A DNA stretch of 57,514 bases from a virus. The notes beneath the pieces are model-generated. The model searched no databases, had not been told where the DNA came from, and saw only the letters and a list, made by a program, of their open reading frames with translations. Of the stretch, positions 1 to 57,514 are shown piece after piece. Both the position numbers and the translations under genes were made by a program. Position 1 is the first letter of the stretch; each line of letters begins with the position of its first letter. The stretch lies in the IMG/VR virus record IMGVR_UViG_3300031920_000146, positions 1 through 57,514 of that record. One strand, written 5' to 3'.

Positions 1-55
1 TCTGGTCTGAAGTTTTCTTTTTATCTGCGGCTGCTACATTTTTAGCTGCGGCAAT
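1..55. repeat. 55-nt terminal overlap, identical to 57460..57514 (and to 57277..57331); circular-closure overlap of the contig
   Basis: Exact string match read directly. Sequence after 57514 continues logically at position 56, with the reading frame preserved. Confidence 0.9.
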
Positions 56-316
56 TAATTGTGCTGTATTTTCTTTTTGTTGTTGCTTGCCAAGGCTTAT
101 TAAAGAATTGAATTTGCGAGTCTCGTTCTCTACTTGTATTATGCTTTTCTTTGCATTCTGAGCATCCTTATCTAGCTGGTCAAACCCTGAATCTGGAAGT
201 GTTTTCTTTAATTCCTGTGCTGCTGATAAAAGCTTTTGGAATTCAGCTACTATTTCCGAAAATACCTTTAAGGCTTCCGGCGTGATTATATCATTCTTTT
301 GAATTGTTCCGCTCAT
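1..316 (-). CDS. Tail tape measure protein, N-terminal segment (ORF crosses the circular junction and continues at 57514)
   Basis: Minus-strand frame is open from ATG 316..314 (in-frame stop at 328..326 just upstream) down to position 1. The codon starting at 55 is in phase with the codon starting at 57514, giving ...NTAQL/IAAAKNVAAADKKKTSDQKKNMSDW.... The gene follows the chaperone pair. Confidence 0.7.
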   Translation of the reverse strand, partial: MSGTIQKNDIITPEALKVFSEIVAEFQKLLSAAQELKKTLPDSGFDQLDKDAQNAKKSIIQVENETRKFNSLISLGKQQQKENTAQLIAAAKNVAAADKKKTSDQ

Positions 317-1019
317 TGTTCTCTTTTATATCTTTCAATACTCCTACCCACTCTTCAAGTAAAATATTTCCATCAATAGAATATCCCTGCTTTCTTATCT
401 GTGCCAACATCATAAAGAAGTCGCTATGATTGCTTTCTTCTTCTGTATTTTTTAAGTTTCTTAGTTCATAGTTAGTTATCCGTCCTTTTATCTTCTGTAA
501 TAGCTGCTCTGGATTATCACCTTTTATTCCAATCTCAGCCAATGCCTCGTAGCCTTCATCCATCCCAATGGTTGCTAATTGCAATCCTGTATTCATTATC
601 ACAAGGTCACAATCCCACGCAACATCTTTCCTTTTAGTTTTAAGGAATATTTCAAAAGAGCTTTCATCGATTTCGCGGAAATATCTTTCAACTATTTCCC
701 TCCATCTATTTTTTTGATGCTCTGGCTTTGCCTCGCCCAGAAGATTCATCGTTTTTACCCACTGATTGTTCAGTCGTTTTATTTCGGTTGCTAGTTCCTC
801 TGGATTTGAGATCAGTAGATTTTGTTGACTTTTTACTACTTGATTCAGGTTTTTCTGAATCTGGTAATACATTTTTGCTTTTATGGTCTCGAAACTTAAT
901 AATTTCGATAACTCCCCTTCCTCTGTCGACTGAATCTTTTTCCTCATAGTCATATAATCTACTGAAACCTCGTTGTGTCCATGTATGAAATTGAACATCC
1001 ACTTCCATGTGAGCTGCAA
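291..1019 (-). CDS. Tail assembly chaperone, downstream (+1) frame; own possible ATG starts at 953 or 947
   Basis: Helical, charged protein in the canonical slot between tail tube and tape measure. It overlaps ORF 706..1086 by about 310 nt, and its 3' end overlaps the TMP start by 26 nt. Confidence 0.5.
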   Translation of the reverse strand: MQLTWKWMFNFIHGHNEVSVDYMTMRKKIQSTEEGELSKLLSFETIKAKMYYQIQKNLNQVVKSQQNLLISNPEELATEIKRLNNQWVKTMNLLGEAKPEHQKNRWREIVERYFREIDESSFEIFLKTKRKDVAWDCDLVIMNTGLQLATIGMDEGYEALAEIGIKGDNPEQLLQKIKGRITNYELRNLKNTEEESNHSDFFMMLAQIRKQGYSIDGNILLEEWVGVLKDIKENNERNNSKE

Positions 1020-1086
1020 ACTTTATTGCTTTTTCTCGCATTACGTCTTTCTTCTGACGTTCTGTATTTCCACAATTACATCCCAT
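706..1086 (-). CDS. Tail assembly chaperone, upstream frame (G-like)
   Basis: ATG-initiated 126-codon ORF directly after ORF 1098..1559. It ends ...TCA AAA AAA TAG, an A7 run abutting the stop. The second half is low-complexity S/K/T-rich, so the extent of real coding is uncertain. Confidence 0.45.
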   Translation of the reverse strand: MGCNCGNTERQKKDVMREKAIKFAAHMEVDVQFHTWTQRGFSRLYDYEEKDSVDRGRGVIEIIKFRDHKSKNVLPDSEKPESSSKKSTKSTDLKSRGTSNRNKTTEQSVGKNDESSGRGKARASKK

Positions 1087-1097
1087 AACTTAAATTT

Positions 1098-1559
1098 TTA
1101 GTAACCTAATTGCTGTCTTATTCCTATCATTAATTCTGGAAATATTTGCTCCCTAAACTCCGATAAGTTTTCCTTTGTAAGTCCAAAAATTAATTGACCA
1201 CCATCCTTGCTGTGCTGTTCTTTAACTAGCCTTTCAAGATAATTAGTTTTGATATCAAAAGAATCCACGATTATATTGCCTTCCAAGTCAAAATCTATTA
1301 CAATACCTTGTTGAAAATTACCATGCAAATGCAAATCATACTGCCCGTAGTCAGCCAATGTGCCAAGTATCTGCTTTTCGTCTGAATAAGATTTCCACTT
1401 TAATATTCCTAATATGCTACCATCAGATGCTTCCCCTAAAAGCTGCTGCATCTTAATATGACCTATCAGGCTTTCTTTCTTTTTGACAACAGCACGCTTA
1501 AACACTTCCGTAATGTCAATCTTCTTAAACTTCTCTAATTGTTGCTCTATCTTGTTCAT
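1098..1559 (-). CDS. Hypothetical tail-module protein (153 aa)
   Basis: Compact ORF between the putative tube gene and the chaperone pair; no motif recognised. Confidence 0.6.
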   Translation of the reverse strand: MNKIEQQLEKFKKIDITEVFKRAVVKKKESLIGHIKMQQLLGEASDGSILGILKWKSYSDEKQILGTLADYGQYDLHLHGNFQQGIVIDFDLEGNIIVDSFDIKTNYLERLVKEQHSKDGGQLIFGLTKENLSEFREQIFPELMIGIRQQLGY

Positions 1560-1592
1560 TGAAAAGAAAGGGGTATTTTACGCCCCTTTATT

Positions 1593-2450
1593 TTATATTC
1601 CTGAAGCTACTGCACCACTCGATATTACCATCACCGTATCAGTTCTGTCAACAGGAGATGCTAGGTCAACATCACCAGCCATTCCGACACCTGTAATAGT
1701 GTACTGTCCTCTGACACTTGCACTCTCAACAGCCGAACTTACCGTTCCTGTTGCTATTGTCCAATCAGCAGATGTTAATCCTAATCCGCTAATCTGCTTA
1801 GACTGACCGCCACAATCGGCTGCTATGTCAACTACTATTGTAGTAGCTGTTGCTCCGGCAGAAACAGTTAATGTAACCTCAGTTAATCCATCAACATCAG
1901 CTAAGTCCCATGCCATTTTACGAGAGTAATCATATTCGTTTAGGTCTTTGTCTGACACCAAATCAACGACTACTTTAACCATTTCCCTGTCGCTCATTGT
2001 AGGCAATGTTGCCTTTTCAATGTTTACGTCTGCGATGCGAAGCGGAATAACATTTGTTCCTGCATCAATAGTGCGTCCTCTTATTACGTCACCATAATAC
2101 ATATATAATCCCTGTTGAAATCCACGGAAATTAAGCAATTGCTTTTTAACGCATTCGTTTAAGTCGAAGTGAGCAGAAAAGCGATAATCACCTTGTTCCA
2201 TTAGTTTCCTTGATCCATCGTCATAATCATGATAAGTTGGCTCAGTAGATAAATCCTCAAAGCCTTTCATGTTATGTAATGGGAATATCTGCTGTGCCTG
2301 AACAGCGTCCTCCATCGTTGCTTGCAATAGAAAATTTGCAGCAGTTGATGTGTTCCCGTCTATTGCAAAGCCCAATCCGGTAGGCTTACCGAATCTGCTG
2401 TTCTTGTCGCAATAGTTCTGTCCTGTGTAACCTGTAGTATCACATGCCAT
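1593..2450 (-). CDS. Putative major tail (tube) protein with Ig-like C-terminal region
   Basis: 285 aa, located upstream of chaperones and TMP as in siphoviruses. The C-terminal ~90 aa are T/S/V/G-rich and beta-strand-like (TLTVSAGATATTIVVDIAADCGG...YTITGVG). Confidence 0.5.
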   Translation of the reverse strand: MACDTTGYTGQNYCDKNSRFGKPTGLGFAIDGNTSTAANFLLQATMEDAVQAQQIFPLHNMKGFEDLSTEPTYHDYDDGSRKLMEQGDYRFSAHFDLNECVKKQLLNFRGFQQGLYMYYGDVIRGRTIDAGTNVIPLRIADVNIEKATLPTMSDREMVKVVVDLVSDKDLNEYDYSRKMAWDLADVDGLTEVTLTVSAGATATTIVVDIAADCGGQSKQISGLGLTSADWTIATGTVSSAVESASVRGQYTITGVGMAGDVDLASPVDRTDTVMVISSGAVASGI

Positions 2451-2454
2451 AATA

Positions 2455-2994
2455 TTAACAATTATTGTATTTTTTAATTTTTAAATCTTTAAATCGTATC
2501 TCAATAGCATCCAGGTGATCATTGAATATCGACCCATCAACTCCGTACACTGCTTCTTTACCCCAAAAAACTCTGTCGAATTTAGAATACTCAATGTCTT
2601 CAATCGAAGTAACGTCGAAATAATCACTCTTAGCTATGCTGGCCAATAAGTACTGCCAAATAGGATAAAGAATAGGCTTAAATGAATATTGATAACGCAA
2701 ATCACTAGTATAATTCTGATTAGTGTCAGTAACAATAACAATTTTTACTTCTGGGATGGTGTACTCAAACACGCCCCTGCCAGCAGATTGTTCCTCAAAG
2801 TCTTGGATCAATATAATCAAAGGATACTTCTTTTCTTTTTCAGAATCGTCAGTATCTTTAATCGTAAGCCGTTTTAGAATGTCCAGAATGTGACCATACA
2901 TATAATAAGGCTTTTCCTCACTATTATAAAGTAACTTAACGTTATCTACAACGCTTCCAAGAACATCTACGAAATATCTGCTATCAATTGTCAT
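2455..2994 (-). CDS. Hypothetical neck/tail-completion protein (179 aa)
   Basis: Position between head and tail modules; 4-nt overlap with the upstream ORF suggests translational coupling. Confidence 0.55.
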   Translation of the reverse strand: MTIDSRYFVDVLGSVVDNVKLLYNSEEKPYYMYGHILDILKRLTIKDTDDSEKEKKYPLIILIQDFEEQSAGRGVFEYTIPEVKIVIVTDTNQNYTSDLRYQYSFKPILYPIWQYLLASIAKSDYFDVTSIEDIEYSKFDRVFWGKEAVYGVDGSIFNDHLDAIEIRFKDLKIKKYNNC

Positions 2995-3602
2995 ATTCCA
3001 AATGCGTTAATCTTCCATAGAGGGGCGAAAACCCAATCTTCATAATCAGTTAAATTCGCCAATAGGAAATTAAATAAACTTGGTTCTGCGTTAATATGGG
3101 AGTAATTGCCATTATCAAGGAAAAAATCAGGATATCTTTTATAGTATCTGTTTTGTTTCCCATGAATATTTGCCAAATCATTCCATACACTAACCATTTT
3201 TACTATTGCCGAATGAGCGACTGAATTTTCACCCTTTCCTTTTCTCTCTCCTAAACCTGAATTGAAACTTTCAACATTCACTCTATTCTTATAGTATATA
3301 TAATTTGCTATCGGTGAAATCTTTTCATCATTCACTAATCCTTCCCATTTAGTATTTATAGTTCTACCATTGTACTCAAATGAGAATTCTGCACCGTTAA
3401 TCAACTCATTATAATTAGTGTACACACTAGCGTCTATTTCTGCCTGAACAGCTTTCCATAGCGTGTATCCAAGTAATAATTTTAGATATTCCGGTTCATA
3501 CCTTACTATTGCAGCGATTAATGGTGCTTTTAGTTCAGCTGTTGAACCAAATGGCACATTAATGTCGCGAACAAAATAACTTGTATCAATCAGGTTTGCC
3601 AT
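2991..3602 (-). CDS. Hypothetical head-tail connector protein (203 aa)
   Basis: Synteny only. Confidence 0.55.
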   Translation of the reverse strand: MANLIDTSYFVRDINVPFGSTAELKAPLIAAIVRYEPEYLKLLLGYTLWKAVQAEIDASVYTNYNELINGAEFSFEYNGRTINTKWEGLVNDEKISPIANYIYYKNRVNVESFNSGLGERKGKGENSVAHSAIVKMVSVWNDLANIHGKQNRYYKRYPDFFLDNGNYSHINAEPSLFNFLLANLTDYEDWVFAPLWKINAFGI

Positions 3603-3608
3603 TACTTA

Positions 3609-3887
3609 TTATTCTATTCCAAGTTCTTTTCTGCGGTCTACCAAAACTGAGATAACGCCTTTCCTTTCATCAGAATCAAATTGCTTCAATTCTTCATGGT
3701 CGGTTATGGCATTAATCAATTTAGCTGTTTCTTTAACGTTAATCGGAGGCTCTGGGTCAATAACAACTGAATTGGAACGTTTTTTCTTTACGATAAAAGC
3801 ATCCAACTCTTTGTTGTCAATCTCCAATTTCTCACAGATCAATCCAACAGCTAACCTAAACCTACGTGTTCCTCTAATATTTACCAT
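3609..3887 (-). CDS. Hypothetical head-module protein (92 aa)
   Basis: Tightly packed ORF downstream of the capsid gene. Confidence 0.55.
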   Translation of the reverse strand: MVNIRGTRRFRLAVGLICEKLEIDNKELDAFIVKKKRSNSVVIDPEPPINVKETAKLINAITDHEELKQFDSDERKGVISVLVDRRKELGIE

Positions 3888-3889
3888 AA

Positions 3890-4357
3890 TTAATTTCGTT
3901 TAGTATAAATATAAACCTTCGGAATCGTAACAGCAGTACCAGTTTGCAGATAAATTAACTTGTAATAAGGATATAGGTAGTTATCTAAACTAATTACTTC
4001 AGTATCCATTGCATCGGCCGTCAAACTAGTCACTGTTATAGTGTCTCCATTTGCCTGATAATTAACACCATCAATAGAGTTATAACCTATAATAGTACCA
4101 CCCGCAGTGCCAGAAACAAAATCAGAATATAATTTAATTGTGAAATCCTGAGTTTGCCCATATCTGGATGATGATTTTACCCTATAGACAAAATTTAGAG
4201 TATCGGCATTTGTCAAAGTATCCAATGTTGTTCCCCAGATATATTTATACGACTGAGATGAAATAGTAGCGTCAGGAGTAACCTCCGTTGGAGTAGTCTG
4301 TGCATTTGCTACAAAAACACTAACTACTAATGCTAAAATAAATAATAATTTTTTCAT
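3890..4357 (-). CDS. Hypothetical protein with N-terminal Sec-type signal peptide (155 aa), beta-rich
   Basis: MKKLLFILALVVSVFVANAQ followed by a T/S-rich beta-like sequence. It lies immediately after the major capsid gene (decoration-protein slot). Confidence 0.6.
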   Translation of the reverse strand: MKKLLFILALVVSVFVANAQTTPTEVTPDATISSQSYKYIWGTTLDTLTNADTLNFVYRVKSSSRYGQTQDFTIKLYSDFVSGTAGGTIIGYNSIDGVNYQANGDTITVTSLTADAMDTEVISLDNYLYPYYKLIYLQTGTAVTIPKVYIYTKRN

Positions 4358-4359
4358 GA

Positions 4360-5778
4360 TTATACTCCTTTATCAATTGTGTTAATATCGGCAGTTGGAT
4401 TTGTTGAAACAACAATTCCGGCAGGTTTTCCAACTCCAAATGCAGCTCTCATTTCAAATACAATAGTACGCATACCTTCAGTAAGGTCAGAACCATCCAA
4501 GCCAATTTCGAAGTTAATATCCTCACGGATACCAATTTCAGCAGCTTCGTTCCACATTACGGTTACTTTAGAAGTGGTCGGTATTTTGTTTTTGATAACA
4601 GCTAATCCGTGTACACGTACAAGATTACCCATAGTATCATAAACAATACCGCGAGCTTGCAAGTAGTTTTCATCCAGGTCTTTTAACCCTTCGATTTCAT
4701 CTATCTGAGTAGGATGAAGAACAACAGCATTAACATCTTGATCTGCATTGTAAGCTTGTAGCCTCATTTTGCGAATCAAGTCTACAATGTTAGCAGCCTC
4801 TACGGTATTTTCAAAAGTAGCAGCTACAAAAGCTGTGTAATTACCGGCAACATACATACCTTTAATATCGGTTGAATTATCTCCTGTTGCAGAGAAAATC
4901 CTTGTATCCAAAGTTGTCAAAATTTTGTCCGGTGCGATACGGTTCAATTTGCTAACTAAACGGTCAATATCTGCCAGATTCTCTTTCGATACTCTAAAGT
5001 GAGTAGCAATAGTGAATACTTTAAATTCAAGAGTTTTGAATTTCAATGAAGATTTTCCACTTGCAGTACCGTCTGCCGCCTTCAGTGCAGATCCATCAAA
5101 GTAAGTGTACTCAACAAGAACACCCATGTACTTGTCTACAATTGGGTCAGTTGGCAAGAATTGAATAGCATGAGTATCTTTCGTAAGATCGATAAGCACA
5201 TCACGCATTTTGTAATCGGTCAAGAAACCAATATTTACACCTGGGTCTTGTCCGGGAGTCAAAGTTAATGCAGTGGTCATGTCAATAGCAGCTTTTAAGG
5301 AAATCTTTGTGCTGTTATTGTCATATCCTTTCATCATTTTGGCTTTCTTCCCGCGAGTTGCATCCACAACATATTCTTCAATATGTCCAGCACCTTTTAA
5401 GGCATCATACAGCAATGTACCAAAGCCTTTTTTACCTTCTTTTTGCTCCAATTTGCCACCCTTCATCTCTTTAATTTCGAGTTGTGACTTTTTAAGGTCG
5501 TCCTGAACTTTTGCAAGATCGTCACTTACTTTCTTTAATTCAGCATTGGTAAAATCTTTCGATTTTTTCTCCAACTTCTCAAGCTCTGCATCTACTTCTG
5601 TTTTTGTCATTTTGCCAGCAGCAGCCTCAGTGGCAATCCTCTTGTACTCATCCTTGAATGAATCAAGTTGAGACTTGTTCCTATCAGATGTATAAGCCGC
5701 CAATTCCCCAGTTGATAAACCTTTTACTTGTTCATCATTGAGTTCAATAAACTTACCATCCTTCATCCAAATTTTCAT
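4360..5778 (-). CDS. Major capsid protein, HK97-like, with N-terminal coiled-coil delta/scaffold-like domain
   Basis: 472 aa. The first ~115 aa are K/E-rich coiled coil (..KTEVDAELEKLEKKSKDF..LKKSQLEIKEMKGG), followed by a globular domain. The gene directly follows the prohead protease. Confidence 0.8.
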   Translation of the reverse strand: MKIWMKDGKFIELNDEQVKGLSTGELAAYTSDRNKSQLDSFKDEYKRIATEAAAGKMTKTEVDAELEKLEKKSKDFTNAELKKVSDDLAKVQDDLKKSQLEIKEMKGGKLEQKEGKKGFGTLLYDALKGAGHIEEYVVDATRGKKAKMMKGYDNNSTKISLKAAIDMTTALTLTPGQDPGVNIGFLTDYKMRDVLIDLTKDTHAIQFLPTDPIVDKYMGVLVEYTYFDGSALKAADGTASGKSSLKFKTLEFKVFTIATHFRVSKENLADIDRLVSKLNRIAPDKILTTLDTRIFSATGDNSTDIKGMYVAGNYTAFVAATFENTVEAANIVDLIRKMRLQAYNADQDVNAVVLHPTQIDEIEGLKDLDENYLQARGIVYDTMGNLVRVHGLAVIKNKIPTTSKVTVMWNEAAEIGIREDINFEIGLDGSDLTEGMRTIVFEMRAAFGVGKPAGIVVSTNPTADINTIDKGV

Positions 5779-5781
5779 ATT

Positions 5782-6618
5782 TTAATTTTTTAAAAGTGAT
5801 AAATAAAAATTTCTTTTCTCGTTTTGAGTGTCCTGTTTTGACGGCTCGGTATCCTGTTTGTGAGTGTCCTGTTTTGACGGCTCACTTTTGTTATTTTCTA
5901 ATGTAGGTGTCACAAAATTGCTACCCATTGGAACCGCACTGCCTTCAATTGCCTTAGCTTCCAAAACATACCAAAAATATCCTAGTTTTTCGGCAGTGTC
6001 CTTATTGGCTATGTCTGGATAGTATTTGTTCCATGCTTCGAATTCATTTGGGTAATCTTCGTTATTGATAGCCAGGTCATACTTAATGTAACGCATTCCT
6101 ACCGAATGATTTTTAACCCATCCATTCGCGTATTGATTAAACATTTCTTCATTACGCTTCTTTTCGATTGTAGATTCAAAAACTAAAGCCTGCGTTTTGC
6201 CTTCAAAGTTATAACCAAGCTCTGACCAAGAATAATCTTTTGTGTAAGCCTTTAGATTTTTACCATCTGAAATAATACTTGAAAATGCCATTCTATGCTC
6301 CTGCAAGTGCATTATACTTTTGTTTTCACTTAGGCTTTTTTTCCAAATACCCCTAATATGAACATCAGAATGCGAATCCATCAAATTAGTTGTATTGATA
6401 ATTACAATTACTTTAATTTCATCCATATTACTGGCATCAAAAGACTCATTAGCCTTGGCAGCATCTTCTTTTGACCTTACAATTGTTGGAGAAAAAGAAA
6501 TACAGTCGGCTTTTTTTAGCTCAGCCATTTTTTGTGCTGCTAAACTATTCTTGTTTTTGTATAAAAACTTAAATAGCTCTTCTTTTGTTTTGAATTTATC
6601 TTCGTCAAATAGTTCCAT
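5782..6618 (-). CDS. Prohead maturation protease (HK97-type, S78/U35-like)
   Basis: 278 aa between portal and capsid. The C-terminus carries short EPSKQDT repeats (nt repeat near 5828..5885). The family call rests on synteny and general resemblance. Confidence 0.65.
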   Translation of the reverse strand: MELFDEDKFKTKEELFKFLYKNKNSLAAQKMAELKKADCISFSPTIVRSKEDAAKANESFDASNMDEIKVIVIINTTNLMDSHSDVHIRGIWKKSLSENKSIMHLQEHRMAFSSIISDGKNLKAYTKDYSWSELGYNFEGKTQALVFESTIEKKRNEEMFNQYANGWVKNHSVGMRYIKYDLAINNEDYPNEFEAWNKYYPDIANKDTAEKLGYFWYVLEAKAIEGSAVPMGSNFVTPTLENNKSEPSKQDTHKQDTEPSKQDTQNEKRNFYLSLLKN

Positions 6619-6728
6619 GACGTTATTTTTTAATTATTTCGTTCCGGTCAATTTTATCCTGTTTCATTTTGCGAAGTTTTTCAATTTCTTTTTTATCAAA
6701 CTTCTTCCCTTTGCCTGTTTCGGTATCA

Positions 6729-8141
6729 TTATCCGTTTTCATCAGTATTTGAATTTAAAGTATAATTACCTTTTATTTTGAAAATATCTTCATCTGACAT
6801 TTCGGTAATTCGTATTTTAGCCCAAGGTTTATCAATAGCTGCTACGCCTAGTGCCTGTAGCCAGTAATTATAAGTTGTAGCTCCCGAAAAGAACAATTCT
6901 TTCTGAACTGTATTTATATTCTTATTAATTTCTGAACGGTCTTTTACATTTTCTTGTAGAACAGGAATATGATCAAAACTAACAATGTATTCATAATTGA
7001 AATCCCTACATTTTAACCAGTTGTTGATGTCCTCCCATCTATCATTCTCTTCTGGGATCGTAGTATTTTGGTACATCCTGCGCTCAGAACTTTCCTGATT
7101 CTCAAATGTAGCTCCTTTCATGTACAGCTTAACAAGTACTTCTGGGACTCCATATCTTTCAGCTACTATCATGCCATCTGATGCTATTTCATTTAAAAGA
7201 CCAAGTTTTCTTACGTCCTGATCAATATTATGAACAGCAATATTCTGACGAGTAACCATGAATTGCTTTTGGCCTTTCATGAATCCATAACCTTCCGGGC
7301 CTGTCAAATCTTCCTGGACTTCTTTCTTTTCATCATCATCCATTGGGATAGCACCAAGATTGCCATCCTTACTTGCATTGGAGATAATTGCTCTCATGCC
7401 ACGATCAGATGCAATCGCATTTCTACTCTCGTAAGCTATTTTAATATTAGACAAAGGCCATGTAAGAGAGACTTGACGAGATTCACCTAATATCAAATCA
7501 TCGGTTGATCTTAATCTTACATTCGGCTCCTTCCGGTGAAGTATTTCATTTGTAGAAAAATCTTTCTTATACGTTCCCCACTGCCATTCCCATCCTTTTA
7601 GAATAGAATCAAGACTTGCAGCATCAAAATATTTTCCGGTTATTGACGGCTTCATATATTGTGGCCACACCCCCCACATATAAGCAATGTCTTTAATATT
7701 TACATCATTAGTTACGCTATTACCGTAAATGTAGGCATTCCCGAAAACATCTTTAAAAATAGATGCTAATGAAAGAAATTCTTTTGTAGATTGAAGTGGG
7801 TTTGGATTATTTTTTAGCCGGAACATAGATCTTAGAATCGCATCGCTTGATTTGCTTTTCTTAAAATCTTTATCAGTGATTATTTCGCCTGTTATAATGT
7901 TTCTTACACTGACAGTTGCATTTGCAGAATAATCAGCCTTGATATTAATAACAGACGACAAGACTGGATTTATTCGATATTCATTTTCTAATGCAGTGTA
8001 GTTATTAAGAGTAGTGAATCTGGCATTTCCACCCATTAAGGCAGTGGCCATATTTGTCAATGAAATGTTAGGAACAGACTTCGAAATCGTTCCACCAATT
8101 AATTTTTGAGCACCCCAGAGCTTAATCCTATCAAAAGCCAT
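6729..8141 (-). CDS. Portal protein
   Basis: 470-aa ORF immediately downstream of the large terminase and upstream of protease/capsid. Confidence 0.8.
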   Translation of the reverse strand: MAFDRIKLWGAQKLIGGTISKSVPNISLTNMATALMGGNARFTTLNNYTALENEYRINPVLSSVINIKADYSANATVSVRNIITGEIITDKDFKKSKSSDAILRSMFRLKNNPNPLQSTKEFLSLASIFKDVFGNAYIYGNSVTNDVNIKDIAYMWGVWPQYMKPSITGKYFDAASLDSILKGWEWQWGTYKKDFSTNEILHRKEPNVRLRSTDDLILGESRQVSLTWPLSNIKIAYESRNAIASDRGMRAIISNASKDGNLGAIPMDDDEKKEVQEDLTGPEGYGFMKGQKQFMVTRQNIAVHNIDQDVRKLGLLNEIASDGMIVAERYGVPEVLVKLYMKGATFENQESSERRMYQNTTIPEENDRWEDINNWLKCRDFNYEYIVSFDHIPVLQENVKDRSEINKNINTVQKELFFSGATTYNYWLQALGVAAIDKPWAKIRITEMSDEDIFKIKGNYTLNSNTDENG

Positions 8142-8160
8142 TGATATTATTTATGGTTTG

Positions 8161-8181
8161 CACAAAGTTATAGATAAAATC
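8161..8181 (-). promoter_or_regulatory. Late promoter-like box (minus strand GATTTTATCTATAACTTTGTG; -7 element TAACTTTG) 21 nt upstream of the portal ATG
   Basis: The same 21-mer recurs at 53509..53529 and a near copy at 15453..15471, each in front of a late-operon start. TAACTTTG fits the Bacteroidota TAnnTTTG -7 consensus. Confidence 0.5.
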
Positions 8182-8302
8182 GAATTATGCAAAATCTATC
8201 ATAAATAAAATTGAATAGATAAAATCTATCAGTTTTCACAAAAAGAAAGAGAGAATCTATTGACTCCCTCTTTTGCTTCATTTTTAATGTGATTTTATGG
8301 TT

Positions 8303-10072
8303 TTATTTCAAATACTGTTTAAGCAATCTTTTAACCACATAAGCCATACTAGGCAGAATATTAGCAGCAGCCGACTCATTAGCCTCTGAAGTGGTTGTGT
8401 AGGCATTTAATTGCTGCATATAAGTTTTATAATAAGTTCCATCCGAATCTTTCTCGAATATGAAAGTATCTTTAATAAACCCGGATTCACTCAAAATGTA
8501 ATTGTCTTCTTTCCTGAATTCTTTTATGTGACGAATCGGTATTTTCATCGGCTTTAATCCAATATGGAAAGAAACAAATGAAGGATCACATTCAATAAAT
8601 ATTTTCTTGGCACCAATGAACTTATTTTTTAATTGATCAATATTATCAGAAGGAAGCATGGAATTAAAAATACAATCGGTGATGAATATTTTCTGATTCT
8701 TAATCTTAGCATACAAGGCAAGAAAATTGTAATCGGTATTTTTGCTATTCGTACTGGTTATTTTGATGTAAATAAAGTCGTAACTGTCCGTGAAATCGTA
8801 ATCTTTCCAGTATTTTAAGTTATCTCTGTTGAATATCTCGCTGTCTGAATAAACTCCTATTGGGAATAGGTGGGTGAAGCCGTAAACTATGGCATCTAAT
8901 CGGTTTGGTGATTTTTCTCCTGGCTTTCCAGTATATAGTGCCATTTCTGTTTCTGCATCGGGAAATCCACCAACATGACTTATTTTACCATTGTCGTATA
9001 AAGCCGAAATCGGTTCCGCTCTCAAGAGCTTACCTTTAGTGGCATGAATACCTTTTACTGGAATATTTTCATTAACAATCTGTATAGTGTGCCGAATTAG
9101 GTCTCCGCCAGCATTCGTTTCAGCTACAACCCATGTTGCTCTATATTTCAAATAAAGATCGCACACTATTTTAGACCATTCTTTTGGCGAGTACGTTCCT
9201 GATTTATCTTCAAGCAAATAGCCTCTGCCGTCAAATCCTTTGGCGCAAACGGCAATCCCTGTCTCATCTGAAGTTATTTTAGCTGTCGTCGCAGGATCAA
9301 CAGCAATCACTATTTCTTTTAGTTCTGGCCTATTAACTAACCTATATTTATTAAAATTAGCTTCTGAGAATAAAGACCCTTCTTCTACATCTGCAAAATC
9401 GCCTTTATAGAAACGTTTCCTTTCTTCTGCCGGAAGCTCAGATAGCATTTCAATGTATTCTTTGTCGATATTAGCCTCATTGTCGATAGGATTCATCTTC
9501 ATGTAGCAATACTGCTCAGGATGCTTAATAAGTGTCTTATCTCTTGGGTCAATCTGCTCGACGAATAATTTGTAGCACCAGTGAAGTTTTGAGGGTGGAT
9601 TGAGGTCAAGGAATATGCGATTTGTCAATCCAGATTTTTGAGCAAGACGAGTTTTTAGTATTGTGTAGGTAGTGTATGTGAGCTGCGAAACTTCATTCAT
9701 CCATATCGTACTCAGTTCTATACCAAGTACTTTGTCTAATCCGCGAGCATCATCAGCACCTACAAAATGTATTTCGGAGCCATTCGAGAAACGAGCAAAC
9801 CAATCTTGTAAGTTTAATTTATATTCAACATTCATTAATTGGCAAACGTCCTTGAAGGTTTCATTTACAATTGACCTTTTTATGTCTGAGAAATGTAGCC
9901 TAACGATTAAATGCCTGGACTTCTTTTTTAAAGCTCTGAACACAATAAAGAACATTATTATGAATGATTTTCCACTACGGCTTCCGCCATAAAGCATTGT
10001 GTATCTGTGAGTTAGCATTAAATTTAATGCAACTTCCTGCGTAGGATTATTCTTAAAACTAATTTCTCCCAT
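8303..10072 (-). CDS. terL: Terminase large subunit
   Basis: Walker A LYGGSRSGKSF near the N-terminus; about 590 aa; followed by the portal gene. The first ATG is at 10072 (the track start 10108 is a TTG). Confidence 0.85.
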   Translation of the reverse strand: MGEISFKNNPTQEVALNLMLTHRYTMLYGGSRSGKSFIIMFFIVFRALKKKSRHLIVRLHFSDIKRSIVNETFKDVCQLMNVEYKLNLQDWFARFSNGSEIHFVGADDARGLDKVLGIELSTIWMNEVSQLTYTTYTILKTRLAQKSGLTNRIFLDLNPPSKLHWCYKLFVEQIDPRDKTLIKHPEQYCYMKMNPIDNEANIDKEYIEMLSELPAEERKRFYKGDFADVEEGSLFSEANFNKYRLVNRPELKEIVIAVDPATTAKITSDETGIAVCAKGFDGRGYLLEDKSGTYSPKEWSKIVCDLYLKYRATWVVAETNAGGDLIRHTIQIVNENIPVKGIHATKGKLLRAEPISALYDNGKISHVGGFPDAETEMALYTGKPGEKSPNRLDAIVYGFTHLFPIGVYSDSEIFNRDNLKYWKDYDFTDSYDFIYIKITSTNSKNTDYNFLALYAKIKNQKIFITDCIFNSMLPSDNIDQLKNKFIGAKKIFIECDPSFVSFHIGLKPMKIPIRHIKEFRKEDNYILSESGFIKDTFIFEKDSDGTYYKTYMQQLNAYTTTSEANESAAANILPSMAYVVKRLLKQYLK

Positions 10073-10427
10073 TGTAGTCTGATTTATATTCCCAAATATT
10101 ACCACCAACTGTTTTATACTTTCCTTTACAGCATTTGGCTATGCCGCTTGCGTCTAATCCCGTCTGTCTATGGGCATCCATTATTCCTTCGTATTCAGAT
10201 ACTAAAGTTCCATTTATTGTTAATTTCACTATGGGCATACTAAGGTGATGATCTTTTCCAAATTTACCAGTGCATGAGCCAATTCTTAAACCTGTATCGA
10301 ATGCGTGCTTGTTGTTTTCTGAATGAGTAGCTTTCTCTAAATTAAGATAAAAGTTATTGGTTTTTATACTATCAATATGATTCGTTGTTTTTTTGTTTTC
10401 TGGATTATCGAGGAATGATCCTGCCAC
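10059..10427 (-). CDS. HNH homing-endonuclease fragment (catalytic half), GTG start
   Basis: NHIDSIKTNNFYLNLEKATHSENN is an HNH_3-type H-N-H motif. The N-terminus (V)AGSFLDNPENKKTT continues the sequence expected after the NUMOD4 ORF. The 3' end overlaps the terL start by 14 nt. Confidence 0.65.
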   Translation of the reverse strand: MAGSFLDNPENKKTTNHIDSIKTNNFYLNLEKATHSENNKHAFDTGLRIGSCTGKFGKDHHLSMPIVKLTINGTLVSEYEGIMDAHRQTGLDASGIAKCCKGKYKTVGGNIWEYKSDYNGRN

Positions 10428-10777
10428 TATAATGAATGCACGTTTGATTTATTATCAGCCCCATTAACATTAATTCCAACTATCATATAGTTATCGTTAA
10501 AATTAGTAACTCTAAGTATTCTACCTTTCATGGCATGCCATACCTTGCCATTCCATGCATCCCTACCAAGGCTCTTAACGCGACCAAAATTAGATACACA
10601 ATAAAATCCTTCAAACTCCTTCACATCCCTCCATTCTTCCTCAATTCCAAACCAAACTTTAGCTGCTCTAATTAAAACAGGTAAAAACTCATTTTGATTT
10701 CTTCCGGTATCAAACATTTTACGGAACCATCCTGAATAGATCTTAGCAATTTCTTCTTCTTTAAACTTTGATTTCAT
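10427..10777 (-). CDS. NUMOD4-domain fragment of the same homing endonuclease
   Basis: WRDVKEFEGFYCVSNFGRVKSL is a NUMOD4 motif. The ORF ends ..NVHSL*, one nucleotide out of frame with the HNH ORF. Confidence 0.65.
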   Translation of the reverse strand: MKSKFKEEEIAKIYSGWFRKMFDTGRNQNEFLPVLIRAAKVWFGIEEEWRDVKEFEGFYCVSNFGRVKSLGRDAWNGKVWHAMKGRILRVTNFNDNYMIVGINVNGADNKSNVHSL

Positions 10778-10883
10778 TCTATCGTTTTTTATTATACGTT
10801 ATTAAAAGAATTGGAGCAGGAACGTAGAGACCTCTTGCGATCCGCCGCTAAGCGAATACTCCAATCCAAAGATACAAAATATT

Positions 10884-11042
10884 TTAATACCTACATGGAT
10901 TCCTTCGATGGTTCTTCCTATTCTGTAATGTCCGGTTATGCAATTTATTTACCTGTATTGCCAATTCATCAATAGCAATAGAAGTATCTTTGAATGCTCT
11001 CTGTATGTGTATCGTTACTGAATCAATCTCTTTTAGCCCCAT
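10884..11042 (-). CDS. Hypothetical small protein (52 aa)
   Basis: ATG ORF filling a gap in the leftward arm; not in the track (<60 aa). Confidence 0.35.
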   Translation of the reverse strand: MGLKEIDSVTIHIQRAFKDTSIAIDELAIQVNKLHNRTLQNRKNHRRNPCRY

Positions 11043-11055
11043 TGGTTAGATTAAA

Positions 11056-11214
11056 TTATTCTATTTTCTTTTTTATTTCCACTTTTACTTTCTCAATATA
11101 CTTGGAAAGATTTTCAAGTTCATATTCTGAGCAGTCATTGAATTGTCGTACGCTTTCCAATAATTTACGCATATTTAAAAACTCTTTTGATGGCGGTTCT
11201 GGTATTTTTTCCAT
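11056..11214 (-). CDS. Hypothetical small protein (52 aa)
   Basis: Hand-translated MEKIPEPPSKEFLNMRKLLESVRQFNDCSEYELENLSKYIEKVKVEIKKKIE. The ATG lies 2 nt after the exonuclease stop. Confidence 0.4.
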   Translation of the reverse strand: MEKIPEPPSKEFLNMRKLLESVRQFNDCSEYELENLSKYIEKVKVEIKKKIE

Positions 11215-11216
11215 AA

Positions 11217-11801
11217 CTATTCAATTACTCTAAGTTTAACAAGTTCATCGAAACATCGTTTGGTTGCCTTAACGTCTTCCCCGGCATCGTGAGCAGGAAA
11301 TTTCTCTTCAAACAATTTATCGTACAATTCCAGCAAGGTAGGAAATTTTAATCGATTAGAATCCTTTTGCTTTGCACCAATGAATTTAATCGTTTTCATC
11401 ATTGTGCAGATCCTTTTAGATTTATCCAAAGCAGAATCAGCCATTAAGGCGAAAGAATCAGGCATCGCCCGAAGTATGTTTGCCTTTATGATTGAAGTGT
11501 CGAAGTAGATATTGTGAGCAATAATCTTCTCAGCCTTTGTGCAATCAGATATGAACTCAATCAGTACATCATTGAAGTAATGTCCTTTTCTCAATGCTAT
11601 GTCCTGAGTTATGCCATGTATTTTAGCAACTTCATCGGATATTACCCAATCTTCTGGAAAGATTATATAATCCTTTAATTCTCCTTCGAATAGCCATGCA
11701 ATCTGTACTATGTTAGGGAAGCCTTCGTAATCTGTTTTGTAATTCAGTCCTTTTGGGACAAGCCCGGTTGTTTCTGTATCGAATATTAATTCCTTAGTCA
11801 T
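11217..11801 (-). CDS. DnaQ-like (DEDDh) 3'-5' exonuclease
   Basis: Exo I FDTETTGL, Exo II AHNIYFDTSI, Exo III HDAGEDV. Confidence 0.8.
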   Translation of the reverse strand: MTKELIFDTETTGLVPKGLNYKTDYEGFPNIVQIAWLFEGELKDYIIFPEDWVISDEVAKIHGITQDIALRKGHYFNDVLIEFISDCTKAEKIIAHNIYFDTSIIKANILRAMPDSFALMADSALDKSKRICTMMKTIKFIGAKQKDSNRLKFPTLLELYDKLFEEKFPAHDAGEDVKATKRCFDELVKLRVIE

Positions 11802-11898
11802 AGATTTTATTTATAAGATTAAATTTTCAATCAATTTCTTTTAAGTCTTTAAAGTTTCTCTAATTCATCAATCAATACATTTATCTCATATTGCAATG

Positions 11899-12105
11899 TT
11901 AAGATAATATCTTCCTTAAACTTCGTGACCTTTTCTGTAATGTATTTATTGCTGTGCTGGGTTTTATTAAAAGAATATTCCTGCTGCAAACATTCAATCC
12001 CATAAAGCCAACAGAAACAGAATCTTTTATGCTGGATATAACCTTTCCAATTTTGTTGATTCTCTCAATCAAATCTGCCACCACTTTTGCGTTTTTGTAT
12101 TTCAT
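11899..12105 (-). CDS. Hypothetical protein (68 aa)
   Basis: ORF in the operon context. Confidence 0.45.
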   Translation of the reverse strand: MKYKNAKVVADLIERINKIGKVISSIKDSVSVGFMGLNVCSRNILLIKPSTAINTLQKRSRSLRKILS

Positions 12106-12107
12106 GA

Positions 12108-12323
12108 TTATTTTAGTTTATTTTTAGACTTATCTCCAGGTTCAAAATCGATCAAGATCCCTTCAAAGTACTTGACAGGAACCTTATTTTCTTTTATTAA
12201 TGATCGCCTCCATCTCCGGCAAGTGTCACCATCAACCTTTAGATATTCAGCCAAAAGTCCGATATTGCGGAAATTCCTTATTCTTCCTGATTCAAATATA
12301 CTGCATGGGTTTGATTTAGGCAT
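12108..12323 (-). CDS. Hypothetical protein (71 aa), possibly DNA-binding
   Basis: Basic; helix-turn-helix-like stretch NIGLLAEYLKVDGDTCRRWRR. Confidence 0.45.
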   Translation of the reverse strand: MPKSNPCSIFESGRIRNFRNIGLLAEYLKVDGDTCRRWRRSLIKENKVPVKYFEGILIDFEPGDKSKNKLK

Positions 12324-12442
12324 TTATTCCAAGTTCTTTCCCGGTTAATGCAAAGTATAGGGTTTGGAGTTGGTGGACGTAATGTATCCTTAGATCTGTT
12401 GGACAATACATGGTGTTATTTTTAAAAGTTTTATAGCAACTA

Positions 12443-12961
12443 TTACAATTCATCTCCTAAAGCATCCCATCCCTTTTTCCTGTCTCTGGCAAATAGCTCG
12501 ATTCTGGGTAAGTCACCACAAAGCTCAACTATTTTATCAGCAAATATGTTTGGCTTCTTAGAATGTTGCTCATTTACTGCCTCAATGACTGATCTGATAG
12601 AATGACTAATTGGTTTAACTTTCCCTTTTGTTGCAATCAAGCAACATTCGGAACCTGCTCGCGTCCAGAAACCCATTCCGAAAAACATTTTCCAGAGTTT
12701 AGTTTTTTTAACCCAAACAAAACCGGTCATAGTTTTTAAAGTAAATCCCCATGCCTTGCATAAATCCAAAGCCTCTTGCGGCTGACTTCCAACCCACCAC
12801 ATAAATAGAATACAATTATCATCCGTATCCAACTCCATTTCTTTCATCTGTGCCAATGTCATTGTATTGTACTTTGCCGATGCTCCTGAAATCATAGAAC
12901 CACCTGTGTTCTTGTTATTGAATGACCAAGGAGGATCTGCGTAGATTATTTGGTATTTCAT
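12443..12961 (-). CDS. MT-A70-family N6-adenine DNA methyltransferase
   Basis: IIYADPPWSF (DPPW catalytic motif) at the N-terminus; about 170 aa, typical of phage MT-A70 enzymes. Confidence 0.8.
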   Translation of the reverse strand: MKYQIIYADPPWSFNNKNTGGSMISGASAKYNTMTLAQMKEMELDTDDNCILFMWWVGSQPQEALDLCKAWGFTLKTMTGFVWVKKTKLWKMFFGMGFWTRAGSECCLIATKGKVKPISHSIRSVIEAVNEQHSKKPNIFADKIVELCGDLPRIELFARDRKKGWDALGDEL

Positions 12962-12976
12962 GTTAGTTTAGATTCA

Positions 12977-13288
12977 TTAAATTCCTTTCCTGCGAAGTTC
13001 CTCAGTAGTTGCATTACCCTTAGCTCGCATTTGTTCCAATGCAAGAAATACTCCTTTTACCTCATCTGGGGTAAGTCCAGATTCAATAGATGCCCTTAAT
13101 ATCGTGATTGTTTCTTGGAATCTTTTTATCTCATTTGCAAAATAAAGTGAAATTTCAATCAAATCTGAATTCATACTGCCATTGCGATCAATATCCTTTC
13201 GTGAGCATAAATCAATTAATTCATCAATTGAATACAGACTTTCTCTTGGTTCAACTTTTTCAAGTTCGCTAATGCTTCTTTGTGTCAT
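12977..13288 (-). CDS. Small protein carrying a copy of the tape-measure core motif
   Basis: The C-terminal GLTPDEVKGVFLALEQMRAKGNATTEELRR matches the TMP segment GLKTDEVNGVFLALEQMISKGKVTTEELRR (encoded near 56630..56720), including an identical 18-nt run cgaagttcctcagtagtt. ATG at 13288 is preferred over the track start 13363, which overlaps the upstream ORF. Confidence 0.55.
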   Translation of the reverse strand: MTQRSISELEKVEPRESLYSIDELIDLCSRKDIDRNGSMNSDLIEISLYFANEIKRFQETITILRASIESGLTPDEVKGVFLALEQMRAKGNATTEELRRKGI

Positions 13289-13304
13289 TTCTATAATTTT
13301 TAGT

Positions 13305-13535
13305 TTATTTAAAAAATTGCCACCACTTCTTATTTTTACTTGTATCCACCCCAAGTAGTGCAATGTTTGCAGCCACTAAGAAGTCGTCTTGCATCTTTTT
13401 CATCGCAAAATATCCGTCCCTTCTATACACATCTCTGGACATGCGCTTAAATGTTAAACTTAGTTTTGTTTGCGCTCCACTTAGCGTATTATGCCTTACG
13501 CCATCTCTTTGTTCTTGATTTAATAATAGTTTCAT
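13305..13535 (-). CDS. Hypothetical protein (76 aa)
   Basis: ORF in the operon context. Confidence 0.45.
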   Translation of the reverse strand: MKLLLNQEQRDGVRHNTLSGAQTKLSLTFKRMSRDVYRRDGYFAMKKMQDDFLVAANIALLGVDTSKNKKWWQFFK

Positions 13536-13550
13536 TATTTAGTTTCTAAG

Positions 13551-13799
13551 TTAAAAAGGAAAAACACACCCACATTCCTTACAAAATGCACCATCTATCC
13601 TAGAAAATAGCACTACTTCTGACTGATCGCACTCATCACATTTACTCAGACGCCTAGCGACACCAATAGGGAGTAACTCATCCTTTTTCACGGTTGCGCT
13701 ATGTTCTTTAATCGCATGTGCTAAATCAGATTTATTTGCACCTTCTGTCTCAATGAAGTTTTGTAGAATATATTCGTATTGTAATAGTAGTAGTTTCAT
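13551..13799 (-). CDS. Hypothetical zinc-ribbon protein (82 aa)
   Basis: CDECDQ...CKECGC Cys pairs. A TAGCTTTG box (plus-strand caaagcta, 13820..13827) lies 21 nt upstream of the ATG. Confidence 0.5.
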   Translation of the reverse strand: MKLLLLQYEYILQNFIETEGANKSDLAHAIKEHSATVKKDELLPIGVARRLSKCDECDQSEVVLFSRIDGAFCKECGCVFPF

Positions 13800-14165
13800 T
13801 ATTCAAGTTTTAATACCAACAAAGCTAATCAATCAAAAGAGTTAAATCAAATCAATAATATCTATCAAAGTAAAATCCCTATAGACAATACACACTCCGA
13901 TTTTTTTTTACCGCGCGCCAAAACCGCAATCCATTTCTTCTACACACAAAAAGGAAAAGAATTTTTTTTCTGAAAAGCAAACAATACGAAGAATATACTA
14001 ATCTAACATCAATTTGGAATTATTCAATCTAATTAAGATACTTAAAACTAAGGAAGTGTTGAGAGGTTGCATGAAGGAGTGGAATACCATAACTACTAAT
14101 GAATATACAAGCCAATAGGACTAAAAGGGTTTTGAATTTGGGGGCGGTGGGGTACGTGTCCGGGC

Positions 14166-14489
14166 TTACCTGTTTAATATTGAATGAATGTGCTTAAGCT
14201 CGTTAATCGATGTGTTTCTGATCCTATCGGCGTTTAATATTACAACTCTGTTCTTATCTTTCGCGTTGCTGTTATACTCTGGCTTGTGTTTAAATATTAG
14301 TTCTTTCTCTTTGTTCTTTGCTTCGCGTTGTCCTGGCATTGAAAACATTTGAATATCACTGAACTTTCTATTTCTCCATGGATGATCCTTTAATCGTTTG
14401 TAGATATTCTTTGAACATCCGATATAAACTATCTTGCCATCATCAATAAGGGAGTAAACAAAGTAAATGCCTTTCAATTCAATATACAT
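14166..14489 (-). CDS. GIY-YIG nuclease
   Basis: GIYFVYSL..KIVYIGCSKNIYKRLKDH plus a downstream KELIFKHKPEYN stretch. Confidence 0.7.
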   Translation of the reverse strand: MYIELKGIYFVYSLIDDGKIVYIGCSKNIYKRLKDHPWRNRKFSDIQMFSMPGQREAKNKEKELIFKHKPEYNSNAKDKNRVVILNADRIRNTSINELKHIHSILNR

Positions 14490-14928
14490 GTTATTTAATT
14501 TAGTGTACTTACAGATCGGAAGTTTGTCTTATAATATATATTGTGTTCATATATGTTAACTAGATTATTCCAGTTTTGGTCTATTGTGTTGCATGTGAGC
14601 GCAATACAGCGAGCACGATAAACAATCTCCTGTCCTAATATAAATGTAAGGTAGGATTTAATTGTGTACTATACAAGTTCTTTATGTGCTTCACGTTGAT
14701 TTGTCAGTTTGTCAGGCGTATTTTGAACATGCCCGTTTACTTACAGTTTGACACAATAATAAGCGTTTTACTTACAGTCTGTTATTTCGTTACCGTCTGG
14801 ATAAAACAGTTTATTGTATTAGTCGCGCTTTTGCTTTCATGTGGTATATTAAACGCAAAACCGACCCACTAAATTAATAATGAGCCGGAAAACTTTAATT
14901 CAAACTATGATGAAAAACAAACGATATC

Positions 14929-15426
14929 TTATTCCTCGTCTAATTTATCTTTTAACCCCTTATCCTGTACGTTAACTGATATGTTGGTGTTTGTGGCTGT
15001 TATCTCCTGCTTATCTGTTAAGCCTTCTAGCCTGGATACTATCAGAGGATTGAACGCCCCAACCATTGCACCTTCAAACCTTTGGGATGAAATTACATCG
15101 TGTATGTACTTAGCTATTACGGAAAAATGGAGGTCTTCTTCTACTTCTTTAATCTTCAAACCTTCTTTGAACTCGTTGAAGTACTGAGAGTTAACTCCGA
15201 GATGAATGCAAAGCCCTTGATAAGTGTAAGGCGTTTCTAAGTCAACACTACATTTTTGTCCTGCGTTTGGCCCTGATTTGATAAAGTCTTGTTTCTGCCA
15301 TGGGTTTAATCTACAGTGCTCAAAGTATTCGTTTGCGGCGTCGAACAGTTGTTGCGGTGATTTAAACTTTCTGGGTCTTCCTTGTTTCGGAGGTAATATG
15401 TCTTGAATGTCTTTTATTAGTTTCAT
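14929..15426 (-). CDS. terS: Terminase small subunit
   Basis: ..PPKQGRPRKFKSPQQLFDAANEYF...TPYTYQGLCIHLGVNSQYFNEF, typical of phage small terminases. It is the first gene of the leftward arm. ATG at 15426 (the track start 15456 is TTG). Confidence 0.6.
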   Translation of the reverse strand: MKLIKDIQDILPPKQGRPRKFKSPQQLFDAANEYFEHCRLNPWQKQDFIKSGPNAGQKCSVDLETPYTYQGLCIHLGVNSQYFNEFKEGLKIKEVEEDLHFSVIAKYIHDVISSQRFEGAMVGAFNPLIVSRLEGLTDKQEITATNTNISVNVQDKGLKDKLDEE

Positions 15427-15452
15427 TGCTTTGTGTCTTTGTATTAAGCGAT

Positions 15453-15471
15453 TCAAAGTTATAGCTAAAAT
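15453..15471 (-). promoter_or_regulatory. Late promoter-like box (minus strand ATTTTAGCTATAACTTTGA) 28 nt upstream of the terS ATG
   Basis: Near copy of the 8161 and 53509 boxes, with the same TAACTTTG core. Confidence 0.45.
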
Positions 15472-15761
15472 TGATTACTACAAAATATATTATAGTTTTT
15501 CTTTATTGGGCGCTTCGCGCCGGGGAATTCTTTTTTTTCTTTTTTTCTTGTTGTCTCTATTGGGTAACGGTAGAACATTAATGTTGATCACTCGTTAAAT
15601 AGTAAGATAGTATTATTCATGTGAAAATAGTATCATATTGTTGTTTGGTCCACTTCAATCACTTGATATTTAATAAATATTATCTATGTTATTGCTTGAA
15701 TTCTCTTTATTTCCAGCTAACGTTTATACATTTGTATAAATATATTTTGTATTTTTGTTAT

Positions 15762-15905
15762 GTGGGTATTGAGGTACTCGCAGTCGAAAGGCGGCACTTT
15801 CGAGGTCAAAGCCTCACTCTACCAAGAGAATAACAGGGACAGAAAGCGAAAACTGAAATATACGCTAAGCGCAGACCAGGAGCGGCAATCCTGCAGGAGT
15901 GAGAA
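15762..15905 (+). ncRNA. Candidate structured noncoding RNA in the divergent control region
   Basis: TATTTTTG (-7-like) at 15750..15757. The segment is locally GC-richer. Hairpins: TCGAAAG/GCGGCA/CTTTCGA (15784..15803) and CAGGA/GCGGCAA/TCCTG (15877..15893). An outer pairing CTCACTC (15813..15819) with GAGTGAG (15897..15903) is possible. The only ORF here (15760..15951) has atypical composition. Confidence 0.35.
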
Positions 15906-16129
15906 AACAAAAGAATTCATTCCTATAAATGCAATAAACTGTTTAAATTGATTGTTATCAACTTGTACGCAACTACGATTCTATCTATCTTGTTTTATAG
16001 CACAGCGTTTACGCATCGCATAAATAATTCAATGGTATTACTGGCACGCTGATATGGAAAATAAGACAATTGAATTTATAAGGTTTCAAGACCTTGACAG
16101 TCACAAATTAAACTTTTAAAATTATCATC

Positions 16130-16384
16130 ATGCAAAAATTAAACTATTCAAAGTTAATGGCAGCAAAGCCAACAGTTTATGAAACTATTGTTAATCAATT
16201 AGGCCAAACCATTGAACTTTGCGAGCATCCAACAGAAGGAGATCTTTATCCGGTCATTGCAGTTTATCACAAAGAAAAAGCCGCCGCAAACACTGATTTT
16301 TTTGATACTGAAGATTTTCACGAAGGTAGCGATTACAATCCTTGTTTTAAAGATGGTGAAATAAAATGTTTTTTTGAGTTATAA
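16130..16384 (+). CDS. Hypothetical acidic protein (84 aa), first early gene
   Basis: ATG preceded by AAACTTTTAAAATTAT leader motif. Confidence 0.6.
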   Translation: MQKLNYSKLMAAKPTVYETIVNQLGQTIELCEHPTEGDLYPVIAVYHKEKAAANTDFFDTEDFHEGSDYNPCFKDGEIKCFFEL

Positions 16385-16479
16385 ATTTCAAACGCCTGTC
16401 AAGTTGGTACGACGTGAAATAATAAACGTTAACGGTTCAATTCCGTATTCAGGCTCTAATTAACTTTAAAACTTTTATT

Positions 16480-16794
16480 ATGACATTTATTAAATCTACT
16501 CGTACCGCATTAAGTTTCAGTAAAAATAATTTTAGCTTGATTGACGTGATCAATGCAATTTTAGATATTGAAAAATATTCGATCCACCTGTCCGAACGTG
16601 CTGAAATGAGGCAAATTAAATTTTTCGCTTACCATGTTAATGTTAATTTTGATTGTAATCGTATTACTGACAGTGTTGAAGATTTGTGTAAATTCTTTGA
16701 TGTTGAATGTTTTAACAAGTCTAAATTGATTGACTTGTTAGCAGAAATAGATCACTCCGAAGGACTTGTCAATCGAATCGCTTCACAATATTAA
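16480..16794 (+). CDS. Hypothetical protein (104 aa)
   Basis: ORF in the early arm. Confidence 0.6.
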   Translation: MTFIKSTRTALSFSKNNFSLIDVINAILDIEKYSIHLSERAEMRQIKFFAYHVNVNFDCNRITDSVEDLCKFFDVECFNKSKLIDLLAEIDHSEGLVNRIASQY

Positions 16795-16803
16795 TGATTA
16801 GTT

Positions 16804-16833
16804 ACTCCCCTTCTACCAAGTTGGGGAGTTTTC
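16804..16833 (+). terminator. Rho-independent terminator-like hairpin
   Basis: ACTCCCC-ttctaccaagtt-GGGGAGT followed by TTTT. Confidence 0.5.
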
Positions 16834-16850
16834 CAGGTAAAAACTAAATC

Positions 16851-16937
16851 ATGCAAAAATTAAAACAAATCTTATTCGCCGTCTTAATTATTGGCGGCCT
16901 TCTTACTGGCTTAATCTTATCAATAATTAACTTTTAA
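16851..16937 (+). CDS. Tiny single-pass membrane peptide (28 aa)
   Basis: MQKLKQILFAVLIIGGLLTGLILSIINF, hand-translated. Confidence 0.4.
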   Translation: MQKLKQILFAVLIIGGLLTGLILSIINF

Positions 16938-16947
16938 ATAAAATATC

Positions 16948-17064
16948 ATGAAAAACTTCTTAAAACTGTCATACATTGATCGCATTGTTGAAACAATGAA
17001 GATCGCAACAATTGTTTTGTTTGTTGCTTCGATTGCTTTTATAGTCATTAATCACTTAAATTAA
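16948..17064 (+). CDS. Tiny single-pass membrane peptide (38 aa)
   Basis: MKNFLKLSYIDRIVETMKIATIVLFVASIAFIVINHLN. Confidence 0.4.
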   Translation: MKNFLKLSYIDRIVETMKIATIVLFVASIAFIVINHLN

Positions 17065-17136
17065 TTCCTTCTTTGCCTCGCTTCCTTCTGGTTGCGGGGT
17101 TGGGTTGGTAGAAAGAATAAATTTAAAATCTTAATT

Positions 17137-17610
17137 ATGACACCACAAGAAGCAAAGGAAAAAAAAGAAAAAATGACGAGTGATTTATTAAAAAGCTGCG
17201 GAGTTTTTTTTGCATTTTCTAACCAACAATTTAACGAGAACAAAACACCGTTAAAAGAAGGAGAAAAATACATTTCAATTAACAATGGTGGATATTTGCC
17301 AAAATCTAACTTAGCAGCATTTAAAATCGGACTTGCTGAAATTGGAAAAGTGAAAGGGACAAAAAAGAAAATTGAATACGATGTTTCTGATTTTCAGCCA
17401 GACGAAGACAAGGTAAAAGAATACGAAGAAAGACAGGGTGCAAAGGCAGAACGCTATCAGGAATTAGCAACAAAAGCAAAAAGCGAATCGACGCAAAGAT
17501 ACCAGACAGCTCAGCGTATTGAACATCGAATCCCTTTCTACGATGATAAACTAAACTTTGCCGGTTGGTTTGTAAAAAACTTTGCCGGTTGGTTTAAAGT
17601 ATTTATTTAA
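17137..17610 (+). CDS. Hypothetical protein (157 aa)
   Basis: ATG at 17137 within track ORF 17092..17610. The C-terminal NFAGWFVKNFAGWFKV comes from an 18-nt tandem duplication. Confidence 0.6.
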   Translation: MTPQEAKEKKEKMTSDLLKSCGVFFAFSNQQFNENKTPLKEGEKYISINNGGYLPKSNLAAFKIGLAEIGKVKGTKKKIEYDVSDFQPDEDKVKEYEERQGAKAERYQELATKAKSESTQRYQTAQRIEHRIPFYDDKLNFAGWFVKNFAGWFKVFI

Positions 17611-17759
17611 AAAACTACAAAAATGAAAAACTTAGACAAAATTTTCTGCATCACTATTCACGGTGATTCATACAAACCACCCCGAAACCTACACCCGAAC
17701 CAATAAAGAATAAAATACCGAACCGGCATATTCCGAATAATAATACAAATACTTACACC

Positions 17760-18458
17760 ATGAAAACTTTAAAAGACATTCTTGATTATTGCCAATCATG
17801 CAAAAGTACATCAACTTTAAGGCGAGTATTGCCACAAATGATTGAGGCATTCAACAACAGTTCCGAAGTGGAAAAACTACACTATGCATACCACGAAGAC
17901 GGCGCTAACACCTGGGTAAATAAATGGGCGGCGTCTGACTATTATCCTGACAATTTTGAGGAAGATACGCAGGATATTTTTATTCTATTTGAACAAAGTT
18001 GGTTGATAGGAAAGAAAAAACAAGCACTAAAATTTCAGCGGGCGAATACCTATACGGCTGAATGCGCCATCTTTCTCTTTAAGGTTGCACCCGCCGACAT
18101 CAATTACCGGGTTTCAAAATTAAAATCTGGTTGGGAACAAGATTTTTTGAGGGCTAAAGAAATCGTGAAAAAAGAAGAAGAAACAGCAAAAATACATGCT
18201 GCTTATTCTGATGAAACAAAACAGCACATTGCAAACTTGCAAACTGAATTAGAAAATATTTTTGGCACTTATAATTCGTCAGATCGGAGAATAGAGATCA
18301 ACTCAGAGCTGGCTAAATTTGCACTGCCACCACGGGGAAAAAGGTATTCGTGCCATAACTGGATCGAATGTGCTGTTAATTGCAATTCGGTTGAAACCTA
18401 CATTGAGCGTCGCAAAAACGAGATACAAAAAAAGTTATCTGAAAGTTTAAAATCTTAA
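17760..18458 (+). CDS. Hypothetical protein (232 aa)
   Basis: Long ORF; no motif recognised. Confidence 0.65.
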   Translation: MKTLKDILDYCQSCKSTSTLRRVLPQMIEAFNNSSEVEKLHYAYHEDGANTWVNKWAASDYYPDNFEEDTQDIFILFEQSWLIGKKKQALKFQRANTYTAECAIFLFKVAPADINYRVSKLKSGWEQDFLRAKEIVKKEEETAKIHAAYSDETKQHIANLQTELENIFGTYNSSDRRIEINSELAKFALPPRGKRYSCHNWIECAVNCNSVETYIERRKNEIQKKLSESLKS

Positions 18459-18561
18459 AAACCAATAACCTAAAGAAAGAAGGTAAAAAATAAATTGTAA
18501 ACAACACATTCAACCGGGGCCGTAATTGGTTCCCGGATTTGGTGGTAAAAAAAAGAATACT

Positions 18562-18822
18562 ATGAAAACATCACAAGCAAAAAGAATTTTAAAAGCCACA
18601 AATGACACTATGATCAGTTATGCGCTGTTAGTTGGTGGTCAGGTAATGGATGGAGCCCGAACCGAAGAGGATGCTAAGCAATGGTGTGCTAAAATGGTTG
18701 AATCTGACGTTGAATACTTTAAAAGTCCTGGCAATGCAGTCACTTATGAAGCTATTGTTATAGATGCAATAGACGGGACTGAGGTTACAATGAATAATTT
18801 ACATGCCTACTTAAAAAACTAA
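18562..18822 (+). CDS. Hypothetical protein (86 aa)
   Basis: ATG at 18562 within the track ORF. Confidence 0.55.
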   Translation: MKTSQAKRILKATNDTMISYALLVGGQVMDGARTEEDAKQWCAKMVESDVEYFKSPGNAVTYEAIVIDAIDGTEVTMNNLHAYLKN

Positions 18823-18826
18823 TATC

Positions 18827-18985
18827 ATGAAACGTAAAAAATCAGAATTAAATTGTCGTGACCGTTATGAGGTTGCTGAAGGGATTCCATGCGACCCTAT
18901 TAAAAAAAGTGACAGATGGCTAGGATTGCTTTTTATTGTCCTGATCTGTGCTGTTCCTGTTGGAACTTATTTGCTCATTAAATAG
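18827..18985 (+). CDS. Small C-terminally membrane-anchored protein (52 aa)
   Basis: MKRKKSELNCRDRYEVAEGIPCDPIKKSDRWLGLLFIVLICAVPVGTYLLIK. Confidence 0.4.
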   Translation: MKRKKSELNCRDRYEVAEGIPCDPIKKSDRWLGLLFIVLICAVPVGTYLLIK

Positions 18986-19015
18986 TAAAAAACTGTTATA
19001 AAAAACCATCATAAA

Positions 19016-19204
19016 ATGAAAAAATTATTATTTTTAATTTCAATTGTGTTTGTATGCTCAATTATGATGCAAAAAACAGCATCCGCAAAAACTAAACACA
19101 AAACAGTAGTGAAAATGTCTAGAAGACAAGTAAAAAACGCCAAAAAAGGTAAAACTTTTTATTACCGGAATAAAAAAGGCAAACTTAAAAAACGCATACT
19201 TTGA
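19016..19204 (+). CDS. Small basic secreted protein (62 aa)
   Basis: Signal-peptide-like N-terminus, then a K/R-rich tail. Confidence 0.5.
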   Translation: MKKLLFLISIVFVCSIMMQKTASAKTKHKTVVKMSRRQVKNAKKGKTFYYRNKKGKLKKRIL

Positions 19205-19225
19205 ATTATAAAAAACATTACAGCC

Positions 19226-19396
19226 ATGCTCACAACATTCGAAATAACAACCGATAAAAAAGGGATACTCGTTTCTAAAAAAAGAGGGGATAAAGTACTC
19301 AAAGAAACTTACGCCTTAAGTGCGGAACATGCCAACATAATAAGAGATCAATGGATAAATCAATTTTGGGGATTTCCTGCTATAAATTATAATTAA
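19226..19396 (+). CDS. Hypothetical small protein (56 aa)
   Basis: Hand-translated ATG ORF filling the gap before 19399. Confidence 0.4.
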   Translation: MLTTFEITTDKKGILVSKKRGDKVLKETYALSAEHANIIRDQWINQFWGFPAINYN

Positions 19397-19398
19397 CA

Positions 19399-19761
19399 AT
19401 GAGCAAAGAAGGAAAAGAAAGGCTTGAATTAGAAATGCGAGCAATGCGGGTATCTTCTACTATTTTAGTAGCTGAGAAAGAACTTCAGATAATAATTGGA
19501 GAAGCTAATAAGATAGGGTTAGAAGTAGCCCACACTGGTAGACTGATAAAAGTATCACCAATTACTTTTGAGTGCGCTAAAAGACTTAGAAGCCCTATGT
19601 CGTTCTCTAAATTGTTTGCCGGAAATGAAAGGAGCGTAACCAACACTTATCAGCCAGATAAATATTTGGTTCCATGGAACGAGTATTGCGCTATGTTCTT
19701 TAAATTCGTTAAAAAATGGCGTAAAAAAGGGTTTATTATTGATCCTATTTTAAAAAAATAA
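19399..19761 (+). CDS. Hypothetical protein (120 aa)
   Basis: ORF in the early arm. Confidence 0.6.
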   Translation: MSKEGKERLELEMRAMRVSSTILVAEKELQIIIGEANKIGLEVAHTGRLIKVSPITFECAKRLRSPMSFSKLFAGNERSVTNTYQPDKYLVPWNEYCAMFFKFVKKWRKKGFIIDPILKK

Positions 19762-19836
19762 CCATACATGTCTTACAACATATTATTTGTAAAATATAAT
19801 TATTTACTTCATTAAACCAAATAGAAACTTACAATT

Positions 19837-20199
19837 ATGAAAGATTTAGGAATTACAAAAGGAGAATGGAAAGTTGATAATACTACGGTCTATTCTTTAT
19901 ATCAGACATCGTGGGACAGTGGAAAACCAGTAATGACAAATAGATTCTATTTATCATTATATCCAGATTATCATTCAAGCATAGCTAAAAGTGAAGTTAT
20001 TGAAAACGCCAAACTGATAGCAGACGCCGGAAACACAGCAAACAAATGCGGATTGCTCCCTAGTGAGTTGTTGGCGCAAAGGGATGAATTACTTAGTGCA
20101 TTGGAAATGATTACTAAAAGACTTAAAAAAGAATTAGATACGCCTTATAATTCATTCGTTGATAAAGCGGAAAAAGCAATCAAAAAAGCAACATCATAA
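19837..20199 (+). CDS. Hypothetical protein (120 aa)
   Basis: KGEWKV...ENAKLIADAGN pattern that I recall recurring among small phage proteins of unknown function. Confidence 0.6.
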   Translation: MKDLGITKGEWKVDNTTVYSLYQTSWDSGKPVMTNRFYLSLYPDYHSSIAKSEVIENAKLIADAGNTANKCGLLPSELLAQRDELLSALEMITKRLKKELDTPYNSFVDKAEKAIKKATS

Positions 20200-20231
20200 A
20201 AAATAAAATATATCTTAAATTAGAACAAGTT

Positions 20232-20753
20232 ATGGAAAATAAATTCTTCAACGTAGAAATTGGCCGGACTACAAGAGCCGGAAATATGCAAGTACAACAT
20301 TCATTTGTTGCTAGCGTACCGAAAAGTAAAAATCAATATGAAGTACACAATTATTATCAGAGCCAATACTCTGGATTTGATGTAAGCGTATCAGAAGCGA
20401 AGGAAGTTTTATTTCCTATTTTTGTAGATACAAAAGTTATAATATCAGCTAATTCCGAACATAAGCCATCCCTGATAAAAAAATCAAGAATTGAGCATTA
20501 TGCTTCTATTAGTAGCTTTACGGATGAAACGAAAATCTTATGGAAAGATGCCAGAAAAAAGGAAGCGGAAGCAAATGATGCTAAAGAGCACCTAATTAAG
20601 ATATTGCAGGCAGAAATTAGACTGCTATACAATAATGCCGTTTCAGTAGTCAGAATAGATCATGAAAAATTTATGATAGATAGCGGCACGGTTCGTTATA
20701 AAGCAGACATCTCAGGCACTTTGATAATGGAAGAAATAGAAAAAGCACTTTGA
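20232..20753 (+). CDS. Hypothetical protein (173 aa)
   Basis: ORF in the early arm. Confidence 0.6.
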   Translation: MENKFFNVEIGRTTRAGNMQVQHSFVASVPKSKNQYEVHNYYQSQYSGFDVSVSEAKEVLFPIFVDTKVIISANSEHKPSLIKKSRIEHYASISSFTDETKILWKDARKKEAEANDAKEHLIKILQAEIRLLYNNAVSVVRIDHEKFMIDSGTVRYKADISGTLIMEEIEKAL

Positions 20754-20765
20754 ATTAAATAAATT

Positions 20766-22097
20766 ATGGCAAAAGAAACTGCAAAAAATCTGCCTAAATC
20801 ACAGGTAGTAAAGTTAGAATCTTATCCTGAAGTAATGGAAAGATTTCAATTGTTGGCTAAAAAATACGCTAACTTAGTTGTAACGAAAGAAACCTACAAG
20901 GAATCTTTGAAGGCAAGAGCCGAATTAAGAGAAGAAAGATACTTGATTCAAAACATCATAAAAAATAACAAAGGGGTGCTGAATGAAGCCAAAAAGAAAA
21001 TGGAATCTGACGGCGCGGCGTTAATTGATGTGGTACTTCCGGTAGAAAACGAGATTGATACAAGACTCAAGGCAGTCGAAGCAGAAAAAGCCGAAGAGAA
21101 ACGATTAGCCGAAGTAGCAAAACAAAAGTTAGCTGCTGAACGCATGGAAAAAATCAGTAAATTGCAAACAGGCTTTATGTCTGAAATTATTGAGGCTTCA
21201 ACCATCCCACAATTGGATGTTTTAAATGAAAAACTTTCAGCATTTGAAGTTACTGATAAAGAGTTTGGTGATTTAAAGCTCTCCTGTGAACAAACGATAG
21301 CCGGAATTAGCTTTTATATCAATCAGGCGAAGGAAAGGATTGAAAAAGAGATTGAGGCTGAAAAACAGCTTAGATTGAGCGAGACTAAAAGGGATTATAA
21401 ATTAGAATCCGGCGAAGAGTGGTACGGCGAAGATGATATTGATCAGATTCAACAAAAAATTGCTGCCGTTATTAACACTAAAGCAAAAGCTAAGGTAATA
21501 GATGAGTATCATGATCTTGGCGGGGAAGTAGATATTCATGATGAAATGACTCTTGATGAATTGATTGGACATGTTTCTACTTTAAAGTTCGAACTTGCTG
21601 AATTTGCCAAGAAGAAAAAACTGGAAGAGAAACAAGCGAAGAAAGCGAGAGTGAAATTGGCATTTGATCGGATGTACATTTTTAACAATGCTGGTATTAG
21701 CGATTCTGAATGGATTGGAAGTATGCTGGGCAATGATTATCCTGGCAAAATGATTGAGGGCTTAACCGATGCTGAGTTTACAACTTTTAAGGATAATTTA
21801 ATTGCCATAGATGCCGAAATTACCAAGGTTGATTTTGAAGAAATACCAATAGAACATGCTCCTATAAAATCTTTCGGCAGGACTCCTAAAAAAATTAAGC
21901 CAAAAGAATTTGAAATTAGCATAACTGGCACAAGGGAGGCCACGATACATTATGTGGCTACAAATGAAGAAGAACTTAATTCTTACACCAGACATTCAGC
22001 TACAAACTGGACTGTGACCATGGGGGAAAGCGAGGAACAAGTTTACGATTGTGAAGAACTTGAAGCATTATTCCAAGGATACATTAAAACAAAATAA
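20766..22097 (+). CDS. Coiled-coil protein of the recombination module (DUF1351-like placement)
   Basis: 443 aa, K/E-rich coiled coil, located upstream of exonuclease and RecT as in many siphoviruses. The family call is tentative. Confidence 0.5.
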   Translation: MAKETAKNLPKSQVVKLESYPEVMERFQLLAKKYANLVVTKETYKESLKARAELREERYLIQNIIKNNKGVLNEAKKKMESDGAALIDVVLPVENEIDTRLKAVEAEKAEEKRLAEVAKQKLAAERMEKISKLQTGFMSEIIEASTIPQLDVLNEKLSAFEVTDKEFGDLKLSCEQTIAGISFYINQAKERIEKEIEAEKQLRLSETKRDYKLESGEEWYGEDDIDQIQQKIAAVINTKAKAKVIDEYHDLGGEVDIHDEMTLDELIGHVSTLKFELAEFAKKKKLEEKQAKKARVKLAFDRMYIFNNAGISDSEWIGSMLGNDYPGKMIEGLTDAEFTTFKDNLIAIDAEITKVDFEEIPIEHAPIKSFGRTPKKIKPKEFEISITGTREATIHYVATNEEELNSYTRHSATNWTVTMGESEEQVYDCEELEALFQGYIKTK

Positions 22098-22396
22098 TGA
22101 AAAATTACAGCCTAAATAATCTCATTGCAAAACTCACATCCGAAATCGATTCAATGGAGATGAAAGGATTTGACGTGTGTTGTGATAAAGATTGGAACGG
22201 AGAAGGAGAATTTGAAATCGAATTTGAAGATTGCATTGTGGTTATTGGATGTAATATTTTTAAATCATTTGACAGGGACATGGAATTGACTGGATTTGAA
22301 GTTAAGGTCAGTAGTGTTTATTTGCAATATCCTGATAATAAAAAAATGATTCCGGTTAAAGATGTAAAAACAATTGAAAATTCATTAAAACCATGA
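22097..22396 (+). CDS. Hypothetical acidic protein (99 aa)
   Basis: ATGA/TAATG-type overlaps with both neighbours. Confidence 0.6.
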   Translation: MKNYSLNNLIAKLTSEIDSMEMKGFDVCCDKDWNGEGEFEIEFEDCIVVIGCNIFKSFDRDMELTGFEVKVSSVYLQYPDNKKMIPVKDVKTIENSLKP

Positions 22397-23388
22397 GCGA
22401 ACTATATTCACATCCATTACCTTATATTTCAATTCCAGATGAAATTCCGAATGATGAATACCATAATGGAGAGAAATACAAGGACTTTATAAGCTCAACG
22501 AGGCTTAAATGGTATTTAACTTCTCCTAAGTGGTACAAATTCATTTGCGACAACCCACAAGAGTCTAAAATTAGCTTAAAGGCATCAATGGAAGGCTCTG
22601 TCTATCATGACATGTTGGCTTCATTGGTAAATAATGGTAATTTAAATGGCTTTGAAAGAGATTGGTTTGTCTTTGATCCTCCAATAAACGAGAAGACAGG
22701 AAGCCCATATGGGATTACATCCAATAAATACATGGGTGCATACGAAGATGCTAAATATGCAAATCCCGGCAAAGAAACAACTTCTCATGCAGAAGTAGTC
22801 AAAGCAAAGGCAATGATTGATGAACTGCTTTACCACAATTACCATTATTCATACACCATTAGGAAATTTATCGAATGGGGCAAGGCTGAACAATCATGCT
22901 TCTGCGAGTATAAGGGACACAAGTTTAAATACAGGAAAGATTTAGCCACCAAAACAAAAATGATTGATTGGAAATCTACTGAAGAAAAGGACCTACATGA
23001 AGATACAATTGCCAAAATAATTGTTAAATTTAAGTATGATTTATCAGCAGCTTTTTATCAATTTTTCGAGCATCAAATAACGGGAGTTTGGAAACCTTTC
23101 TTTTGGGTGTTCCAACAAAAAAACCCTCCTTATGATGCAGTTTTGGTATCAGCAGATAAATGGGCTTATGAAATTACAGATAATACACCAGGAGATCAAA
23201 TTGTATTGGCAAGGGATGGAGCATTGAGATTTAAGCAACTTCTTAATCAGCATATTTGGTGCGAAGAAAACGATGTATATCCCGGAGCTTCAGTTTTTAT
23301 TGAACCTGACTTTAAACAACACAGGGTTATGTATCCTGAAGTCCCGGGATGGAAGAAAAATGAAACTACAAATTTTTATAACGACTGA
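22393..23388 (+). CDS. PD-(D/E)XK-family exonuclease (RecT partner)
   Basis: ..GSVYHDML.. and ..MIDWKSTEE.. (D-x-K type motif); 331 aa, just upstream of recT. Confidence 0.55.
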   Translation: MSELYSHPLPYISIPDEIPNDEYHNGEKYKDFISSTRLKWYLTSPKWYKFICDNPQESKISLKASMEGSVYHDMLASLVNNGNLNGFERDWFVFDPPINEKTGSPYGITSNKYMGAYEDAKYANPGKETTSHAEVVKAKAMIDELLYHNYHYSYTIRKFIEWGKAEQSCFCEYKGHKFKYRKDLATKTKMIDWKSTEEKDLHEDTIAKIIVKFKYDLSAAFYQFFEHQITGVWKPFFWVFQQKNPPYDAVLVSADKWAYEITDNTPGDQIVLARDGALRFKQLLNQHIWCEENDVYPGASVFIEPDFKQHRVMYPEVPGWKKNETTNFYND

Positions 23389-23389
23389 A

Positions 23390-23638
23390 ATGGAATCAAA
23401 CAGAGAATTAGCCGAAAGATTAGTTAAAGATTGCCTTGAGAACAACGTAGTTAAAAGAACTAAATCAGAAATGGAAAATCATTTAGAAGATAGTATTACG
23501 TGGGCGATGAACGATGCTTTTAGGATAATAAAAAACATTGAAAAAACCTCTTTAGACAATATGGATAGAGCAACCAGATTTATAAGGCTTGAAGAAAAAT
23601 ATGGAATACCAAAAACTCATTTAATATTAAAACAATGA
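23390..23638 (+). CDS. Hypothetical protein (82 aa)
   Basis: ATG at 23390 within the track ORF. Confidence 0.5.
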   Translation: MESNRELAERLVKDCLENNVVKRTKSEMENHLEDSITWAMNDAFRIIKNIEKTSLDNMDRATRFIRLEEKYGIPKTHLILKQ

Positions 23639-24759
23639 TCAAAAAAGAACAATTATTAGAAGACTTAAAATTCAAATTCAATGGTGATGGATTCGAATGT
23701 GTCGGATGCCCAAAAGCATTAAAATTCACATTCGATGAGTTAAAAAACATGACAGATGATATGTTTGTCAAAACCATGCAAGAGCATGAAAAACACCATG
23801 TAATTGGATTTGGAGAGGCTTACATGAAATTACATTCGCCAGAAGTAAAATCTGTTGCGAATAAAACAGTAGTCAAAAAGAATATCCCTACTCCTGCCGC
23901 AAATAAAGTGGCAGCAAAAATCACTGAGCCTAAAGTTCCTGCAAAGGTAGCACCGCCGAAAGCTGCTTTACCTCAAAAGTTAATTGATGCCGGATTGCAA
24001 AGAGTTTTACTTCAGCCAAAACAGGCGTTTATAGCAGCCGGAGGAACAGAGCAGCAATTTGCAAAAGAAATTAATTTTGCTGTTCAGCATCTAATGAAAA
24101 ATGATTTCATACTTGGATGTGCTCAACGAAATCCCGAATATTTAGTTGAAGCCGTAAAGAACATAGCATTAACCGGACTTACGTTAAACCCGGAATTAAA
24201 ACTTGGATATTTAGTTCCTAGGAGTGGCAAAATTTATTTCTCGTCTTCTTATATGGGAAAAAGAGAAATTGTAAATCGAACTGGGCATGTAAGAGATTCA
24301 TTTGCTTCTTTAGTTTATGAAAAAGATGTTTTTGAAATTCAAAAGGGAACTAATCCGAGTATAAAGCACATCCCTAATCCTTGGGGAGAGAAAGGCGAAT
24401 TAATGGGTGGATATTGGGTATGTGAGCTTTCTAATGGTTCAAAGTCTTTCGACACCATGACCAAAGAAAGGATCGATGAAATAAAGGCAAAATCAGAATC
24501 GGTAAAAGCAGGAGGTCAGTCTCCGTGGAAAACAGATTTTGAAGAAATGGCTCTTAAAACAGTTTACAATTGGGGCTTTAAGTTCATGCCCAAAACTGGA
24601 TTATCACCAGATCAAGTAACTGCGTTAACCATTGAATCAAAATATGATAATGAAGTTTTTGAAGAATGGATAAAGGAACAAGATAAAAAAGCTGAAATGT
24701 TTGACGATGATGGCCCGGCAGGTGAAAACCAAATAATAGATATTAAAGCCGAGGACTAA
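23635..24759 (+). CDS. recT: RecT-family single-strand annealing protein with ~110-aa N-terminal extension
   Basis: The C-terminal two thirds look RecT-like (..LGYLVPRSGKIYFSSSYMGKREI..GGYWVCELSNGSK..MTKERIDEIK..SPWKTDFEEMALKTV). Confidence 0.75.
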   Translation: MIKKEQLLEDLKFKFNGDGFECVGCPKALKFTFDELKNMTDDMFVKTMQEHEKHHVIGFGEAYMKLHSPEVKSVANKTVVKKNIPTPAANKVAAKITEPKVPAKVAPPKAALPQKLIDAGLQRVLLQPKQAFIAAGGTEQQFAKEINFAVQHLMKNDFILGCAQRNPEYLVEAVKNIALTGLTLNPELKLGYLVPRSGKIYFSSSYMGKREIVNRTGHVRDSFASLVYEKDVFEIQKGTNPSIKHIPNPWGEKGELMGGYWVCELSNGSKSFDTMTKERIDEIKAKSESVKAGGQSPWKTDFEEMALKTVYNWGFKFMPKTGLSPDQVTALTIESKYDNEVFEEWIKEQDKKAEMFDDDGPAGENQIIDIKAED

Positions 24760-25196
24760 TGGCTAGTGATTATTGGGCAAAAAGAAGAAACGAAGAGTTA
24801 GAGCAGGAAAATAAAAAACCTGCTCCAACAATTCCTGTTGATTATAATTCTGAGAACACAAGAGAAGAGATTCTACACAAGATAAAATCACTTAAAAATG
24901 CCCGTTCTTTAATTATTGAATCAGCGAATGAAAAAGCCACAGCAATTTCAAATTATGCCAGAAAAGTAGCCATTACAGAGATAAAGCTAAAAAATGGACT
25001 TATTGATAAGTTTGATGGTATTGAAATAGGCCATATAACTGCTTCATCTGCAAGGAAAATTTCCGAGGGCATATGTTGGAAGGAGCTGAATGAGAAAGAA
25101 CTTAAAGAAGGTCTTTATAAGGCTAATATAATAACCATTGAAGCTATAAAAGCTGAACTAAATGGTCTGCAATCAATTAATAAACATTTAGAATAA
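24759..25196 (+). CDS. Hypothetical coiled-coil protein (145 aa)
   Basis: ORF start overlaps the recT stop. Confidence 0.6.
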   Translation: MASDYWAKRRNEELEQENKKPAPTIPVDYNSENTREEILHKIKSLKNARSLIIESANEKATAISNYARKVAITEIKLKNGLIDKFDGIEIGHITASSARKISEGICWKELNEKELKEGLYKANIITIEAIKAELNGLQSINKHLE

Positions 25197-25285
25197 CCAT
25201 TTAGCCCTGACTTTTAGAAAGGTTGGTACAACCCCGGTCACTCCGGGGCAGGGTACAAATTAAAATTAACTTAAAATCATTTAAA

Positions 25286-25819
25286 ATGGATTTACAAATT
25301 TTATCAAAAGCACAGGAAGCATTGGAAGCATTTCAAGAAGTTGTTTACGACTTAAAAGATAAAGTTCTTAAAGGGACGTATGAGTCAAAAATATTAGTTT
25401 CTGAATATATGACAGAATCACAAAAACTTGGCTCATCCCTAAGAAGTGCCGTACGGTCGAGTGAAGATATTTCTAAAACCGAAAGGCGAATAAACATGAA
25501 TGAACTTTCTAGAAAAGTATCTGAATGTGCGGAAATATCAGAAACCGATTTACTCTCATTCAAAGGCAAAAAACGCGAATATGCAGTAGCCAGACAAGTT
25601 CACATGGCGATGCTTCATAAAGGGTTTAAAGTGAACCAACAAGTCTGTGGAGACATCTATGAATTAAATCACGCAACCGCATTACATTCATGTAAGATTA
25701 TTAAAAACTTATATGAAACCGACAAATTGTTTCGTCAACAATATGGATCTGTTATTACTTTCTGCTTAGAAATTGAAGGCATTGGGGATAATATTAGTGA
25801 ATACTTAGGAATAAAATAA
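25286..25819 (+). CDS. DnaA domain-IV-like DNA-binding protein
   Basis: The C-terminal KKREYAVARQVHMAMLHKGFKVNQQVCGDIYELNHATALHSCKIIKNLYETD parallels the Bac_DnaA_C pattern (R..aRQiaMyL....s...IG..f.rdHsTVlha..ki). Confidence 0.55.
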   Translation: MDLQILSKAQEALEAFQEVVYDLKDKVLKGTYESKILVSEYMTESQKLGSSLRSAVRSSEDISKTERRINMNELSRKVSECAEISETDLLSFKGKKREYAVARQVHMAMLHKGFKVNQQVCGDIYELNHATALHSCKIIKNLYETDKLFRQQYGSVITFCLEIEGIGDNISEYLGIK

Positions 25820-25820
25820 T

Positions 25821-26294
25821 ATGAAACAATTTGTAAAATGCCCTGAATGCGGCAAAGTTCAATTAGATTATCTTATTCATCCACATCAAATGATTAGATG
25901 TAATTCATGCTCGAATGAAATTAATATAGCGTTGTGGGAAAGATTAAAAGCTCTTTCAATAAAACAACCGTGGGCTTGGCTAATAGTAAACGGAGATAAA
26001 GACATTGAAAATCGTAACACAATAAAGAATTTTAAAGGTGACTTTTTGATTCATGCAGGATTACAATTTGACTATGATTGGTTTTCAGAAGATAACAACA
26101 ATTTTATTGCCATGGATACCTCTCATATGCAAAGAGGCGGCATAATAGGTCACGCCACAATAACTGGATTCGTTGAAAAATCAGATTCACCATGGTTTGT
26201 TGGAAAATACGGACTACTTATCAAGGATGCCAAGCCTCTTCCATTCACTCCATGTAAAGGTAAATTAAGTTTCTTTTATCCTGAAATAAATTAA
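25821..26294 (+). CDS. ASCH-like domain protein with N-terminal zinc ribbon
   Basis: CPECG..CNSC, then LSIKQPWAWLIVNGDKDIENRN..KGDFLIHAG. Confidence 0.5.
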   Translation: MKQFVKCPECGKVQLDYLIHPHQMIRCNSCSNEINIALWERLKALSIKQPWAWLIVNGDKDIENRNTIKNFKGDFLIHAGLQFDYDWFSEDNNNFIAMDTSHMQRGGIIGHATITGFVEKSDSPWFVGKYGLLIKDAKPLPFTPCKGKLSFFYPEIN

Positions 26295-26296
26295 TT

Positions 26297-26470
26297 ATGA
26301 AAGCATACGCTAAAAAGAAAACACCATTCGCTAAATTTGAACTAATCAGTAATGGAGTATTCAACTCAGATTTCCCGAAGGGCTATAACCTGGCAACAGG
26401 AATGTGCGATACCATAAAAATAAATACAAATGTATTCCTTCAGGATATCAGGGAGGTTAAAACAAGATAG
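26297..26470 (+). CDS. Hypothetical small protein (57 aa)
   Basis: Hand-translated ATG ORF; the stop lies 1 nt before the next ATG. Confidence 0.4.
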   Translation: MKAYAKKKTPFAKFELISNGVFNSDFPKGYNLATGMCDTIKINTNVFLQDIREVKTR

Positions 26471-26471
26471 C

Positions 26472-27029
26472 ATGTCAGACACAATAAAAATAACATGTGC
26501 TTGTGGAAGAGCGATACCCCAAAGATTTAATTCCACTATCCAGAACAAACAATGTCCTAAGTGTACTCTTTTGAATTTAACTTCAGGAGATGATAAGGCT
26601 GTTAAAAAAGGACTTCCTGCTAAGAAACAACGAAAGCCAAAGAAGAAAAAGACAAGTAATAGACGGCTGGAAGATGAACTAGACAAGGCATGGTCAATAC
26701 TTATAAAGCTAATTGCTGAAAAGAAATGTGAGCATTGCAGCAAAACAAAATATCTAAATTCCCATCATATTTACAGCCGAGCAAAAAAATCTGTTAGATG
26801 GAGTACAATGAATGGAATATGTCTTTGTGTAGGATGTCATATTGGAGTTAATTTCTCTGCTCACAAGACGCCTACTGAATTTACAGAATGGCTTGTTGAC
26901 TATAAAGGAATGCCATTCATGTCAGAATTAAGATTCAAGGCAAATTTCACTTCTCATTACGCTGATTTCGAAAAAGAACTAATACTAAAAGAACTAAATG
27001 CTGAAATTAACCGATTCCAAAGCCTTTGA
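26472..27029 (+). CDS. NinG/Rap-like recombination endonuclease
   Basis: N-terminal Cys cluster, then LDKAWSILIKL..KKCEHCSKTKYLNSHHIYSRAKKSVRWSTMNGICLCVGCH. Confidence 0.6.
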   Translation: MSDTIKITCACGRAIPQRFNSTIQNKQCPKCTLLNLTSGDDKAVKKGLPAKKQRKPKKKKTSNRRLEDELDKAWSILIKLIAEKKCEHCSKTKYLNSHHIYSRAKKSVRWSTMNGICLCVGCHIGVNFSAHKTPTEFTEWLVDYKGMPFMSELRFKANFTSHYADFEKELILKELNAEINRFQSL

Positions 27030-27042
27030 GCTATTCAAAAAA

Positions 27043-27162
27043 ATGAAAAAAGTAACATGTCCTAACTGTAAAGGCGAAAACAAAAATTGCCCTTACTGTG
27101 AAGGAGAAGGAGTTATGTTTAAAGTTTCAGATAAATTAATGAAGGAGATGAAGATCCTGTAG
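27043..27162 (+). CDS. Tiny zinc-finger protein (39 aa)
   Basis: CPNCKGENKNCPYCEGEG (DnaJ-type CxxCxGxG). Confidence 0.4.
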   Translation: MKKVTCPNCKGENKNCPYCEGEGVMFKVSDKLMKEMKIL

Positions 27163-27189
27163 ACTAAAAAACATTCATTATACTAATCA

Positions 27190-27318
27190 ATGGCAGTAAA
27201 AAACAAATCAAGAAAGTGCATTAATTGCTATAAAAAACATAAATGCACAAAACAAGCTACTTACACAGATAAAAAAACAGGAATTCTCACCTGTCCTTTT
27301 TTTGTTATGAATAAATAA
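27190..27318 (+). CDS. Tiny Cys-rich basic protein (42 aa)
   Basis: MAVKNKSRKCINCYKKHKCTKQ...TCPFF. Confidence 0.35.
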   Translation: MAVKNKSRKCINCYKKHKCTKQATYTDKKTGILTCPFFVMNK

Positions 27319-27445
27319 AACTTTTCTAAATTTTACACAACAAGCGGAGTAATTGATTAACCAGATCATCTTCGCTTTTTTGTGCTTTACTTGTTTTTCT
27401 TATTAATGTTTGTTACATTTGGAGTATTAATAAATAATTATAAAT

Positions 27446-27625
27446 ATGCCGAATAGAAAAAAATCACGATCACAACGTAAGAAACCGATGTCTTTCTCAA
27501 TAAAGACAGCTACTTCAGAGGAATTTATAGATCTTTGCATCATTCATAAGCTGATTGCAAGCAATGAAGTTGAGGCAATGATAGAAGACCGCATAATTGA
27601 ATTAAACAGCTATTCCAAACCGTAA
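27446..27625 (+). CDS. Hypothetical small protein (59 aa)
   Basis: Basic N-terminus, then helices. Confidence 0.4.
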   Translation: MPNRKKSRSQRKKPMSFSIKTATSEEFIDLCIIHKLIASNEVEAMIEDRIIELNSYSKP

Positions 27626-27631
27626 TAAGCT

Positions 27632-28288
27632 ATGAAAACAAGTGTAAACATGTTGCGTAAAATGGGCAAATATAATGTTTCCCAACGCACGAAAGACGGT
27701 ATGTTCAATGCCACAGACCTTATTAAGCAATGGAACAAGTCAAATGATTTAGGAAAGAGAATTAAGGATTTTATTAAACTGTCACAAACAGAAGAATTTG
27801 TTGATGAACTTAAGACTGAACTTGAAAGCCAAAGGGACTTTTCTCCCAATGCTGAATACCAAGTAGTTATTACAATTAAAGGAAGAAACACAAAAAAAGG
27901 CAAAACTCCTAATGTAGTTTGGTATCATCCATATTTATTCATAAAGTTTGCGATGTGGCTCAATCCAAGGTTTGAACTTCAGGTTATAAAGTTCATAGCA
28001 GACCAATTGATTGAAAATAGACACAATGCTGGTGATAATTTCAACGGTCTTACGAGCGCAGTTCAGAAATTCACTGGCATTGATTACCGAACAATGTCGA
28101 AGGGCCTTAATTGGATTGTATTCAATCGCCACGAAAGAGGAATTCGGGACTCCGCATCTCAGGAACAATTATCTGAGCTAACAGATCTGGAAAAGAAAAT
28201 GGCTTTTGCCGTAGACATGGGTTATATTCGGACGTTTGATGAATTGGTGAATGAGATGAGAAGAATGTATCATAAAAAATGGGATTAA
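27632..28288 (+). CDS. KilA-N domain protein
   Basis: ..GMFNATDLIKQWNKS...VWYHPYLFIKFAMWLNPRFELQVIKFI. Confidence 0.65.
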   Translation: MKTSVNMLRKMGKYNVSQRTKDGMFNATDLIKQWNKSNDLGKRIKDFIKLSQTEEFVDELKTELESQRDFSPNAEYQVVITIKGRNTKKGKTPNVVWYHPYLFIKFAMWLNPRFELQVIKFIADQLIENRHNAGDNFNGLTSAVQKFTGIDYRTMSKGLNWIVFNRHERGIRDSASQEQLSELTDLEKKMAFAVDMGYIRTFDELVNEMRRMYHKKWD

Positions 28289-28290
28289 CC

Positions 28291-28530
28291 ATGGCACCAT
28301 CAAACGAAGACCAATTAAAAAGCGACTACGACAAACAAGTTGAATCTGAATCAATATGCAATATCTGTAATTGTGAGATGAAAGTTATTCACAAGGAGGG
28401 AAAGCGGTTCCGATATGACAAAGAACATACCATGTATCAATGCCCAATATGTGGGAATAAGCACCGAAAACGCACTCAGAATGAAGTACTACGTGATATT
28501 GGCAAAATGGATGATAACACTTTAGATTAA
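28291..28530 (+). CDS. Zinc-ribbon protein (79 aa)
   Basis: CNICNC...CPICGNKH. Confidence 0.5.
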   Translation: MAPSNEDQLKSDYDKQVESESICNICNCEMKVIHKEGKRFRYDKEHTMYQCPICGNKHRKRTQNEVLRDIGKMDDNTLD

Positions 28531-28534
28531 AATC

Positions 28535-28861
28535 ATGAAAACACTATTAATAATTATACTATTGACGTTATCAATGTCAATATTCGCGAAAGACAAAATC
28601 GGGTATCTCGTCGCAGTTACCGGGACTGAAAAGATTAAGATTTACAAATGCCAGTCAATCGACAAGGCTGTCGAGTTATTCAACATTTACTTCCCTGGCA
28701 ATTGCATGTCACTTGAAAAAGTGTTGAAGTATTCTAATTACTTTCAGGTTCTTACTGAGAATAGAGGATACTATGTGGAAGCTAAACGGATGATTAGGAG
28801 AAGGCACCTGTTATTCGGAAAGAGAACCGGTAAGATTGTATTCAGAAAATTACGCAAGTGA
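28535..28861 (+). CDS. Secreted hypothetical protein (108 aa)
   Basis: MKTLLIIILLTLSMSIFAKD signal-like N-terminus. Confidence 0.55.
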   Translation: MKTLLIIILLTLSMSIFAKDKIGYLVAVTGTEKIKIYKCQSIDKAVELFNIYFPGNCMSLEKVLKYSNYFQVLTENRGYYVEAKRMIRRRHLLFGKRTGKIVFRKLRK

Positions 28862-28951
28862 TATTGATTATTAAATAATATTTTGTATCTTGCAATCGCT
28901 TTAGTATCCCTTCGTGGATATTTTTTAAACTAATAAATATACAACTGTAAA

Positions 28952-29104
28952 GTGGAGGCATTAAAGATAGATAAAACAAAACTTAAAACAGTTTCCAATT
29001 ATGCAAAGGACATAATGGTTACCAGACAAACTGTATATAATATGGCAAAGGAGAAAAAGGTTAAAATAGTTGTTATTGACGGTGTTCAATTTATTCAACT
29101 GTAA
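28952..29104 (+). CDS. Small HTH DNA-binding protein (Xis/AlpA-like), GTG start
   Basis: ..VSNYAKDIMVTRQTVYNMAKEKKVKIVVIDGVQFI. No in-frame ATG is available upstream, so the start is uncertain. Confidence 0.4.
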   Translation: MEALKIDKTKLKTVSNYAKDIMVTRQTVYNMAKEKKVKIVVIDGVQFIQL

Positions 29105-29135
29105 TTTTTTTGTTTTAATTTTTAACAATTGTAAA

Positions 29136-29846
29136 ATGAAATATTATTTACATGATTCAAACTCCTTTAACGATGAAAAAATAACCCAACTATTCATTAA
29201 GTTCGGATATGAAGGATTAGGTTTATTTTATACTGCATTGGAAAAAATTGCATTACAGGAAAAACCAGTCTCAACAGAGGTGTTAAAACATCAATTAAAA
29301 GTTGGCAAAAGACTTAATAAATGCTGGTCGTTTATGGAAGAAATAGAACTTATTTCATCAAACAATGGTGAAACTTTCAACAAACAATTGCTAAACTTTA
29401 GTGAAAAGTACCAGATAAAAAAAGAAAAAAACGCAAAAAGAATTTCTGAATGGCGTGAAAAACAAGATGTTAAAGAAAATGTAACACGTTCTGAAAGTGT
29501 TCGTAACACTCCTAAAGTAAAGGAAAGTAAAGTAAATAGAAGTAAAGTAAATATAGAGTTTGATATTTTTTGGAATTTATATGATAAGAAAAAAGGTGAT
29601 AAAGATTCCTGTAAAAGAAAATGGGACAAATTAAAAGAGGATGAACAGCAGAAAATAATAGATATTATTCCTGAATGGAAAAAACAATTTTCTGACATTC
29701 AATATCAGCCATTCCCATCTACATTCTTAAATCAAAAACGTTGGAATGACGAATTAATAATTAACAAAATAGCAAATGAAGAAACTGGACGAAATACTAC
29801 GCAATCATCAGAGCCAAATGATGGAGGGTGGAAAATCCATCGTTAA
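29136..29846 (+). CDS. Replication initiator-like protein (DUF4373-like N-terminal domain)
   Basis: MKYYLHDSNSFNDEKITQLFIKFGYEGLGLFYTALEKIA; followed by the DnaC-like loader. Confidence 0.55.
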   Translation: MKYYLHDSNSFNDEKITQLFIKFGYEGLGLFYTALEKIALQEKPVSTEVLKHQLKVGKRLNKCWSFMEEIELISSNNGETFNKQLLNFSEKYQIKKEKNAKRISEWREKQDVKENVTRSESVRNTPKVKESKVNRSKVNIEFDIFWNLYDKKKGDKDSCKRKWDKLKEDEQQKIIDIIPEWKKQFSDIQYQPFPSTFLNQKRWNDELIINKIANEETGRNTTQSSEPNDGGWKIHR

Positions 29847-30450
29847 TAAATTAATTGAACTAACACCGGAAGTTTCAGCTACATTAAAAATCGGAATTTT
29901 CAATACTGGAAAATCAATGGTTCCTGATTTCATATTAAGTGAAGATATGAAAATTGTATTTAATAGCTTATTTTTATATTTTACCGGAAATGGAGGATAC
30001 GACATGAGTAAAGGAATTTATCTTTATGGCGAGTTCGGAGTAGGTAAAACAATCACCATGTCGATTTTTAGTAGATTTTTAGCCACTTTCTTTCCATTCA
30101 GTGCGAATGGGTTCGGAATAACCTCAGTTGAGAAGATATCTGAGTCCTATAGGGATAATGGCAATATTGCAAAATATGGCAGGAATACTGAAGATAACAA
30201 ACCTTTTAATCTTTGCATCAACGAATTCGGAAAGCCAATTGACGAGAAATTCTATGGGACAAATATTCAGTATGTAATTAACTCAATGTTAATGGCCAGA
30301 TATGAAATATTTCAGGAAAAAAAGATACTAACTCATGCAACTAGTAATTTCCATCCTGGTAAATTAGATTGTTTCGACAGTGCACTGATGGATAGATTCA
30401 AGGAAATGTTCAATTTTATAGAAATTAAAGGGGATAGTTTTAGGAAATAA
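29776..30450 (+). CDS. DnaC/IstB-like AAA+ helicase loader
   Basis: Walker A YLYGEFGVGKT. The start is uncertain (ATG 29776, or 29818/29821); it overlaps the upstream gene either way. Confidence 0.6.
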   Translation: MKKLDEILRNHQSQMMEGGKSIVNKLIELTPEVSATLKIGIFNTGKSMVPDFILSEDMKIVFNSLFLYFTGNGGYDMSKGIYLYGEFGVGKTITMSIFSRFLATFFPFSANGFGITSVEKISESYRDNGNIAKYGRNTEDNKPFNLCINEFGKPIDEKFYGTNIQYVINSMLMARYEIFQEKKILTHATSNFHPGKLDCFDSALMDRFKEMFNFIEIKGDSFRK

Positions 30451-30570
30451 ATTATGAATAAAAATTCATGACCGTAGGAGGGAGAGATTAAATCACACCA
30501 CTTGTTACCAACTTGTGGTTATTGCGAACCTCGATTAAATAAACCGAATTAATAATTAAATATTTTTAGC

Positions 30571-31059
30571 ATGGGATTAAATACATTACAAATGGAAATA
30601 GCACTTATGAAAGAGTGTAATTTCAGGCAAAATATAGTAGTTTCTAATGTTTCTTTTGGGATAGTAAGATACTTTTATAATGAAGGCAAAAGATGCTATG
30701 ATGAGTTGCATGAATGTGATATTTTGAAAGTTACATTAACTGGTTATGCTACTGAATTTGAAATAAAAGTAAGTAAAAGCGATTTTAAGGCAGATGCTAA
30801 AAAGAAACATTCACATGACAGTAAATTCATAAAACAACTATATTATGCAATCCCATTTGAAATGCTTGATTTTGCGAAAGAGAACTTACCCTATAATTCT
30901 GGGCTTGTATATGTGAAAAATAATAAAGTTATATATGACATAAATGCACCTGTAAGAAATGACGCATTCAAATGGACGCAAGATGAACTATTTAAATTAG
31001 CAAGACTAGGCACTATGCGAATTTCTACTCTTAAAAGTGCGTTGGCAAAAAATATTTAA
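30571..31059 (+). CDS. PD-(D/E)XK-like protein (MmcB-like)
   Basis: ECDILKVTLTGYATEFEIKVSKSDFKADAKKK pattern; tentative. Confidence 0.4.
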   Translation: MGLNTLQMEIALMKECNFRQNIVVSNVSFGIVRYFYNEGKRCYDELHECDILKVTLTGYATEFEIKVSKSDFKADAKKKHSHDSKFIKQLYYAIPFEMLDFAKENLPYNSGLVYVKNNKVIYDINAPVRNDAFKWTQDELFKLARLGTMRISTLKSALAKNI

Positions 31060-31070
31060 GATTTAATAAA

Positions 31071-31322
31071 ATGGAACGATTTTATAAACAGGTGGAAGAT
31101 TTAGAAAAAGAAAAAGCACAAGAATTGTATAAAGAGATTTGTGCTGAGATTATTGAAAAAAATGGATTAAAAAATACAGCAATAGAAATGCTGACTAATT
31201 TTTGTGATGCTCGTATAAGAGAGCAAATTGAATTAGATAGAAATAGAGATTATTTAACAAAAGTTGCTCCAATTTGGAAAGGAATAAAAAGGGCTGTTAC
31301 AATTATTGGTAATGGAGTCTAA
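31071..31322 (+). CDS. Hypothetical protein (83 aa)
   Basis: The stop TAA is the first triplet of a boundary motif (TAATGGTAAATTGTAAG). Confidence 0.55.
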   Translation: MERFYKQVEDLEKEKAQELYKEICAEIIEKNGLKNTAIEMLTNFCDARIREQIELDRNRDYLTKVAPIWKGIKRAVTIIGNGV

Positions 31323-31393
31323 TGGTAAATTGTAAGTTGACATTTTCCGTTGAAATACCGATAGAATTAGTAAATAACATAAATTTTAAAATT

Positions 31394-31762
31394 ATGATAG
31401 CAAAGGCATTGAAGAACTTTGGTGGACACATGGTATTTTTAGTAGGATTAAGTAGTGGAGTTAGTACATGGGTTTATTACGATGAATATTGGTTAGGTAT
31501 AACACTTATTGTGCTTGGCTACTTTCTTAGCTGTGTTGTACGTGCGATGGCAGCCAGTTATCAGACACCTACAGGCAAATGCAATAAACATATTGTTAGC
31601 GGTTCGGTGCTTTCTGACAAAGAGCTGGAAGAACATATTTGGGAAGAGATAGAACTTCCACTATCAAATACTGATAAAATACTAAATACAGATAGCTATA
31701 AAAAATACTTGGATGTTGTTGAATGGGCGAAGTTCGGGCGCGATTATCGCACTGACCGCTAA
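31394..31762 (+). CDS. Membrane protein (122 aa)
   Basis: ATG at 31394 is preferred, because 31322..31393 matches the intergenic repeat unit. Two TM-like segments. Confidence 0.5.
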   Translation: MIAKALKNFGGHMVFLVGLSSGVSTWVYYDEYWLGITLIVLGYFLSCVVRAMAASYQTPTGKCNKHIVSGSVLSDKELEEHIWEEIELPLSNTDKILNTDSYKKYLDVVEWAKFGRDYRTDR

Positions 31763-31834
31763 TGGTTTGGCTAAGTACTTACCGCTGATGAATAACCGAA
31801 GCATTATAAACGAGATATAATTAAACACTTTAGT

Positions 31835-32071
31835 ATGGATAACAACGAAATTTTAAAACAACTTGAAGACTTATTGATAATTACTTGTGAATCAGAAAAA
31901 AGAGAGATTAGTAAATACCTAAAGTTGTTAAGCGAAGGCAAACAGAAACCAACGAACGATAGCAGTAGTTGTACTATCTGCAACAAAGAAACTGCTTCCG
32001 TTTGCGAAAAGTGTTTAGCTACACATTATAGTACAACTACCGCTAACGTTAAATGTATGCGCTGTATGTAG
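31835..32071 (+). CDS. Cys-rich small protein (78 aa)
   Basis: CTICNKETASVCEKC...CMRCM. Confidence 0.5.
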   Translation: MDNNEILKQLEDLLIITCESEKREISKYLKLLSEGKQKPTNDSSSCTICNKETASVCEKCLATHYSTTTANVKCMRCM

Positions 32072-32143
32072 CGCAGCGAAATATGGCGTATGACATAGTG
32101 TTATATGCTTTTATTAATAATTTTTTAAATAAATAATACAGAT

Positions 32144-32422
32144 ATGGAACAATTAAATTTAACACCAAAGGAACTAAAAAAAATAGGATTTACCCAATTA
32201 AAAATAGAGGGTAACGAAATGAATAAGCCAAAAACAATTTATAAGATTGACTTTATAAATGGATATATTTATTGTAATCCAAATGAAAAGATATACAAGT
32301 GGTATCACAAAACAATATTAGGAGATGCGGCTAATTATATTCATTTAGATATAACTAATAGACCTATATTATATACGCTACTAAGTTGTTTAAATATAGA
32401 TTATGAGCTAGTGATGGTTTAA
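32144..32422 (+). CDS. Hypothetical protein (92 aa)
   Basis: ORF in the cassette array. Confidence 0.55.
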   Translation: MEQLNLTPKELKKIGFTQLKIEGNEMNKPKTIYKIDFINGYIYCNPNEKIYKWYHKTILGDAANYIHLDITNRPILYTLLSCLNIDYELVMV

Positions 32423-32458
32423 TTGCATATAATGGTTTGTGTATGAAATTTAAAATTT

Positions 32459-32659
32459 ATGGATATGAAAAATGAAGACATTAAGGTGGCATGTGAACAT
32501 CTATTCACAGTTATTAAAATGAGTGAAGATAAATTAAGTGAAATCAGAAAGATATGTAAACATGAAAAAACGTATGAAGGTAATTACTCGTGGCGACCGG
32601 GGGCAATACAACTTGCAGACATTTGTGAGTATTGTGGTGAATTGGTACAGTATAAGTAA
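32459..32659 (+). CDS. Cys-containing small protein (66 aa)
   Basis: ..CKHEKT...CEYCGE. Confidence 0.5.
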   Translation: MDMKNEDIKVACEHLFTVIKMSEDKLSEIRKICKHEKTYEGNYSWRPGAIQLADICEYCGELVQYK

Positions 32660-32700
32660 TAAATTTTATTTTTTATACACCTTGTTATAAATTGAAAATT

Positions 32701-32793
32701 ATGAGGAAAATACTTAATAGAATATTGGACGTTATAGCAATAATTTCACTCGCATATATAATACTGTATGCCGTGATAATTTTTTGTTTATAA
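32701..32793 (+). CDS. Tiny membrane peptide (30 aa)
   Basis: MRKILNRILDVIAIISLAYIILYAVIIFCL; the stop is the TAA of TTATAACGGTTTGTG. Confidence 0.35.
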   Translation: MRKILNRILDVIAIISLAYIILYAVIIFCL

Positions 32794-32838
32794 CGGTTTG
32801 TGTTTGTTTTGGAATTTTACGAATTTAAAACTACGAAT

Positions 32839-33171
32839 ATGATTAACGAAAATGTAACAAAAGTACTAGACCAGTTGAAATACATAGCTGAATTTGAAGA
32901 AAGCAAAAACGGAAATAAAGGGCATGTAATATGGAGCTATAACTTTTACAAGCTATCACAAGCTATAGTAAAATTATTAAATAAACATATTATTATGCCT
33001 TCGTTTGCGGAATTAAAGGAAATGAGGTTAAAAACTAGATACAGTATGCGACAAATAAGTAAAAAAACAGGAGTAAGTACCCCAACGATAAGCCGTATAG
33101 AAAAAGGGAATAATGCTGAATACCAGAACGTTAAAAAATTATACGAGTTTTATGTAGCAAATGAGGCATAA
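32839..33171 (+). CDS. XRE-type HTH protein (110 aa)
   Basis: C-terminal MRQISKKTGVSTPTISRIEKGNN. ATG at 32839 (the track start is a GTG inside the boundary motif). Confidence 0.55.
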   Translation: MINENVTKVLDQLKYIAEFEESKNGNKGHVIWSYNFYKLSQAIVKLLNKHIIMPSFAELKEMRLKTRYSMRQISKKTGVSTPTISRIEKGNNAEYQNVKKLYEFYVANEA

Positions 33172-33214
33172 TGGTTGGCTAAGTTTTGAAGTTTTAACGT
33201 AAAAAAAATAGATA

Positions 33215-33478
33215 ATGACAACAGAAGATTATTTTAACCAAGACGATTTACTTGCTACAAGTAAAGTACCAAAAGAGATACGAAGATTTACATACTTCGA
33301 TTTATTAAAGTTCGCTGAATATTACCACAGAAGTGAGTTAAAGCTTTTAAATTTAGACTTTGCTAGCAAGCGAAGCGAACTGTTAATTGGCTTTATGGAA
33401 GATTTACGAAAAAACGGAGAACTACCAGAGTTGCTGAGCATTGAAAAAAGAGCTGCGAATTATTCAGCCAATTTATAG
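33215..33478 (+). CDS. Hypothetical protein (87 aa)
   Basis: ORF in the cassette array. Confidence 0.55.
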   Translation: MTTEDYFNQDDLLATSKVPKEIRRFTYFDLLKFAEYYHRSELKLLNLDFASKRSELLIGFMEDLRKNGELPELLSIEKRAANYSANL

Positions 33479-33564
33479 TTGCTGACGGTAAATTGTAAGT
33501 GCTGACCGCTGTTAGATTACCGAAAGAATTTGAAACGAGAATAAAAATTATAAATTACCGAGCG

Positions 33565-33945
33565 ATGGACATGAAAAAATTAGAATACACAGAAACACAA
33601 CACACTGGAAACCACGGAGATTTCCAAAACGTAATTATACAAGTAAAATTCATGGGAATTAACTTTTACCAACCAGCCAAAATGAAAAGTATATTTAACT
33701 ACAGCTACAGGTTGGCAAAATGGAGAATATTAAGGAATATTAAGCAAGTAATTAAGGGAGACATATTTGAACAGTGGGATGGCAAAGGGTATTCTACGGG
33801 CGCAAGCGGTTTGGATTTACACTTTGTTACCCAGCGAAGCGAACAGTTAAGCGATTTTGAGAAATGGCTTAACGACAAAGAGTACGATTCAATGTGGACT
33901 AAACATTTAATTAGCGAATATAAAAAATTGCTTAATTGTGGGTAA
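33565..33945 (+). CDS. Hypothetical protein (126 aa)
   Basis: ATG at 33565; the upstream part of the track ORF is the intergenic repeat. Confidence 0.5.
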   Translation: MDMKKLEYTETQHTGNHGDFQNVIIQVKFMGINFYQPAKMKSIFNYSYRLAKWRILRNIKQVIKGDIFEQWDGKGYSTGASGLDLHFVTQRSEQLSDFEKWLNDKEYDSMWTKHLISEYKKLLNCG

Positions 33946-34079
33946 CGTTCCGGCTAAGAATAGTGGGCCGCGTAGATACCAATAATGATAAAAATAGTTA
34001 TATAAATTACTAATAAACAAGGACTTAAATGTGGGCCACGCCCATTATTTTTAGACTTTGTTACAAACTTTTAAAAATT

Positions 34080-34295
34080 ATGGATTACAAGACATTGACA
34101 CAACAATCAGACCATAATGCAGCTATTGAAAGAGAAGAATATAACTTATTTGCTACGATAAAGCCAAAACTTTACAAAGATGGCAACCAGTGGTGTTGCT
34201 TATATGGTGAAGATTTGCAGGTTGGAATTGCTGGTTTTGGCGATACACCATGGTTCGCAATAATGGATTGGAACAAAGGATGGCGTAAGCTATAA
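34080..34295 (+). CDS. Hypothetical protein (71 aa)
   Basis: ATG at a fixed distance after ACTTTGTTACAAACTTTTAAAAATT. Confidence 0.5.
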   Translation: MDYKTLTQQSDHNAAIEREEYNLFATIKPKLYKDGNQWCCLYGEDLQVGIAGFGDTPWFAIMDWNKGWRKL

Positions 34296-34411
34296 TTTTA
34301 TTTGTTTATAATGGTTTGGTTAAGTTTTGAAGCCTAACCACAAACGATTAAATTTAGTATAAACTTTACATAGGCTTTTAAATATAGCTTTTGTTATAAA
34401 CTTTTAAAATT

Positions 34412-34561
34412 ATGGATTTATTAAATGATGATACATCAATGACAGTAAGATGTGAAAACTGCGGATGGGAAGGTTACGATGATGAATTAATTAAAAACGA
34501 TGAATTTAGTAATGAAACTTATATGTATTGCCCGACTTGTTTAAGCGATAGAATTGAATAA
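34412..34561 (+). CDS. Zinc-ribbon mini-protein (49 aa)
   Basis: ..RCENCGW...YCPTCL; hand-translated; preceded by CTTTTGTTATAAACTTTTAAAATT. Confidence 0.45.
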   Translation: MDLLNDDTSMTVRCENCGWEGYDDELIKNDEFSNETYMYCPTCLSDRIE

Positions 34562-34682
34562 TTTTTATTGTTTATATAACGGCTCGTGCAAGAATAGTGG
34601 CGATTAACGCACGAAATTAGATTGAAAGAATACAGTAAAAAAGAAAAAAAGGGAGGGTTTTCTTCTCTTAAAAACTAAGAAT

Positions 34683-35546
34683 ATGAAAAACAAATTTAAA
34701 AACAATTGCTGTGATGGAATATATAACAGCTTTGATGTACACTTTACAAGTGCCTGTGATAATAAATGCGCACATTGTATTGATATGAAATACTCTGGTT
34801 TTGATATTAAGAAACCTGATATTAACGCAATTGCAAAAACTATAATCGACAAGCAAGAAGGTTATAATGATGTTTTATTTTTAGGTGGAGAACCTTGTTT
34901 ATATTTACAAGAGTTGATTGACTGCATTAAGCTTGTGAAAGCAAAAACTAAGCTTAAAATATTTGTAACTACTGCCGTGCCAAAAATATGCCACGATAGA
35001 ATTGATTTATTCACAGAGCTTATTGCTTTGGTTGATGGAATGAATTTAAGCGTACAAAGCCACAATGAAGCTGTTGCAGATGAAATAAGGAAGGTTAAAA
35101 GTAAATATGACAGGCAATCTTTTTACAACAACCTACCAAGTAAAGAGAAGATTAGAATTAACCTTAATATTGTAAAGCCCTATTTATACAAAAAAGAGGA
35201 TATTGAAGAGTGTTTACTGCATTACGATAAGATGGGATTTAACTCTATTAAAATAAGTGAAATACAACACGGAAAAGATTATTTTGTTTCTTTTGAAGAA
35301 ACATTTAATTTAAAGCTTGGTACACCTTATTTTAATGGATGCCAAAAATATTTAAAAATGAATGATTTGATACCAAACTTTAAAACTCCAGTACTACTAA
35401 AGAGAAGTTGCTTTATTTGCGAAAAAACGCTAAAAGCCTCTTTTATGGATGGTGTAAAAGTTTGCTCAAAATTATTTACAATAGCTAAGAAAAGCAACTA
35501 TGGAGTTGTTTATGAAAACGGATGTTTAACTAAAGGATGGAGGTAA
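34683..35546 (+). CDS. Radical SAM enzyme (subfamily undetermined)
   Basis: FTSACDNKCAHCID (CxxxCxxC), LFLGGEPCL, and five further Cys in the last ~75 aa (NGC, CFIC, KVC, NGC). Confidence 0.8.
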   Translation: MKNKFKNNCCDGIYNSFDVHFTSACDNKCAHCIDMKYSGFDIKKPDINAIAKTIIDKQEGYNDVLFLGGEPCLYLQELIDCIKLVKAKTKLKIFVTTAVPKICHDRIDLFTELIALVDGMNLSVQSHNEAVADEIRKVKSKYDRQSFYNNLPSKEKIRINLNIVKPYLYKKEDIEECLLHYDKMGFNSIKISEIQHGKDYFVSFEETFNLKLGTPYFNGCQKYLKMNDLIPNFKTPVLLKRSCFICEKTLKASFMDGVKVCSKLFTIAKKSNYGVVYENGCLTKGWR

Positions 35547-35551
35547 AAATT

Positions 35552-35638
35552 ATGTACACAAGAATTTTAAGAAAAGTTGCAAACGCCATTGAAGCAATGG
35601 CAGGACACTGCGGAGGCAGTACGGGACATTGTTCCTAA
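35552..35638 (+). CDS. Unannotated 28-aa His/Cys-rich peptide (candidate precursor peptide)
   Basis: MYTRILRKVANAIEAMAGHCGGSTGHCS. GGAGG sits 8 nt upstream of the ATG, inside the end of the rSAM gene. The ATG starts 5 nt after the rSAM stop, and terminator-like hairpins follow. Confidence 0.4.
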   Translation: MYTRILRKVANAIEAMAGHCGGSTGHCS

Positions 35639-35643
35639 CCAAA

Positions 35644-35685
35644 TTGGCTTGCAAAGCCAAAAGAGCGGTGGCTTTTTCTTTTTGG
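35644..35685 (+). terminator. Tandem hairpins plus T-run after the rSAM/peptide pair
   Basis: TTGGCTT-gca-AAGCCAA, then AGCCA-aaagagcgg-TGGCT followed by TTTTCTTTTT. Confidence 0.5.
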
Positions 35686-35917
35686 TAAATTAGCACGAAA
35701 CTCGATTGAAACACAGCGCATTACCTATATATGGTGTTGTGCGCTGTGCTTTCTCTTCTAAAAAGTGATAAGATTCAAAATTAAAACCTATTCGCTTTTT
35801 AGGGGCATTGCGCACAACGGTTTGTGTATGCATAGTGCGCTTTTGAATTACGCACAGAAGTAAAAACGAAGATAACCAGCTCCGCATACGGTGTGCGAGG
35901 GCATAAAATTAAATAAG

Positions 35918-36163
35918 ATGATAAACAATGACTTATTAAAGGAGTTCAACGCCTTACAAAACGATGTTGAAAAGTGGAAATGGGTTAAAGAACATCAGCA
36001 CACTGGCATAGTTATTATGCTGGATAATGATGATACGTTTGGTCAACTTCCCGACCAAGAAGACCCTGATGATATTCTGATATTCCAATTCGATGATTAT
36101 ATTGGATACGGAGGTGTTGAAGAGTTGTTAAAAGCTTACGGCATTAAATCAGAGGGTGTGTAG
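35918..36163 (+). CDS. Strongly acidic small protein (81 aa)
   Basis: About 18 D/E versus 6 K by hand count; DNDDTFGQLPDQEDPDD. Confidence 0.55.
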   Translation: MINNDLLKEFNALQNDVEKWKWVKEHQHTGIVIMLDNDDTFGQLPDQEDPDDILIFQFDDYIGYGGVEELLKAYGIKSEGV

Positions 36164-36231
36164 GCAAAAGCCAAATACGAGAGCCAGCGCATTATGTATG
36201 ACACTTTGTTATAGGCTTTTAAAATTACGGG

Positions 36232-36537
36232 ATGAAAAAAGAAAAATATTACTTTAAACGTAGTGACTCTGAGATTTGCAGAACAGTAGCTTATTTTGAT
36301 AGCTATATGCAGCAAAACAATTTAACAGAGATTGAAGTATTTGAAGCTGAGCCTGAAATTATAGGCGGTGGTATATTTTGGTGTAAGGAGCATTTGTTTT
36401 GCGGTGATGGAACGACAGACACCTGTGGTAAAAAGAATTGTAAAGACTACGAGCCACGAAACAAAATAAGCGGTGTATGTAAACACCACACCCATAGACT
36501 ATATACACACGGCAATAAAGTTACATTACGATTGTAG
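36232..36537 (+). CDS. Cys-rich protein (101 aa)
   Basis: ..WCKEHLFCGDGTTDTCGKKNCKDY...GVCKHH. Confidence 0.55.
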   Translation: MKKEKYYFKRSDSEICRTVAYFDSYMQQNNLTEIEVFEAEPEIIGGGIFWCKEHLFCGDGTTDTCGKKNCKDYEPRNKISGVCKHHTHRLYTHGNKVTLRL

Positions 36538-36683
36538 CAATTTTTATTGTCTATAACGTTGAATGTATGTGTAGTACAGCCTTGCACATATTTTCAACCT
36601 TAAATTAAACTTAATTGGCTGTATTACATATACATATTGTTAGCGTTTCGTTTTTGAGCGTTGGCATTTTAAAACTTAAAGCT

Positions 36684-36863
36684 ATGGCAGAATATTGCGA
36701 AGATTGCGGATGTAAAGTGTACGGTAATGGATGCACTAATTGTAATGAAGAGTTATATATACTCGACCAATACGATGAACTTGAAATGGAAAGACCAAGT
36801 GAGGACACGGATTTTATGAAGAAAGCACGTGAACAGCAAGAGTGTTTGGCAAATGAACGCTAA
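36684..36863 (+). CDS. Acidic zinc-ribbon mini-protein (59 aa)
   Basis: MAEYCEDCGCKVYGNGCTNCNEE.., then an acidic tail. Confidence 0.5.
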   Translation: MAEYCEDCGCKVYGNGCTNCNEELYILDQYDELEMERPSEDTDFMKKAREQQECLANER

Positions 36864-37027
36864 CGTTGCAGCGTATGTTGCGTTGCCAATTTAACCACGA
36901 AATTTTGATACGAGAACGTCTGTAATAATTATTTTTAGGGAGGTTCTTTTTTGTTTTAATAAATAGTTGGTAATTAGTAAATAATTACTATATTTGTAGG
37001 GTAATTATAAATTTAAACACTGAAACG

Positions 37028-37351
37028 ATGAAAACAAGAGATTACTTTACAGAAAAAACGAATGAGCTTGCACAGGAATTAAAAGCTGATATAATAGAAA
37101 GAACAAAAGAATTTATCGGTGATACATTTATGAATGATGACGAAAGCAATGCCATTGGATTCTTTAATCATATTTCCGATAGTGACGATACCGGGATGAT
37201 ATACAGCATCTATTTTGGTAAAGAGGAAATTACAATTTACCCGGGTGCAGAAGATTTATGCGAATATCATCTTTCTGATATTATGGATGTACATGATTTG
37301 CTTTTATTGCACTACATAGTTTCTTCTGATAATTTTAAAAACGAAATTTAA
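37028..37351 (+). CDS. Acidic hypothetical protein (107 aa)
   Basis: ORF in the cassette array. Confidence 0.55.
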   Translation: MKTRDYFTEKTNELAQELKADIIERTKEFIGDTFMNDDESNAIGFFNHISDSDDTGMIYSIYFGKEEITIYPGAEDLCEYHLSDIMDVHDLLLLHYIVSSDNFKNEI

Positions 37352-37521
37352 TGACAAAAGAAAAAACAAAAGCGGTTACATTATCGCTTACCAAAAGTGA
37401 AGAACAGGACTTAATTGATATTTCAAAAAAGCTCTTTGGGAAATCAAATAAAAGCGGAATGATTCGCTATTGGCTGAATCAAAATAGGCTTGAAAAGCCT
37501 ACAGCGGGATGGCAAAAATAA
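37351..37521 (+). CDS. Ribbon-helix-helix (CopG/Arc-like) protein (56 aa)
   Basis: KAVTLSLTKSEEQDLIDISKKLFGKSNKSGMIRYWL. The start overlaps the previous stop (TAATG). Confidence 0.5.
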   Translation: MTKEKTKAVTLSLTKSEEQDLIDISKKLFGKSNKSGMIRYWLNQNRLEKPTAGWQK

Positions 37522-37564
37522 TTATGGGCTTAACCCAGAAAAGTTAAATCGAAGTACTGAACCA

Positions 37565-37714
37565 GCAATGCAATATTACGCATTGTTAGCAAACGAAAGT
37601 GAACTGTTATTTGCTTTTTTTATGTGGTTTCGAGAGAATGGGGAAAAATACATGAATGAAAGTATTGAGAAAATGATTCAGACATACTTGAAAAGCAAAT
37701 TATAGTTGCTAACG
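37565..37714. repeat. Perfect 150-bp direct repeat, copy 1 (copy 2 at 39680..39829)
   Basis: Base-by-base identical on reading both copies. Confidence 0.9.
37568..37705 (+). CDS. 5'-degraded paralogue of ORF 39638..39820 (45 aa from internal ATG)
   Basis: The 3' 138 nt are identical to the other copy. The upstream homologous region (ATGGGCTTAACCCAGAAAAGTTAA) hits a stop after 7 codons. Confidence 0.35.
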   Translation: MQYYALLANESELLFAFFMWFRENGEKYMNESIEKMIQTYLKSKL

Positions 37715-37799
37715 TTCCGTGTAAGAATAGTGGCGTTATAAGGTAGAATTTTAGTTTGAAAGAATACAGTAATAAATTAATTTTTTAGGGAGGGTTTTT

Positions 37800-38708
37800 A
37801 TGTTTTCTAAGGTAAATAAAGATAATCCGGTTATTTGTTGGTTTAGCGGTGGAATCACAAGCGCACTGGCTTGCTATTTAACGATTCAGTTATTTGGTAA
37901 AGAAAATTGCCGTGTGATATTTATGGACACCTGCAATGAAGATGATGATACATATCGTTTTATGCGAGACTGTGAGAAGTGGTATGGAATGCCAATTGAA
38001 CGGATTACGCTTATAGGTAAGGATATTGTAACAAAAAAGAGAACGGTTGTTTATGATAGCATACAGGACGTTTGGCGTAAGAATTTGAGCTTGAATGTTG
38101 CTAATGGTGCAATTTGCTCAAGTATATTAAAACGAGATTTGCGAAAGTACTGGCAAAAGGAGAATGTTTATTCGTTCCAGATTTTCGGATTTGATATTGA
38201 CGAACCAAAACGAGCTAAATCGTTTACGCTAAATTACCCAGAAGCAAACCCATTTTATCCTTTACTTATGCTTGGGTACTCAAAGAAAATGTGCATTGAT
38301 GAAGTTGTTGCTGCTGGTATTGAAATACCATTAGCTTACAAGTTAGGATTGCACAACAATAATTGCCTAAAGACACTTTGTATACAAGGAGGAATTGGAT
38401 ATTGGCAGAAAGCGGAAAGGGAAATGCCTGCCAAGTTTGACACAATGGCAGATATGGAACATGAGCTAACTGACTTGAAAGGAAAGCCAGTGACAATGTT
38501 GAAAGACCAAAGCAAAAACGGAGGTTTAGTATTCTTAAAACCACACCCTGACTATCCAGACATGAAGGATATTTCTATGATGAAAGGTAGGGAACCAAAA
38601 CCGCTGACAGATTGTAATGGTTTTTGTGGAGTTAATGACTTGGAAAGGAATAGCACTGAAGATGAAATTAACTACGAACCAAATCCAAAACAACTTTTTC
38701 AAAGTTGA
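37800..38708 (+). CDS. PP-loop ATPase, PAPS-reductase-like family
   Basis: VICWFSGGITSALACYL (SGGxxS PP-loop), then VIFMDTCNEDDDTYRFMRDCEKWYG about 20 aa later, as in PF01507-type proteins. Confidence 0.6.
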   Translation: MFSKVNKDNPVICWFSGGITSALACYLTIQLFGKENCRVIFMDTCNEDDDTYRFMRDCEKWYGMPIERITLIGKDIVTKKRTVVYDSIQDVWRKNLSLNVANGAICSSILKRDLRKYWQKENVYSFQIFGFDIDEPKRAKSFTLNYPEANPFYPLLMLGYSKKMCIDEVVAAGIEIPLAYKLGLHNNNCLKTLCIQGGIGYWQKAEREMPAKFDTMADMEHELTDLKGKPVTMLKDQSKNGGLVFLKPHPDYPDMKDISMMKGREPKPLTDCNGFCGVNDLERNSTEDEINYEPNPKQLFQS

Positions 38709-38797
38709 AGCGCGAGGGCAAATTAATTTATGGGACAACGCAGACAGTAAACTATGAAAAACGGACAGCCATTATTTTTGCACTTTGTTATAAACTT

Positions 38798-38883
38798 TTG
38801 GCGCACCTTCGGGGTGTCGAGTTGCACACGGAAAAATCAGATGCGCACTGAAAGCAACATAAGAAACTTAATTCTTGCGCCAA
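38798..38883 (+). other. Inverted-repeat-bounded 86-nt noncoding insert X1 (candidate sRNA or miniature element)
   Basis: TTGGCGCA (38798..38805) pairs with TGCGCCAA (38876..38883). The interior is homologous to X2. The insert lies between a start-proximal motif and a boundary motif. Confidence 0.35.
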
Positions 38884-38946
38884 TTGTTTTATAACGGTTT
38901 GTGTATGAAAATGTAAAATTATGATTTTAACCTAAAAAAGTAACAA

Positions 38947-39156
38947 ATGGATACACTGTTTAATATACCACCGAAAGTAAGCGAACCACGTAAAGAACGC
39001 TGCAAACATTGTAAGTACTTTACGTGGTTAGAATATAATTACCCTGTAAAAAAGTTCTTTTATTGCAAGCTAAGAAAGAGTAACCGAACAGATAACGGAC
39101 TGTTGAAAATTAAGGCTAACCAAGTGGCTTGCGATGGATACGTACACAGTAAATAA
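38947..39156 (+). CDS. Cys-containing small protein (69 aa)
   Basis: ..RCKHCKYF...CKL...ACDGY. Confidence 0.5.
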   Translation: MDTLFNIPPKVSEPRKERCKHCKYFTWLEYNYPVKKFFYCKLRKSNRTDNGLLKIKANQVACDGYVHSK

Positions 39157-39201
39157 TTTTATTTTTTATACACTTTGTTATGCATTTTTAAAAATAATGG
39201 A

Positions 39202-39360
39202 ATGAAACACTTCGTAAAAGAATGCACCTGTGAGCAATGCAGGTACGTTAAAAATAAACGCAAAAACAGAAAGAACAAAAAACGTATAAAACGAATGCTT
39301 AACAAGAAACGCAGAAAGGCGAAAGATGGGGACAAACCCATTATTTTTTATTGGGCATAA
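39202..39360 (+). CDS. Very basic Cys-containing mini-protein (52 aa)
   Basis: MKHFVKECTCEQCRYVKNKRKNRKNKKRIKRMLNKKRRKAK.. Confidence 0.45.
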   Translation: MKHFVKECTCEQCRYVKNKRKNRKNKKRIKRMLNKKRRKAKDGDKPIIFYWA

Positions 39361-39438
39361 CGCCTGGCGTATGTCGCGTTGCGAAATAAACCACTAAAAT
39401 TTGATACGAGATACACAGTAATAATTAAATATTTTGAC

Positions 39439-39624
39439 ATGGATAAGATAAAATTTGTATGCGAACACTGTAACCACAGTATGGATATTGAAATAACTAA
39501 GGAAATGCCACACGGTACAGTTGCTGGATGGTGTAACTACTGCCCTAAGTGCGAAGATGAAATGGGCGACTATTACGATGAATGGTTTGTTGATGAGAAT
39601 GACAATGTACTTGAATTGTGCTAA
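39439..39624 (+). CDS. Zinc-ribbon mini-protein (61 aa)
   Basis: CEHCNH...CNYCPKCEDE. Confidence 0.5.
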   Translation: MDKIKFVCEHCNHSMDIEITKEMPHGTVAGWCNYCPKCEDEMGDYYDEWFVDENDNVLELC

Positions 39625-39637
39625 AAAATATTTAATT

Positions 39638-39820
39638 ATGGAAATTACAGACAAAAGTAAAAACGAAACTACAAACCAAGCAATGCAATATTACGCATTG
39701 TTAGCAAACGAAAGTGAACTGTTATTTGCTTTTTTTATGTGGTTTCGAGAGAATGGGGAAAAATACATGAATGAAAGTATTGAGAAAATGATTCAGACAT
39801 ACTTGAAAAGCAAATTATAG
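39638..39820 (+). CDS. Hypothetical protein (60 aa), intact paralogue of 37568..37705
   Basis: MEITDKSKNETTNQAMQYYALLANESELLFAFFMWFRENGEKYMNESIEKMIQTYLKSKL. Confidence 0.5.
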   Translation: MEITDKSKNETTNQAMQYYALLANESELLFAFFMWFRENGEKYMNESIEKMIQTYLKSKL

Positions 39821-39829
39821 TTGCTAACG
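39680..39829. repeat. Perfect 150-bp direct repeat, copy 2
   Basis: Identical to 37565..37714. Confidence 0.9.
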
Positions 39830-39964
39830 GTTATTGTATGAATAGTAGCCGATTTAAGCACATAATTAAGTAGATACAAAATAAATTAATTACATAGTAA
39901 TAGCTTTTAAAAAGACACCTTAACGGGCTATTATTTATACAAATTGTTAGGGTGCGTTTTTGAT

Positions 39965-40123
39965 ATGGAAAAAGAAATTAGAATAAATGTAGTTGCACCA
40001 GTAGAGTGTACAGACGAACAGTTCCAAGAATGGTGTGAATACTGTTTAGGATATAGAGGCGGTATAAGTGTAGACAACCCATTACACGAATACGATTTAG
40101 AAGCTACTTACGTGGATATTTAG
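39965..40123 (+). CDS. Hypothetical small protein (52 aa)
   Basis: Hand-translated MEKEIRINVVAPVECTDEQFQEWCEYCLGYRGG... Flanked by AGGGTGC / GCACCCT inverted repeats. Confidence 0.4.
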   Translation: MEKEIRINVVAPVECTDEQFQEWCEYCLGYRGGISVDNPLHEYDLEATYVDI

Positions 40124-40209
40124 TCTAATGCACCCTAACGTTGCGTGCAAGTTATCGTAACGATGCCGGAATACAAACGAATTTAATTTAAAACACAAAA
40201 ATAGAAATT

Positions 40210-40593
40210 ATGAAAATTTTGATTAGAAAAATTAGTTATGCAATTTGCATTGTGTTATTAACCTGTGCTTTTTGCCTTGCACAGGATTTAGCTATGAGCA
40301 TAAACGGTGGAGATTTAACAGTATATGCCACCAATACCACTGAACAAAAAAGCGCAGGCAGTGATACGACCATAATAAAGCTGATGATTGAATACAAAAC
40401 TGAATGCTACAATGATAGCACTTATGTAGAGTGGCTTAAAATAAACGAATCACCATCATATACAGATGCTATAACAGGAATGACATCGGCGTTGAGTATA
40501 TTTATTTCACCGACCTTGATAAAAGAGTGGCAACACAAAGAACCTACGTTTAAAGACTTTGTGCGTTGGGTGGCAAAAAAGTATGGTTTATAA
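40210..40593 (+). CDS. Secreted or lipid-anchored hypothetical protein (127 aa)
   Basis: MKILIRKISYAICIVLLTCAFCLAQ signal-like N-terminus. Confidence 0.55.
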   Translation: MKILIRKISYAICIVLLTCAFCLAQDLAMSINGGDLTVYATNTTEQKSAGSDTTIIKLMIEYKTECYNDSTYVEWLKINESPSYTDAITGMTSALSIFISPTLIKEWQHKEPTFKDFVRWVAKKYGL

Positions 40594-40626
40594 CGGTCTG
40601 TACATGAATTTTAAAAAACGGATAAA

Positions 40627-40827
40627 ATGAAACAAAGTATTAAATGTTGTGACTGCTTCGCCAAAATGAGGCATCACTTTGATTGGTTTAGTTACCAAAA
40701 TGATAGTAAGCAAAAAATTTACTGTATGCCAAATCTGAAAAGTTGTGACGGACATACAAAGTTGAGCATTAACCACTGCCCAAGTTGCGGCAAGGAAATA
40801 AGGAACATAGAACTAATTGACGAGTAG
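40627..40827 (+). CDS. Zinc-ribbon small protein (66 aa)
   Basis: CCDC...CPSCGKE. Confidence 0.5.
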   Translation: MKQSIKCCDCFAKMRHHFDWFSYQNDSKQKIYCMPNLKSCDGHTKLSINHCPSCGKEIRNIELIDE

Positions 40828-40860
40828 TTTTTTATTATTTATGTACTTTGTTATTAATTG

Positions 40861-40942
40861 GCGTGGCGCTGTGAAAATCAAAGCAGAAGAATGTAAGCAA
40901 TGAGTAAGACTTGCACCTACCGTAAAAGCCGTTCCGCCACGC
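40861..40942 (+). other. Inverted-repeat-bounded 82-nt noncoding insert X2
   Basis: GCGTGGCG (40861..40868) pairs with CGCCACGC (40935..40942). The flanking motif arrangement is the same as for X1. Confidence 0.35.
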
Positions 40943-41060
40943 TTATTTATAACGGTTTGTGTATGTTTAGTAGCGTCAAATCCCGCTCCGCTGCTGATTA
41001 AATGCACCGAACTGTCTTGTTTTAAATTTTTGGGCGGGGTTTATTCTTAAATTTTTAATC

Positions 41061-41294
41061 ATGGGTAATTTATTAAAAAAAGACGAAACTTCAACAGTAA
41101 TTATTTTGTCAAGACTTATAGAGCAAGTCGTACATTACAGAAATATTCTTTCACCAAACTCTTCCATAACCGATAAATACAGAAGGCAGTTGGTATCAGA
41201 TTTTGAAAAATTGAAAGAAGATATCAGAATGCTTTCAGAACGTTATCTGTCAATTGGTTTTGACCAATGTAATGGTCAACAATTGGACGAATAA
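41061..41294 (+). CDS. Hypothetical protein (77 aa), last rightward gene
   Basis: ORF before the convergent terminator. Confidence 0.55.
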   Translation: MGNLLKKDETSTVIILSRLIEQVVHYRNILSPNSSITDKYRRQLVSDFEKLKEDIRMLSERYLSIGFDQCNGQQLDE

Positions 41295-41429
41295 TGTGAG
41301 CAATAGACTCGTCACAAGAAGGACTGTCGCTCAATAAAGTCGTATCTAGACAATATGTTATTTTATCTAAAACCTTTATGTACGACTCTAAACGAATAAA
41401 AGATGCTCCTGATTGGTTGTATGACTAAT

Positions 41430-41461
41430 AAAAAAGCCGGAACAATCGGCCCGGCTTTTTA
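41430..41461. terminator. Bidirectional rho-independent terminator at the convergence of early and late arms
   Basis: AAAAAA-GCCGG-aacaatcggc-CCGGC-TTTTT: a hairpin flanked by an A-run and a T-run. Confidence 0.7.
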
Positions 41462-41476
41462 ATATATTTTTGAATC

Positions 41477-41833
41477 TTATTTTTTGCTAATCCATAATTG
41501 AACTAGGCTTACAATTGCATCCGCAACAGCTATAAACGCTTTCCTTTCCATTTCGTCATCCAAGAAAGGGACATCTATTTTTTCGTCAGCCATAATAGCC
41601 GCCTTTTCTGCTGCTTCTTTCCATTTTTTCTCCCCACACAACAATGCAATTTCATTTAATTGTGCATCCATCGTATCTGGAATAATTTTATCAGCCTGTT
41701 TGTCGATAACATTCAGTGCTATTAAAATTAATGTGCCATCAAATATCTCGGCAATACCAGAATTTACCAAGTCATCAAATACTTCTGCAAGAAATCTTTT
41801 TGTCTCTTTGCTTAAAACTTTTCCGTCACTCAT
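41477..41833 (-). CDS. Hypothetical protein (118 aa), last gene of the late arm
   Basis: ORF directly after the lysis genes. Confidence 0.55.
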   Translation of the reverse strand: MSDGKVLSKETKRFLAEVFDDLVNSGIAEIFDGTLILIALNVIDKQADKIIPDTMDAQLNEIALLCGEKKWKEAAEKAAIMADEKIDVPFLDDEMERKAFIAVADAIVSLVQLWISKK

Positions 41834-41838
41834 GATTA

Positions 41839-42108
41839 TTATTTTTTAATGTTGTTTTTAGCTCGTTTAAGCGACTTTATCCAATTCCATGACGCTTCCC
41901 TTTGTTTGGCGGTTATCTTCCATAATTTATGCCCCAGAGTCATTAGTAGCCCACTTCCAAGTGAATACTCAATTACATTTTCTAATGATGGACTAATTAA
42001 ATCAGGTTTTGCAAGCATAACCGCTTGAAATATCATATATGCCACACTTACTCCGGTTGTCTTTTTCCCGTCAATTGATTTGTGTATTTTTATTGCGGCT
42101 TTCTTCAT
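41839..42108 (-). CDS. Membrane protein of the lysis cassette (89 aa)
   Basis: Two hydrophobic segments and a basic C-terminus; ATGA overlap with the endolysin gene. Confidence 0.5.
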   Translation of the reverse strand: MKKAAIKIHKSIDGKKTTGVSVAYMIFQAVMLAKPDLISPSLENVIEYSLGSGLLMTLGHKLWKITAKQREASWNWIKSLKRAKNNIKK

Positions 42109-42617
42109 CTTACCTTTCTTAATCGTTTAACTACGCTTCTAAGCATTTGCATCATGTATTCTTCGTAATTCATGCCAGTAGCATAACCAGCTCTTGCAAT
42201 CTCTTTTAAATACAACTCTGGTATTTCACGTACTGCCAATGCTCTTTTATAACGAGGATTAGCAAATATAAATTCAGCATAATGCCGAAATGAATCCGCT
42301 GGGGTGTCGTATTTTCGAAACCACGTTTCGCAATCATATTTGTACATCTGTACTTTTCCCTTCATTACCGGAGTTATGGAGTGGATTACCGGGAACTTAG
42401 CGTCCGGTGTGGGTAAATATTCTTTTGTCCGGATTAGTTGTTCGTTTCCGTTAATTCCGTCAATGTCCTTAATCCCGAACATCATATTTCCGGGCCCTTC
42501 TTTCCAGCCACTCTCGCCGGCACTCTGCGCCAGCATTGCTACAGCTGATATTCCAGTCTCGCGCTCTACCTTTTGCGCTTCTGGGTAATATTTTTTTACG
42601 TAGTCGAGTGCTTTCAT
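42105..42617 (-). CDS. Endolysin, glucosaminidase (FlgJ-like) family
   Basis: ISAVAMLAQSAGESGWKEGPGNMMFGIKD and ..FRKYDTPADSFRHYAEFIFANPRY.. Confidence 0.75.
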   Translation of the reverse strand: MKALDYVKKYYPEAQKVERETGISAVAMLAQSAGESGWKEGPGNMMFGIKDIDGINGNEQLIRTKEYLPTPDAKFPVIHSITPVMKGKVQMYKYDCETWFRKYDTPADSFRHYAEFIFANPRYKRALAVREIPELYLKEIARAGYATGMNYEEYMMQMLRSVVKRLRKVR

Positions 42618-42868
42618 TATATTTCAGTATTTTCAAGATTTTTTAACTGTTGTTTCTTAATCTCGTATTCCAATTGCTCATTTCTTTTCTTCAGTCTCAG
42701 AATAGATAACCAAACTATACCACCAGCGATGCCTACTATCCCCGCAACTATACTTATGCTATCGTCAATTACATTTGAAAACTTAGCAAGTATAGAGGTC
42801 AGCGAACCAACCGCCCAAAGGAAGAAACTTAATATCTGTGCTACGTACCTCATGCAAAAATCAACCAT
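42617..42868 (-). CDS. Holin-like protein (83 aa)
   Basis: Two TM segments, then a charged coiled C-terminus; immediately upstream of the endolysin. Confidence 0.55.
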   Translation of the reverse strand: MVDFCMRYVAQILSFFLWAVGSLTSILAKFSNVIDDSISIVAGIVGIAGGIVWLSILRLKKRNEQLEYEIKKQQLKNLENTEI

Positions 42869-43176
42869 AATATTCCGAATGCTAATATAGATATGCTAAT
42901 TGCTGTATAGACCCAAAGATCGTGCGTCCCAACACCTGATAGCATTAGAATATCTGTAATCAGGCAAAAGCCTGAATAAATTATACTTATTTTAACTAAT
43001 CTCTTTAATGTCCCTGTCGTGTAATTTAGAAGAATGAAAAATAATCCAAAAAGCGCAATACTATTACCCTCGAAATAAAAGAATGTAGTAATTTCTGAAT
43101 TTTCAAAACTGAACGAATGGAATACTAACCTAAATCCCATCCAACATAGCAATGATATTACGCCTATTTTTTTCAT
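42850..43176 (-). CDS. Multi-pass membrane protein (108 aa)
   Basis: About four hydrophobic segments; lysis-cassette position. Confidence 0.5.
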   Translation of the reverse strand: MKKIGVISLLCWMGFRLVFHSFSFENSEITTFFYFEGNSIALFGLFFILLNYTTGTLKRLVKISIIYSGFCLITDILMLSGVGTHDLWVYTAISISILAFGILWLIFA

Positions 43177-43324
43177 TCGTTTGTCCCCGGAGGGTCTTTT
43201 GGTCTTTGGTCTTTTGATTTCACGATGGGCTCAATAGGTTCAATTTTTCAGGAACCTCAATTTTCTTTTCTTTTTTAATCATGATATTAATTTTTATAAA
43301 GATAACTATTTTTTGTTTAACAAT

Positions 43325-43468
43325 TTATTTACTTTTTTCAATCTCGACTATGTGCCTGAATACTTTTTCTTTGCTAATGGTTTTTGAAATTTCATAGCCT
43401 TCATTAAATAATGCCATTATCTCATCATTGTACTCTTTTTGGTCTTTAAATATTATCGTTCTTTTCAT
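43325..43468 (-). CDS. Hypothetical small protein (47 aa)
   Basis: Hand-translated MKRTIIFKDQKEYNDEIMALFNEGYEISKTISKEKVFRHIVEIEKSK. Confidence 0.35.
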   Translation of the reverse strand: MKRTIIFKDQKEYNDEIMALFNEGYEISKTISKEKVFRHIVEIEKSK

Positions 43469-43621
43469 TTTTTAAAGATTTAATATTGTTTTACATTTAT
43501 GGATAGCCGCATCAATATGGTATATAATAATAGCAGTAACTCCCCACCACCTCCATTGTATCTCTACTTTTGTATTGCTCCATAAATAGTTAATATTTTT
43601 TAGGATATTCATAATTGATTT

Positions 43622-44122
43622 CTATTGGGTATTCAACTGATTCTCAAAACCAGATAATCTAATCCATGCTGTTTCGAGTTGTTTAAAGTCAGGCAATCCC
43701 TTTACATTATCTTTCCCATACTTTTCGATTAAGCGTTGATACCGGCTCCATAAAACTGCTTTCTTATCAGCAATACTATTAACATTATCTCCTTCTAAAT
43801 AATACTCAGTATCAACTTTAGTCACTTGAATTGTGTCGGTTACAGAGAATAAATTAGCAAATTGCTTTGTCAAATTATTCACTGCGGTTAAATACTGATT
43901 AATCTCAGTTTCATAATGAATCGTGTCGAGATTAATATCCTGTCGTTTTTTGTACTGCTCCCATTCTCGAACAATTCGAGCCTCCTGTTCACCTACTTTT
44001 AAGACCATAGTTTTGACATACGGTATATCAGTTGGAATTACTTTCTCCGTTACATAATACTGAGCTTGACTTGATGCAATTGCCGAGATTGCGATTATTG
44101 CGACTAAAATTAACTTTTTCAT
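43622..44122 (-). CDS. Signal-peptide protein (166 aa) downstream of the fibre gene
   Basis: MKKLILVAIIAISAIASSQAQ. Confidence 0.6.
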   Translation of the reverse strand: MKKLILVAIIAISAIASSQAQYYVTEKVIPTDIPYVKTMVLKVGEQEARIVREWEQYKKRQDINLDTIHYETEINQYLTAVNNLTKQFANLFSVTDTIQVTKVDTEYYLEGDNVNSIADKKAVLWSRYQRLIEKYGKDNVKGLPDFKQLETAWIRLSGFENQLNTQ

Positions 44123-44166
44123 TTGTTGTTTATTAATTATATTCTCCTATTAATAATGTTCTTAAT

Positions 44167-47100
44167 TTATAATTGGTCTCCAAAATAACTTGTTAGAACA
44201 AAATATATAGTTGCCCCAGTTGTATGAGATATATCTACACCAAGGTAACTTCCGCTTAATGCTGGCGTTACTGTTATATTTGTTGGATTTGAATCATATG
44301 TTTTATTATAATGTATAGAAGGAGTACCATTGTCGTAAGTTCCACAACTAACCCATTTAACAAGACCCAAGTAGTTTCCATTAACATCAGTGAATACTAT
44401 TGAAGCATTTGCCACTACCATTTTATTACTCACACTTATTGCTGTCCCAGAAGTTGAATGCCAACCACTAGTTGATGCTCCAAGATTACCACTATATACA
44501 TCTATTTCGCCACCTCCACTAGTTAGCAGATTAGTTTCTACCCCCGATTCATCCAAATAGTAAAGGTTATTGTCATCTTTTGGGTAGATAGTTCCATAAT
44601 TAGTGGAACTTGCCGGGGTTGTTCTTTCTTTGATTCTGAATATGCCATCCATTAGCGAAGTTCCAGTTACAGAAAGATAACTGGATAAATCCGCGTACCC
44701 TCCTTCGAATCCTGAGCTGGCATTAATAATATTTCCAGACACATCCCCCGCTGCGATTAGGCTAGCCGATAAATATGCACTCCCTGTTACTTGGAACATG
44801 TAAGCACCATAATCGGCAACACTCCCCACTCTTACCTCATCGGTAATTGTAGCAGGTGCAATGGCTCCGGTTAATGTTTGCCACTTACTTGTACCAGTAG
44901 GAGCAGCCCAGATTCCATCACCTCGCCAAAAAGTAGATGCACTTGCACTTGTCCCAGAATTAAGATTACCAACCGGTAAATTACCAGAAACATCAGAAGC
45001 TAATGAAATTTGAGCCTGAGTAGTGACAACCCCAGTAGTTGTAGCCGACTTCATAAATCCAGTTGACAATGAACCTAAAGCCTGCTCATTTGTTAAAGTT
45101 CCATTTGCTGTTTGTGTAATATATGTCGCATCAGTTGGTGCGCCACCGCCTCCTGTCAAATCATACTCCGCTGTGCTAGTTGTGAAATATATTTTCTTAT
45201 CAACTGAACTCATCCATAAATCACCTACCGAGGAAGTTTGACCTGTTGGCGCGAGGGGTCGGCCTAGTAATCTCATATAGTTTCCACTTGCTAAAATAAT
45301 ATTTCCACTGGTTAGCCATAAATTCCCATTCGTTAATGTTTGGTCTCCATTAAAAGAATTCGTACCACCCGTTCTAGCAAATCCCGTATGCCCAGAACTT
45401 GCGTAATCCAATTCTGTTAATCCTGAGTGATTATTAATACCACTTATTTTTGCATTATTAACCTCAACTTCATCAAATTTCGCCTTAGTCATTAATCCGG
45501 CTCTCGTCCCATCTGCACCAACCATCGTTGCATTAGTTCCATCGCTTGAATTAATATCGACGGTTGTAGTTGTAGCTGTTCCTTCTGATAAGTTGGTGGT
45601 GATATTAGACACCACCGGAACTCCACCAATTGCCAAACTACTAAAATCACCGTCGATACTTGCGTCTTCTACTTGTGATTTGATTAACGATTGTGTGCCT
45701 AATGTTGCTGCTGCGTGGGTTACTGTGCCTACTGATTCAATTGAACCATCAACTAATAAATTATTATCTCCTGGGTCACTTTCACCGCCAACATGTAACC
45801 CGCCATTTATAGCTGTTTTTGCAAGTGGTGTAGTGAAGCCGATGCCGACGTTGCCCTTCAAGACAGTCTTAGTAATATCGTCATTGCCTAGAACAACGGA
45901 ATTGCTTCCTGCTCCGTGCGTATTATAACCAATCACAATTTCATTTATACCGCCATCTGCTAGAGCTCTAGTATCATACCCTAAATATAGGGAGTTAGAA
46001 GAGGTCTCATTCTCAGCACCACTGATTATATATCTGCCAGATTGATAACCGTTGGCTGTATTATAGCGGCCAGTGGTATTGGAGTAGAGAGATTGCATCC
46101 CGTTGGCTGTATTATAGTAGCCAGTGGTATTGTAGTAGAGAGATTGATAACCGTTGGCTGTATTATAGTAGCCAGTGGTATTGGAGTAGAGAGATTGCAT
46201 CCCGTTGGCTGTATTATAGCTGCCAGTGGTATTGTAGAAGAGAGACCGATAACCGTTGGCTGTATTATAGTAGCCAGTGGTATTGTAGTAGAGAGATTGA
46301 TAACCGTTGGCTGTATTATAGCTGCCAGTGGTATTGTAGTAGAGAGACCGATAACCGTTGGCTGTATTATAGTAGCCAGTGGTATTGGAGTAGAGAGATT
46401 GATAACCGTTGGCTGTATTCTGGTTGCCAGTGGTATTGTAGAAGAGAGATTGATAACCGTTGGCTGTATTATAGCGGCCAGTGGTATTGTAGTAGAGAGA
46501 TTGATAACCGTTGGCTGTATTATAGTAGCCAGTGGTATTGGAGTAGAGAGATTGCATCCCGTTGGCTGTATTATAGCTGCCAGTGGTATTGTAGAAGAGA
46601 GACCGATAACCGTTGGCTGTATTATAGCTGCCAGTAGTGTTGTAGAAGAGAGATTGAGAACCAAACCCAGCATTCCTATTATCGCTCAAATCATCAATAG
46701 CACCAGCACCGTACCCGAAGTAAGTAGAATTACCTAATCCTGTTTGATATACACGTCCTGCCACTTCAAGTTTAGTACCGTCATCGTAAATTAAACTATT
46801 ACCAATCGAATTAACACCTGTGAATTTTGAAACGTAATTCGTTGTTCCTGACACGGAAGTATTAATAGTGCTATTAATCTTACTAGCACTCCACAATTCA
46901 GTCGCGCTTGTCCCAGCATCATTAATAATTCTATGCTGTCCGATTGCGTAATTTAACAATCCATCGTGATTTATTTCTGAATCATTGGTTGTAATTGTAT
47001 TTATTGCTCTAGTTAATCCAGTTGAGAAGGTTAATGGAACTTCGTAAGCCACGTTACTTCCGGCAGTTGCTAATCCTTTAGCATTTATTGTTACATTATT

Positions 47101-49782
47101 ATAAGTTCCAATATTTGAATTAACTGTTGCAAGTGTTAATGCTGTTGCCCCCGTTGCATCTCCTGTGTGAGTGGCGTTTGTAATTTTAGCAGTATTGGCA
47201 ACAACACTTGAATTATTGCTAACTTCTGTATCGAAGTCGCTTATTTGAGTCGCTAGAACGGCATGTGGATTACCCGTAACAAGTAAACTATGGTCATAAG
47301 CTATTTTACCTCTATCCCCACGATATGCAGTTACGGATGTTTCCCCTAATGCTAGATTTGAAGTGCCTGAGTTATCAGTAATTACAAATGCAGGGTAAGT
47401 TCCTCCGATTGTCACATTAGCACCACCTGAGAAAGAAACGGTTTTATCAAACAGCTTAGTAGTTCCTTCGGTAATATCATCTGTATCATCATTTAGTTTA
47501 TTAAAATAATTGGTTTCGATGTAGGATATATCACTAACATTCTGATTTATGTCAGTTCTGTGAGCTGTTATTGAATCAGCATTTATTTGTATGTTGGTTG
47601 TATTGGTGTTTATATCTGTTCTCAAATTATTAACGGTATCATTCAATCCAATAACCTGAAATTGCGTTAACCGGAATCCTGTTGAATCAAAATCAGTCAG
47701 TAAAATATTTCCTTTAGGAATTGAGGTAAGGCCATCCTCACTGGAATTTACTACCATTATATCGTCACCTCTACCAGCATAAGAAGTGAATACGTCACCT
47801 AAATCAATAAAATTATTAGCCCCAGAACCCCCGGCTCCTGCCCCTATTCCGGGAATCGCAAGGTCAATATAATCGACATCGTTTCCTGTTATTGGGTCTG
47901 TTACTGATACTATTCTGCCATGTACGGCATTAGTATAATTATCTCTTGTTTGATACACAACCAAAGCAACTTTTGCAATTTCCTTAACAGGAAGGTTCTG
48001 TAATATAGTGGCAGCATCTGCCAGTCCGCCATCAACTGCATCCTGTTCGTCTGCATACGAAGCATGCCCGGGAATTGTGCCATATTTCAATCCGAGTGTA
48101 TTACTGACAAGCATCAGATAATATACGTAATCTCCATTTGTTGCCTCGCTTAATTGCCACGAACCGCCGACATCTTCGTTATACGCAAGTCTACCCGTAC
48201 CTGTTGTAATTACACCAAATCCTGCATTTGTAGCCCTTAACCAAGCAGAAGTACCATCTTTATAAAATATTGAATATCCTTCTGCACTTACTGTTGCTGG
48301 AACAGATGTTTTAATGTCTTCATTTCTAATAGTACCAGATAAGTTTCCATATTGGGCATGAGAATCTGAATTACCTGAGCCATCAATATCGAAATCGACT
48401 AATAATATAGGCTCTATAATAGTACAACCATGAACATCATATAAAGCACCTTTAGTCTTTCCATTCATGTCGAAAGTGTGAAATTCGTTGTTGACGAAGA
48501 TAAAAGTCCCAAAAGTAAGAGAATGATAAATATTCATTATTCCAGGATACCTTTCCTTTATTTGTCGTGATTCAGTATCGGTAGGGTTAGCAATTTCCGT
48601 TATCTCACCTTCATCATAATAAAGCAAATGAATTCCTTCTACATTCGAATAAACAAATGTATCCGCTGCAAATGCATACTTTTCTCCATCTTGATAATGA
48701 TAAAATTCATCACCCGGAGTTGCAGTCAATATCAGTGTTCGCGTTGGTCCATCTAAACTTAGCCCAACATTGTCAGGAAAACTATTATCGTCAGCATCCG
48801 GCCATCCAGTATAGCCTTGTTGTTCTACTGTTACTGCAGATGTTCTAATGTCAACTATTATTGTACCATCAGTAGCATCTATCTTTCCTGGACTGCCTAC
48901 TATTGTCTCGTAGTGCCCTCCTATTGGTCTGGTAATGGTTATTTCTCCGTCACCATTTAGGTATAAGAATTTAACGCCAGCATAAGCCAGTGTGTTTAAA
49001 CCTCCTACTTCTCCAAACTTAGTTACCCATCCAAATGTTAAAGGTGGAATATCATGTGTTGCAACAGCTATTAACGTTGACTTGTCTTTATATCGAGAAT
49101 CTGCTAAGAATATTTCAGGTGAGCCAAATTGATCACCACTAGGTGCAACTATTATTCCATTATGTATTGTATCTTCTGTATTGTTATAGATTCTTATTAA
49201 GTTTTCTAGTCCAATATTAACAGTCACACCCTCTATTTCATTATAATAGGCTAGGGTATGTTTTATAGAATCGTAAAACGTTTTGCCTTCTTGATGAGTA
49301 AGACCTGATTGTAATGTGTATTGAATTGAGTCATGTGGATTAAATAACTGTCCCCAAAGGATATTCATATCTAACCTGTATCCATAATCGAAAGCTTTGG
49401 TGTCAAGTTTCTCGAACATATTTGTAGGCAAAGAATGGGAATCGCCATTTCCGGCTGACTGGTAAACATATCCGATTTTACCTTGAAATGGCGCAAATCC
49501 AGCTCCGAAAATATCCACTACCGTAATAGTAGGCGATGCGGTTGTATCTATTACTAAATACCTTAATCCGCGATTGTCCATTAAGTAATTACCATATTTA
49601 AACGGGAAAGCACCTGGTTCGCTTAAATCTAATGGTAGCACGTCAACAGTGAATGTATCCGTATTAATAAATACTACGTTGTCCAAATTTGTACTCCATG
49701 CTATTTTTGGAAGATACTGAGTATAATCCTGAGACATCGAGAATAACGGAAGAAATAATAGTACTATCAGTATTTTTTTCAT
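44167..49782 (-). CDS. Giant tail fibre / receptor-binding protein (1871 aa) with 17-aa tandem repeats and signal-peptide-like N-terminus
   Basis: Lies downstream of the baseplate-like genes. About 12 units of xSLxYNTTGxYNTANGx, followed by Hep/Hag-like ..GSNSVVLGNDD.. segments. N-terminus MKKILIVLLFLPLFSMSQ. Confidence 0.7.
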   Translation of the reverse strand: MKKILIVLLFLPLFSMSQDYTQYLPKIAWSTNLDNVVFINTDTFTVDVLPLDLSEPGAFPFKYGNYLMDNRGLRYLVIDTTASPTITVVDIFGAGFAPFQGKIGYVYQSAGNGDSHSLPTNMFEKLDTKAFDYGYRLDMNILWGQLFNPHDSIQYTLQSGLTHQEGKTFYDSIKHTLAYYNEIEGVTVNIGLENLIRIYNNTEDTIHNGIIVAPSGDQFGSPEIFLADSRYKDKSTLIAVATHDIPPLTFGWVTKFGEVGGLNTLAYAGVKFLYLNGDGEITITRPIGGHYETIVGSPGKIDATDGTIIVDIRTSAVTVEQQGYTGWPDADDNSFPDNVGLSLDGPTRTLILTATPGDEFYHYQDGEKYAFAADTFVYSNVEGIHLLYYDEGEITEIANPTDTESRQIKERYPGIMNIYHSLTFGTFIFVNNEFHTFDMNGKTKGALYDVHGCTIIEPILLVDFDIDGSGNSDSHAQYGNLSGTIRNEDIKTSVPATVSAEGYSIFYKDGTSAWLRATNAGFGVITTGTGRLAYNEDVGGSWQLSEATNGDYVYYLMLVSNTLGLKYGTIPGHASYADEQDAVDGGLADAATILQNLPVKEIAKVALVVYQTRDNYTNAVHGRIVSVTDPITGNDVDYIDLAIPGIGAGAGGSGANNFIDLGDVFTSYAGRGDDIMVVNSSEDGLTSIPKGNILLTDFDSTGFRLTQFQVIGLNDTVNNLRTDINTNTTNIQINADSITAHRTDINQNVSDISYIETNYFNKLNDDTDDITEGTTKLFDKTVSFSGGANVTIGGTYPAFVITDNSGTSNLALGETSVTAYRGDRGKIAYDHSLLVTGNPHAVLATQISDFDTEVSNNSSVVANTAKITNATHTGDATGATALTLATVNSNIGTYNNVTINAKGLATAGSNVAYEVPLTFSTGLTRAINTITTNDSEINHDGLLNYAIGQHRIINDAGTSATELWSASKINSTINTSVSGTTNYVSKFTGVNSIGNSLIYDDGTKLEVAGRVYQTGLGNSTYFGYGAGAIDDLSDNRNAGFGSQSLFYNTTGSYNTANGYRSLFYNTTGSYNTANGMQSLYSNTTGYYNTANGYQSLYYNTTGRYNTANGYQSLFYNTTGNQNTANGYQSLYSNTTGYYNTANGYRSLYYNTTGSYNTANGYQSLYYNTTGYYNTANGYRSLFYNTTGSYNTANGMQSLYSNTTGYYNTANGYQSLYYNTTGYYNTANGMQSLYSNTTGRYNTANGYQSGRYIISGAENETSSNSLYLGYDTRALADGGINEIVIGYNTHGAGSNSVVLGNDDITKTVLKGNVGIGFTTPLAKTAINGGLHVGGESDPGDNNLLVDGSIESVGTVTHAAATLGTQSLIKSQVEDASIDGDFSSLAIGGVPVVSNITTNLSEGTATTTTVDINSSDGTNATMVGADGTRAGLMTKAKFDEVEVNNAKISGINNHSGLTELDYASSGHTGFARTGGTNSFNGDQTLTNGNLWLTSGNIILASGNYMRLLGRPLAPTGQTSSVGDLWMSSVDKKIYFTTSTAEYDLTGGGGAPTDATYITQTANGTLTNEQALGSLSTGFMKSATTTGVVTTQAQISLASDVSGNLPVGNLNSGTSASASTFWRGDGIWAAPTGTSKWQTLTGAIAPATITDEVRVGSVADYGAYMFQVTGSAYLSASLIAAGDVSGNIINASSGFEGGYADLSSYLSVTGTSLMDGIFRIKERTTPASSTNYGTIYPKDDNNLYYLDESGVETNLLTSGGGEIDVYSGNLGASTSGWHSTSGTAISVSNKMVVANASIVFTDVNGNYLGLVKWVSCGTYDNGTPSIHYNKTYDSNPTNITVTPALSGSYLGVDISHTTGATIYFVLTSYFGDQL
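46040..46665. repeat. 51-nt tandem repeat array (about 12 units) inside the fibre gene
   Basis: Period measured from recurring gattgcatcccgttggctgtattatag strings (102 nt apart = 2 units). A higher-order 357-nt recurrence is also visible. Confidence 0.85.
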
Positions 49783-50468
49783 TATTGAAGTAGGATTTCC
49801 AATTTTAATTTATAAGCCGTATAAAATACACTGATTGATTCAATTGTCACATTATTGTTGTCCATTAATATTCCAGAATAGGCATTATCGAAATTCCGTA
49901 ATTGTCTGTAAAAATCTCCCGAAGTATTATAATAAACTGTTGTATTCGCATGGTATCTACTTAATCCATGATTTACTTGCAAATCTCCCCCCGAAGCACT
50001 CAATACCCACCCCGTTGGATAGTCTGTACCCTCAACTGCTGCTGCCACACTCCCCGCTAAAGTGCCGTTAATGGGTAGTGTAATTTCGTAAACAGTTTGC
50101 GCCCCAGTCGCAGATAGCATACTGTCAACCGTCCTCTGCGTATAGAATATGTCTAAAGAGTCGGAATATTGAACATCTCTCCCATCTGTCAAAGTAGAAT
50201 CTATTCTTGCCCCTGCATACCACCATACCAAATAACCGTTACTTGGTTGATATATTATCGAATCCCATCCATTCCCCGATCCTGCTGTGTTTAGAACAAA
50301 TTGCCGTGTTGCTGCAATAGTGTCATTGCCATCAATTTGAGTAGTTCCCCTCAGTGAATCACCAGTAATTATCAACTCGTAAGAAGCCTCAACTCTTTCT
50401 CCTTTTATTTGTGCATTGCCAGCTAATACTATAAGTGCAAGTGCTAATATTAAAATTATTTTTTTCAT
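49782..50468 (-). CDS. Signal-peptide protein (228 aa), tail-tip module
   Basis: MKKIILILALALIVLAGNAQ. The stop overlaps the fibre start. Confidence 0.6.
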   Translation of the reverse strand: MKKIILILALALIVLAGNAQIKGERVEASYELIITGDSLRGTTQIDGNDTIAATRQFVLNTAGSGNGWDSIIYQPSNGYLVWWYAGARIDSTLTDGRDVQYSDSLDIFYTQRTVDSMLSATGAQTVYEITLPINGTLAGSVAAAVEGTDYPTGWVLSASGGDLQVNHGLSRYHANTTVYYNTSGDFYRQLRNFDNAYSGILMDNNNVTIESISVFYTAYKLKLEILLQ

Positions 50469-50474
50469 ATCAAT

Positions 50475-50870
50475 TTATTTATAATCCCATTCTACTACTA
50501 TTCCTGTTAAATCAGCTTCCAGTATAGTCAGCTGAAACCCTGTCAATGATGGCTGATTTGCATCCACAAACCCCCACGACATTTCATATCTTCGCCATAC
50601 TCCACTTGGCTGTTGAACCATTTTATACACCTCTGGTTCTCTGCCTATCGGAATTGATGTGTATGGTATGCCAAATGGTACTGTAACGTTAGGTGAACCC
50701 AATCCAGACAATCTCCCTTTTTCTGGATGATCGTCCTCTAGTAAATTCTCCAAAGGTACTTTGAATGGTTCACTTCCGAAATTTATACTATCTATTACAA
50801 TGTACAGCGAGCTAAGCGGTACTGCGCCAGAGATATACGTGTCTAATGCTCTTATTCTTTTTTGTGTCAT
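50475..50870 (-). CDS. Hypothetical tail-tip protein (131 aa)
   Basis: Synteny only. Confidence 0.55.
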   Translation of the reverse strand: MTQKRIRALDTYISGAVPLSSLYIVIDSINFGSEPFKVPLENLLEDDHPEKGRLSGLGSPNVTVPFGIPYTSIPIGREPEVYKMVQQPSGVWRRYEMSWGFVDANQPSLTGFQLTILEADLTGIVVEWDYK

Positions 50871-50872
50871 AA

Positions 50873-53497
50873 TTATCCAAAGTCAAATTGTACATCTTCT
50901 GCTCCCGTAAAATCACCAACCTCACTTACCATTAAAATAAATGTGTCAGACACCGATCCTGATCCAAATCTATACCTAAGCGATATTTTTGTATGTTCTC
51001 TATCAAGATCATGTATTAGCGATTCGATTCTACCAATACTAATCTTGCTCTTGAAATATTCGTAGTCGTAAATGCCTTTTAATTTTATTTCTTTCCCAAC
51101 TTTTGTTCTTGTTGTAACATCAAAAACGACTGGTATATTATTTATTTTAGCGTCCAGAAAAATTCCCTCATACTTGTATCTATTTAAGATATTACTAAGT
51201 GCTAAGTTGCCATTTTCAAAATCAGTATTAGAAATCGGGACTTTTGATATTACTGCATTATAATTACTGTCGTGATTGATCAGTATCATGCCATTCTCAA
51301 TGTCAGATGGGTTTTCTATGCAATACCTAATATCGGTTGTTATATTCTTAGTTGCCAATGTATTTCTAATGTCCTCATTCCTTTTATTTGATACTATTTT
51401 ATCGTAAGTTATATTATTGTCATTGAAGTCTTTATATCCTGAATTCGCTATCTGGAAATTAACCAGAGAATACATTTCAGATTTATCAAATTTCCACGAT
51501 GATATTTCAGTAAGTAATTCCATATTATTCAAATATGGTGTGTTAGGTGTTGCGGTTTTGGTTATGTCTAAAATTACTTTAGCTTCATCAATGTATTTTA
51601 AATGCTCTAAATGCAATACCCCAAGAATATCAACCCACCAAAATATCTGATTATTAAATAATGCCTTTAAGTCAGACATCAAGTCCTTGAAGTTAATTTT
51701 AAGGATGGAATCTTCAGAGTCAGTATTTATTTCTTTTAATTGATAGGTATGTGCGGCAGCTATTTTGTTTAACCAATTCTCTGTCCCCTGTTGGTACGCA
51801 TAATTTACATTTGCGGACACATCAGGAATGTCAGAATCAGGATCGTTCCAAAAGAATACAGAATTAATATCGTTGTTTACTAATGATAAAAATGTGCCGT
51901 TATAAACATCTTGTACTATTTCTCTAAAATCTCTCGTTTGGAGCACTACCGATTCCACAGATGATGGATATACTTTATTAGATTTTAGTCTTACGTCCCA
52001 CTCAAGGCTTGCGTTTGTTCCGCCTGCATCGTCTATGTCTCCTAGATTCCATTCAGTTATTGTTCCATCGAAAGGCTTCTTAACCCATAATCTTTCATTA
52101 TTAGAATTATCATATTCGGTGTCAGTCCATCCTGATACTGGAGGTGTGTCACCCTGAGCTACATATTTCTCAAATCTGGAATATTTACATAGCGCATGAG
52201 TACTTGCTTTGTGTACTGTATTAAACCATCCACCCCACCAAAAATCAGAATACACTTCTACCTCTGACAATTCAAATCCATAAGGCTCTAATACTGCCCC
52301 GATGTCATTTCCTGTACCCATATATAACCCACTTATAGGAATTACATTTATACCAAGCTCTGCTATGACAGATGAATCGATACTGGCGGCAGTGCTATAT
52401 GGTGCATATAGGTTGGAATTAAGTAAGGTATCTTTCGGTGAGCCATCTATGTTAAAATAAGAAGCTAGTGTAGGTATGGTTGAATCATAATTGCTTTTAA
52501 GTATAGAATCAGTAACTCCCATTTTAAACTCAGTCCATATCTCGTAAGTTTTAAGGCTAGATTCTTGAATTTCTACTGAAACATCTGTTGTTGCGTATGC
52601 AATATTCGTAGTACTTAATTCAATCTTAATGTCATTATAGTTTACTGTGCAGGTAGGGTTCAAACTGCATATAACTCTAACCCAATCACCTTTAGGTATT
52701 GTTATGTCTACATTGTATGATTCAGACAGTGTGCCTGTACTGAGCGCACTGCCTAATGCTCCGCTATATATCTGATTGTCATCATTGTCATATACCTCTA
52801 ATATGAACCATGATGGTGGTGTAGGGTCCGCTATTAATATTTCTGCATTTATGTAAACGGAAAAAGCCGCATCGTATTCCACTTTTGAATTTACAAATAT
52901 ACCTCCCGTTTTGTTGCCTAGTAATATGTCGGTAGGAGTCTGAGCTTCATCCATGTCAGAAATACTTAGTTCAACAGGAAGGTTGTGTGATTGACTAAAA
53001 TCAATCCCCTTCATGTCGGGATCAATACTCCATGTCGATTTTCTTATAATTGTTTCCCCAAAAATAGGTACTTCGGTTTCCCAGTTTTCAACGAGATCCG
53101 TATATTGGTCTAATATCGTAGGTGTTGCTATGACAATTCCACTATCTTGGTCGAACTCACAATCATTCGTACCAAAATAACCTCTTATGACATTTGATGA
53201 ATCAGGATCTACAAGGCTTGCAGGAAGCGTTACCTTCATTCTTATCTCCTGATCTATCGAAGCATTTGCTATTATATTATATGTTTCTGCTGCCGACCCT
53301 GTAAGATTTGGATTGTTTTTAAATGTTACCTGCCCCCATGAGTAACGGGTAAACATTTCTTTATTAAATGGAGCTTTTTTAAATTGCTCAATATCAGGAA
53401 CTATCTCTACCCAATTAGCATTGTCGTCATCGTTCCATTCCGAGTTCTTAGGAACAGTCCAATCTAAAAAGACTTTATATCTAGTATTAAATCCCAT
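50873..53497 (-). CDS. Tail-associated (Tal-like) baseplate protein (874 aa)
   Basis: Second gene after the tape measure, as in the siphovirus TMP-Dit-Tal order. Confidence 0.5.
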   Translation of the reverse strand: MGFNTRYKVFLDWTVPKNSEWNDDDNANWVEIVPDIEQFKKAPFNKEMFTRYSWGQVTFKNNPNLTGSAAETYNIIANASIDQEIRMKVTLPASLVDPDSSNVIRGYFGTNDCEFDQDSGIVIATPTILDQYTDLVENWETEVPIFGETIIRKSTWSIDPDMKGIDFSQSHNLPVELSISDMDEAQTPTDILLGNKTGGIFVNSKVEYDAAFSVYINAEILIADPTPPSWFILEVYDNDDNQIYSGALGSALSTGTLSESYNVDITIPKGDWVRVICSLNPTCTVNYNDIKIELSTTNIAYATTDVSVEIQESSLKTYEIWTEFKMGVTDSILKSNYDSTIPTLASYFNIDGSPKDTLLNSNLYAPYSTAASIDSSVIAELGINVIPISGLYMGTGNDIGAVLEPYGFELSEVEVYSDFWWGGWFNTVHKASTHALCKYSRFEKYVAQGDTPPVSGWTDTEYDNSNNERLWVKKPFDGTITEWNLGDIDDAGGTNASLEWDVRLKSNKVYPSSVESVVLQTRDFREIVQDVYNGTFLSLVNNDINSVFFWNDPDSDIPDVSANVNYAYQQGTENWLNKIAAAHTYQLKEINTDSEDSILKINFKDLMSDLKALFNNQIFWWVDILGVLHLEHLKYIDEAKVILDITKTATPNTPYLNNMELLTEISSWKFDKSEMYSLVNFQIANSGYKDFNDNNITYDKIVSNKRNEDIRNTLATKNITTDIRYCIENPSDIENGMILINHDSNYNAVISKVPISNTDFENGNLALSNILNRYKYEGIFLDAKINNIPVVFDVTTRTKVGKEIKLKGIYDYEYFKSKISIGRIESLIHDLDREHTKISLRYRFGSGSVSDTFILMVSEVGDFTGAEDVQFDFG

Positions 53498-53508
53498 TTA
53501 TCAATTTT

Positions 53509-53529
53509 CACAAAGTTATAGATAAAATC
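53509..53529 (-). promoter_or_regulatory. Late promoter-like box (identical 21-mer to 8161..8181), 13 nt upstream of ATG 53497
   Basis: Plus-strand cacaaagttatagataaaatc; it continues into the palindrome ATAGATAAAATCTAT (53518..53532). Confidence 0.5.
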
Positions 53530-54308
53530 TATACATCATTCATAGGTTGCAGATAATCTTTCAGTTTGAACTTCCAGTTTATGATTAAAATATCACTATA
53601 GCTAAAGTTCTGTGCGGTATCCGCAGTCTCTATGTCATATATTTCATTTGAATCATTCTTGTAGGTGATAGTAACTGTGCCGTTTGTTGCAACCACCCTT
53701 AGTCCAGCTAAGAAATTTAACGTTTTCCTGTACCCTGTAATCTCGAACTCCTGTGCATGGTTACGTGAATTGTAATAAGGGATATTGCCATATGTTTTTG
53801 AATCACCCTCTTCTTCTACATCGTATTCTTCCCTGAATCCGTTCTTTCTAACTTCAAGATAAACTAAATAAGTGAATCCGGTCATGTTCATCTTAAGACT
53901 ACTTATGGATATATCGGCAGTTGTCGCTTCAATTTTTAAATATTCAGAAACATCTGTTTTCCAACAAAATACATCAGTATATAACTTGCTTGCATCATAG
54001 GTTATTTCGACGTAATAAAAGCCATCATCTTTGCTAGTTAATGTTGCTCCCAAAAATATCAATCTACTATAAACTGTCCCTGCATCATTGGTATCGTTTT
54101 CAACTGTCACTGAGCCTGTCGAAACTTGAACATCATTAATATCAAACAATTTATAACTGGCAGTAATTATCGTTCCTGTTACTATTATTTGAAAAGCAGG
54201 AATTTTATTCGTTTCAAAATGATGTAAAACACGAATATTTCCAGTATTGTCATATTGGCGATTAGCCTTCGTTTCGTAAATCCCTAATGTATTATAGCTA
54301 TATATCAT
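53529..54308 (-). CDS. Distal tail protein (Dit-like) (259 aa)
   Basis: First gene after the tape measure; 4-nt overlap with the TMP stop. Confidence 0.5.
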   Translation of the reverse strand: MIYSYNTLGIYETKANRQYDNTGNIRVLHHFETNKIPAFQIIVTGTIITASYKLFDINDVQVSTGSVTVENDTNDAGTVYSRLIFLGATLTSKDDGFYYVEITYDASKLYTDVFCWKTDVSEYLKIEATTADISISSLKMNMTGFTYLVYLEVRKNGFREEYDVEEEGDSKTYGNIPYYNSRNHAQEFEITGYRKTLNFLAGLRVVATNGTVTITYKNDSNEIYDIETADTAQNFSYSDILIINWKFKLKDYLQPMNDV

Positions 54309-57300
54309 ATCTTGTAGCGTCCAACGAAGCCTTTTCTTCGCACTATCTTATAATTACCTTCGTATGTTGTTGACTCACTAGTATTCTTGTTTATTTGCCT
54401 TAATTGACTATTTGTTGATGACATGTCAATCATGTTGTATGTACTATTCATCGCTTCGTTTGCTAAAACACTTGCAATTCCATCATTCGGAATAATATCT
54501 GTACCTGAAGGCAAGTTCATTACAGTAGGCGTACTTGGAGTGAGAAACATTTGACCGCTTGGTAATATTCCCAATTCTGATCCACCTGCTTTTGTTGGGT
54601 CTCCCTTCTTGTCTCCTACTATCGCTTGTCCACCTTCAAAGTTTTTAACCCCCTCAGCAAAGGATGGAAGAGGCTTGGCTAATACTGCTGCTAATTGTGC
54701 TGCTCCTATACCTCCAACGACAGCAGTTAATATTCCTGCTGAAATACCGAAATCAAATTTAGGAACCTGTGCCCAAATACCAATAATAGCCTGAGCAGTA
54801 CTTAATCCAATATTAAATGCTGCTTGCGCTTTGGCTGCTTTAGCCTGACGTTTCGCAATCTTTCTTTCCTCTGCCTCAAACTTACGCTTGGCAACCAATT
54901 TGGCTGCTTCTGAATCTCCTGCAAGTTGCGTTTCTCTTTCGTAGCGGTTTTTTGCTCGCTGAAGTTGATTGTCAGAAAATTGTTGCTGAATATTAAATCC
55001 TGCATTTACATTCTCAGAGATGAACGCAAATGTTTTTTCAAGTTCTTCTCGTTTTAATTTTTCGGTTTCTACTGTACCCTTACGGACAGTTTCTTGTAAT
55101 TTCTCTTCAAGTTGTTTTTGTTTTTCTGCTGCATCTTCTTTTGCCTCCACCGAAGTTATCGAGCTATCAATTATGGCTTGCTGTGCATTATACTCTATCG
55201 TTAATAAATCAACAGCAAGTTTTATATTTATTGCCTTTATTTTGGATGCCCTGTTTTTAGCGTCTAATATTTGTTGGGTGTATCCCTTCTGGATAGCTAC
55301 CCTTTGAGTATCGGCATCTGCAAAAATAGATGCTACTTTCTGGTCACTAAATCTTTCAAAATCTTCTTCACTTGAATCGAAGAATTTCTTATCTATAAGA
55401 GTATTTCTCTTCAGGCTTTCGCTTAATACATTAGATTGTGCCAAGGCAGCATTTTTTTGCGTGTCTATCCGTTGCTTCGCATTAGCATTTGCAGATTTAG
55501 CTAATTCATCATTTTGATCTTTTATAAATTTAGAAAGTTCTATTCCTCTTTTCATTTCGGCGACATTGCCGCCATCCCCTAGTTCGCCGAGACTGTCTAA
55601 TTCTACTTTTTTTAACGCTATCCGTAGCTCCATCTGACTCTTCTCGATAGAAAATAAATCCTTTCCTGTTTTTTTATTTGTTTCAGCAAGCCTATTTGCA
55701 ACTTCAATTCTTGCCTCTGTGAATGCAATGTCCTTGAACGAAAACGTTTCGTAGTTTTTAGATATAGCATCTAAATTTGACTGCTCTTTATCACTTAATC
55801 CCTTTTGTTCCTTCTTTAGGAGAAGAAAATCTCTAGTTATTTTTATTGCATCTAATGATTTTTTATTGTTTTTTTGCTTTAATACTAATTCTTTTTCTTG
55901 TTGTATTAAAACAGCTTCGTAAGTAACGATTCCTTTAGACATGAAATCATTCGTACTGATAAGACTATCTTTTAAACCCTTAGATGTTTGATTAGCAAAT
56001 GATTTTGTATCTTTTTCTGCTTTGTCTAACTCCTTTTCGTATACGTCGAAACTAAATGGTTTTATAGACGCTCCTTCCTTATCTGCATCCATGAGTGATT
56101 TACGTCTTTCAACATATTGCTCAAATGCCTTAGAAGCAGTATCCATCCCAACTCCGATCTCTTTCATCTTCGCTATCCACGCGTTCAGATTCTTCATGTC
56201 AGCCAATGGCGATTTTCCTACATCTTCTATTTTATCAAAATAATCTACTATCTCATTTGCTCCCTTGCCGATACTATCACTTAATCCTTCTAATCCACCT
56301 AATTCATTAACCATCCCTAGCGTCCACCGCAGTTTAACTATCTGATCGTTTATCTCATCAATTACTGATATATACACGCTGCTTGCCTGTAATTCATCAA
56401 CAAATTTTACCCACGAAGTTTTCAATCTTCCATGAGCCGCTGCTAGGTTATTAACTCTGTTTAGGGATTCTATACCATAAGCCTTTTCTAATGCGACTGC
56501 GAATTTAGGTAATGCCTCTGTGGACAACACTGACCCTGCCTTCAGCATTTTATCAAGTTCGACTATTGATACACCAACTGCATCAGCCATAATTCCCATC
56601 GCCCCTGGAAGTCTTTCACCTAATTGTCTACGAAGTTCCTCAGTAGTTACTTTACCCTTTGAAATCATCTGCTCCAAAGCAAGGAACACACCGTTCACTT
56701 CATCGGTTTTTAATCCTAATACTGCTGCTGCCTTTGCCGTAGAATTAAAAATTTTCATTGTTTCCCTAGCAGACATATTGGACTGCATTGATGCTGCTCG
56801 AAACTTTATGTATCTTTCAGTAAGTGTCAATATGTCCTGTCCGTAATTTATTACAGTTTTTGTTAGGAATATATTTGTGGCTGCATATTCTTTTGTGTCC
56901 TTTATTATTGTTCGCATAGAAAAGTCAAGTGAATCTAACTTTTTAGTCATATTCAATAAGTCTCTTGTGAAGAACTGTACAATCCTGTTTAGCCCAAACA
57001 TCGCGGCTGCATATATCCCAACTGACCGAACTAAATTCTTTAATCCACTTGTTTTTTTCTTCCTTGCAGATTCTTCTTTTTTGTCAGCCATCGACTTATC
57101 TCTAGCGGCTTTCTTCTCAAATGCTGCAACTCTTTTAGCTGCGGCAATCCATTCTGCGATATCTTTCTTTTGGTCTGCTAATTTTTTCTTGGCTGCTGCC
57201 CTCCTGTCTCTGTCAGCTTTTTTCTCGAATGTTGCCACCCTCTTTGCGGCTGCAATCCAATCAGACATATTCTTTTTCTGGTCTGAAGTTTTCTTTTTAT

Positions 57301-57514
57301 CTGCGGCTGCTACATTTTTAGCTGCGGCAATCCATTCTGCGATATCTTTCTTTTGGTCTGCTAATTTTTTCTTGGCTGCTGCCCTCCTGTCTCTGTCAGC
57401 TTTTTTCTCGAATGTTGCCACCCTCTTTGCGGCTGCAATCCAATCAGACATATTCTTTTTCTGGTCTGAAGTTTTCTTTTTATCTGCGGCTGCTACATTT
57501 TTAGCTGCGGCAAT
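54305..57514 (-). CDS. Tail tape measure protein, main body (continues upstream across the junction to ATG 316; about 1156 aa in total)
   Basis: Very long helical protein with an N-terminal K/A-rich repeat, core ..LGLKTDEVNGVFLALEQMISKGKVTTEELRRQLGERLPGAMG.., and a hydrophobic G/A-rich segment near the C-terminus. The frame stays open to the window end. Confidence 0.85.
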   Translation of the reverse strand: MAAAKNVAAADKKKTSDQKKNMSDWIAAAKRVATFEKKADRDRRAAAKKKLADQKKDIAEWIAAAKNVAAADKKKTSDQKKNMSDWIAAAKRVATFEKKADRDRRAAAKKKLADQKKDIAEWIAAAKRVAAFEKKAARDKSMADKKEESARKKKTSGLKNLVRSVGIYAAAMFGLNRIVQFFTRDLLNMTKKLDSLDFSMRTIIKDTKEYAATNIFLTKTVINYGQDILTLTERYIKFRAASMQSNMSARETMKIFNSTAKAAAVLGLKTDEVNGVFLALEQMISKGKVTTEELRRQLGERLPGAMGIMADAVGVSIVELDKMLKAGSVLSTEALPKFAVALEKAYGIESLNRVNNLAAAHGRLKTSWVKFVDELQASSVYISVIDEINDQIVKLRWTLGMVNELGGLEGLSDSIGKGANEIVDYFDKIEDVGKSPLADMKNLNAWIAKMKEIGVGMDTASKAFEQYVERRKSLMDADKEGASIKPFSFDVYEKELDKAEKDTKSFANQTSKGLKDSLISTNDFMSKGIVTYEAVLIQQEKELVLKQKNNKKSLDAIKITRDFLLLKKEQKGLSDKEQSNLDAISKNYETFSFKDIAFTEARIEVANRLAETNKKTGKDLFSIEKSQMELRIALKKVELDSLGELGDGGNVAEMKRGIELSKFIKDQNDELAKSANANAKQRIDTQKNAALAQSNVLSESLKRNTLIDKKFFDSSEEDFERFSDQKVASIFADADTQRVAIQKGYTQQILDAKNRASKIKAINIKLAVDLLTIEYNAQQAIIDSSITSVEAKEDAAEKQKQLEEKLQETVRKGTVETEKLKREELEKTFAFISENVNAGFNIQQQFSDNQLQRAKNRYERETQLAGDSEAAKLVAKRKFEAEERKIAKRQAKAAKAQAAFNIGLSTAQAIIGIWAQVPKFDFGISAGILTAVVGGIGAAQLAAVLAKPLPSFAEGVKNFEGGQAIVGDKKGDPTKAGGSELGILPSGQMFLTPSTPTVMNLPSGTDIIPNDGIASVLANEAMNSTYNMIDMSSTNSQLRQINKNTSESTTYEGNYKIVRRKGFVGRYKI
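57149..57514. repeat. Two exact 183-nt (61-aa) tandem repeat units in the TMP gene (57149..57331 and 57332..57514), plus a partial third at 57131..57148
   Basis: Offset of 183 nt measured between identical strings; protein unit MSDWIAAAKRVATFEKKADRDRRAAAKKKLADQKKDIAEWIAAAKNVAAADKKKTSDQKKN. Confidence 0.85.

Follow-up and report, generated by a model that had tools for sequence, protein, structure and literature searches.

A phage array of small genes, without a recombinase of its own, is probably punctuated by attC-like recombination sites

Introduction

The attC sites of integrons carry outer inverted boxes that end in AAC and start with GTT, an unpaired spacer and a second inverted box. Their base-paired interiors vary and differ greatly in length. 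One of the two strands folds better than the other, the sites stand one per gene in co-oriented arrays, and the stop codon often lies within the first box. As Val and colleagues reportedly found in 2005, XerCD recombines the attP(+) hairpin of CTX phage at dif, and this site exists only when one strand folds. Correia and REP/BIME elements are likewise short and intergenic; they are imperfect palindromes whose ends are conserved and which are transcribed together with their neighbours.

Clusters of attC sites that have no integrase (CALINs) are reported to occur in virulent phages as well (Qi et al. 2023, PMC9892861); the survey minimum was two predicted sites and the described example has three. 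IntI1 recombined five of the six sites, the exception being P12002L_attC1 (TGCTAACGGCTACGGCTAAACGGTCGTTTTAATGCCGTTTTAGCCATTGTTAGGC; PMC9892861). In the rAID-1 loci of Bacteroidales, a XerD-family tyrosine recombinase is followed by short genes that share one orientation and have a low G+C content, with SUKH-type immunity cassettes and intergenic repeats 'reminiscent of integrons'; close homologues of this recombinase are stated to be Bacteroidales-restricted (Ross et al. 2019, 10.1101/471110; PMC12247911). The sequence of the repeat does not appear as text in these papers, which neither call it a hairpin nor mention phages. The PeSLs of T4-type phages consist of a terminator-like stem-loop and an early sigma-70 promoter. 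They are repeated between genes in hyperplastic regions of small accessory ORFs, to which they are confined, coincide with the breakpoints at which related phages differ by insertions, deletions and replacements, and are thought to use homologous recombination (PMC2839356, PMC4122927).

The window analysed here, i.e. the whole stretch of 57,514 nt, is a complete circular phage genome of 57.5 kb with a terminal overlap of 55 nt. Its positions 31320 to 41007 hold about 28 small ORFs and about 21 copies or part-copies of one element, all on the + strand. We consider it probable that this region is a phage cassette array without its own recombinase, punctuated by about 21 attC-like recombination sites.

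Organization of the array

All copies of the element are on the + strand, from 31.3 to 41.0 kb, and the rest of the 57.5-kb genome has none. The late arm contains neither arm of the element, and the same holds for the rightward arm from 16 to 31 kb. The first of these results agrees with the initial annotation, where these motifs had not been seen in the late arm. The pattern TAAYGKTYNGNGYAWG (at most one mismatch) had 15 matches in a genome scan, against 0.50 expected from shuffles, and none of 100 shuffles attained that count. Thirteen of the 15 are on the + strand at 31.76-40.97 kb; the two outside the array (3184 on the - strand and 6233 on the + strand) look like chance matches. Motif 1, the stop-proximal motif that had been listed at 19 positions, was present at all of them, and further copies were found at 32044 and, in a diverged form, at 35636. 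The recurrence of the start-proximal motif 3 was also confirmed: its full 24-nt form (at most three mismatches) occurs three times against 0.00 expected and its core AYAYNTTGTTA seven times against 1.5, six of the seven on the + strand within 31.5-39.2 kb. The second block described for the spacers (block 2) held only in part, since 3-4 good copies lie 15-40 nt 3' of 5' arms but the block, written as TTGAWAYGAGAWAC, showed no genome-wide enrichment (7 vs 5.1). The TAA of motif 1, said to be very often the stop codon of the upstream ORF, is the true stop in nine of about 20 ORFs by sequence reading.

The array genes are phage mini-genes and not immunity genes. The genome has a gene for RecT (23635-24759; PF03837, E 2.5e-25) and one for a PDDEXK-like protein, and a search of it for a tyrosine recombinase found none.

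It had been suggested that the motifs are per-gene promoters, and their location between genes, directly 3' of stops and about 18 nt 5' of starts, would suit promoters and/or intrinsic terminators for the host RNA polymerase. Nevertheless, sigma-70-like sites are at shuffle level (53 vs 47.2), and the Bacteroidetes -33/-7 consensus TTTG-N17-23-TAnnTTTG has no + strand match in the array, while four matches lie in the - strand late arm. Terminator-like hairpins with T-runs (15 vs 5.5) do not fall at the element ends. We therefore regard this reading as extremely improbable.

Anatomy and covariation of the element

The three modules described initially belong to a single element. Its 5' arm is motif 1 (TAACGGTTTGTGTATG), and the first half of motif 3 (ATACACnTTGTTA) is its complementary 3' arm, the two being mutually reverse-complementary with G·T wobbles and hence the arms of one imperfect palindrome, while block 2 sits within the variable interior. 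From the ends inwards, the outer box (nnYAAC ... GTTRnn) is followed by a spacer that is unpaired and asymmetric (5 nt vs 3 nt), then by an inner box (GTGTATG ... YATACAC) and a second stem with a fixed G·T wobble. The interior ranges from about 10 to 150 nt or holds an entire ORF, and element sizes fall into classes of 47-56, 82-91, 115-131 and 183-191 nt. This anatomy explains the stop codon embedded in motif 1, which corresponds to the site's outer box and directly adjoins the end of the preceding ORF. Compared with attC sites, the inner box, the spacers and the fixed wobbles are specific to this family, and the arms are far more conserved.

Across 126 distinct sites, 90.1% of cells pair between the arms, against 69.6% in shuffles, and the covariation score is 0.539 against 0.164 (0/500 shuffles), falling to 0.08-0.11 when the partners are slid. 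The two G·T wobbles are retained in 119 and 116 of the 126 sites, and terminal columns 3 and 56 covary as a stem (UA 75, UG 24, CG 8). Terminal inverted repeats and discrete size classes could also be those of a selfish MITE of the Correia/REP kind, inserting between genes with a transposase encoded elsewhere, as could the near-identical copies whose flanks are unrelated on either side (81 genome and 18 viral pairs). We consider such an origin very unlikely: the target site is not duplicated, the end positions vary together as the two sides of a stem and are not direct repeats, orientation is uniform, each site goes with one gene, and the enzyme linked to the element is a tyrosine recombinase that sits at a fixed array end.

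Of the two strands, the one carrying TAACGG folds more stably in nearly all elements compared: 73 of 77 from genomes, 49 of 51 from viruses, and all five compact window elements (folded as DNA). The flanking genes are sense to the element in 34 of the 51 viral elements, a further 14 being at convergent gene ends; among 59 genome elements, 46 have antisense flanking genes. The transcribed sense strand is thus the one that folds better in phages, the G·T wobbles turn into G·U pairs in RNA, and the second-stem 5' strand abuts the start codon in three window elements by sequence reading (E4, E16 and E20, numbered from left to right as below). These features would be consistent with a mainly RNA-level role of the hairpins in RNase III-like processing, stability or translational coupling/occlusion, the link to recombination being historical. 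However, the bacterial elements keep the bias although their genes are antisense, so that there it is not imposed by mRNA. Additionally, the elements occur only in the accessory mini-gene region while the other operons of the genome lack them, there is no U-tract terminator signature, and an Rfam search gave no match even at E up to 1. An RNA function as the main role is therefore unlikely; as an addition to recombination it is possible, since transcription of the sense-oriented sites of the array also yields stable hairpins, which may affect the mRNA.

Description of the elements

Five elements are compact: E3 (32044-32103, 60 nt), which was absent from the initial list and whose loop contains the stop codon of ORF 31835-32071; E8 (33943-34063, 121 nt), with a compensatory inner box (GGCTAAG/TTTAGAC); E9 (34309-34396, 88 nt, 17/19 pairs); E13 (36554-36642, 89 nt, 19/19 pairs); and E18 (39825-39949, 125 nt). 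E21 (40950-41007) is a compact variant without the outer 3' box. In other elements an ORF lies between the arms. These are E4 (32430-32687), which wholly encloses a 66-aa ORF (32459-32659; 17/19 pairs); E12 (35815-36211), with an 81-aa ORF (35918-36163) and an ATGACAC variant of the 3' arm; E16 (38892-39180), with a 69-aa ORF (38947-39156); and E20 (40591-40853), with a 66-aa ORF (40627-40827), 17/19 pairs and a doubly compensatory inner box (GTACAT/ATGTAC). The largest is E15 (37710-38790), which holds a PAPS-reductase-like gene (302 aa, 37800-38708) within its arms and second stem, the arms forming 17/19 pairs across 1.07 kb.

The 3' arm may also fall inside the next ORF, as in E2 (31760-32028; 5' arm TAATGGTTTGGCTAAG, 3' arm GTTTAGCT-ACA-CATTA, 16/19 pairs), where the outer box is compensatory (TAATG/CATTA), and in frame in E6 (33169-33365; ORF 33215-33478, 17/19 pairs) and E7 (33483-33829; 5' arm TGACGGTAAATTGTAAG, ORF 33565-33945, 16/19 pairs). 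Sites that enclose ORFs and 3' arms inside coding sequence are without integron counterpart, and the model given below does not account for them.

The remaining copies are partial or diverged. E1 (31320-31336) is a diverged 5' arm (TAATGGTAAATTGTAAG) whose partner was not found and whose TAA is the stop of the upstream ORF; E5 (32791-32806) and E19 (40136-40151) are 5' arms alone, the TAA of E5 being the stop of a hydrophobic 30-aa ORF. E10 (34577-34636), 5' of a radical-SAM gene, has a 5' arm, the second-stem 5' strand and block 2, and its 3' partner was not found. The strongly diverged E11 (35636-35739) has the 5' arm TAACCAAATTGG, a block-2-like interior and the 3' arm TATATATGGTGTTG. Mini-hairpin forms followed by block 2 are seen in E14 (36861-36887; TAACG...CGTTG, then CCACGAAATTTTGATACGAGAAC) and E17 (39358-39384; TAACGC...GCGTTG, then TTGATACGAGATAC). 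Eight 5' arms are without a detectable partner and several arms are degenerate, which suggests that the array may be decaying or inactive.

The element family and its linked recombinase

The element belongs to a very large family in Bacteroidota, of which P12002L_attC1 (PMC9892861) is a member. The exact 16-mer recurs in 94 stretches of viral DNA and in over 119 genome stretches, mostly from Bacteroidota. In bacterial chromosomes, the element separates single-gene cassettes, some of them immunity genes of the SUKH and barstar types, and a XerD-like tyrosine recombinase lies upstream of them. There is one gene per site in arrays L151, L164 and L124; these and L135, all from Flavobacteriales, match the description of rAID-1. 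A recombinase with Phage_integrase and SAM_4 domains adjoins the array at the same relative position in six loci. The element also borders gene cassettes next to recombinase in hundreds of other phage contigs, where it stands upstream of a homologous recombinase and its orientation relative to the genes is opposite to that of the bacterial arrays. In a recombinase-anchored survey of viral loci, arms were present in 74 of 80; on the same strand, 35 5' arms were upstream of the recombinase and one downstream, and 172 3' arms upstream and 26 downstream. Arrays are uniform in orientation, and so is each type of replicon. These data point to an integron-like gene-shuffling system common to these phages and their hosts.

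The bacterial arrays resemble integrons in folding on the strand antisense to the cassette genes, and the window resembles a CALIN in having sites and no integrase, with about 21 sites where the phage survey required two and its described example has three. Unlike in integrons, the linked recombinase is XerD-like, apparently (by eye) without the IntI-specific insertion, the phage sites are flipped relative to the genes, ORFs may lie inside a site, and IntegronFinder reports almost nothing for Bacteroidetes. The window differs from rAID-1 in its phage mini-genes, the absence of a recombinase and the reversed site orientation. Like PeSLs, it has repeated intergenic stem-loop motifs in a region of small accessory ORFs, but these are long palindromes with covarying stems and without a promoter, also present in bacterial chromosomes and linked to a tyrosine recombinase. 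The proposed system would resemble that of CTX phage in having a Xer-type recombinase and an imperfect one-strand hairpin as its site, whereas CTX has a single site on a single-stranded genome for chromosomal integration and the window a cassette array of about 20 sites in a dsDNA phage.

The most likely function of the array is cassette gain, loss and shuffling, through a recombinase acting in trans or RecT-mediated homologous recombination. What follows on the enzyme, on where it cleaves and on the activity of the sites in this phage is our inference. By analogy with integron attC and CTX-phage attP, the TAACGG strand would fold when single-stranded, and the hairpin would display two recombinase-binding boxes. 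A XerD-like tyrosine recombinase, of the family beside the bacterial and other phage arrays, would swap strands at the AAC of the 5' arm, and units of a site and its downstream gene might be excised, inserted and reordered. Since the phage lacks a tyrosine recombinase, the exchange would need one from the host or a co-infecting phage. P12002L_attC1, the sole family member tested experimentally, did not recombine in an assay with IntI1, a non-cognate enzyme (PMC9892861).

Shared units and breakpoints

Cassettes with unrelated ORFs have in common a conserved leader (GCGTTTCGTTTTTGAGCGTTGGCATTT..., 36643-36683, + strand) and a conserved trailer (TTGGCAAATGAACGCTAAC, 36845-36863, + strand) that encodes a C-terminal LANER and the stop. 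The trailer has exact copies in 49 viral stretches, and the site-encoded LANER tail ends 19 unrelated ORF families. Leader and trailer carry a common direct repeat (GAGCGTTGGCA), the ORFs between them being unrelated. An exact 151-nt duplicate (37564-37714 and 39679-39829, + strand) stops in both copies 1 nt past the AAC of a 5' arm (E15 and E18).

Segments common to different phages start or stop at the same AAC. The sole segment common to contigs L001 and L083 is a 295-nt arm-ORF-arm unit (98.7%), and the unit common to L045 and L069 spans TAAC to the next GCTAAC. Between the window and the unrelated viral contig L259, identity starts at the AAC of E13, which together with its leader is 94% identical to the L259 element; the ORFs are unrelated and the trailer is common. 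Elements at least 85% alike have flanks that are alike on both sides or on neither. Of 75 ends of homology, 10 lie no more than 10 nt from an arm, and none of 75 random positions does so. Many mosaic breakpoints among related viral contigs are away from arms (65 of the 75).

Of the roles first proposed for the motifs, that of recombination boundaries of cassettes fits best, in view of the arrays linked to a recombinase and of the breaks at AAC, although most homology ends in relatives lie elsewhere. As to the agents first suggested, the strongest associate of the element elsewhere is the XerD-like tyrosine recombinase, and not RecT with an exonuclease or homing nucleases. Nonetheless, RecT-mediated homologous recombination between conserved arms is a live alternative: RecT and the exonuclease could act on arms, leaders and trailers, and AAC breakpoints are equally expected if the trailer or arm serves as a homology patch. 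In its strict form, with precedent in the PeSLs (PMC2839356, PMC4122927), ORFs would be swapped during co-infection through these short patches alone, no site-specific recombinase would act on the phage, and the palindrome would be inherited from the bacterial system or used for another purpose. The presence of RecT and the PDDEXK-like protein without a tyrosine recombinase, the unrelated ORFs between repeat-bearing leader and trailer, and breakpoints at the ends of conserved blocks all speak for this. It leaves unexplained the stem covariation, the fixed wobbles, the strand bias, the polar linkage to a recombinase in the other phage loci and the uniform orientation, and we consider it possible but rather doubtful, and favour the attC-like array.

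Single elements can be followed further. E18 is homologous to an element of Cellulophaga phage phi19:3 (about 80% identity), and E21 with its downstream flank is 82% identical to part of locus L177 of the genome collection.

The motifs of the array are parts of one palindromic element

The first 55 nt of the window recur at its end (1-55 = 57460-57514), and this direct overlap indicates that the genome is complete and was assembled as a circle of about 57.46 kb; its G+C content is 35%. No close cultured relative was found: among GenBank phages Cellulophaga phage phi19:3 alone matched, in one element, a cyanophage terminase shares 37% identity with that of the window, and a search with the AAA protein returned no relatives. 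A literature search with a 14-mer of the motif found no report.

The initial annotation had described three separate modules in the spacers of the mini-gene array: a stop-proximal motif 1 (TAAYGKTYnGnGYAWG), a block 2 lying 15-30 nt later, and a start-proximal motif 3 that ends at the ATG. Motif 1 was present at all 19 positions proposed for it, and its degenerate pattern, with up to one mismatch, gave 15 matches against 0.50 expected, with no shuffle near this number; 13 of the 15 fall within 31.76-40.97 kb on the + strand. Motif 3 (24 nt, up to three mismatches) gave three matches against 0.00 expected, and its core AYAYNTTGTTA seven against 1.5. Block 2 proved weaker, the consensus used not being enriched genome-wide. 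The motifs were confirmed to be absent from the late arm, and nothing comparable was seen there or in the rightward arm between 16 and 31 kb. The cassette motifs are therefore real, but their division into three modules did not survive, since all are parts of one element.

The exact 16-mer TAACGGTTTGTGTATG, from the 5' arm of the element, occurs in 94 IMG/VR stretches, and several contigs carry multiple copies on the same strand. Reading the flanks of these copies revealed (Y)ATACACnTTGTTA 20-170 nt after the 16-mer. With G·T pairs allowed, it is the reverse complement of TAACGGTTTGTGTATG, and it equals the first half of motif 3. Motifs 1 and 3 thus form a single imperfect palindrome, of which each is one arm, and block 2 falls in the variable interior of the size class of about 125 nt. 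From 5' to 3', the element consists of an outer box nnYAAC, a 5-nt spacer GGTTT, an inner box GTGTATG, a second stem with a conserved AGT, a variable interior, a return strand with ATT, an inner box YATACAC, a 3-nt spacer and an outer box GTTRnn. Element length ranges from 47 to 191 nt. In the 47-nt size class the apical loop TCGTTTTAATG is conserved (loci L023, L032, L043, L044, L089, L090, L083 and L080), and it is found likewise in Polaribacter phage P12002L (L215, about 30000-30060).

Covariation and strand bias of the element

Covariation was analysed in 126 distinct sites, the window contributing nine and viral and bacterial loci the remainder. The 23 proposed pairs were formed in 90.1% of the cells, against 69.6% in column shuffles, and the 17 pairs of the inner helix in 93.6%, percentages that are inflated by a variant-arm subset picked for at least 15 of 17 complementary inner-helix positions; the exact-arm subset was picked on its arms alone. 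The counts of double changes, which occurred at 14 pairs of the inner helix, are free of this effect, and doubly compensated cells numbered 599 against 214 in the shuffles. The covariation score was 0.539 against 0.164, a value reached by none of 500 shuffles, and it was 0.08-0.11 when the partners were slid by one to three columns. Compensatory variants are numerous in the inner box (GTGTATG/YATACAC), and each of two G·T wobbles is retained by most of the 126 sites (119 and 116). In the outer box, AAC/GTT is near-invariant and the next position outward covaries (UA 75, UG 24 and CG 8 of 126), as in GCTAAC/GTTAGC, TACAAC/GTTGTA and GGTAAC/GTTACC. The terminal positions therefore covary as a stem and form no direct repeat, which rejects target duplication. 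A MITE-type (Correia-like) transposition, which would moreover insert in either orientation where the elements are uniformly oriented, is poorly supported.

Of the two strands, the one carrying TAACGG gives the better fold in 73 of 77 genomic elements, in 49 of 51 viral ones, and also in all five compact elements of the window that were folded as DNA. Rfam gave no match at gathering threshold, whether for the window or for 18 loci, nor was there any at E values up to 1 in the 31.0-41.4 kb region.

Map of the array in the window

The array contains about 28 co-oriented small ORFs and about 21 repeats of the element, numbered E1 to E21 (+ strand, 31320-41007). Pairing of the 18-nt arms by RNAduplex energies was dropped, because in this AT-rich DNA it failed to tell true partners from the background, and we used instead a fixed-register count of 19 pairs against best-of-1576 backgrounds. 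By this count a 3' partner was assigned to 12 of the 21 5' arms; E21 was added by eye, and for eight 5' arms no partner was found. Six elements are compact hairpins of 58-125 nt (E3, E8, E9, E13 at 36554-36642, E18 at 39825-39949, and E21). Four others enclose whole small ORFs of 66-81 aa (E4, E12, E16 and E20) and E15 encloses a 302-aa PAPS-reductase-like gene; these five have pairing scores of 15-17 of 19, and the inner box of E20 is doubly compensatory (GTACAT/ATGTAC). In E2, E6 and E7 the 3' arm lies in frame within an ORF whose start is in the loop. Among the partnerless arms, E14 and E17 are 27-nt mini-hairpins with block 2 downstream of them. According to this map, every gene between 31.3 and 41.0 kb is enclosed by an element or has one on each side. 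The TAA of the outer box, described initially as very often a true stop codon, is the stop of nine upstream ORFs. The eight array ORFs that were domain-scanned gave radical SAM, PAPS-reductase-like, HTH or no match.

We also considered that the motifs might serve as per-gene promoters, as had been suggested initially, or as terminators. Sigma-70-type sites are not enriched, the array has no Bacteroidetes consensus promoter on the + strand, and none of 15 terminator-like sites coincides with the ends of an element, which leaves both functions poorly supported. Block 2 was rejected as a promoter by eye, its spacing to a TAnnTTTG-like sequence being unsuitable. The Bacteroidetes consensus (TTTG-N17-23-TAnnTTTG) occurs six times in the window against 4.9 expected, which is chance level. 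Four exact matches lie on the - strand in the late arm (8163-8193, 10585-10615, 13820-13851 and 15454-15484), and their placement looks meaningful.

Bacterial arrays and their recombinase

The genome collection likewise has the 16-mer TAACGGTTTGTGTATG, in more than 119 stretches, mostly from Flavobacteriaceae and other Bacteroidota among the matches listed. Bacterial arrays are regular, with one short gene per site, as in L164, L124 and L151, the last with more than 10 cassettes in 8 kb. The cassettes include SMI1/KNR4 (SUKH) and barstar proteins (L124 and L164). Six loci have a tyrosine recombinase gene bordering the array; in each of them it lies 3' of the array with respect to the folding strand and runs in the direction of the cassette genes. 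The full-length recombinases, in L124 and L135, have 376-378 aa with Phage_integrase (PF00589) and Phage_int_SAM_4 (PF13495) domains. In these loci the recombinase gene is separated from the first element by two small ORFs (79-130 aa; L124 5792-6424 and L135 1044-1705); the one searched had no Pfam match, and they may be accessory factors or belong to an insertion-site region.

Phage arrays and element orientation

Three of the first viral loci examined encode a shorter homologue of this recombinase: those of L005 and L083 are about 41% identical to the L124/L135 proteins, and L081 has a related copy. Relatives are encoded in 473 viral stretches, and arms are present in 74 of the best 80 of these. 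On the recombinase strand in these 80 loci, 35 5' arms lie upstream of the gene and one downstream, and 172 3' arms lie upstream and 26 downstream, with more downstream than upstream DNA scanned; opposite-strand matches are balanced (31 and 31). The excess of upstream same-strand arms indicates that in many phages the recombinase gene comes after an array of sense-oriented sites; the linkage of element and XerD-like recombinase is polar in bacteria and phages alike. The window has no tyrosine recombinase, although the array is present. In phage phi19:3 a tyrosine recombinase (gp036) lies 500 nt from the element; having no BLASTP match to the array recombinases at E values up to 1e-3, it was treated as unrelated.

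The orientation of the element relative to its flanking genes follows a rule that is reversed between the two collections. Flanking genes are antisense to the folding strand at 46 of 59 elements in genomes, whereas they are sense to it at 34 of 51 in viral contigs, where 14 more elements lie at convergent gene ends. Since the folding-strand bias is equal in both, although the bacterial genes are antisense, it is not imposed by mRNA in bacteria, which favours a DNA-level, single-strand role comparable to that of the attC bottom strand. A primary role in RNA would fit the sense orientation seen in phages, but the data do not require one and we regard it as quite improbable. Any model of phage-host exchange has to account for the reversal of orientation, a rule both simple and open to checking. 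ORF-enclosing elements (210-900 nt) account for five of 37 well-paired viral sites and for none of 55 genomic ones, and in L080 the enclosed gene is a DNA methyltransferase. The viral locus L016 and the Lutibacter litoralis chromosome (L145) carry elements of the 124-nt class with interiors 92% identical, in opposite orientation to the neighbouring genes.

Elements as probable boundaries of gene exchange

Pairs of elements with interiors at least 85% alike and neither flank alike numbered 81 between genomes, 18 between viruses and one between a virus and a genome; both flanks were alike in 14 viral pairs, and one flank only in none. Homology between the viral loci L001 and L083 is limited to a 295-nt arm-ORF-arm unit (98.7%), with identity from TAACGG to the apical loop of the next small hairpin, ending after TCG; to judge from this alignment, the end in the loop hints at a second point of cleavage or exchange. 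The unit common to L045 and L069 starts with TAAC and ends with the next GCTAAC. Inside the window, an exact 151-nt duplicate (37564-37714 = 39679-39829) stops one base past the AAC of E15 and E18.

Conserved stretches also frame unrelated ORFs, namely a leader (window 36643-36683) and a trailer (36845-36863). E13 with the leader is 94% identical to the viral locus L259, the identity running from AAC onward; the ORFs that follow are unrelated, and the trailer TTGGCAAATGAACGCTAAC is again common. The leader is the only part that L221 and the window have in common. This 19-mer trailer occurs exactly in 49 viral stretches, and the 25 complete ORFs that read into it represent 19 unrelated families, all with the site-encoded end ...LANER. 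A direct repeat (GA)GCGTTGGCA in leader and trailer flanks the variable ORF (window 36655-36668 and 36840-36850), as it does in L045, L069, L061 and L259, and judged on sequence this is the pattern that a site-specific insertion at a common core would leave.

In viral loci, internal homology ends within 10 nt of an arm in 10 of 75 cases, compared with none of 75 random positions. The majority of viral breakpoints are not near arms, and neither are those that we inspected in L035/L052, L017/L029 and L010/L013, which indicates that the element is not the sole route of gene exchange. Identical junctions would also arise from homologous recombination between conserved modules by the phage RecT, the main rival explanation, which we consider unlikely.

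Comparison with integrons, rAID-1 and PeSLs

The layout of the element is that of an integron attC site. The outer inverted boxes R'' (RYYYAAC) and R' (GTTRRRY) are matched by 5' nnYAAC and 3' GTTRnn, a second inverted pair of the L''/L' type lies beyond an unpaired spacer (5 vs 3 nt), and the centre is variable but paired. In attC, strand choice is set by extrahelical bases; the element has an asymmetric spacer and two fixed G·T wobbles, among which no equivalent of the attC extrahelical G and T was assigned. The recombinogenic strand of attC is the bottom one relative to the cassette ORFs, as holds for the bacterial arrays, whereas the folding strand is sense in the window and in phage contigs. 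The array recombinases are about 31% identical to the integron integrase IntI1 (by an approximate IntI1 reference) and show by eye no insertion at the IntI-specific position. Clusters of attC-like sites are known from virulent phages (PMC9892861), and P12002L_attC1 of Polaribacter phage P12002L, called as an attC by HattCI, was the only one of six phage sites not recombined by IntI1 (PMC9892861); this site is a member of the element family described here. IntegronFinder finds almost nothing in Bacteroidetes. On three defining points the element falls outside the integrons: IntI is absent, in phages it is the sense strand that folds, and the tested member was negative with IntI1.

The closest bacterial system is rAID-1 and the closest phage analogy is the PeSLs (PMC2839356, PMC4122927). 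As in rAID-1, the window has at least two co-oriented genes, low G+C (35%) and a repetitive intergenic motif, the motifs being compared by description and not by sequence. The window lacks the rAID-1 recombinase, and the domain pattern of L124/L135 (PF00589 + PF13495) fits it. Cassettes of rAID-1 encode orphan immunity proteins, which is not so among the eight scanned ORFs of the window. According to a 2025 preprint (PMC12247911), how rAID arrays are built is not known and is under active study; neither rAID paper (10.1101/471110; PMC12247911) mentions hairpins or phages. Like PeSLs, the element is confined to regions of small variable ORFs and coincides with breakpoints of gene content; the PeSL stem-loop of T4-type phages is coupled to an early promoter, whereas no such promoter accompanies the elements of the window.

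Proposed mechanism of cassette exchange

One element, and not three modules, ties this phage to a very large and largely undescribed integron-like system. The most far-reaching reading, which is plausible if still somewhat short of probable, is that phages of Flavobacteriia and other Bacteroidota run an integron-like system of their own, a second and independent integron principle, with folded single-strand hairpin sites and a XerD-like recombinase lacking the IntI insertion. Its sites would be the same currency as those of the rAID-type arrays of the hosts, mirrored, and the window phage would draw its approximately 28 mini-genes from a pan-phage pool through recombinases acting in trans. In the explanation that we favour as fairly probable, the substrate would be the folded TAACGG strand, and by analogy with attC the recombinase would exchange strands at the AAC of the 5' arm; for the window phage, the enzyme would come from the host or from a co-infecting phage. 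The model does not account for the placement of ORFs inside a site, nor for the leader/trailer direct repeat GAGCGTTGGCA.

If this integron-like reading is true, phage and host cassette pools can recombine physically while staying functionally separate, and phage accessory genes and bacterial immunity arrays are linked through one recombination site. The regions of ORFan mini-genes in many marine and gut Bacteroidota phages would gain a concrete mechanism of turnover, by defined cassettes with defined junctions. It would also supply the sequence and fold of the site that rAID-type arrays appear to use, making rAID assembly testable by the strand-specific recombination assays already applied to attC (PMC9892861).

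Additional features of the window cassettes

Immediately downstream of a radical-SAM gene (287 aa; PF04055) comes a 28-aa Cys-rich ORF, MYTRILRKVANAIEAMAGHCGGSTGHCS (window 34683-35638), and the two look like an enzyme/precursor-peptide pair carried as one putative cassette. Initiation led by Shine-Dalgarno sequences is mostly absent in Bacteroidota, and an unusually strong motif of this kind, TTTTTAGGGAGGKTYT, is hence odd here. It occurs at 36932-36947, 37782-37797 and about 34650, 5' of three array genes (the 37028 ORF and the PAPS-reductase-like and radical-SAM genes), and also 5' of a PAPS-reductase-like homologue in the unrelated contig L051 (about 1620-1640).

Three gene-less 'cassettes' of about 75-100 nt, from a 3' arm to the next 5' arm (38794-38891, 40856-40949 and 35740-35814), are each closed by a G+C-rich stem (GGCGCA...TGCGCC; GGCGTGGCG...CGCCACGC; TGCGC...GCGCA). 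Folding z-scores were not significant for the two examined, and these stretches may be small RNAs or empty cassette frames. Two adjacent ORFs read in the same frame through a 3' arm (33345-33400 and 33815-33860) and share, past the arm, the peptide motif L-x-L-x-F-x-x-x-R-S-E-x-L; in both, the arm and its flank have by this reading become predicted coding sequence.

Follow-up and report, generated by a model that had tools for sequence, protein, structure and literature searches.

Does a radical-SAM (rSAM) gene, together with the short open reading frame that follows it in a phage genome, encode an enzyme and its peptide substrate? The question arises around 35 kb of the window, a stretch of 57,514 nucleotides that covers positions 1 to 57,514 of the IMG/VR virus record IMGVR_UViG_3300031920_000146. 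The initial annotation had read this region as a RiPP-like unit made of an rSAM enzyme and a His/Cys-rich peptide. That proposal is strongly supported by conservation of the downstream gene, enzyme-peptide fusions, tandem and multi-core precursors, peptide motifs that track the enzyme clade, and mobility of the pair as a cassette, and it withstood each of the annotation's refuting conditions that is open to an in-silico check. We put the probability at about three in four that the pair is a self-contained, phage-borne peptide-maturation cassette with Gly-x-Cys-directed rSAM chemistry.

Table 1. Features of the rSAM-peptide locus (positions in the window)
Feature	Position	Strand	Description
19-nt direct repeat, copy 1, GCACGAAATTAGATTGAAA	34609..34627	+	intergenic, upstream of the rSAM gene
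rSAM enzyme gene	34683..35546	+	287 aa; PF04055 match
C10-D11 codons of invariant N-x-C-D motif	34710..34715	+	C10 is a candidate auxiliary Fe-S ligand
CX3CX2C [4Fe-4S] motif, CDNKCAHC (C25, C29, C32)	34755..34778	+	invariant
GGEP (G68-P71), SAM-binding 'GGE' motif	34884..34895	+	invariant
Invariant C220 codon	35340..35342	+	directly N-terminal to β-hairpin of the C-terminal extension
Invariant C243 codon, K-R-S-C motif	35409..35411	+	directly C-terminal to the same β-hairpin
GGAGG Shine-Dalgarno of the peptide gene	35539..35543	+	8 nt before ATG at 35552
28-codon peptide ORF	35552..35638	+	translation MYTRILRKVANAIEAMAGHCGGSTGHCS
Leader, residues 1-17, MYTRILRKVANAIEAMA	35552..35602	+	amphipathic helix motif M[YFW]T[KR]xLR[KR]
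Core, residues 18-28, GHCGGSTGHCS, and stop	35603..35638	+	two Gly-His-Cys, presumed modification sites
Two hairpins, then U-run	35644..35685	+	probable intrinsic terminator; MFE -16.2 kcal/mol, z = -1.3
19-nt direct repeat, copy 2, GCACGAAACTCGATTGAAA	35693..35711	+	directly past the terminator

The rSAM enzyme and its family

The coordinates and the two motifs, CDNKCAHC and GGEP, first reported for the rSAM gene were verified in the sequence, the frame closing with TAA at 35544-35546. The window enzyme is a bona fide rSAM protein: it scored 43.3 bits against a cutoff of 29.5 with PF04055, a model matched by 60/60 family members. In an alignment of these 60 sequences (mean column identity, 28%), C25/C29/C32 and GGEP were invariant, and beyond CX3CX2C exactly three other cysteines, C10, C220 and C243, were invariant as well. 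Five C-terminal cysteines had been suggested as an auxiliary site, whereas only C220 and C243 turned out to be conserved and C246, C263 and C281 did not. In the AF2 model (pLDDT 95.3, from an input alignment with one Lak row left out), the N-terminus ahead of β-1 comprises only ~15 residues, and C220 and C243 flank one β-hairpin. C10, C220 and C243, the only further invariant cysteines, would probably ligate a second Fe-S cluster or serve as catalytic thiols. MoaA may serve as a useful analogy for this triad; its C-terminal auxiliary [4Fe-4S] cluster sits on three cysteines and its open iron binds the substrate. Overall, the enzyme is a compact single domain with a C-terminal extension and belongs to an uncurated, phage-borne family. 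Its C-terminal third is family-specific and does not align in sequence with viperin or MoaA.

The window enzyme fell below every curated family cutoff, including those for viperin, MoaA, NrdG and the NCBIfam peptide maturases. Scores were 37 bits against a cutoff of 180 for viperin_w_prok (NF038283), 22.5 against 450 for viperin (TIGR04278), 20.3 against 284 for MoaA (TIGR02666), 21 against 126.1 for NrdG, 22.5 against 131.15 for NrdG2, 21.1 against 151.7 for nrdG3 and 13.6 against 174.35 for PFLE_PFLC. The QueE model was absent from the matches of the window protein at E<=1, and QueE and PFLA models gave weak matches in only a minority of the 60 members; NrdG models also matched weakly among them, and all activase matches were far below cutoff. 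The best PDB profile match was to viperin-like enzymes (3.4e-17), restricted to the core and ending at residue ~187, and PADLOC pVip gave 43 bits, again in the core only. More generally, matches of the viperin, MoaA and NrdG types cover the generic core alone (residues ~15-190). The nearest structural neighbours of the enzyme included CteB, EpeE/YydG, PFL-AE with peptide, anSME, SkfB, MoaA and viperin, the top Foldseek match being MoaA (TM 0.61, 300 aligned columns).

A viperin-like best profile and a MoaA-like best fold are nucleotide-directed neighbours, and as such count against peptide maturation. They would fit an enzyme that acts on nucleotides, like viperin, MoaA, QueE or NrdG, followed by an unrelated or fortuitous ORF. 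The weak NCBIfam matches to viperin_w_prok, NrdG and MoaA point the same way, as does the use of rSAM enzymes by phages in DNA hypermodification (PMC8989533). We nevertheless give this explanation very little credence: the matches are limited to the generic core and lie far under the curated cutoffs, the last third of the protein has a character of its own, no nucleotide-metabolism gene co-occurs, and a downstream ORF that is conserved, selected and sometimes fused to the enzyme cannot be fortuitous. The assignment to QueE, NrdG, viperin or MoaA that had been listed as an alternative is contradicted by the same low scores and by the missing QueE match.

The more specific assignment to sactipeptide, ranthipeptide or SCIFF systems was not supported either, with neither SPASM/twitch nor RRE detected and no maturase model reaching its cutoff. 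None of the 60 members had a SPASM or twitch domain (PF13186 or other) at E<=0.01, and no PqqD-like or other RRE domain appeared among their Pfam matches. SCIFF maturase and precursor models were absent from the matches of the window protein and of the precursors, and the PapB model (NF047865) matched 7/60 members weakly (best E-value, 3.6e-7).

The downstream peptide gene

The ATG at 35552, which opens a 28-codon ORF downstream of the rSAM stop, and the GGAGG 8 nt ahead of it, inside the end of the rSAM gene, were both verified in the sequence. Relatives carry an equivalent GGAG or GGAGG before the peptide gene, whose start lies mostly 0-6 nt past the enzyme stop. Because the GGAGG is made of the enzyme's terminal conserved G-W-R codons, its conservation is inseparable from protein constraint. 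The peptide had been described as uncalled, which is true of some annotations but not of all: JGI called a 33-aa version (P0358, unnamed protein) from the in-frame ATG at 35537. We favour 35552 as the true start, since the M[YFW]T start is conserved in 29 of 30 distinct relatives. The two hairpins and the T-run reported beyond the stop are present; as a terminator they are statistically weak (z = -1.3) and were not flagged on the + strand by a consensus scan, so that a terminator closing the unit at 35644-35685 is plausible, not proven.

A lone 28-codon ORF is unremarkable, and conservation across loci was therefore decisive for its status beyond chance. In 30 distinct nucleotide versions, positions 1 and 2 of the terminal G-H-C codons were invariant while position 3 varied in 33-50%, and changes in spacer length between GHC motifs were always in frame. 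Between the window peptide and its closest relative (L016), 10 codon changes were synonymous and 3 were non-synonymous but conservative; in the core, the count was 8 synonymous and 0 non-synonymous. Across essentially all related genomes the downstream ORF was present, in frame and under purifying selection. We conclude that the 28-codon ORF is a genuine, selected gene; the suspicion that it might be fortuitous is refuted by its conservation, selection and occasional fusion in relatives.

The initial annotation had divided the peptide into an amphipathic, leader-like half and a Gly/Ser core with two GHC motifs, and both the leader and the motifs proved to be conserved across relatives. In the GHC family, a leader of fixed length (15-19 aa) is followed by two to four GHC motifs separated by low-complexity spacers of variable length. 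Within the GHC clade, neither H nor C ever varies, nor does the Gly two residues before the last Cys, while the residue after the last Cys varies (Y, S, G, N, D, F or none). Family-wide, precursors range from 23 to 166 aa and carry 2 to 7 or more motifs, some having 3 or 4, and in two loci (L008/L027) tandem divergent precursor genes stand beside one enzyme. There are at least 124 peptide clusters; the peptide-profile search was led by a 62-aa form as first sequence. The peptides match no family in NCBIfam, Pfam or PHROGs. Specifically, the window's 28-aa peptide had no NCBIfam match, and for six precursors of different clades no peptide model of NCBIfam reached a meaningful E-value. Judged by sequence, the peptide comprises a leader and a core and adjoins a putative modifying enzyme, as is typical of a RiPP precursor.

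The Gly before the last Cys, invariant in the GHC clade and kept in most distant precursors, could also be the site of a different reaction on the same substrate. The enzyme would then abstract the Cα hydrogen of the invariant Gly in G-x-C in the manner of PFL activase, and the product would be a radical-bearing or radical-derived peptide, not a thioether macrocycle. Relatives are named 'organic radical activating enzyme' or 'PFL-activating enzyme' by JGI, PFL-AE with bound peptide (3cb8) is among the structural matches, and PFLA and NrdG models weakly match many members, all of which favours glycyl-radical activation. On the other hand, every activase model is far under its cutoff, and a flexible peptide of 28 aa is unlikely to stabilise a radical; known glycyl-radical proteins are large enzymes with a buried radical. 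The family also has its extra invariant Cys triad, which the single-cluster activases PFL-AE and NrdG, to our knowledge, lack. Glycyl-radical activation appears very unlikely to us.

Inheritance of the pair among phages

Related loci in which the pairing could be tested numbered 73, with rSAM proteins 26-73% identical to the window enzyme. A same-strand ORF ending in G-x-C lay just downstream of the rSAM gene in 67/73 of them, a figure that overstates the number of independent observations because the loci are not phylogenetically independent; in control windows, such an ORF was found in 22/494. Wherever the rSAM was at least 55% identical, the peptide started -9 to +33 nt from the enzyme stop. 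For the loci lacking the adjacent signature, nearby or upstream candidate copies were found, except in L080 (26% identity). In some phages the two genes are fused: two 346-aa enzyme-peptide fusions (P0125 and P0271), from two independent assemblies, end in ...HDCHSGRGSRTGHC, and one locus (L032) is a read-through fusion. In the AF2 model of the natural fusion P0125 the Cys tail was undocked with pLDDT 43-54, which is uninformative.

The type of peptide motif tracks the enzyme clade. At ~40% enzyme identity the peptides of one clade bear GGC/GRC repeats, and GCH and CHG core types also occur. Distant clades, including Lak megaphages, have longer precursors ending in GGC/GRC/GCH repeats, with a related phi-T-K-phi-x-K-K-phi motif; the Lak-B1 precursor, for instance, ends in ...SGGCGNTYGSPYHHWSGGC. 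L065-type peptides end in GCH, unlike most distant precursors (GGC/GRC/GHC). TAG recoding was considered for the Lak-A2 precursor and rejected, as reading TAG as Gln gave no ORF extension and the frame ends in TAA or TGA; the Lak-A2 GGC tail sits in a shifted frame.

Far from being unusual for phages, as had been supposed, the unit is a recurrent phage module: at 90% identity the enzyme forms 938 clusters, and 72 loci were confirmed in IMG/VR, Lak megaphages among them. Phages that carry the pairing range from those with 57-kb genomes to Lak megaphages and differ widely in genome size and predicted host. Outside 34.68-35.67 kb the window shared no homology with its nine closest relatives, and we conclude that the two genes alone move together, as a cassette, between phages that are otherwise unrelated. 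No third conserved gene (protease, transporter, exporter or immunity) was found near the pair in 78 loci; apparent third-gene clusters (28, 15 and 12 loci) proved to be ORFs on the antisense strand of the rSAM gene itself. The window comes from an uncultured phage, and no near-identical DNA was present among GenBank phages. A plasmid collection held no homolog, and a scan of genome contigs with a single protein returned one short MAG contig only, so that the cellular distribution is under-sampled. Both genes are real, conserved and co-inherited; they have diversified together, are sometimes fused and are mobile as a pair.

Co-occurrence, coupling and fusion would be equally expected of an obligate partner, and we considered whether the peptide might be a metal- or Fe-S-binding His/Cys accessory of the rSAM enzyme (electron donor, cluster or sulfur carrier, or chaperone) whose actual substrate lies elsewhere, for example a nucleotide, DNA base, lipid or host protein. 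GHC...GHC supplies a ligand set of 2 His and 2 Cys, AF2 placed no fusion tail in the active site, and the enzyme core is nearest to viperin and MoaA. But the His is not universal, whole clades using GGC or GRC, and tandem divergent peptide genes adjoin one enzyme. Moreover, 2-7+ motifs, variable spacers, a length of 23-166 aa and a leader-like helix are typical of RiPP precursors, whereas a structured protein with a redox or metal cofactor would not typically vary so in motif number, spacers and length. An accessory role is thus unlikely, and we retain the peptide as the likely substrate.

A proposed maturation cassette and its known counterparts

We infer the relation of enzyme to substrate, the auxiliary cluster, the role of the leader, the kind of reaction and the biological function. 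One transcript would yield the 287-aa enzyme and the 28-aa peptide, the ribosome-binding site of the latter being embedded in the last codons of the rSAM gene. The enzyme would bind [4Fe-4S] through C25/C29/C32 and SAM through GGEP. The N-terminal amphipathic helix of the peptide (MYTRILRK...) would act as leader and dock on the enzyme, presumably setting the register, as the first GHC is always 15-19 residues from the start. The 5'-deoxyadenosyl radical may then take a hydrogen at or beside the Gly-x-Cys motifs of the flexible core. As to the type of reaction, which is a guess, our most likely candidate is capture of each Cys sulfur in an intramolecular thioether of the sactionine or ranthionine type; oxidation of Cys to formylglycine, or epimerisation, would be alternatives. 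The phage would benefit from the modified peptide, which may act in the infected cell or, after lysis, outside it. The absence of a protease, exporter and immunity gene is atypical for secreted bacteriocin-type RiPPs and counts against peptide maturation.

The closest counterparts in layout are the ranthipeptide/SCIFF (CteB, PapB) and sactipeptide (AlbA, SkfB, ThnB) systems, in which a short precursor likewise adjoins an rSAM maturase and which share a conserved leader, a Cys-bearing C-terminal core and multi-motif cores; CteB (5why) and SkfB (6efn) are also structural neighbours. The window enzyme differs in its size (~287 aa versus 400-450 aa) and in having three extra invariant cysteines only, one of them N-terminal. 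Its core motif, G-[HGR]-C near the C-terminus, comes without a conserved acceptor residue, and the cassette is phage-carried without transporter or protease, unlike those systems. The thioether-forming maturases known to us have a SPASM or twitch domain. In CteB, one cluster of the SPASM domain leaves a coordination site open, within reach of a substrate Cys (review PMC8326336).

Like the window enzyme as we read it, anSME and EpeE/YydG are rSAM enzymes that target a defined residue of a peptide or protein, the anSME target being a Cys (4k39). Both anSME (4k36/4k39) and EpeE (8ai1-8ai6) are fold neighbours, with TM-scores of only 0.40-0.47, and YydG gave a sequence-profile match of 2e-8; the window enzyme is below both family cutoffs, and with 287 aa it is shorter than the solved chains (359-367 residues for anSME, 316-323 for EpeE). 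anSME carries a SPASM domain and recognises C-x-[PA]-x-R, a motif absent from the cores of the window family. Viperin/pVip provide the closest core sequence profile and MoaA the closest overall fold; unlike theirs, the genomic partner of the window enzyme is a peptide, and nucleotide metabolism is not the neighbour.

Compact rSAM proteins defined mainly by a neighbouring gene offer a further parallel: TIGR04100 rSAM_pair_X, HxsB/HxsC and the TatD-linked TIGR04038. These paired-rSAM models gave the best though weak NCBIfam matches of the window protein (36-40 bits), with scores of 40.5 against a cutoff of 129.7, 36.3 against 262 and 19.6 against 267.9, and the HxsC model matched 53/60 members. 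The partner here is a G-x-C peptide, as opposed to a His-Xaa-Ser repeat peptide (Hxs) or a TatD nuclease. In mycofactocin (MftA/MftC) and PQQ (PqqA/PqqE) biosynthesis, too, a short ribosomal peptide is the target of an rSAM enzyme, which works at its C-terminal end. These pathways make a cofactor, not an antibiotic, which means that an exporter or immunity gene is not obligatory. Both MftC and PqqE contain SPASM domains and depend on an RRE partner of the PqqD type, and more tailoring genes are conserved. Because the residue past the last Cys is variable and conservation extends equally to the internal motifs, the window family is unlikely to undergo a purely C-terminal reaction, in contrast to mycofactocin and PQQ.

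Literature searches found no earlier description of the enzyme-peptide family, a provisional result given that subscription journals were thinly covered; provisionally, therefore, the enzyme family has neither a matching curated model nor a published description. The cassette looks like an undescribed virus-borne system that makes a chemically modified peptide. Much new enzyme chemistry and many bioactive molecules come from rSAM-modified peptides, but in the literature searched we found almost none described from phage genomes. The cassette could reveal a new way to build an rSAM auxiliary site, a new Cys-directed peptide modification and a new kind of phage-encoded effector, and for a gene pair conserved in Lak megaphages and many jumbo phages it offers the first hypothesis of function. 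As it needs only ~1 kb and two genes, being minimal and self-contained, it is directly testable by co-expression. A bolder version of the proposal, which we hold only tentatively and would not favour as it stands, is that these are phage-restricted minimal rSAM maturases with a novel auxiliary site of one N-terminal and two C-terminal Cys and no SPASM, twitch or RRE domain, that they perform a new Gly-x-Cys reaction, that the product is a viral effector and that horizontal transfer carries the cassette between phages of Bacillota, Bacteroidota and other hosts, as far as Lak megaphages. Such an effector might, for instance, inhibit a host defence or a housekeeping enzyme, bind metal, or serve as a signal between phages or between phage and host; it would not be a bacteriocin.

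The pair is flanked in the window by a 19-nt direct repeat, present in exactly two copies against 0.11 expected by chance. As a family-wide regulatory motif it was rejected, being absent from all 86 related loci. The intergenic regions around both copies align with each other, and copy 2 overlaps a promoter-like TTGAAA-18-TATGGT; the repeat is possibly a regulatory element or a cassette boundary.

The unit and its setting in the phage genome

The window genome (GC ~35%; no tRNAs in the window) is that of a tailed phage, with a terminase large subunit, a portal, a tape-measure protein, a RecT-like protein and an exonuclease. The initial annotation had proposed that a radical-SAM (rSAM) gene and a 28-codon His/Cys-rich peptide ORF behind it form a RiPP-like unit, and the rSAM and GGEP motifs, the GGAGG, the short ORF and the hairpins with their U-run all read as it had described them. 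It had regarded the peptide ORF as uncalled; the same ORF had in fact been called from an upstream ATG in a 57,514-bp JGI contig (P0358 in our protein-collection searches), though it was never interpreted. The peptide is the only one in the window with a G[HGR]C...G[HGR]C pattern. The GGAGG is made up from the codons of the enzyme's terminal Gly-Trp-Arg (region 35535-35546), and G280 and W286 of the enzyme are near-invariant across the family; because the same bases serve the enzyme C-terminus and translational coupling, conservation of the Shine-Dalgarno sequence is not independently readable. The hairpins and U-run are plausible as an intrinsic terminator, although not an outstanding one, and are missing from the + strand list of a consensus terminator scan.

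Features of the window in and around the unit
Feature	Position	Strand	Remarks
19-nt direct repeat GCACGAAAYTMGATTGAAA	34609-34627 and 35693-35711		brackets the unit; exactly two copies in the 57.5-kb window
rSAM enzyme ORF	34683..35546	+	287 aa; CDNKCAHC (C25/C29/C32), GGEP (68-71)
GGAGG (Shine-Dalgarno of peptide gene)	35539-35543	+	read from sequence
Enzyme stop TAA	35544-35546	+	read from sequence
Upstream ATG of P0358	35537		
Peptide ORF	35552..35638	+	ATG 35552, stop 35636-35638; encodes MYTRILRKVANAIEAMAGHCGGSTGHCS
Two hairpins, then U-run	35644-35685	+	MFE -16.2 kcal/mol, z = -1.3
Small Cys-rich ORFs	34412-34561, 36232-36537, 36615-36863	+	unrelated to the G-x-C precursor
PAPS-reductase-like gene	37800-38708	+	2 kb 3' of the unit; phrog_424, E = 9e-48

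The flanking Cys-rich ORFs include a 49-aa ORF with CxxC...CxxC, and their Pfam zinc-ribbon matches are sub-threshold only. The PF01507 match of the PAPS-reductase-like gene is barely over its cutoff, and its adjacency to the pair is not kept at other loci.

Conservation of the peptide gene and its tie to the enzyme

The peptide ORF is a real gene under selection, tied to the enzyme. In all of the first seven IMG/VR relatives (enzymes 63-73% identical) the enzyme stop is followed by a short ORF of the pattern M[YF]T[RK]xLR...GHC-spacer-GHC-x-stop, present in two tandem copies at one locus (L008), and the same ORF lies behind the enzyme in an NCBI C. perfringens assembly contig and in a 281-kb JGI contig. 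A profile scan of IMG/VR extended the set to 72 confirmed loci with enzymes 24-73% identical, and at every locus where the enzyme is at least 55% identical the peptide starts -9 to +33 nt from the enzyme stop. Among 30 distinct nucleotide versions, positions 1 and 2 of the terminal Gly-His-Cys codons are constant and position 3 varies (33-50%), the Cys-to-Cys spacer of 4-15 residues stays in frame throughout, and the peptide extends 0-3 variable residues beyond the last Cys. The leader keeps a constant length of 15-19 residues; the spacer floats. The 15 nucleotide differences between the window peptide gene and its closest relative, L016, amount to 10 codon changes that are synonymous and 3 that are non-synonymous but conservative, none of the latter in the core. 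Thus the short Cys-containing ORF whose conservation the initial annotation had asked about is kept in frame under purifying selection. Some precursors are 58-62 aa long with four HC motifs, and the segment SGETLYRKVG.GHCATYEPVN between units is conserved in precursors with three or four such motifs (P0371, P0386; L036, L040, L042, L075), suggesting that cores have been duplicated and carry an internal recognition element of their own.

The pattern extends to more distant clades, with precursors of other forms. At ~40% enzyme identity the precursor is a 100-157-aa ORF, helical in its N-terminal portion, with a tail rich in Gly, Ser and Cys that consists of GGC/YGC/GRC repeats and has Cys as its last residue. 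Elsewhere in the family the ORF is 26 aa long with GCH...GCH, 51 aa with YGC...YRC...GRC, 63 aa with four GGHCG repeats or 25 aa with SHCSGGHCN, or it has CHG repeats. Lak megaphages encode enzymes with 33% identity to that of the window. In Lak-B1 (L002 3868-4368) the enzyme is followed by a single 166-aa ORF ending ...SSGGCGNTYGSPYHHWSGGC (GGC-x12-GGC), and in Lak-A2 (L001 3880-4350) an N-terminal 114-aa ORF stops early and a homologous GGC tail is found in another frame. The shift may be a MAG frameshift or programmed frameshifting, or the gene may be a pseudogene; translating TAG as Gln does not account for it.

A clade-agnostic detector, requiring a same-strand frame that ends in G-x-C plus 0-3 residues no more than 620 nt downstream and has at least two Cys among its last 45 residues, was positive at 67 of 73 loci versus 22 of 494 control windows; the loci are not independent samples, so that these counts measure breadth across clades and not a formal probability. 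At five of the six exceptions the ORF overlaps the enzyme gene, lies further downstream past inserted genes or immediately upstream, or has been deleted into a fusion; only L080 (26% identity) has no G-x-C ORF. Peptide motif type tracks enzyme clade, and on our reading of the sequences the clades share a putative leader theme, phi-T-[KR]-phi-x-[KR]-[KR]-phi.

Enzyme and peptide are also found joined. Two independent assemblies encode natural 346-aa fusions (P0125 and P0271) in which the enzyme is followed by a long helical linker and then ...HDCHSGRGSRTGHC, and L032 is an enzyme-peptide read-through fusion. At L074 (2989-3453) the rSAM ORF breaks off near residue 120 and continues in frame into the peptide (...DGINLVERYTRLLRKMDKFIQAMAGHCGGGTGHCSS); this deletion derivative is probably a decaying copy.

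A compact enzyme family outside curated classes

Enzyme homologs fall into 938 clusters at 90% identity (E<=1e-3), of 280-312 aa in the best 120 of them, and 50% clustering left 295 representatives, the most divergent full-length matches being ~28% identical; the family is compact and genuine. In an alignment of 60 diverse members (mean column identity 28%), N8, C10, D11, C25, C29, C32, G68-P71, P100, S123, E193, C220, C243 and K259 are invariant. The rSAM core is bona fide, and three conserved Cys only lie outside the SAM cluster (C10, C220 and C243), one of them N-terminal. Of the five additional C-terminal Cys counted earlier, C220 and C243 are conserved and C246, C263 and C281 are not.

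On the window enzyme, Pfam returned generic Radical_SAM (43.3 bits; cutoff 29.5) and Fer4_12 and nothing else, PHROGs returned generic rSAM families only, and no NCBIfam model came near its cutoff; the top scores were 40.5 versus 129.7 for TatD-linked rSAM and 37 versus 180 for prokaryotic viperin, rSAM_pair_X reached 36.3 versus 262, and MoaA, NrdG, HxsB/C and PqqE scored lower than rSAM_pair_X. The best E-value among the 25 NCBIfam families matched by most of the 60 members was 1.7e-13, and a Pfam domain scan found no SPASM or RRE domain in any of the 60. A nucleotide-directed enzyme, the alternative raised initially, would draw on the viperin-like matches: these enzymes were best in a PDB sequence profile search (3e-17, residues 15-187 only), and PADLOC pVip models matched the core with 43 bits. 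The viperin, MoaA and NrdG models are nevertheless all far under cutoff, and the C-terminal third of the enzyme is family-specific. A confident AlphaFold2 model (pLDDT 95.3, pTM 0.91) gave Foldseek matches in the PDB to MoaA (TM 0.61), viperin (0.60) and the SCIFF maturase CteB (0.54), as well as to PFL activase with peptide, EpeE/YydG, BtrN, anSME and SkfB. From the fold, profile and pVip matches, we place the enzyme near MoaA, viperin and the SPASM-twitch enzymes within the superfamily, outside every solved or curated family. Two homologs are extended: P0175 (695 aa) has a second, different rSAM domain (CPCGCKFC) fused N-terminally, and P0161 (361 aa) has a C-terminal extension of ~75 aa ending ...QCHGISY.

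Family status, possible chemistry and mobility

The conserved, selected peptide, the fusions and the co-inheritance support the RiPP-like interpretation: the unit belongs to a widespread, uncurated, phage-borne radical-SAM/precursor family of the rSAM-RiPP kind. A peptide profile retrieved 124 clusters from a 5.8-billion-protein collection, all unnamed or "hypothetical protein" (one an nr Caudoviricetes MAG protein) and none with a Pfam domain. A plasmid collection held no homolog, and the GenBank phage records with full-length enzyme homologs are 15 unannotated Lak genomes only, two uncultured-phage records matching just the core half. Full-text literature searches gave no description of the enzyme-peptide pair and, in the Lak papers they listed, no mention of radical SAM; a 2021 review devoted to rSAM RiPPs is silent on phages (PMC8326336), and a 2024 metagenome study deals with RiPPs that hosts direct against phages. 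Some rSAM enzymes of phages have a known part in DNA hypermodification (PMC8989533), but these are SPL-like and their context is unrelated to the present pair. The system, minimal and directly testable, is thus apparently undescribed, provisionally so because most subscription journals lay outside our literature coverage.

The two genes are co-translated, co-inherited and co-diversifying, and the constant-length leader and G-x-C core motifs are under purifying selection. By docking on the enzyme, the leader helix would bring the first G-x-C into register with the active site, and the 5'-deoxyadenosyl radical would take a hydrogen from the motif or close to it. The C10/C220/C243 triad may engage the substrate Cys, through an auxiliary cluster or as catalytic thiols. 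MoaA, whose auxiliary cluster is held by three Cys, offers one analogy for this. CteB, with its open-site SPASM-domain cluster, offers another (PMC8326336). Our preferred reaction, thioether formation, has perhaps one chance in three; Cys could instead be oxidised to formylglycine, or the reaction could be an epimerisation or of glycyl type. The layout had been likened to sactipeptide, ranthipeptide and SCIFF-like systems; with no SPASM/twitch or RRE domain detected, the system does not qualify for those classes, although it may work like them. No export, protease or immunity gene accompanies the pair at 78 loci and the unit's neighbours are early or middle genes without known function, which argues against a classical bacteriocin and fits either an effector acting inside the cell or a product that lysis sets free.

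Across the 78 loci the pair has no conserved third partner gene, and neighbourhoods are wholly different from locus to locus (SPbeta-like replication genes, a jumbo-phage region, NadR/PnuC-like genes beside a baseplate module). In tblastx of window 30-40 kb versus the nine closest loci (L010, L015, L016, L017, L019, L021, L023, L026 and L034), homology was confined to 34.68-35.67 kb, with no translated similarity in the 3-8 kb flanks. The pair therefore behaves as a moron-like two-gene mobile cassette, moving between otherwise unrelated phage genomes. The 19-nt repeat, for which chance predicts 0.11 matches, does not occur at any of the 86 related loci, and intergenic stretches around its copies also align, e.g. 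TTCTCTTCTAAAAA-like segments; it may serve as a duplicated promoter or operator, or mark a boundary of the cassette. Within the ~40%-identity clade, in L051 (1249-6751) and its syntenic group L047-L061, a putative NadR-like gene (NAD salvage), on reading the sequence, precedes a putative PnuC-like membrane protein gene whose end is overlapped by the rSAM gene, and the Gly/Cys-rich precursor is followed by putative gp25-like and large baseplate genes.
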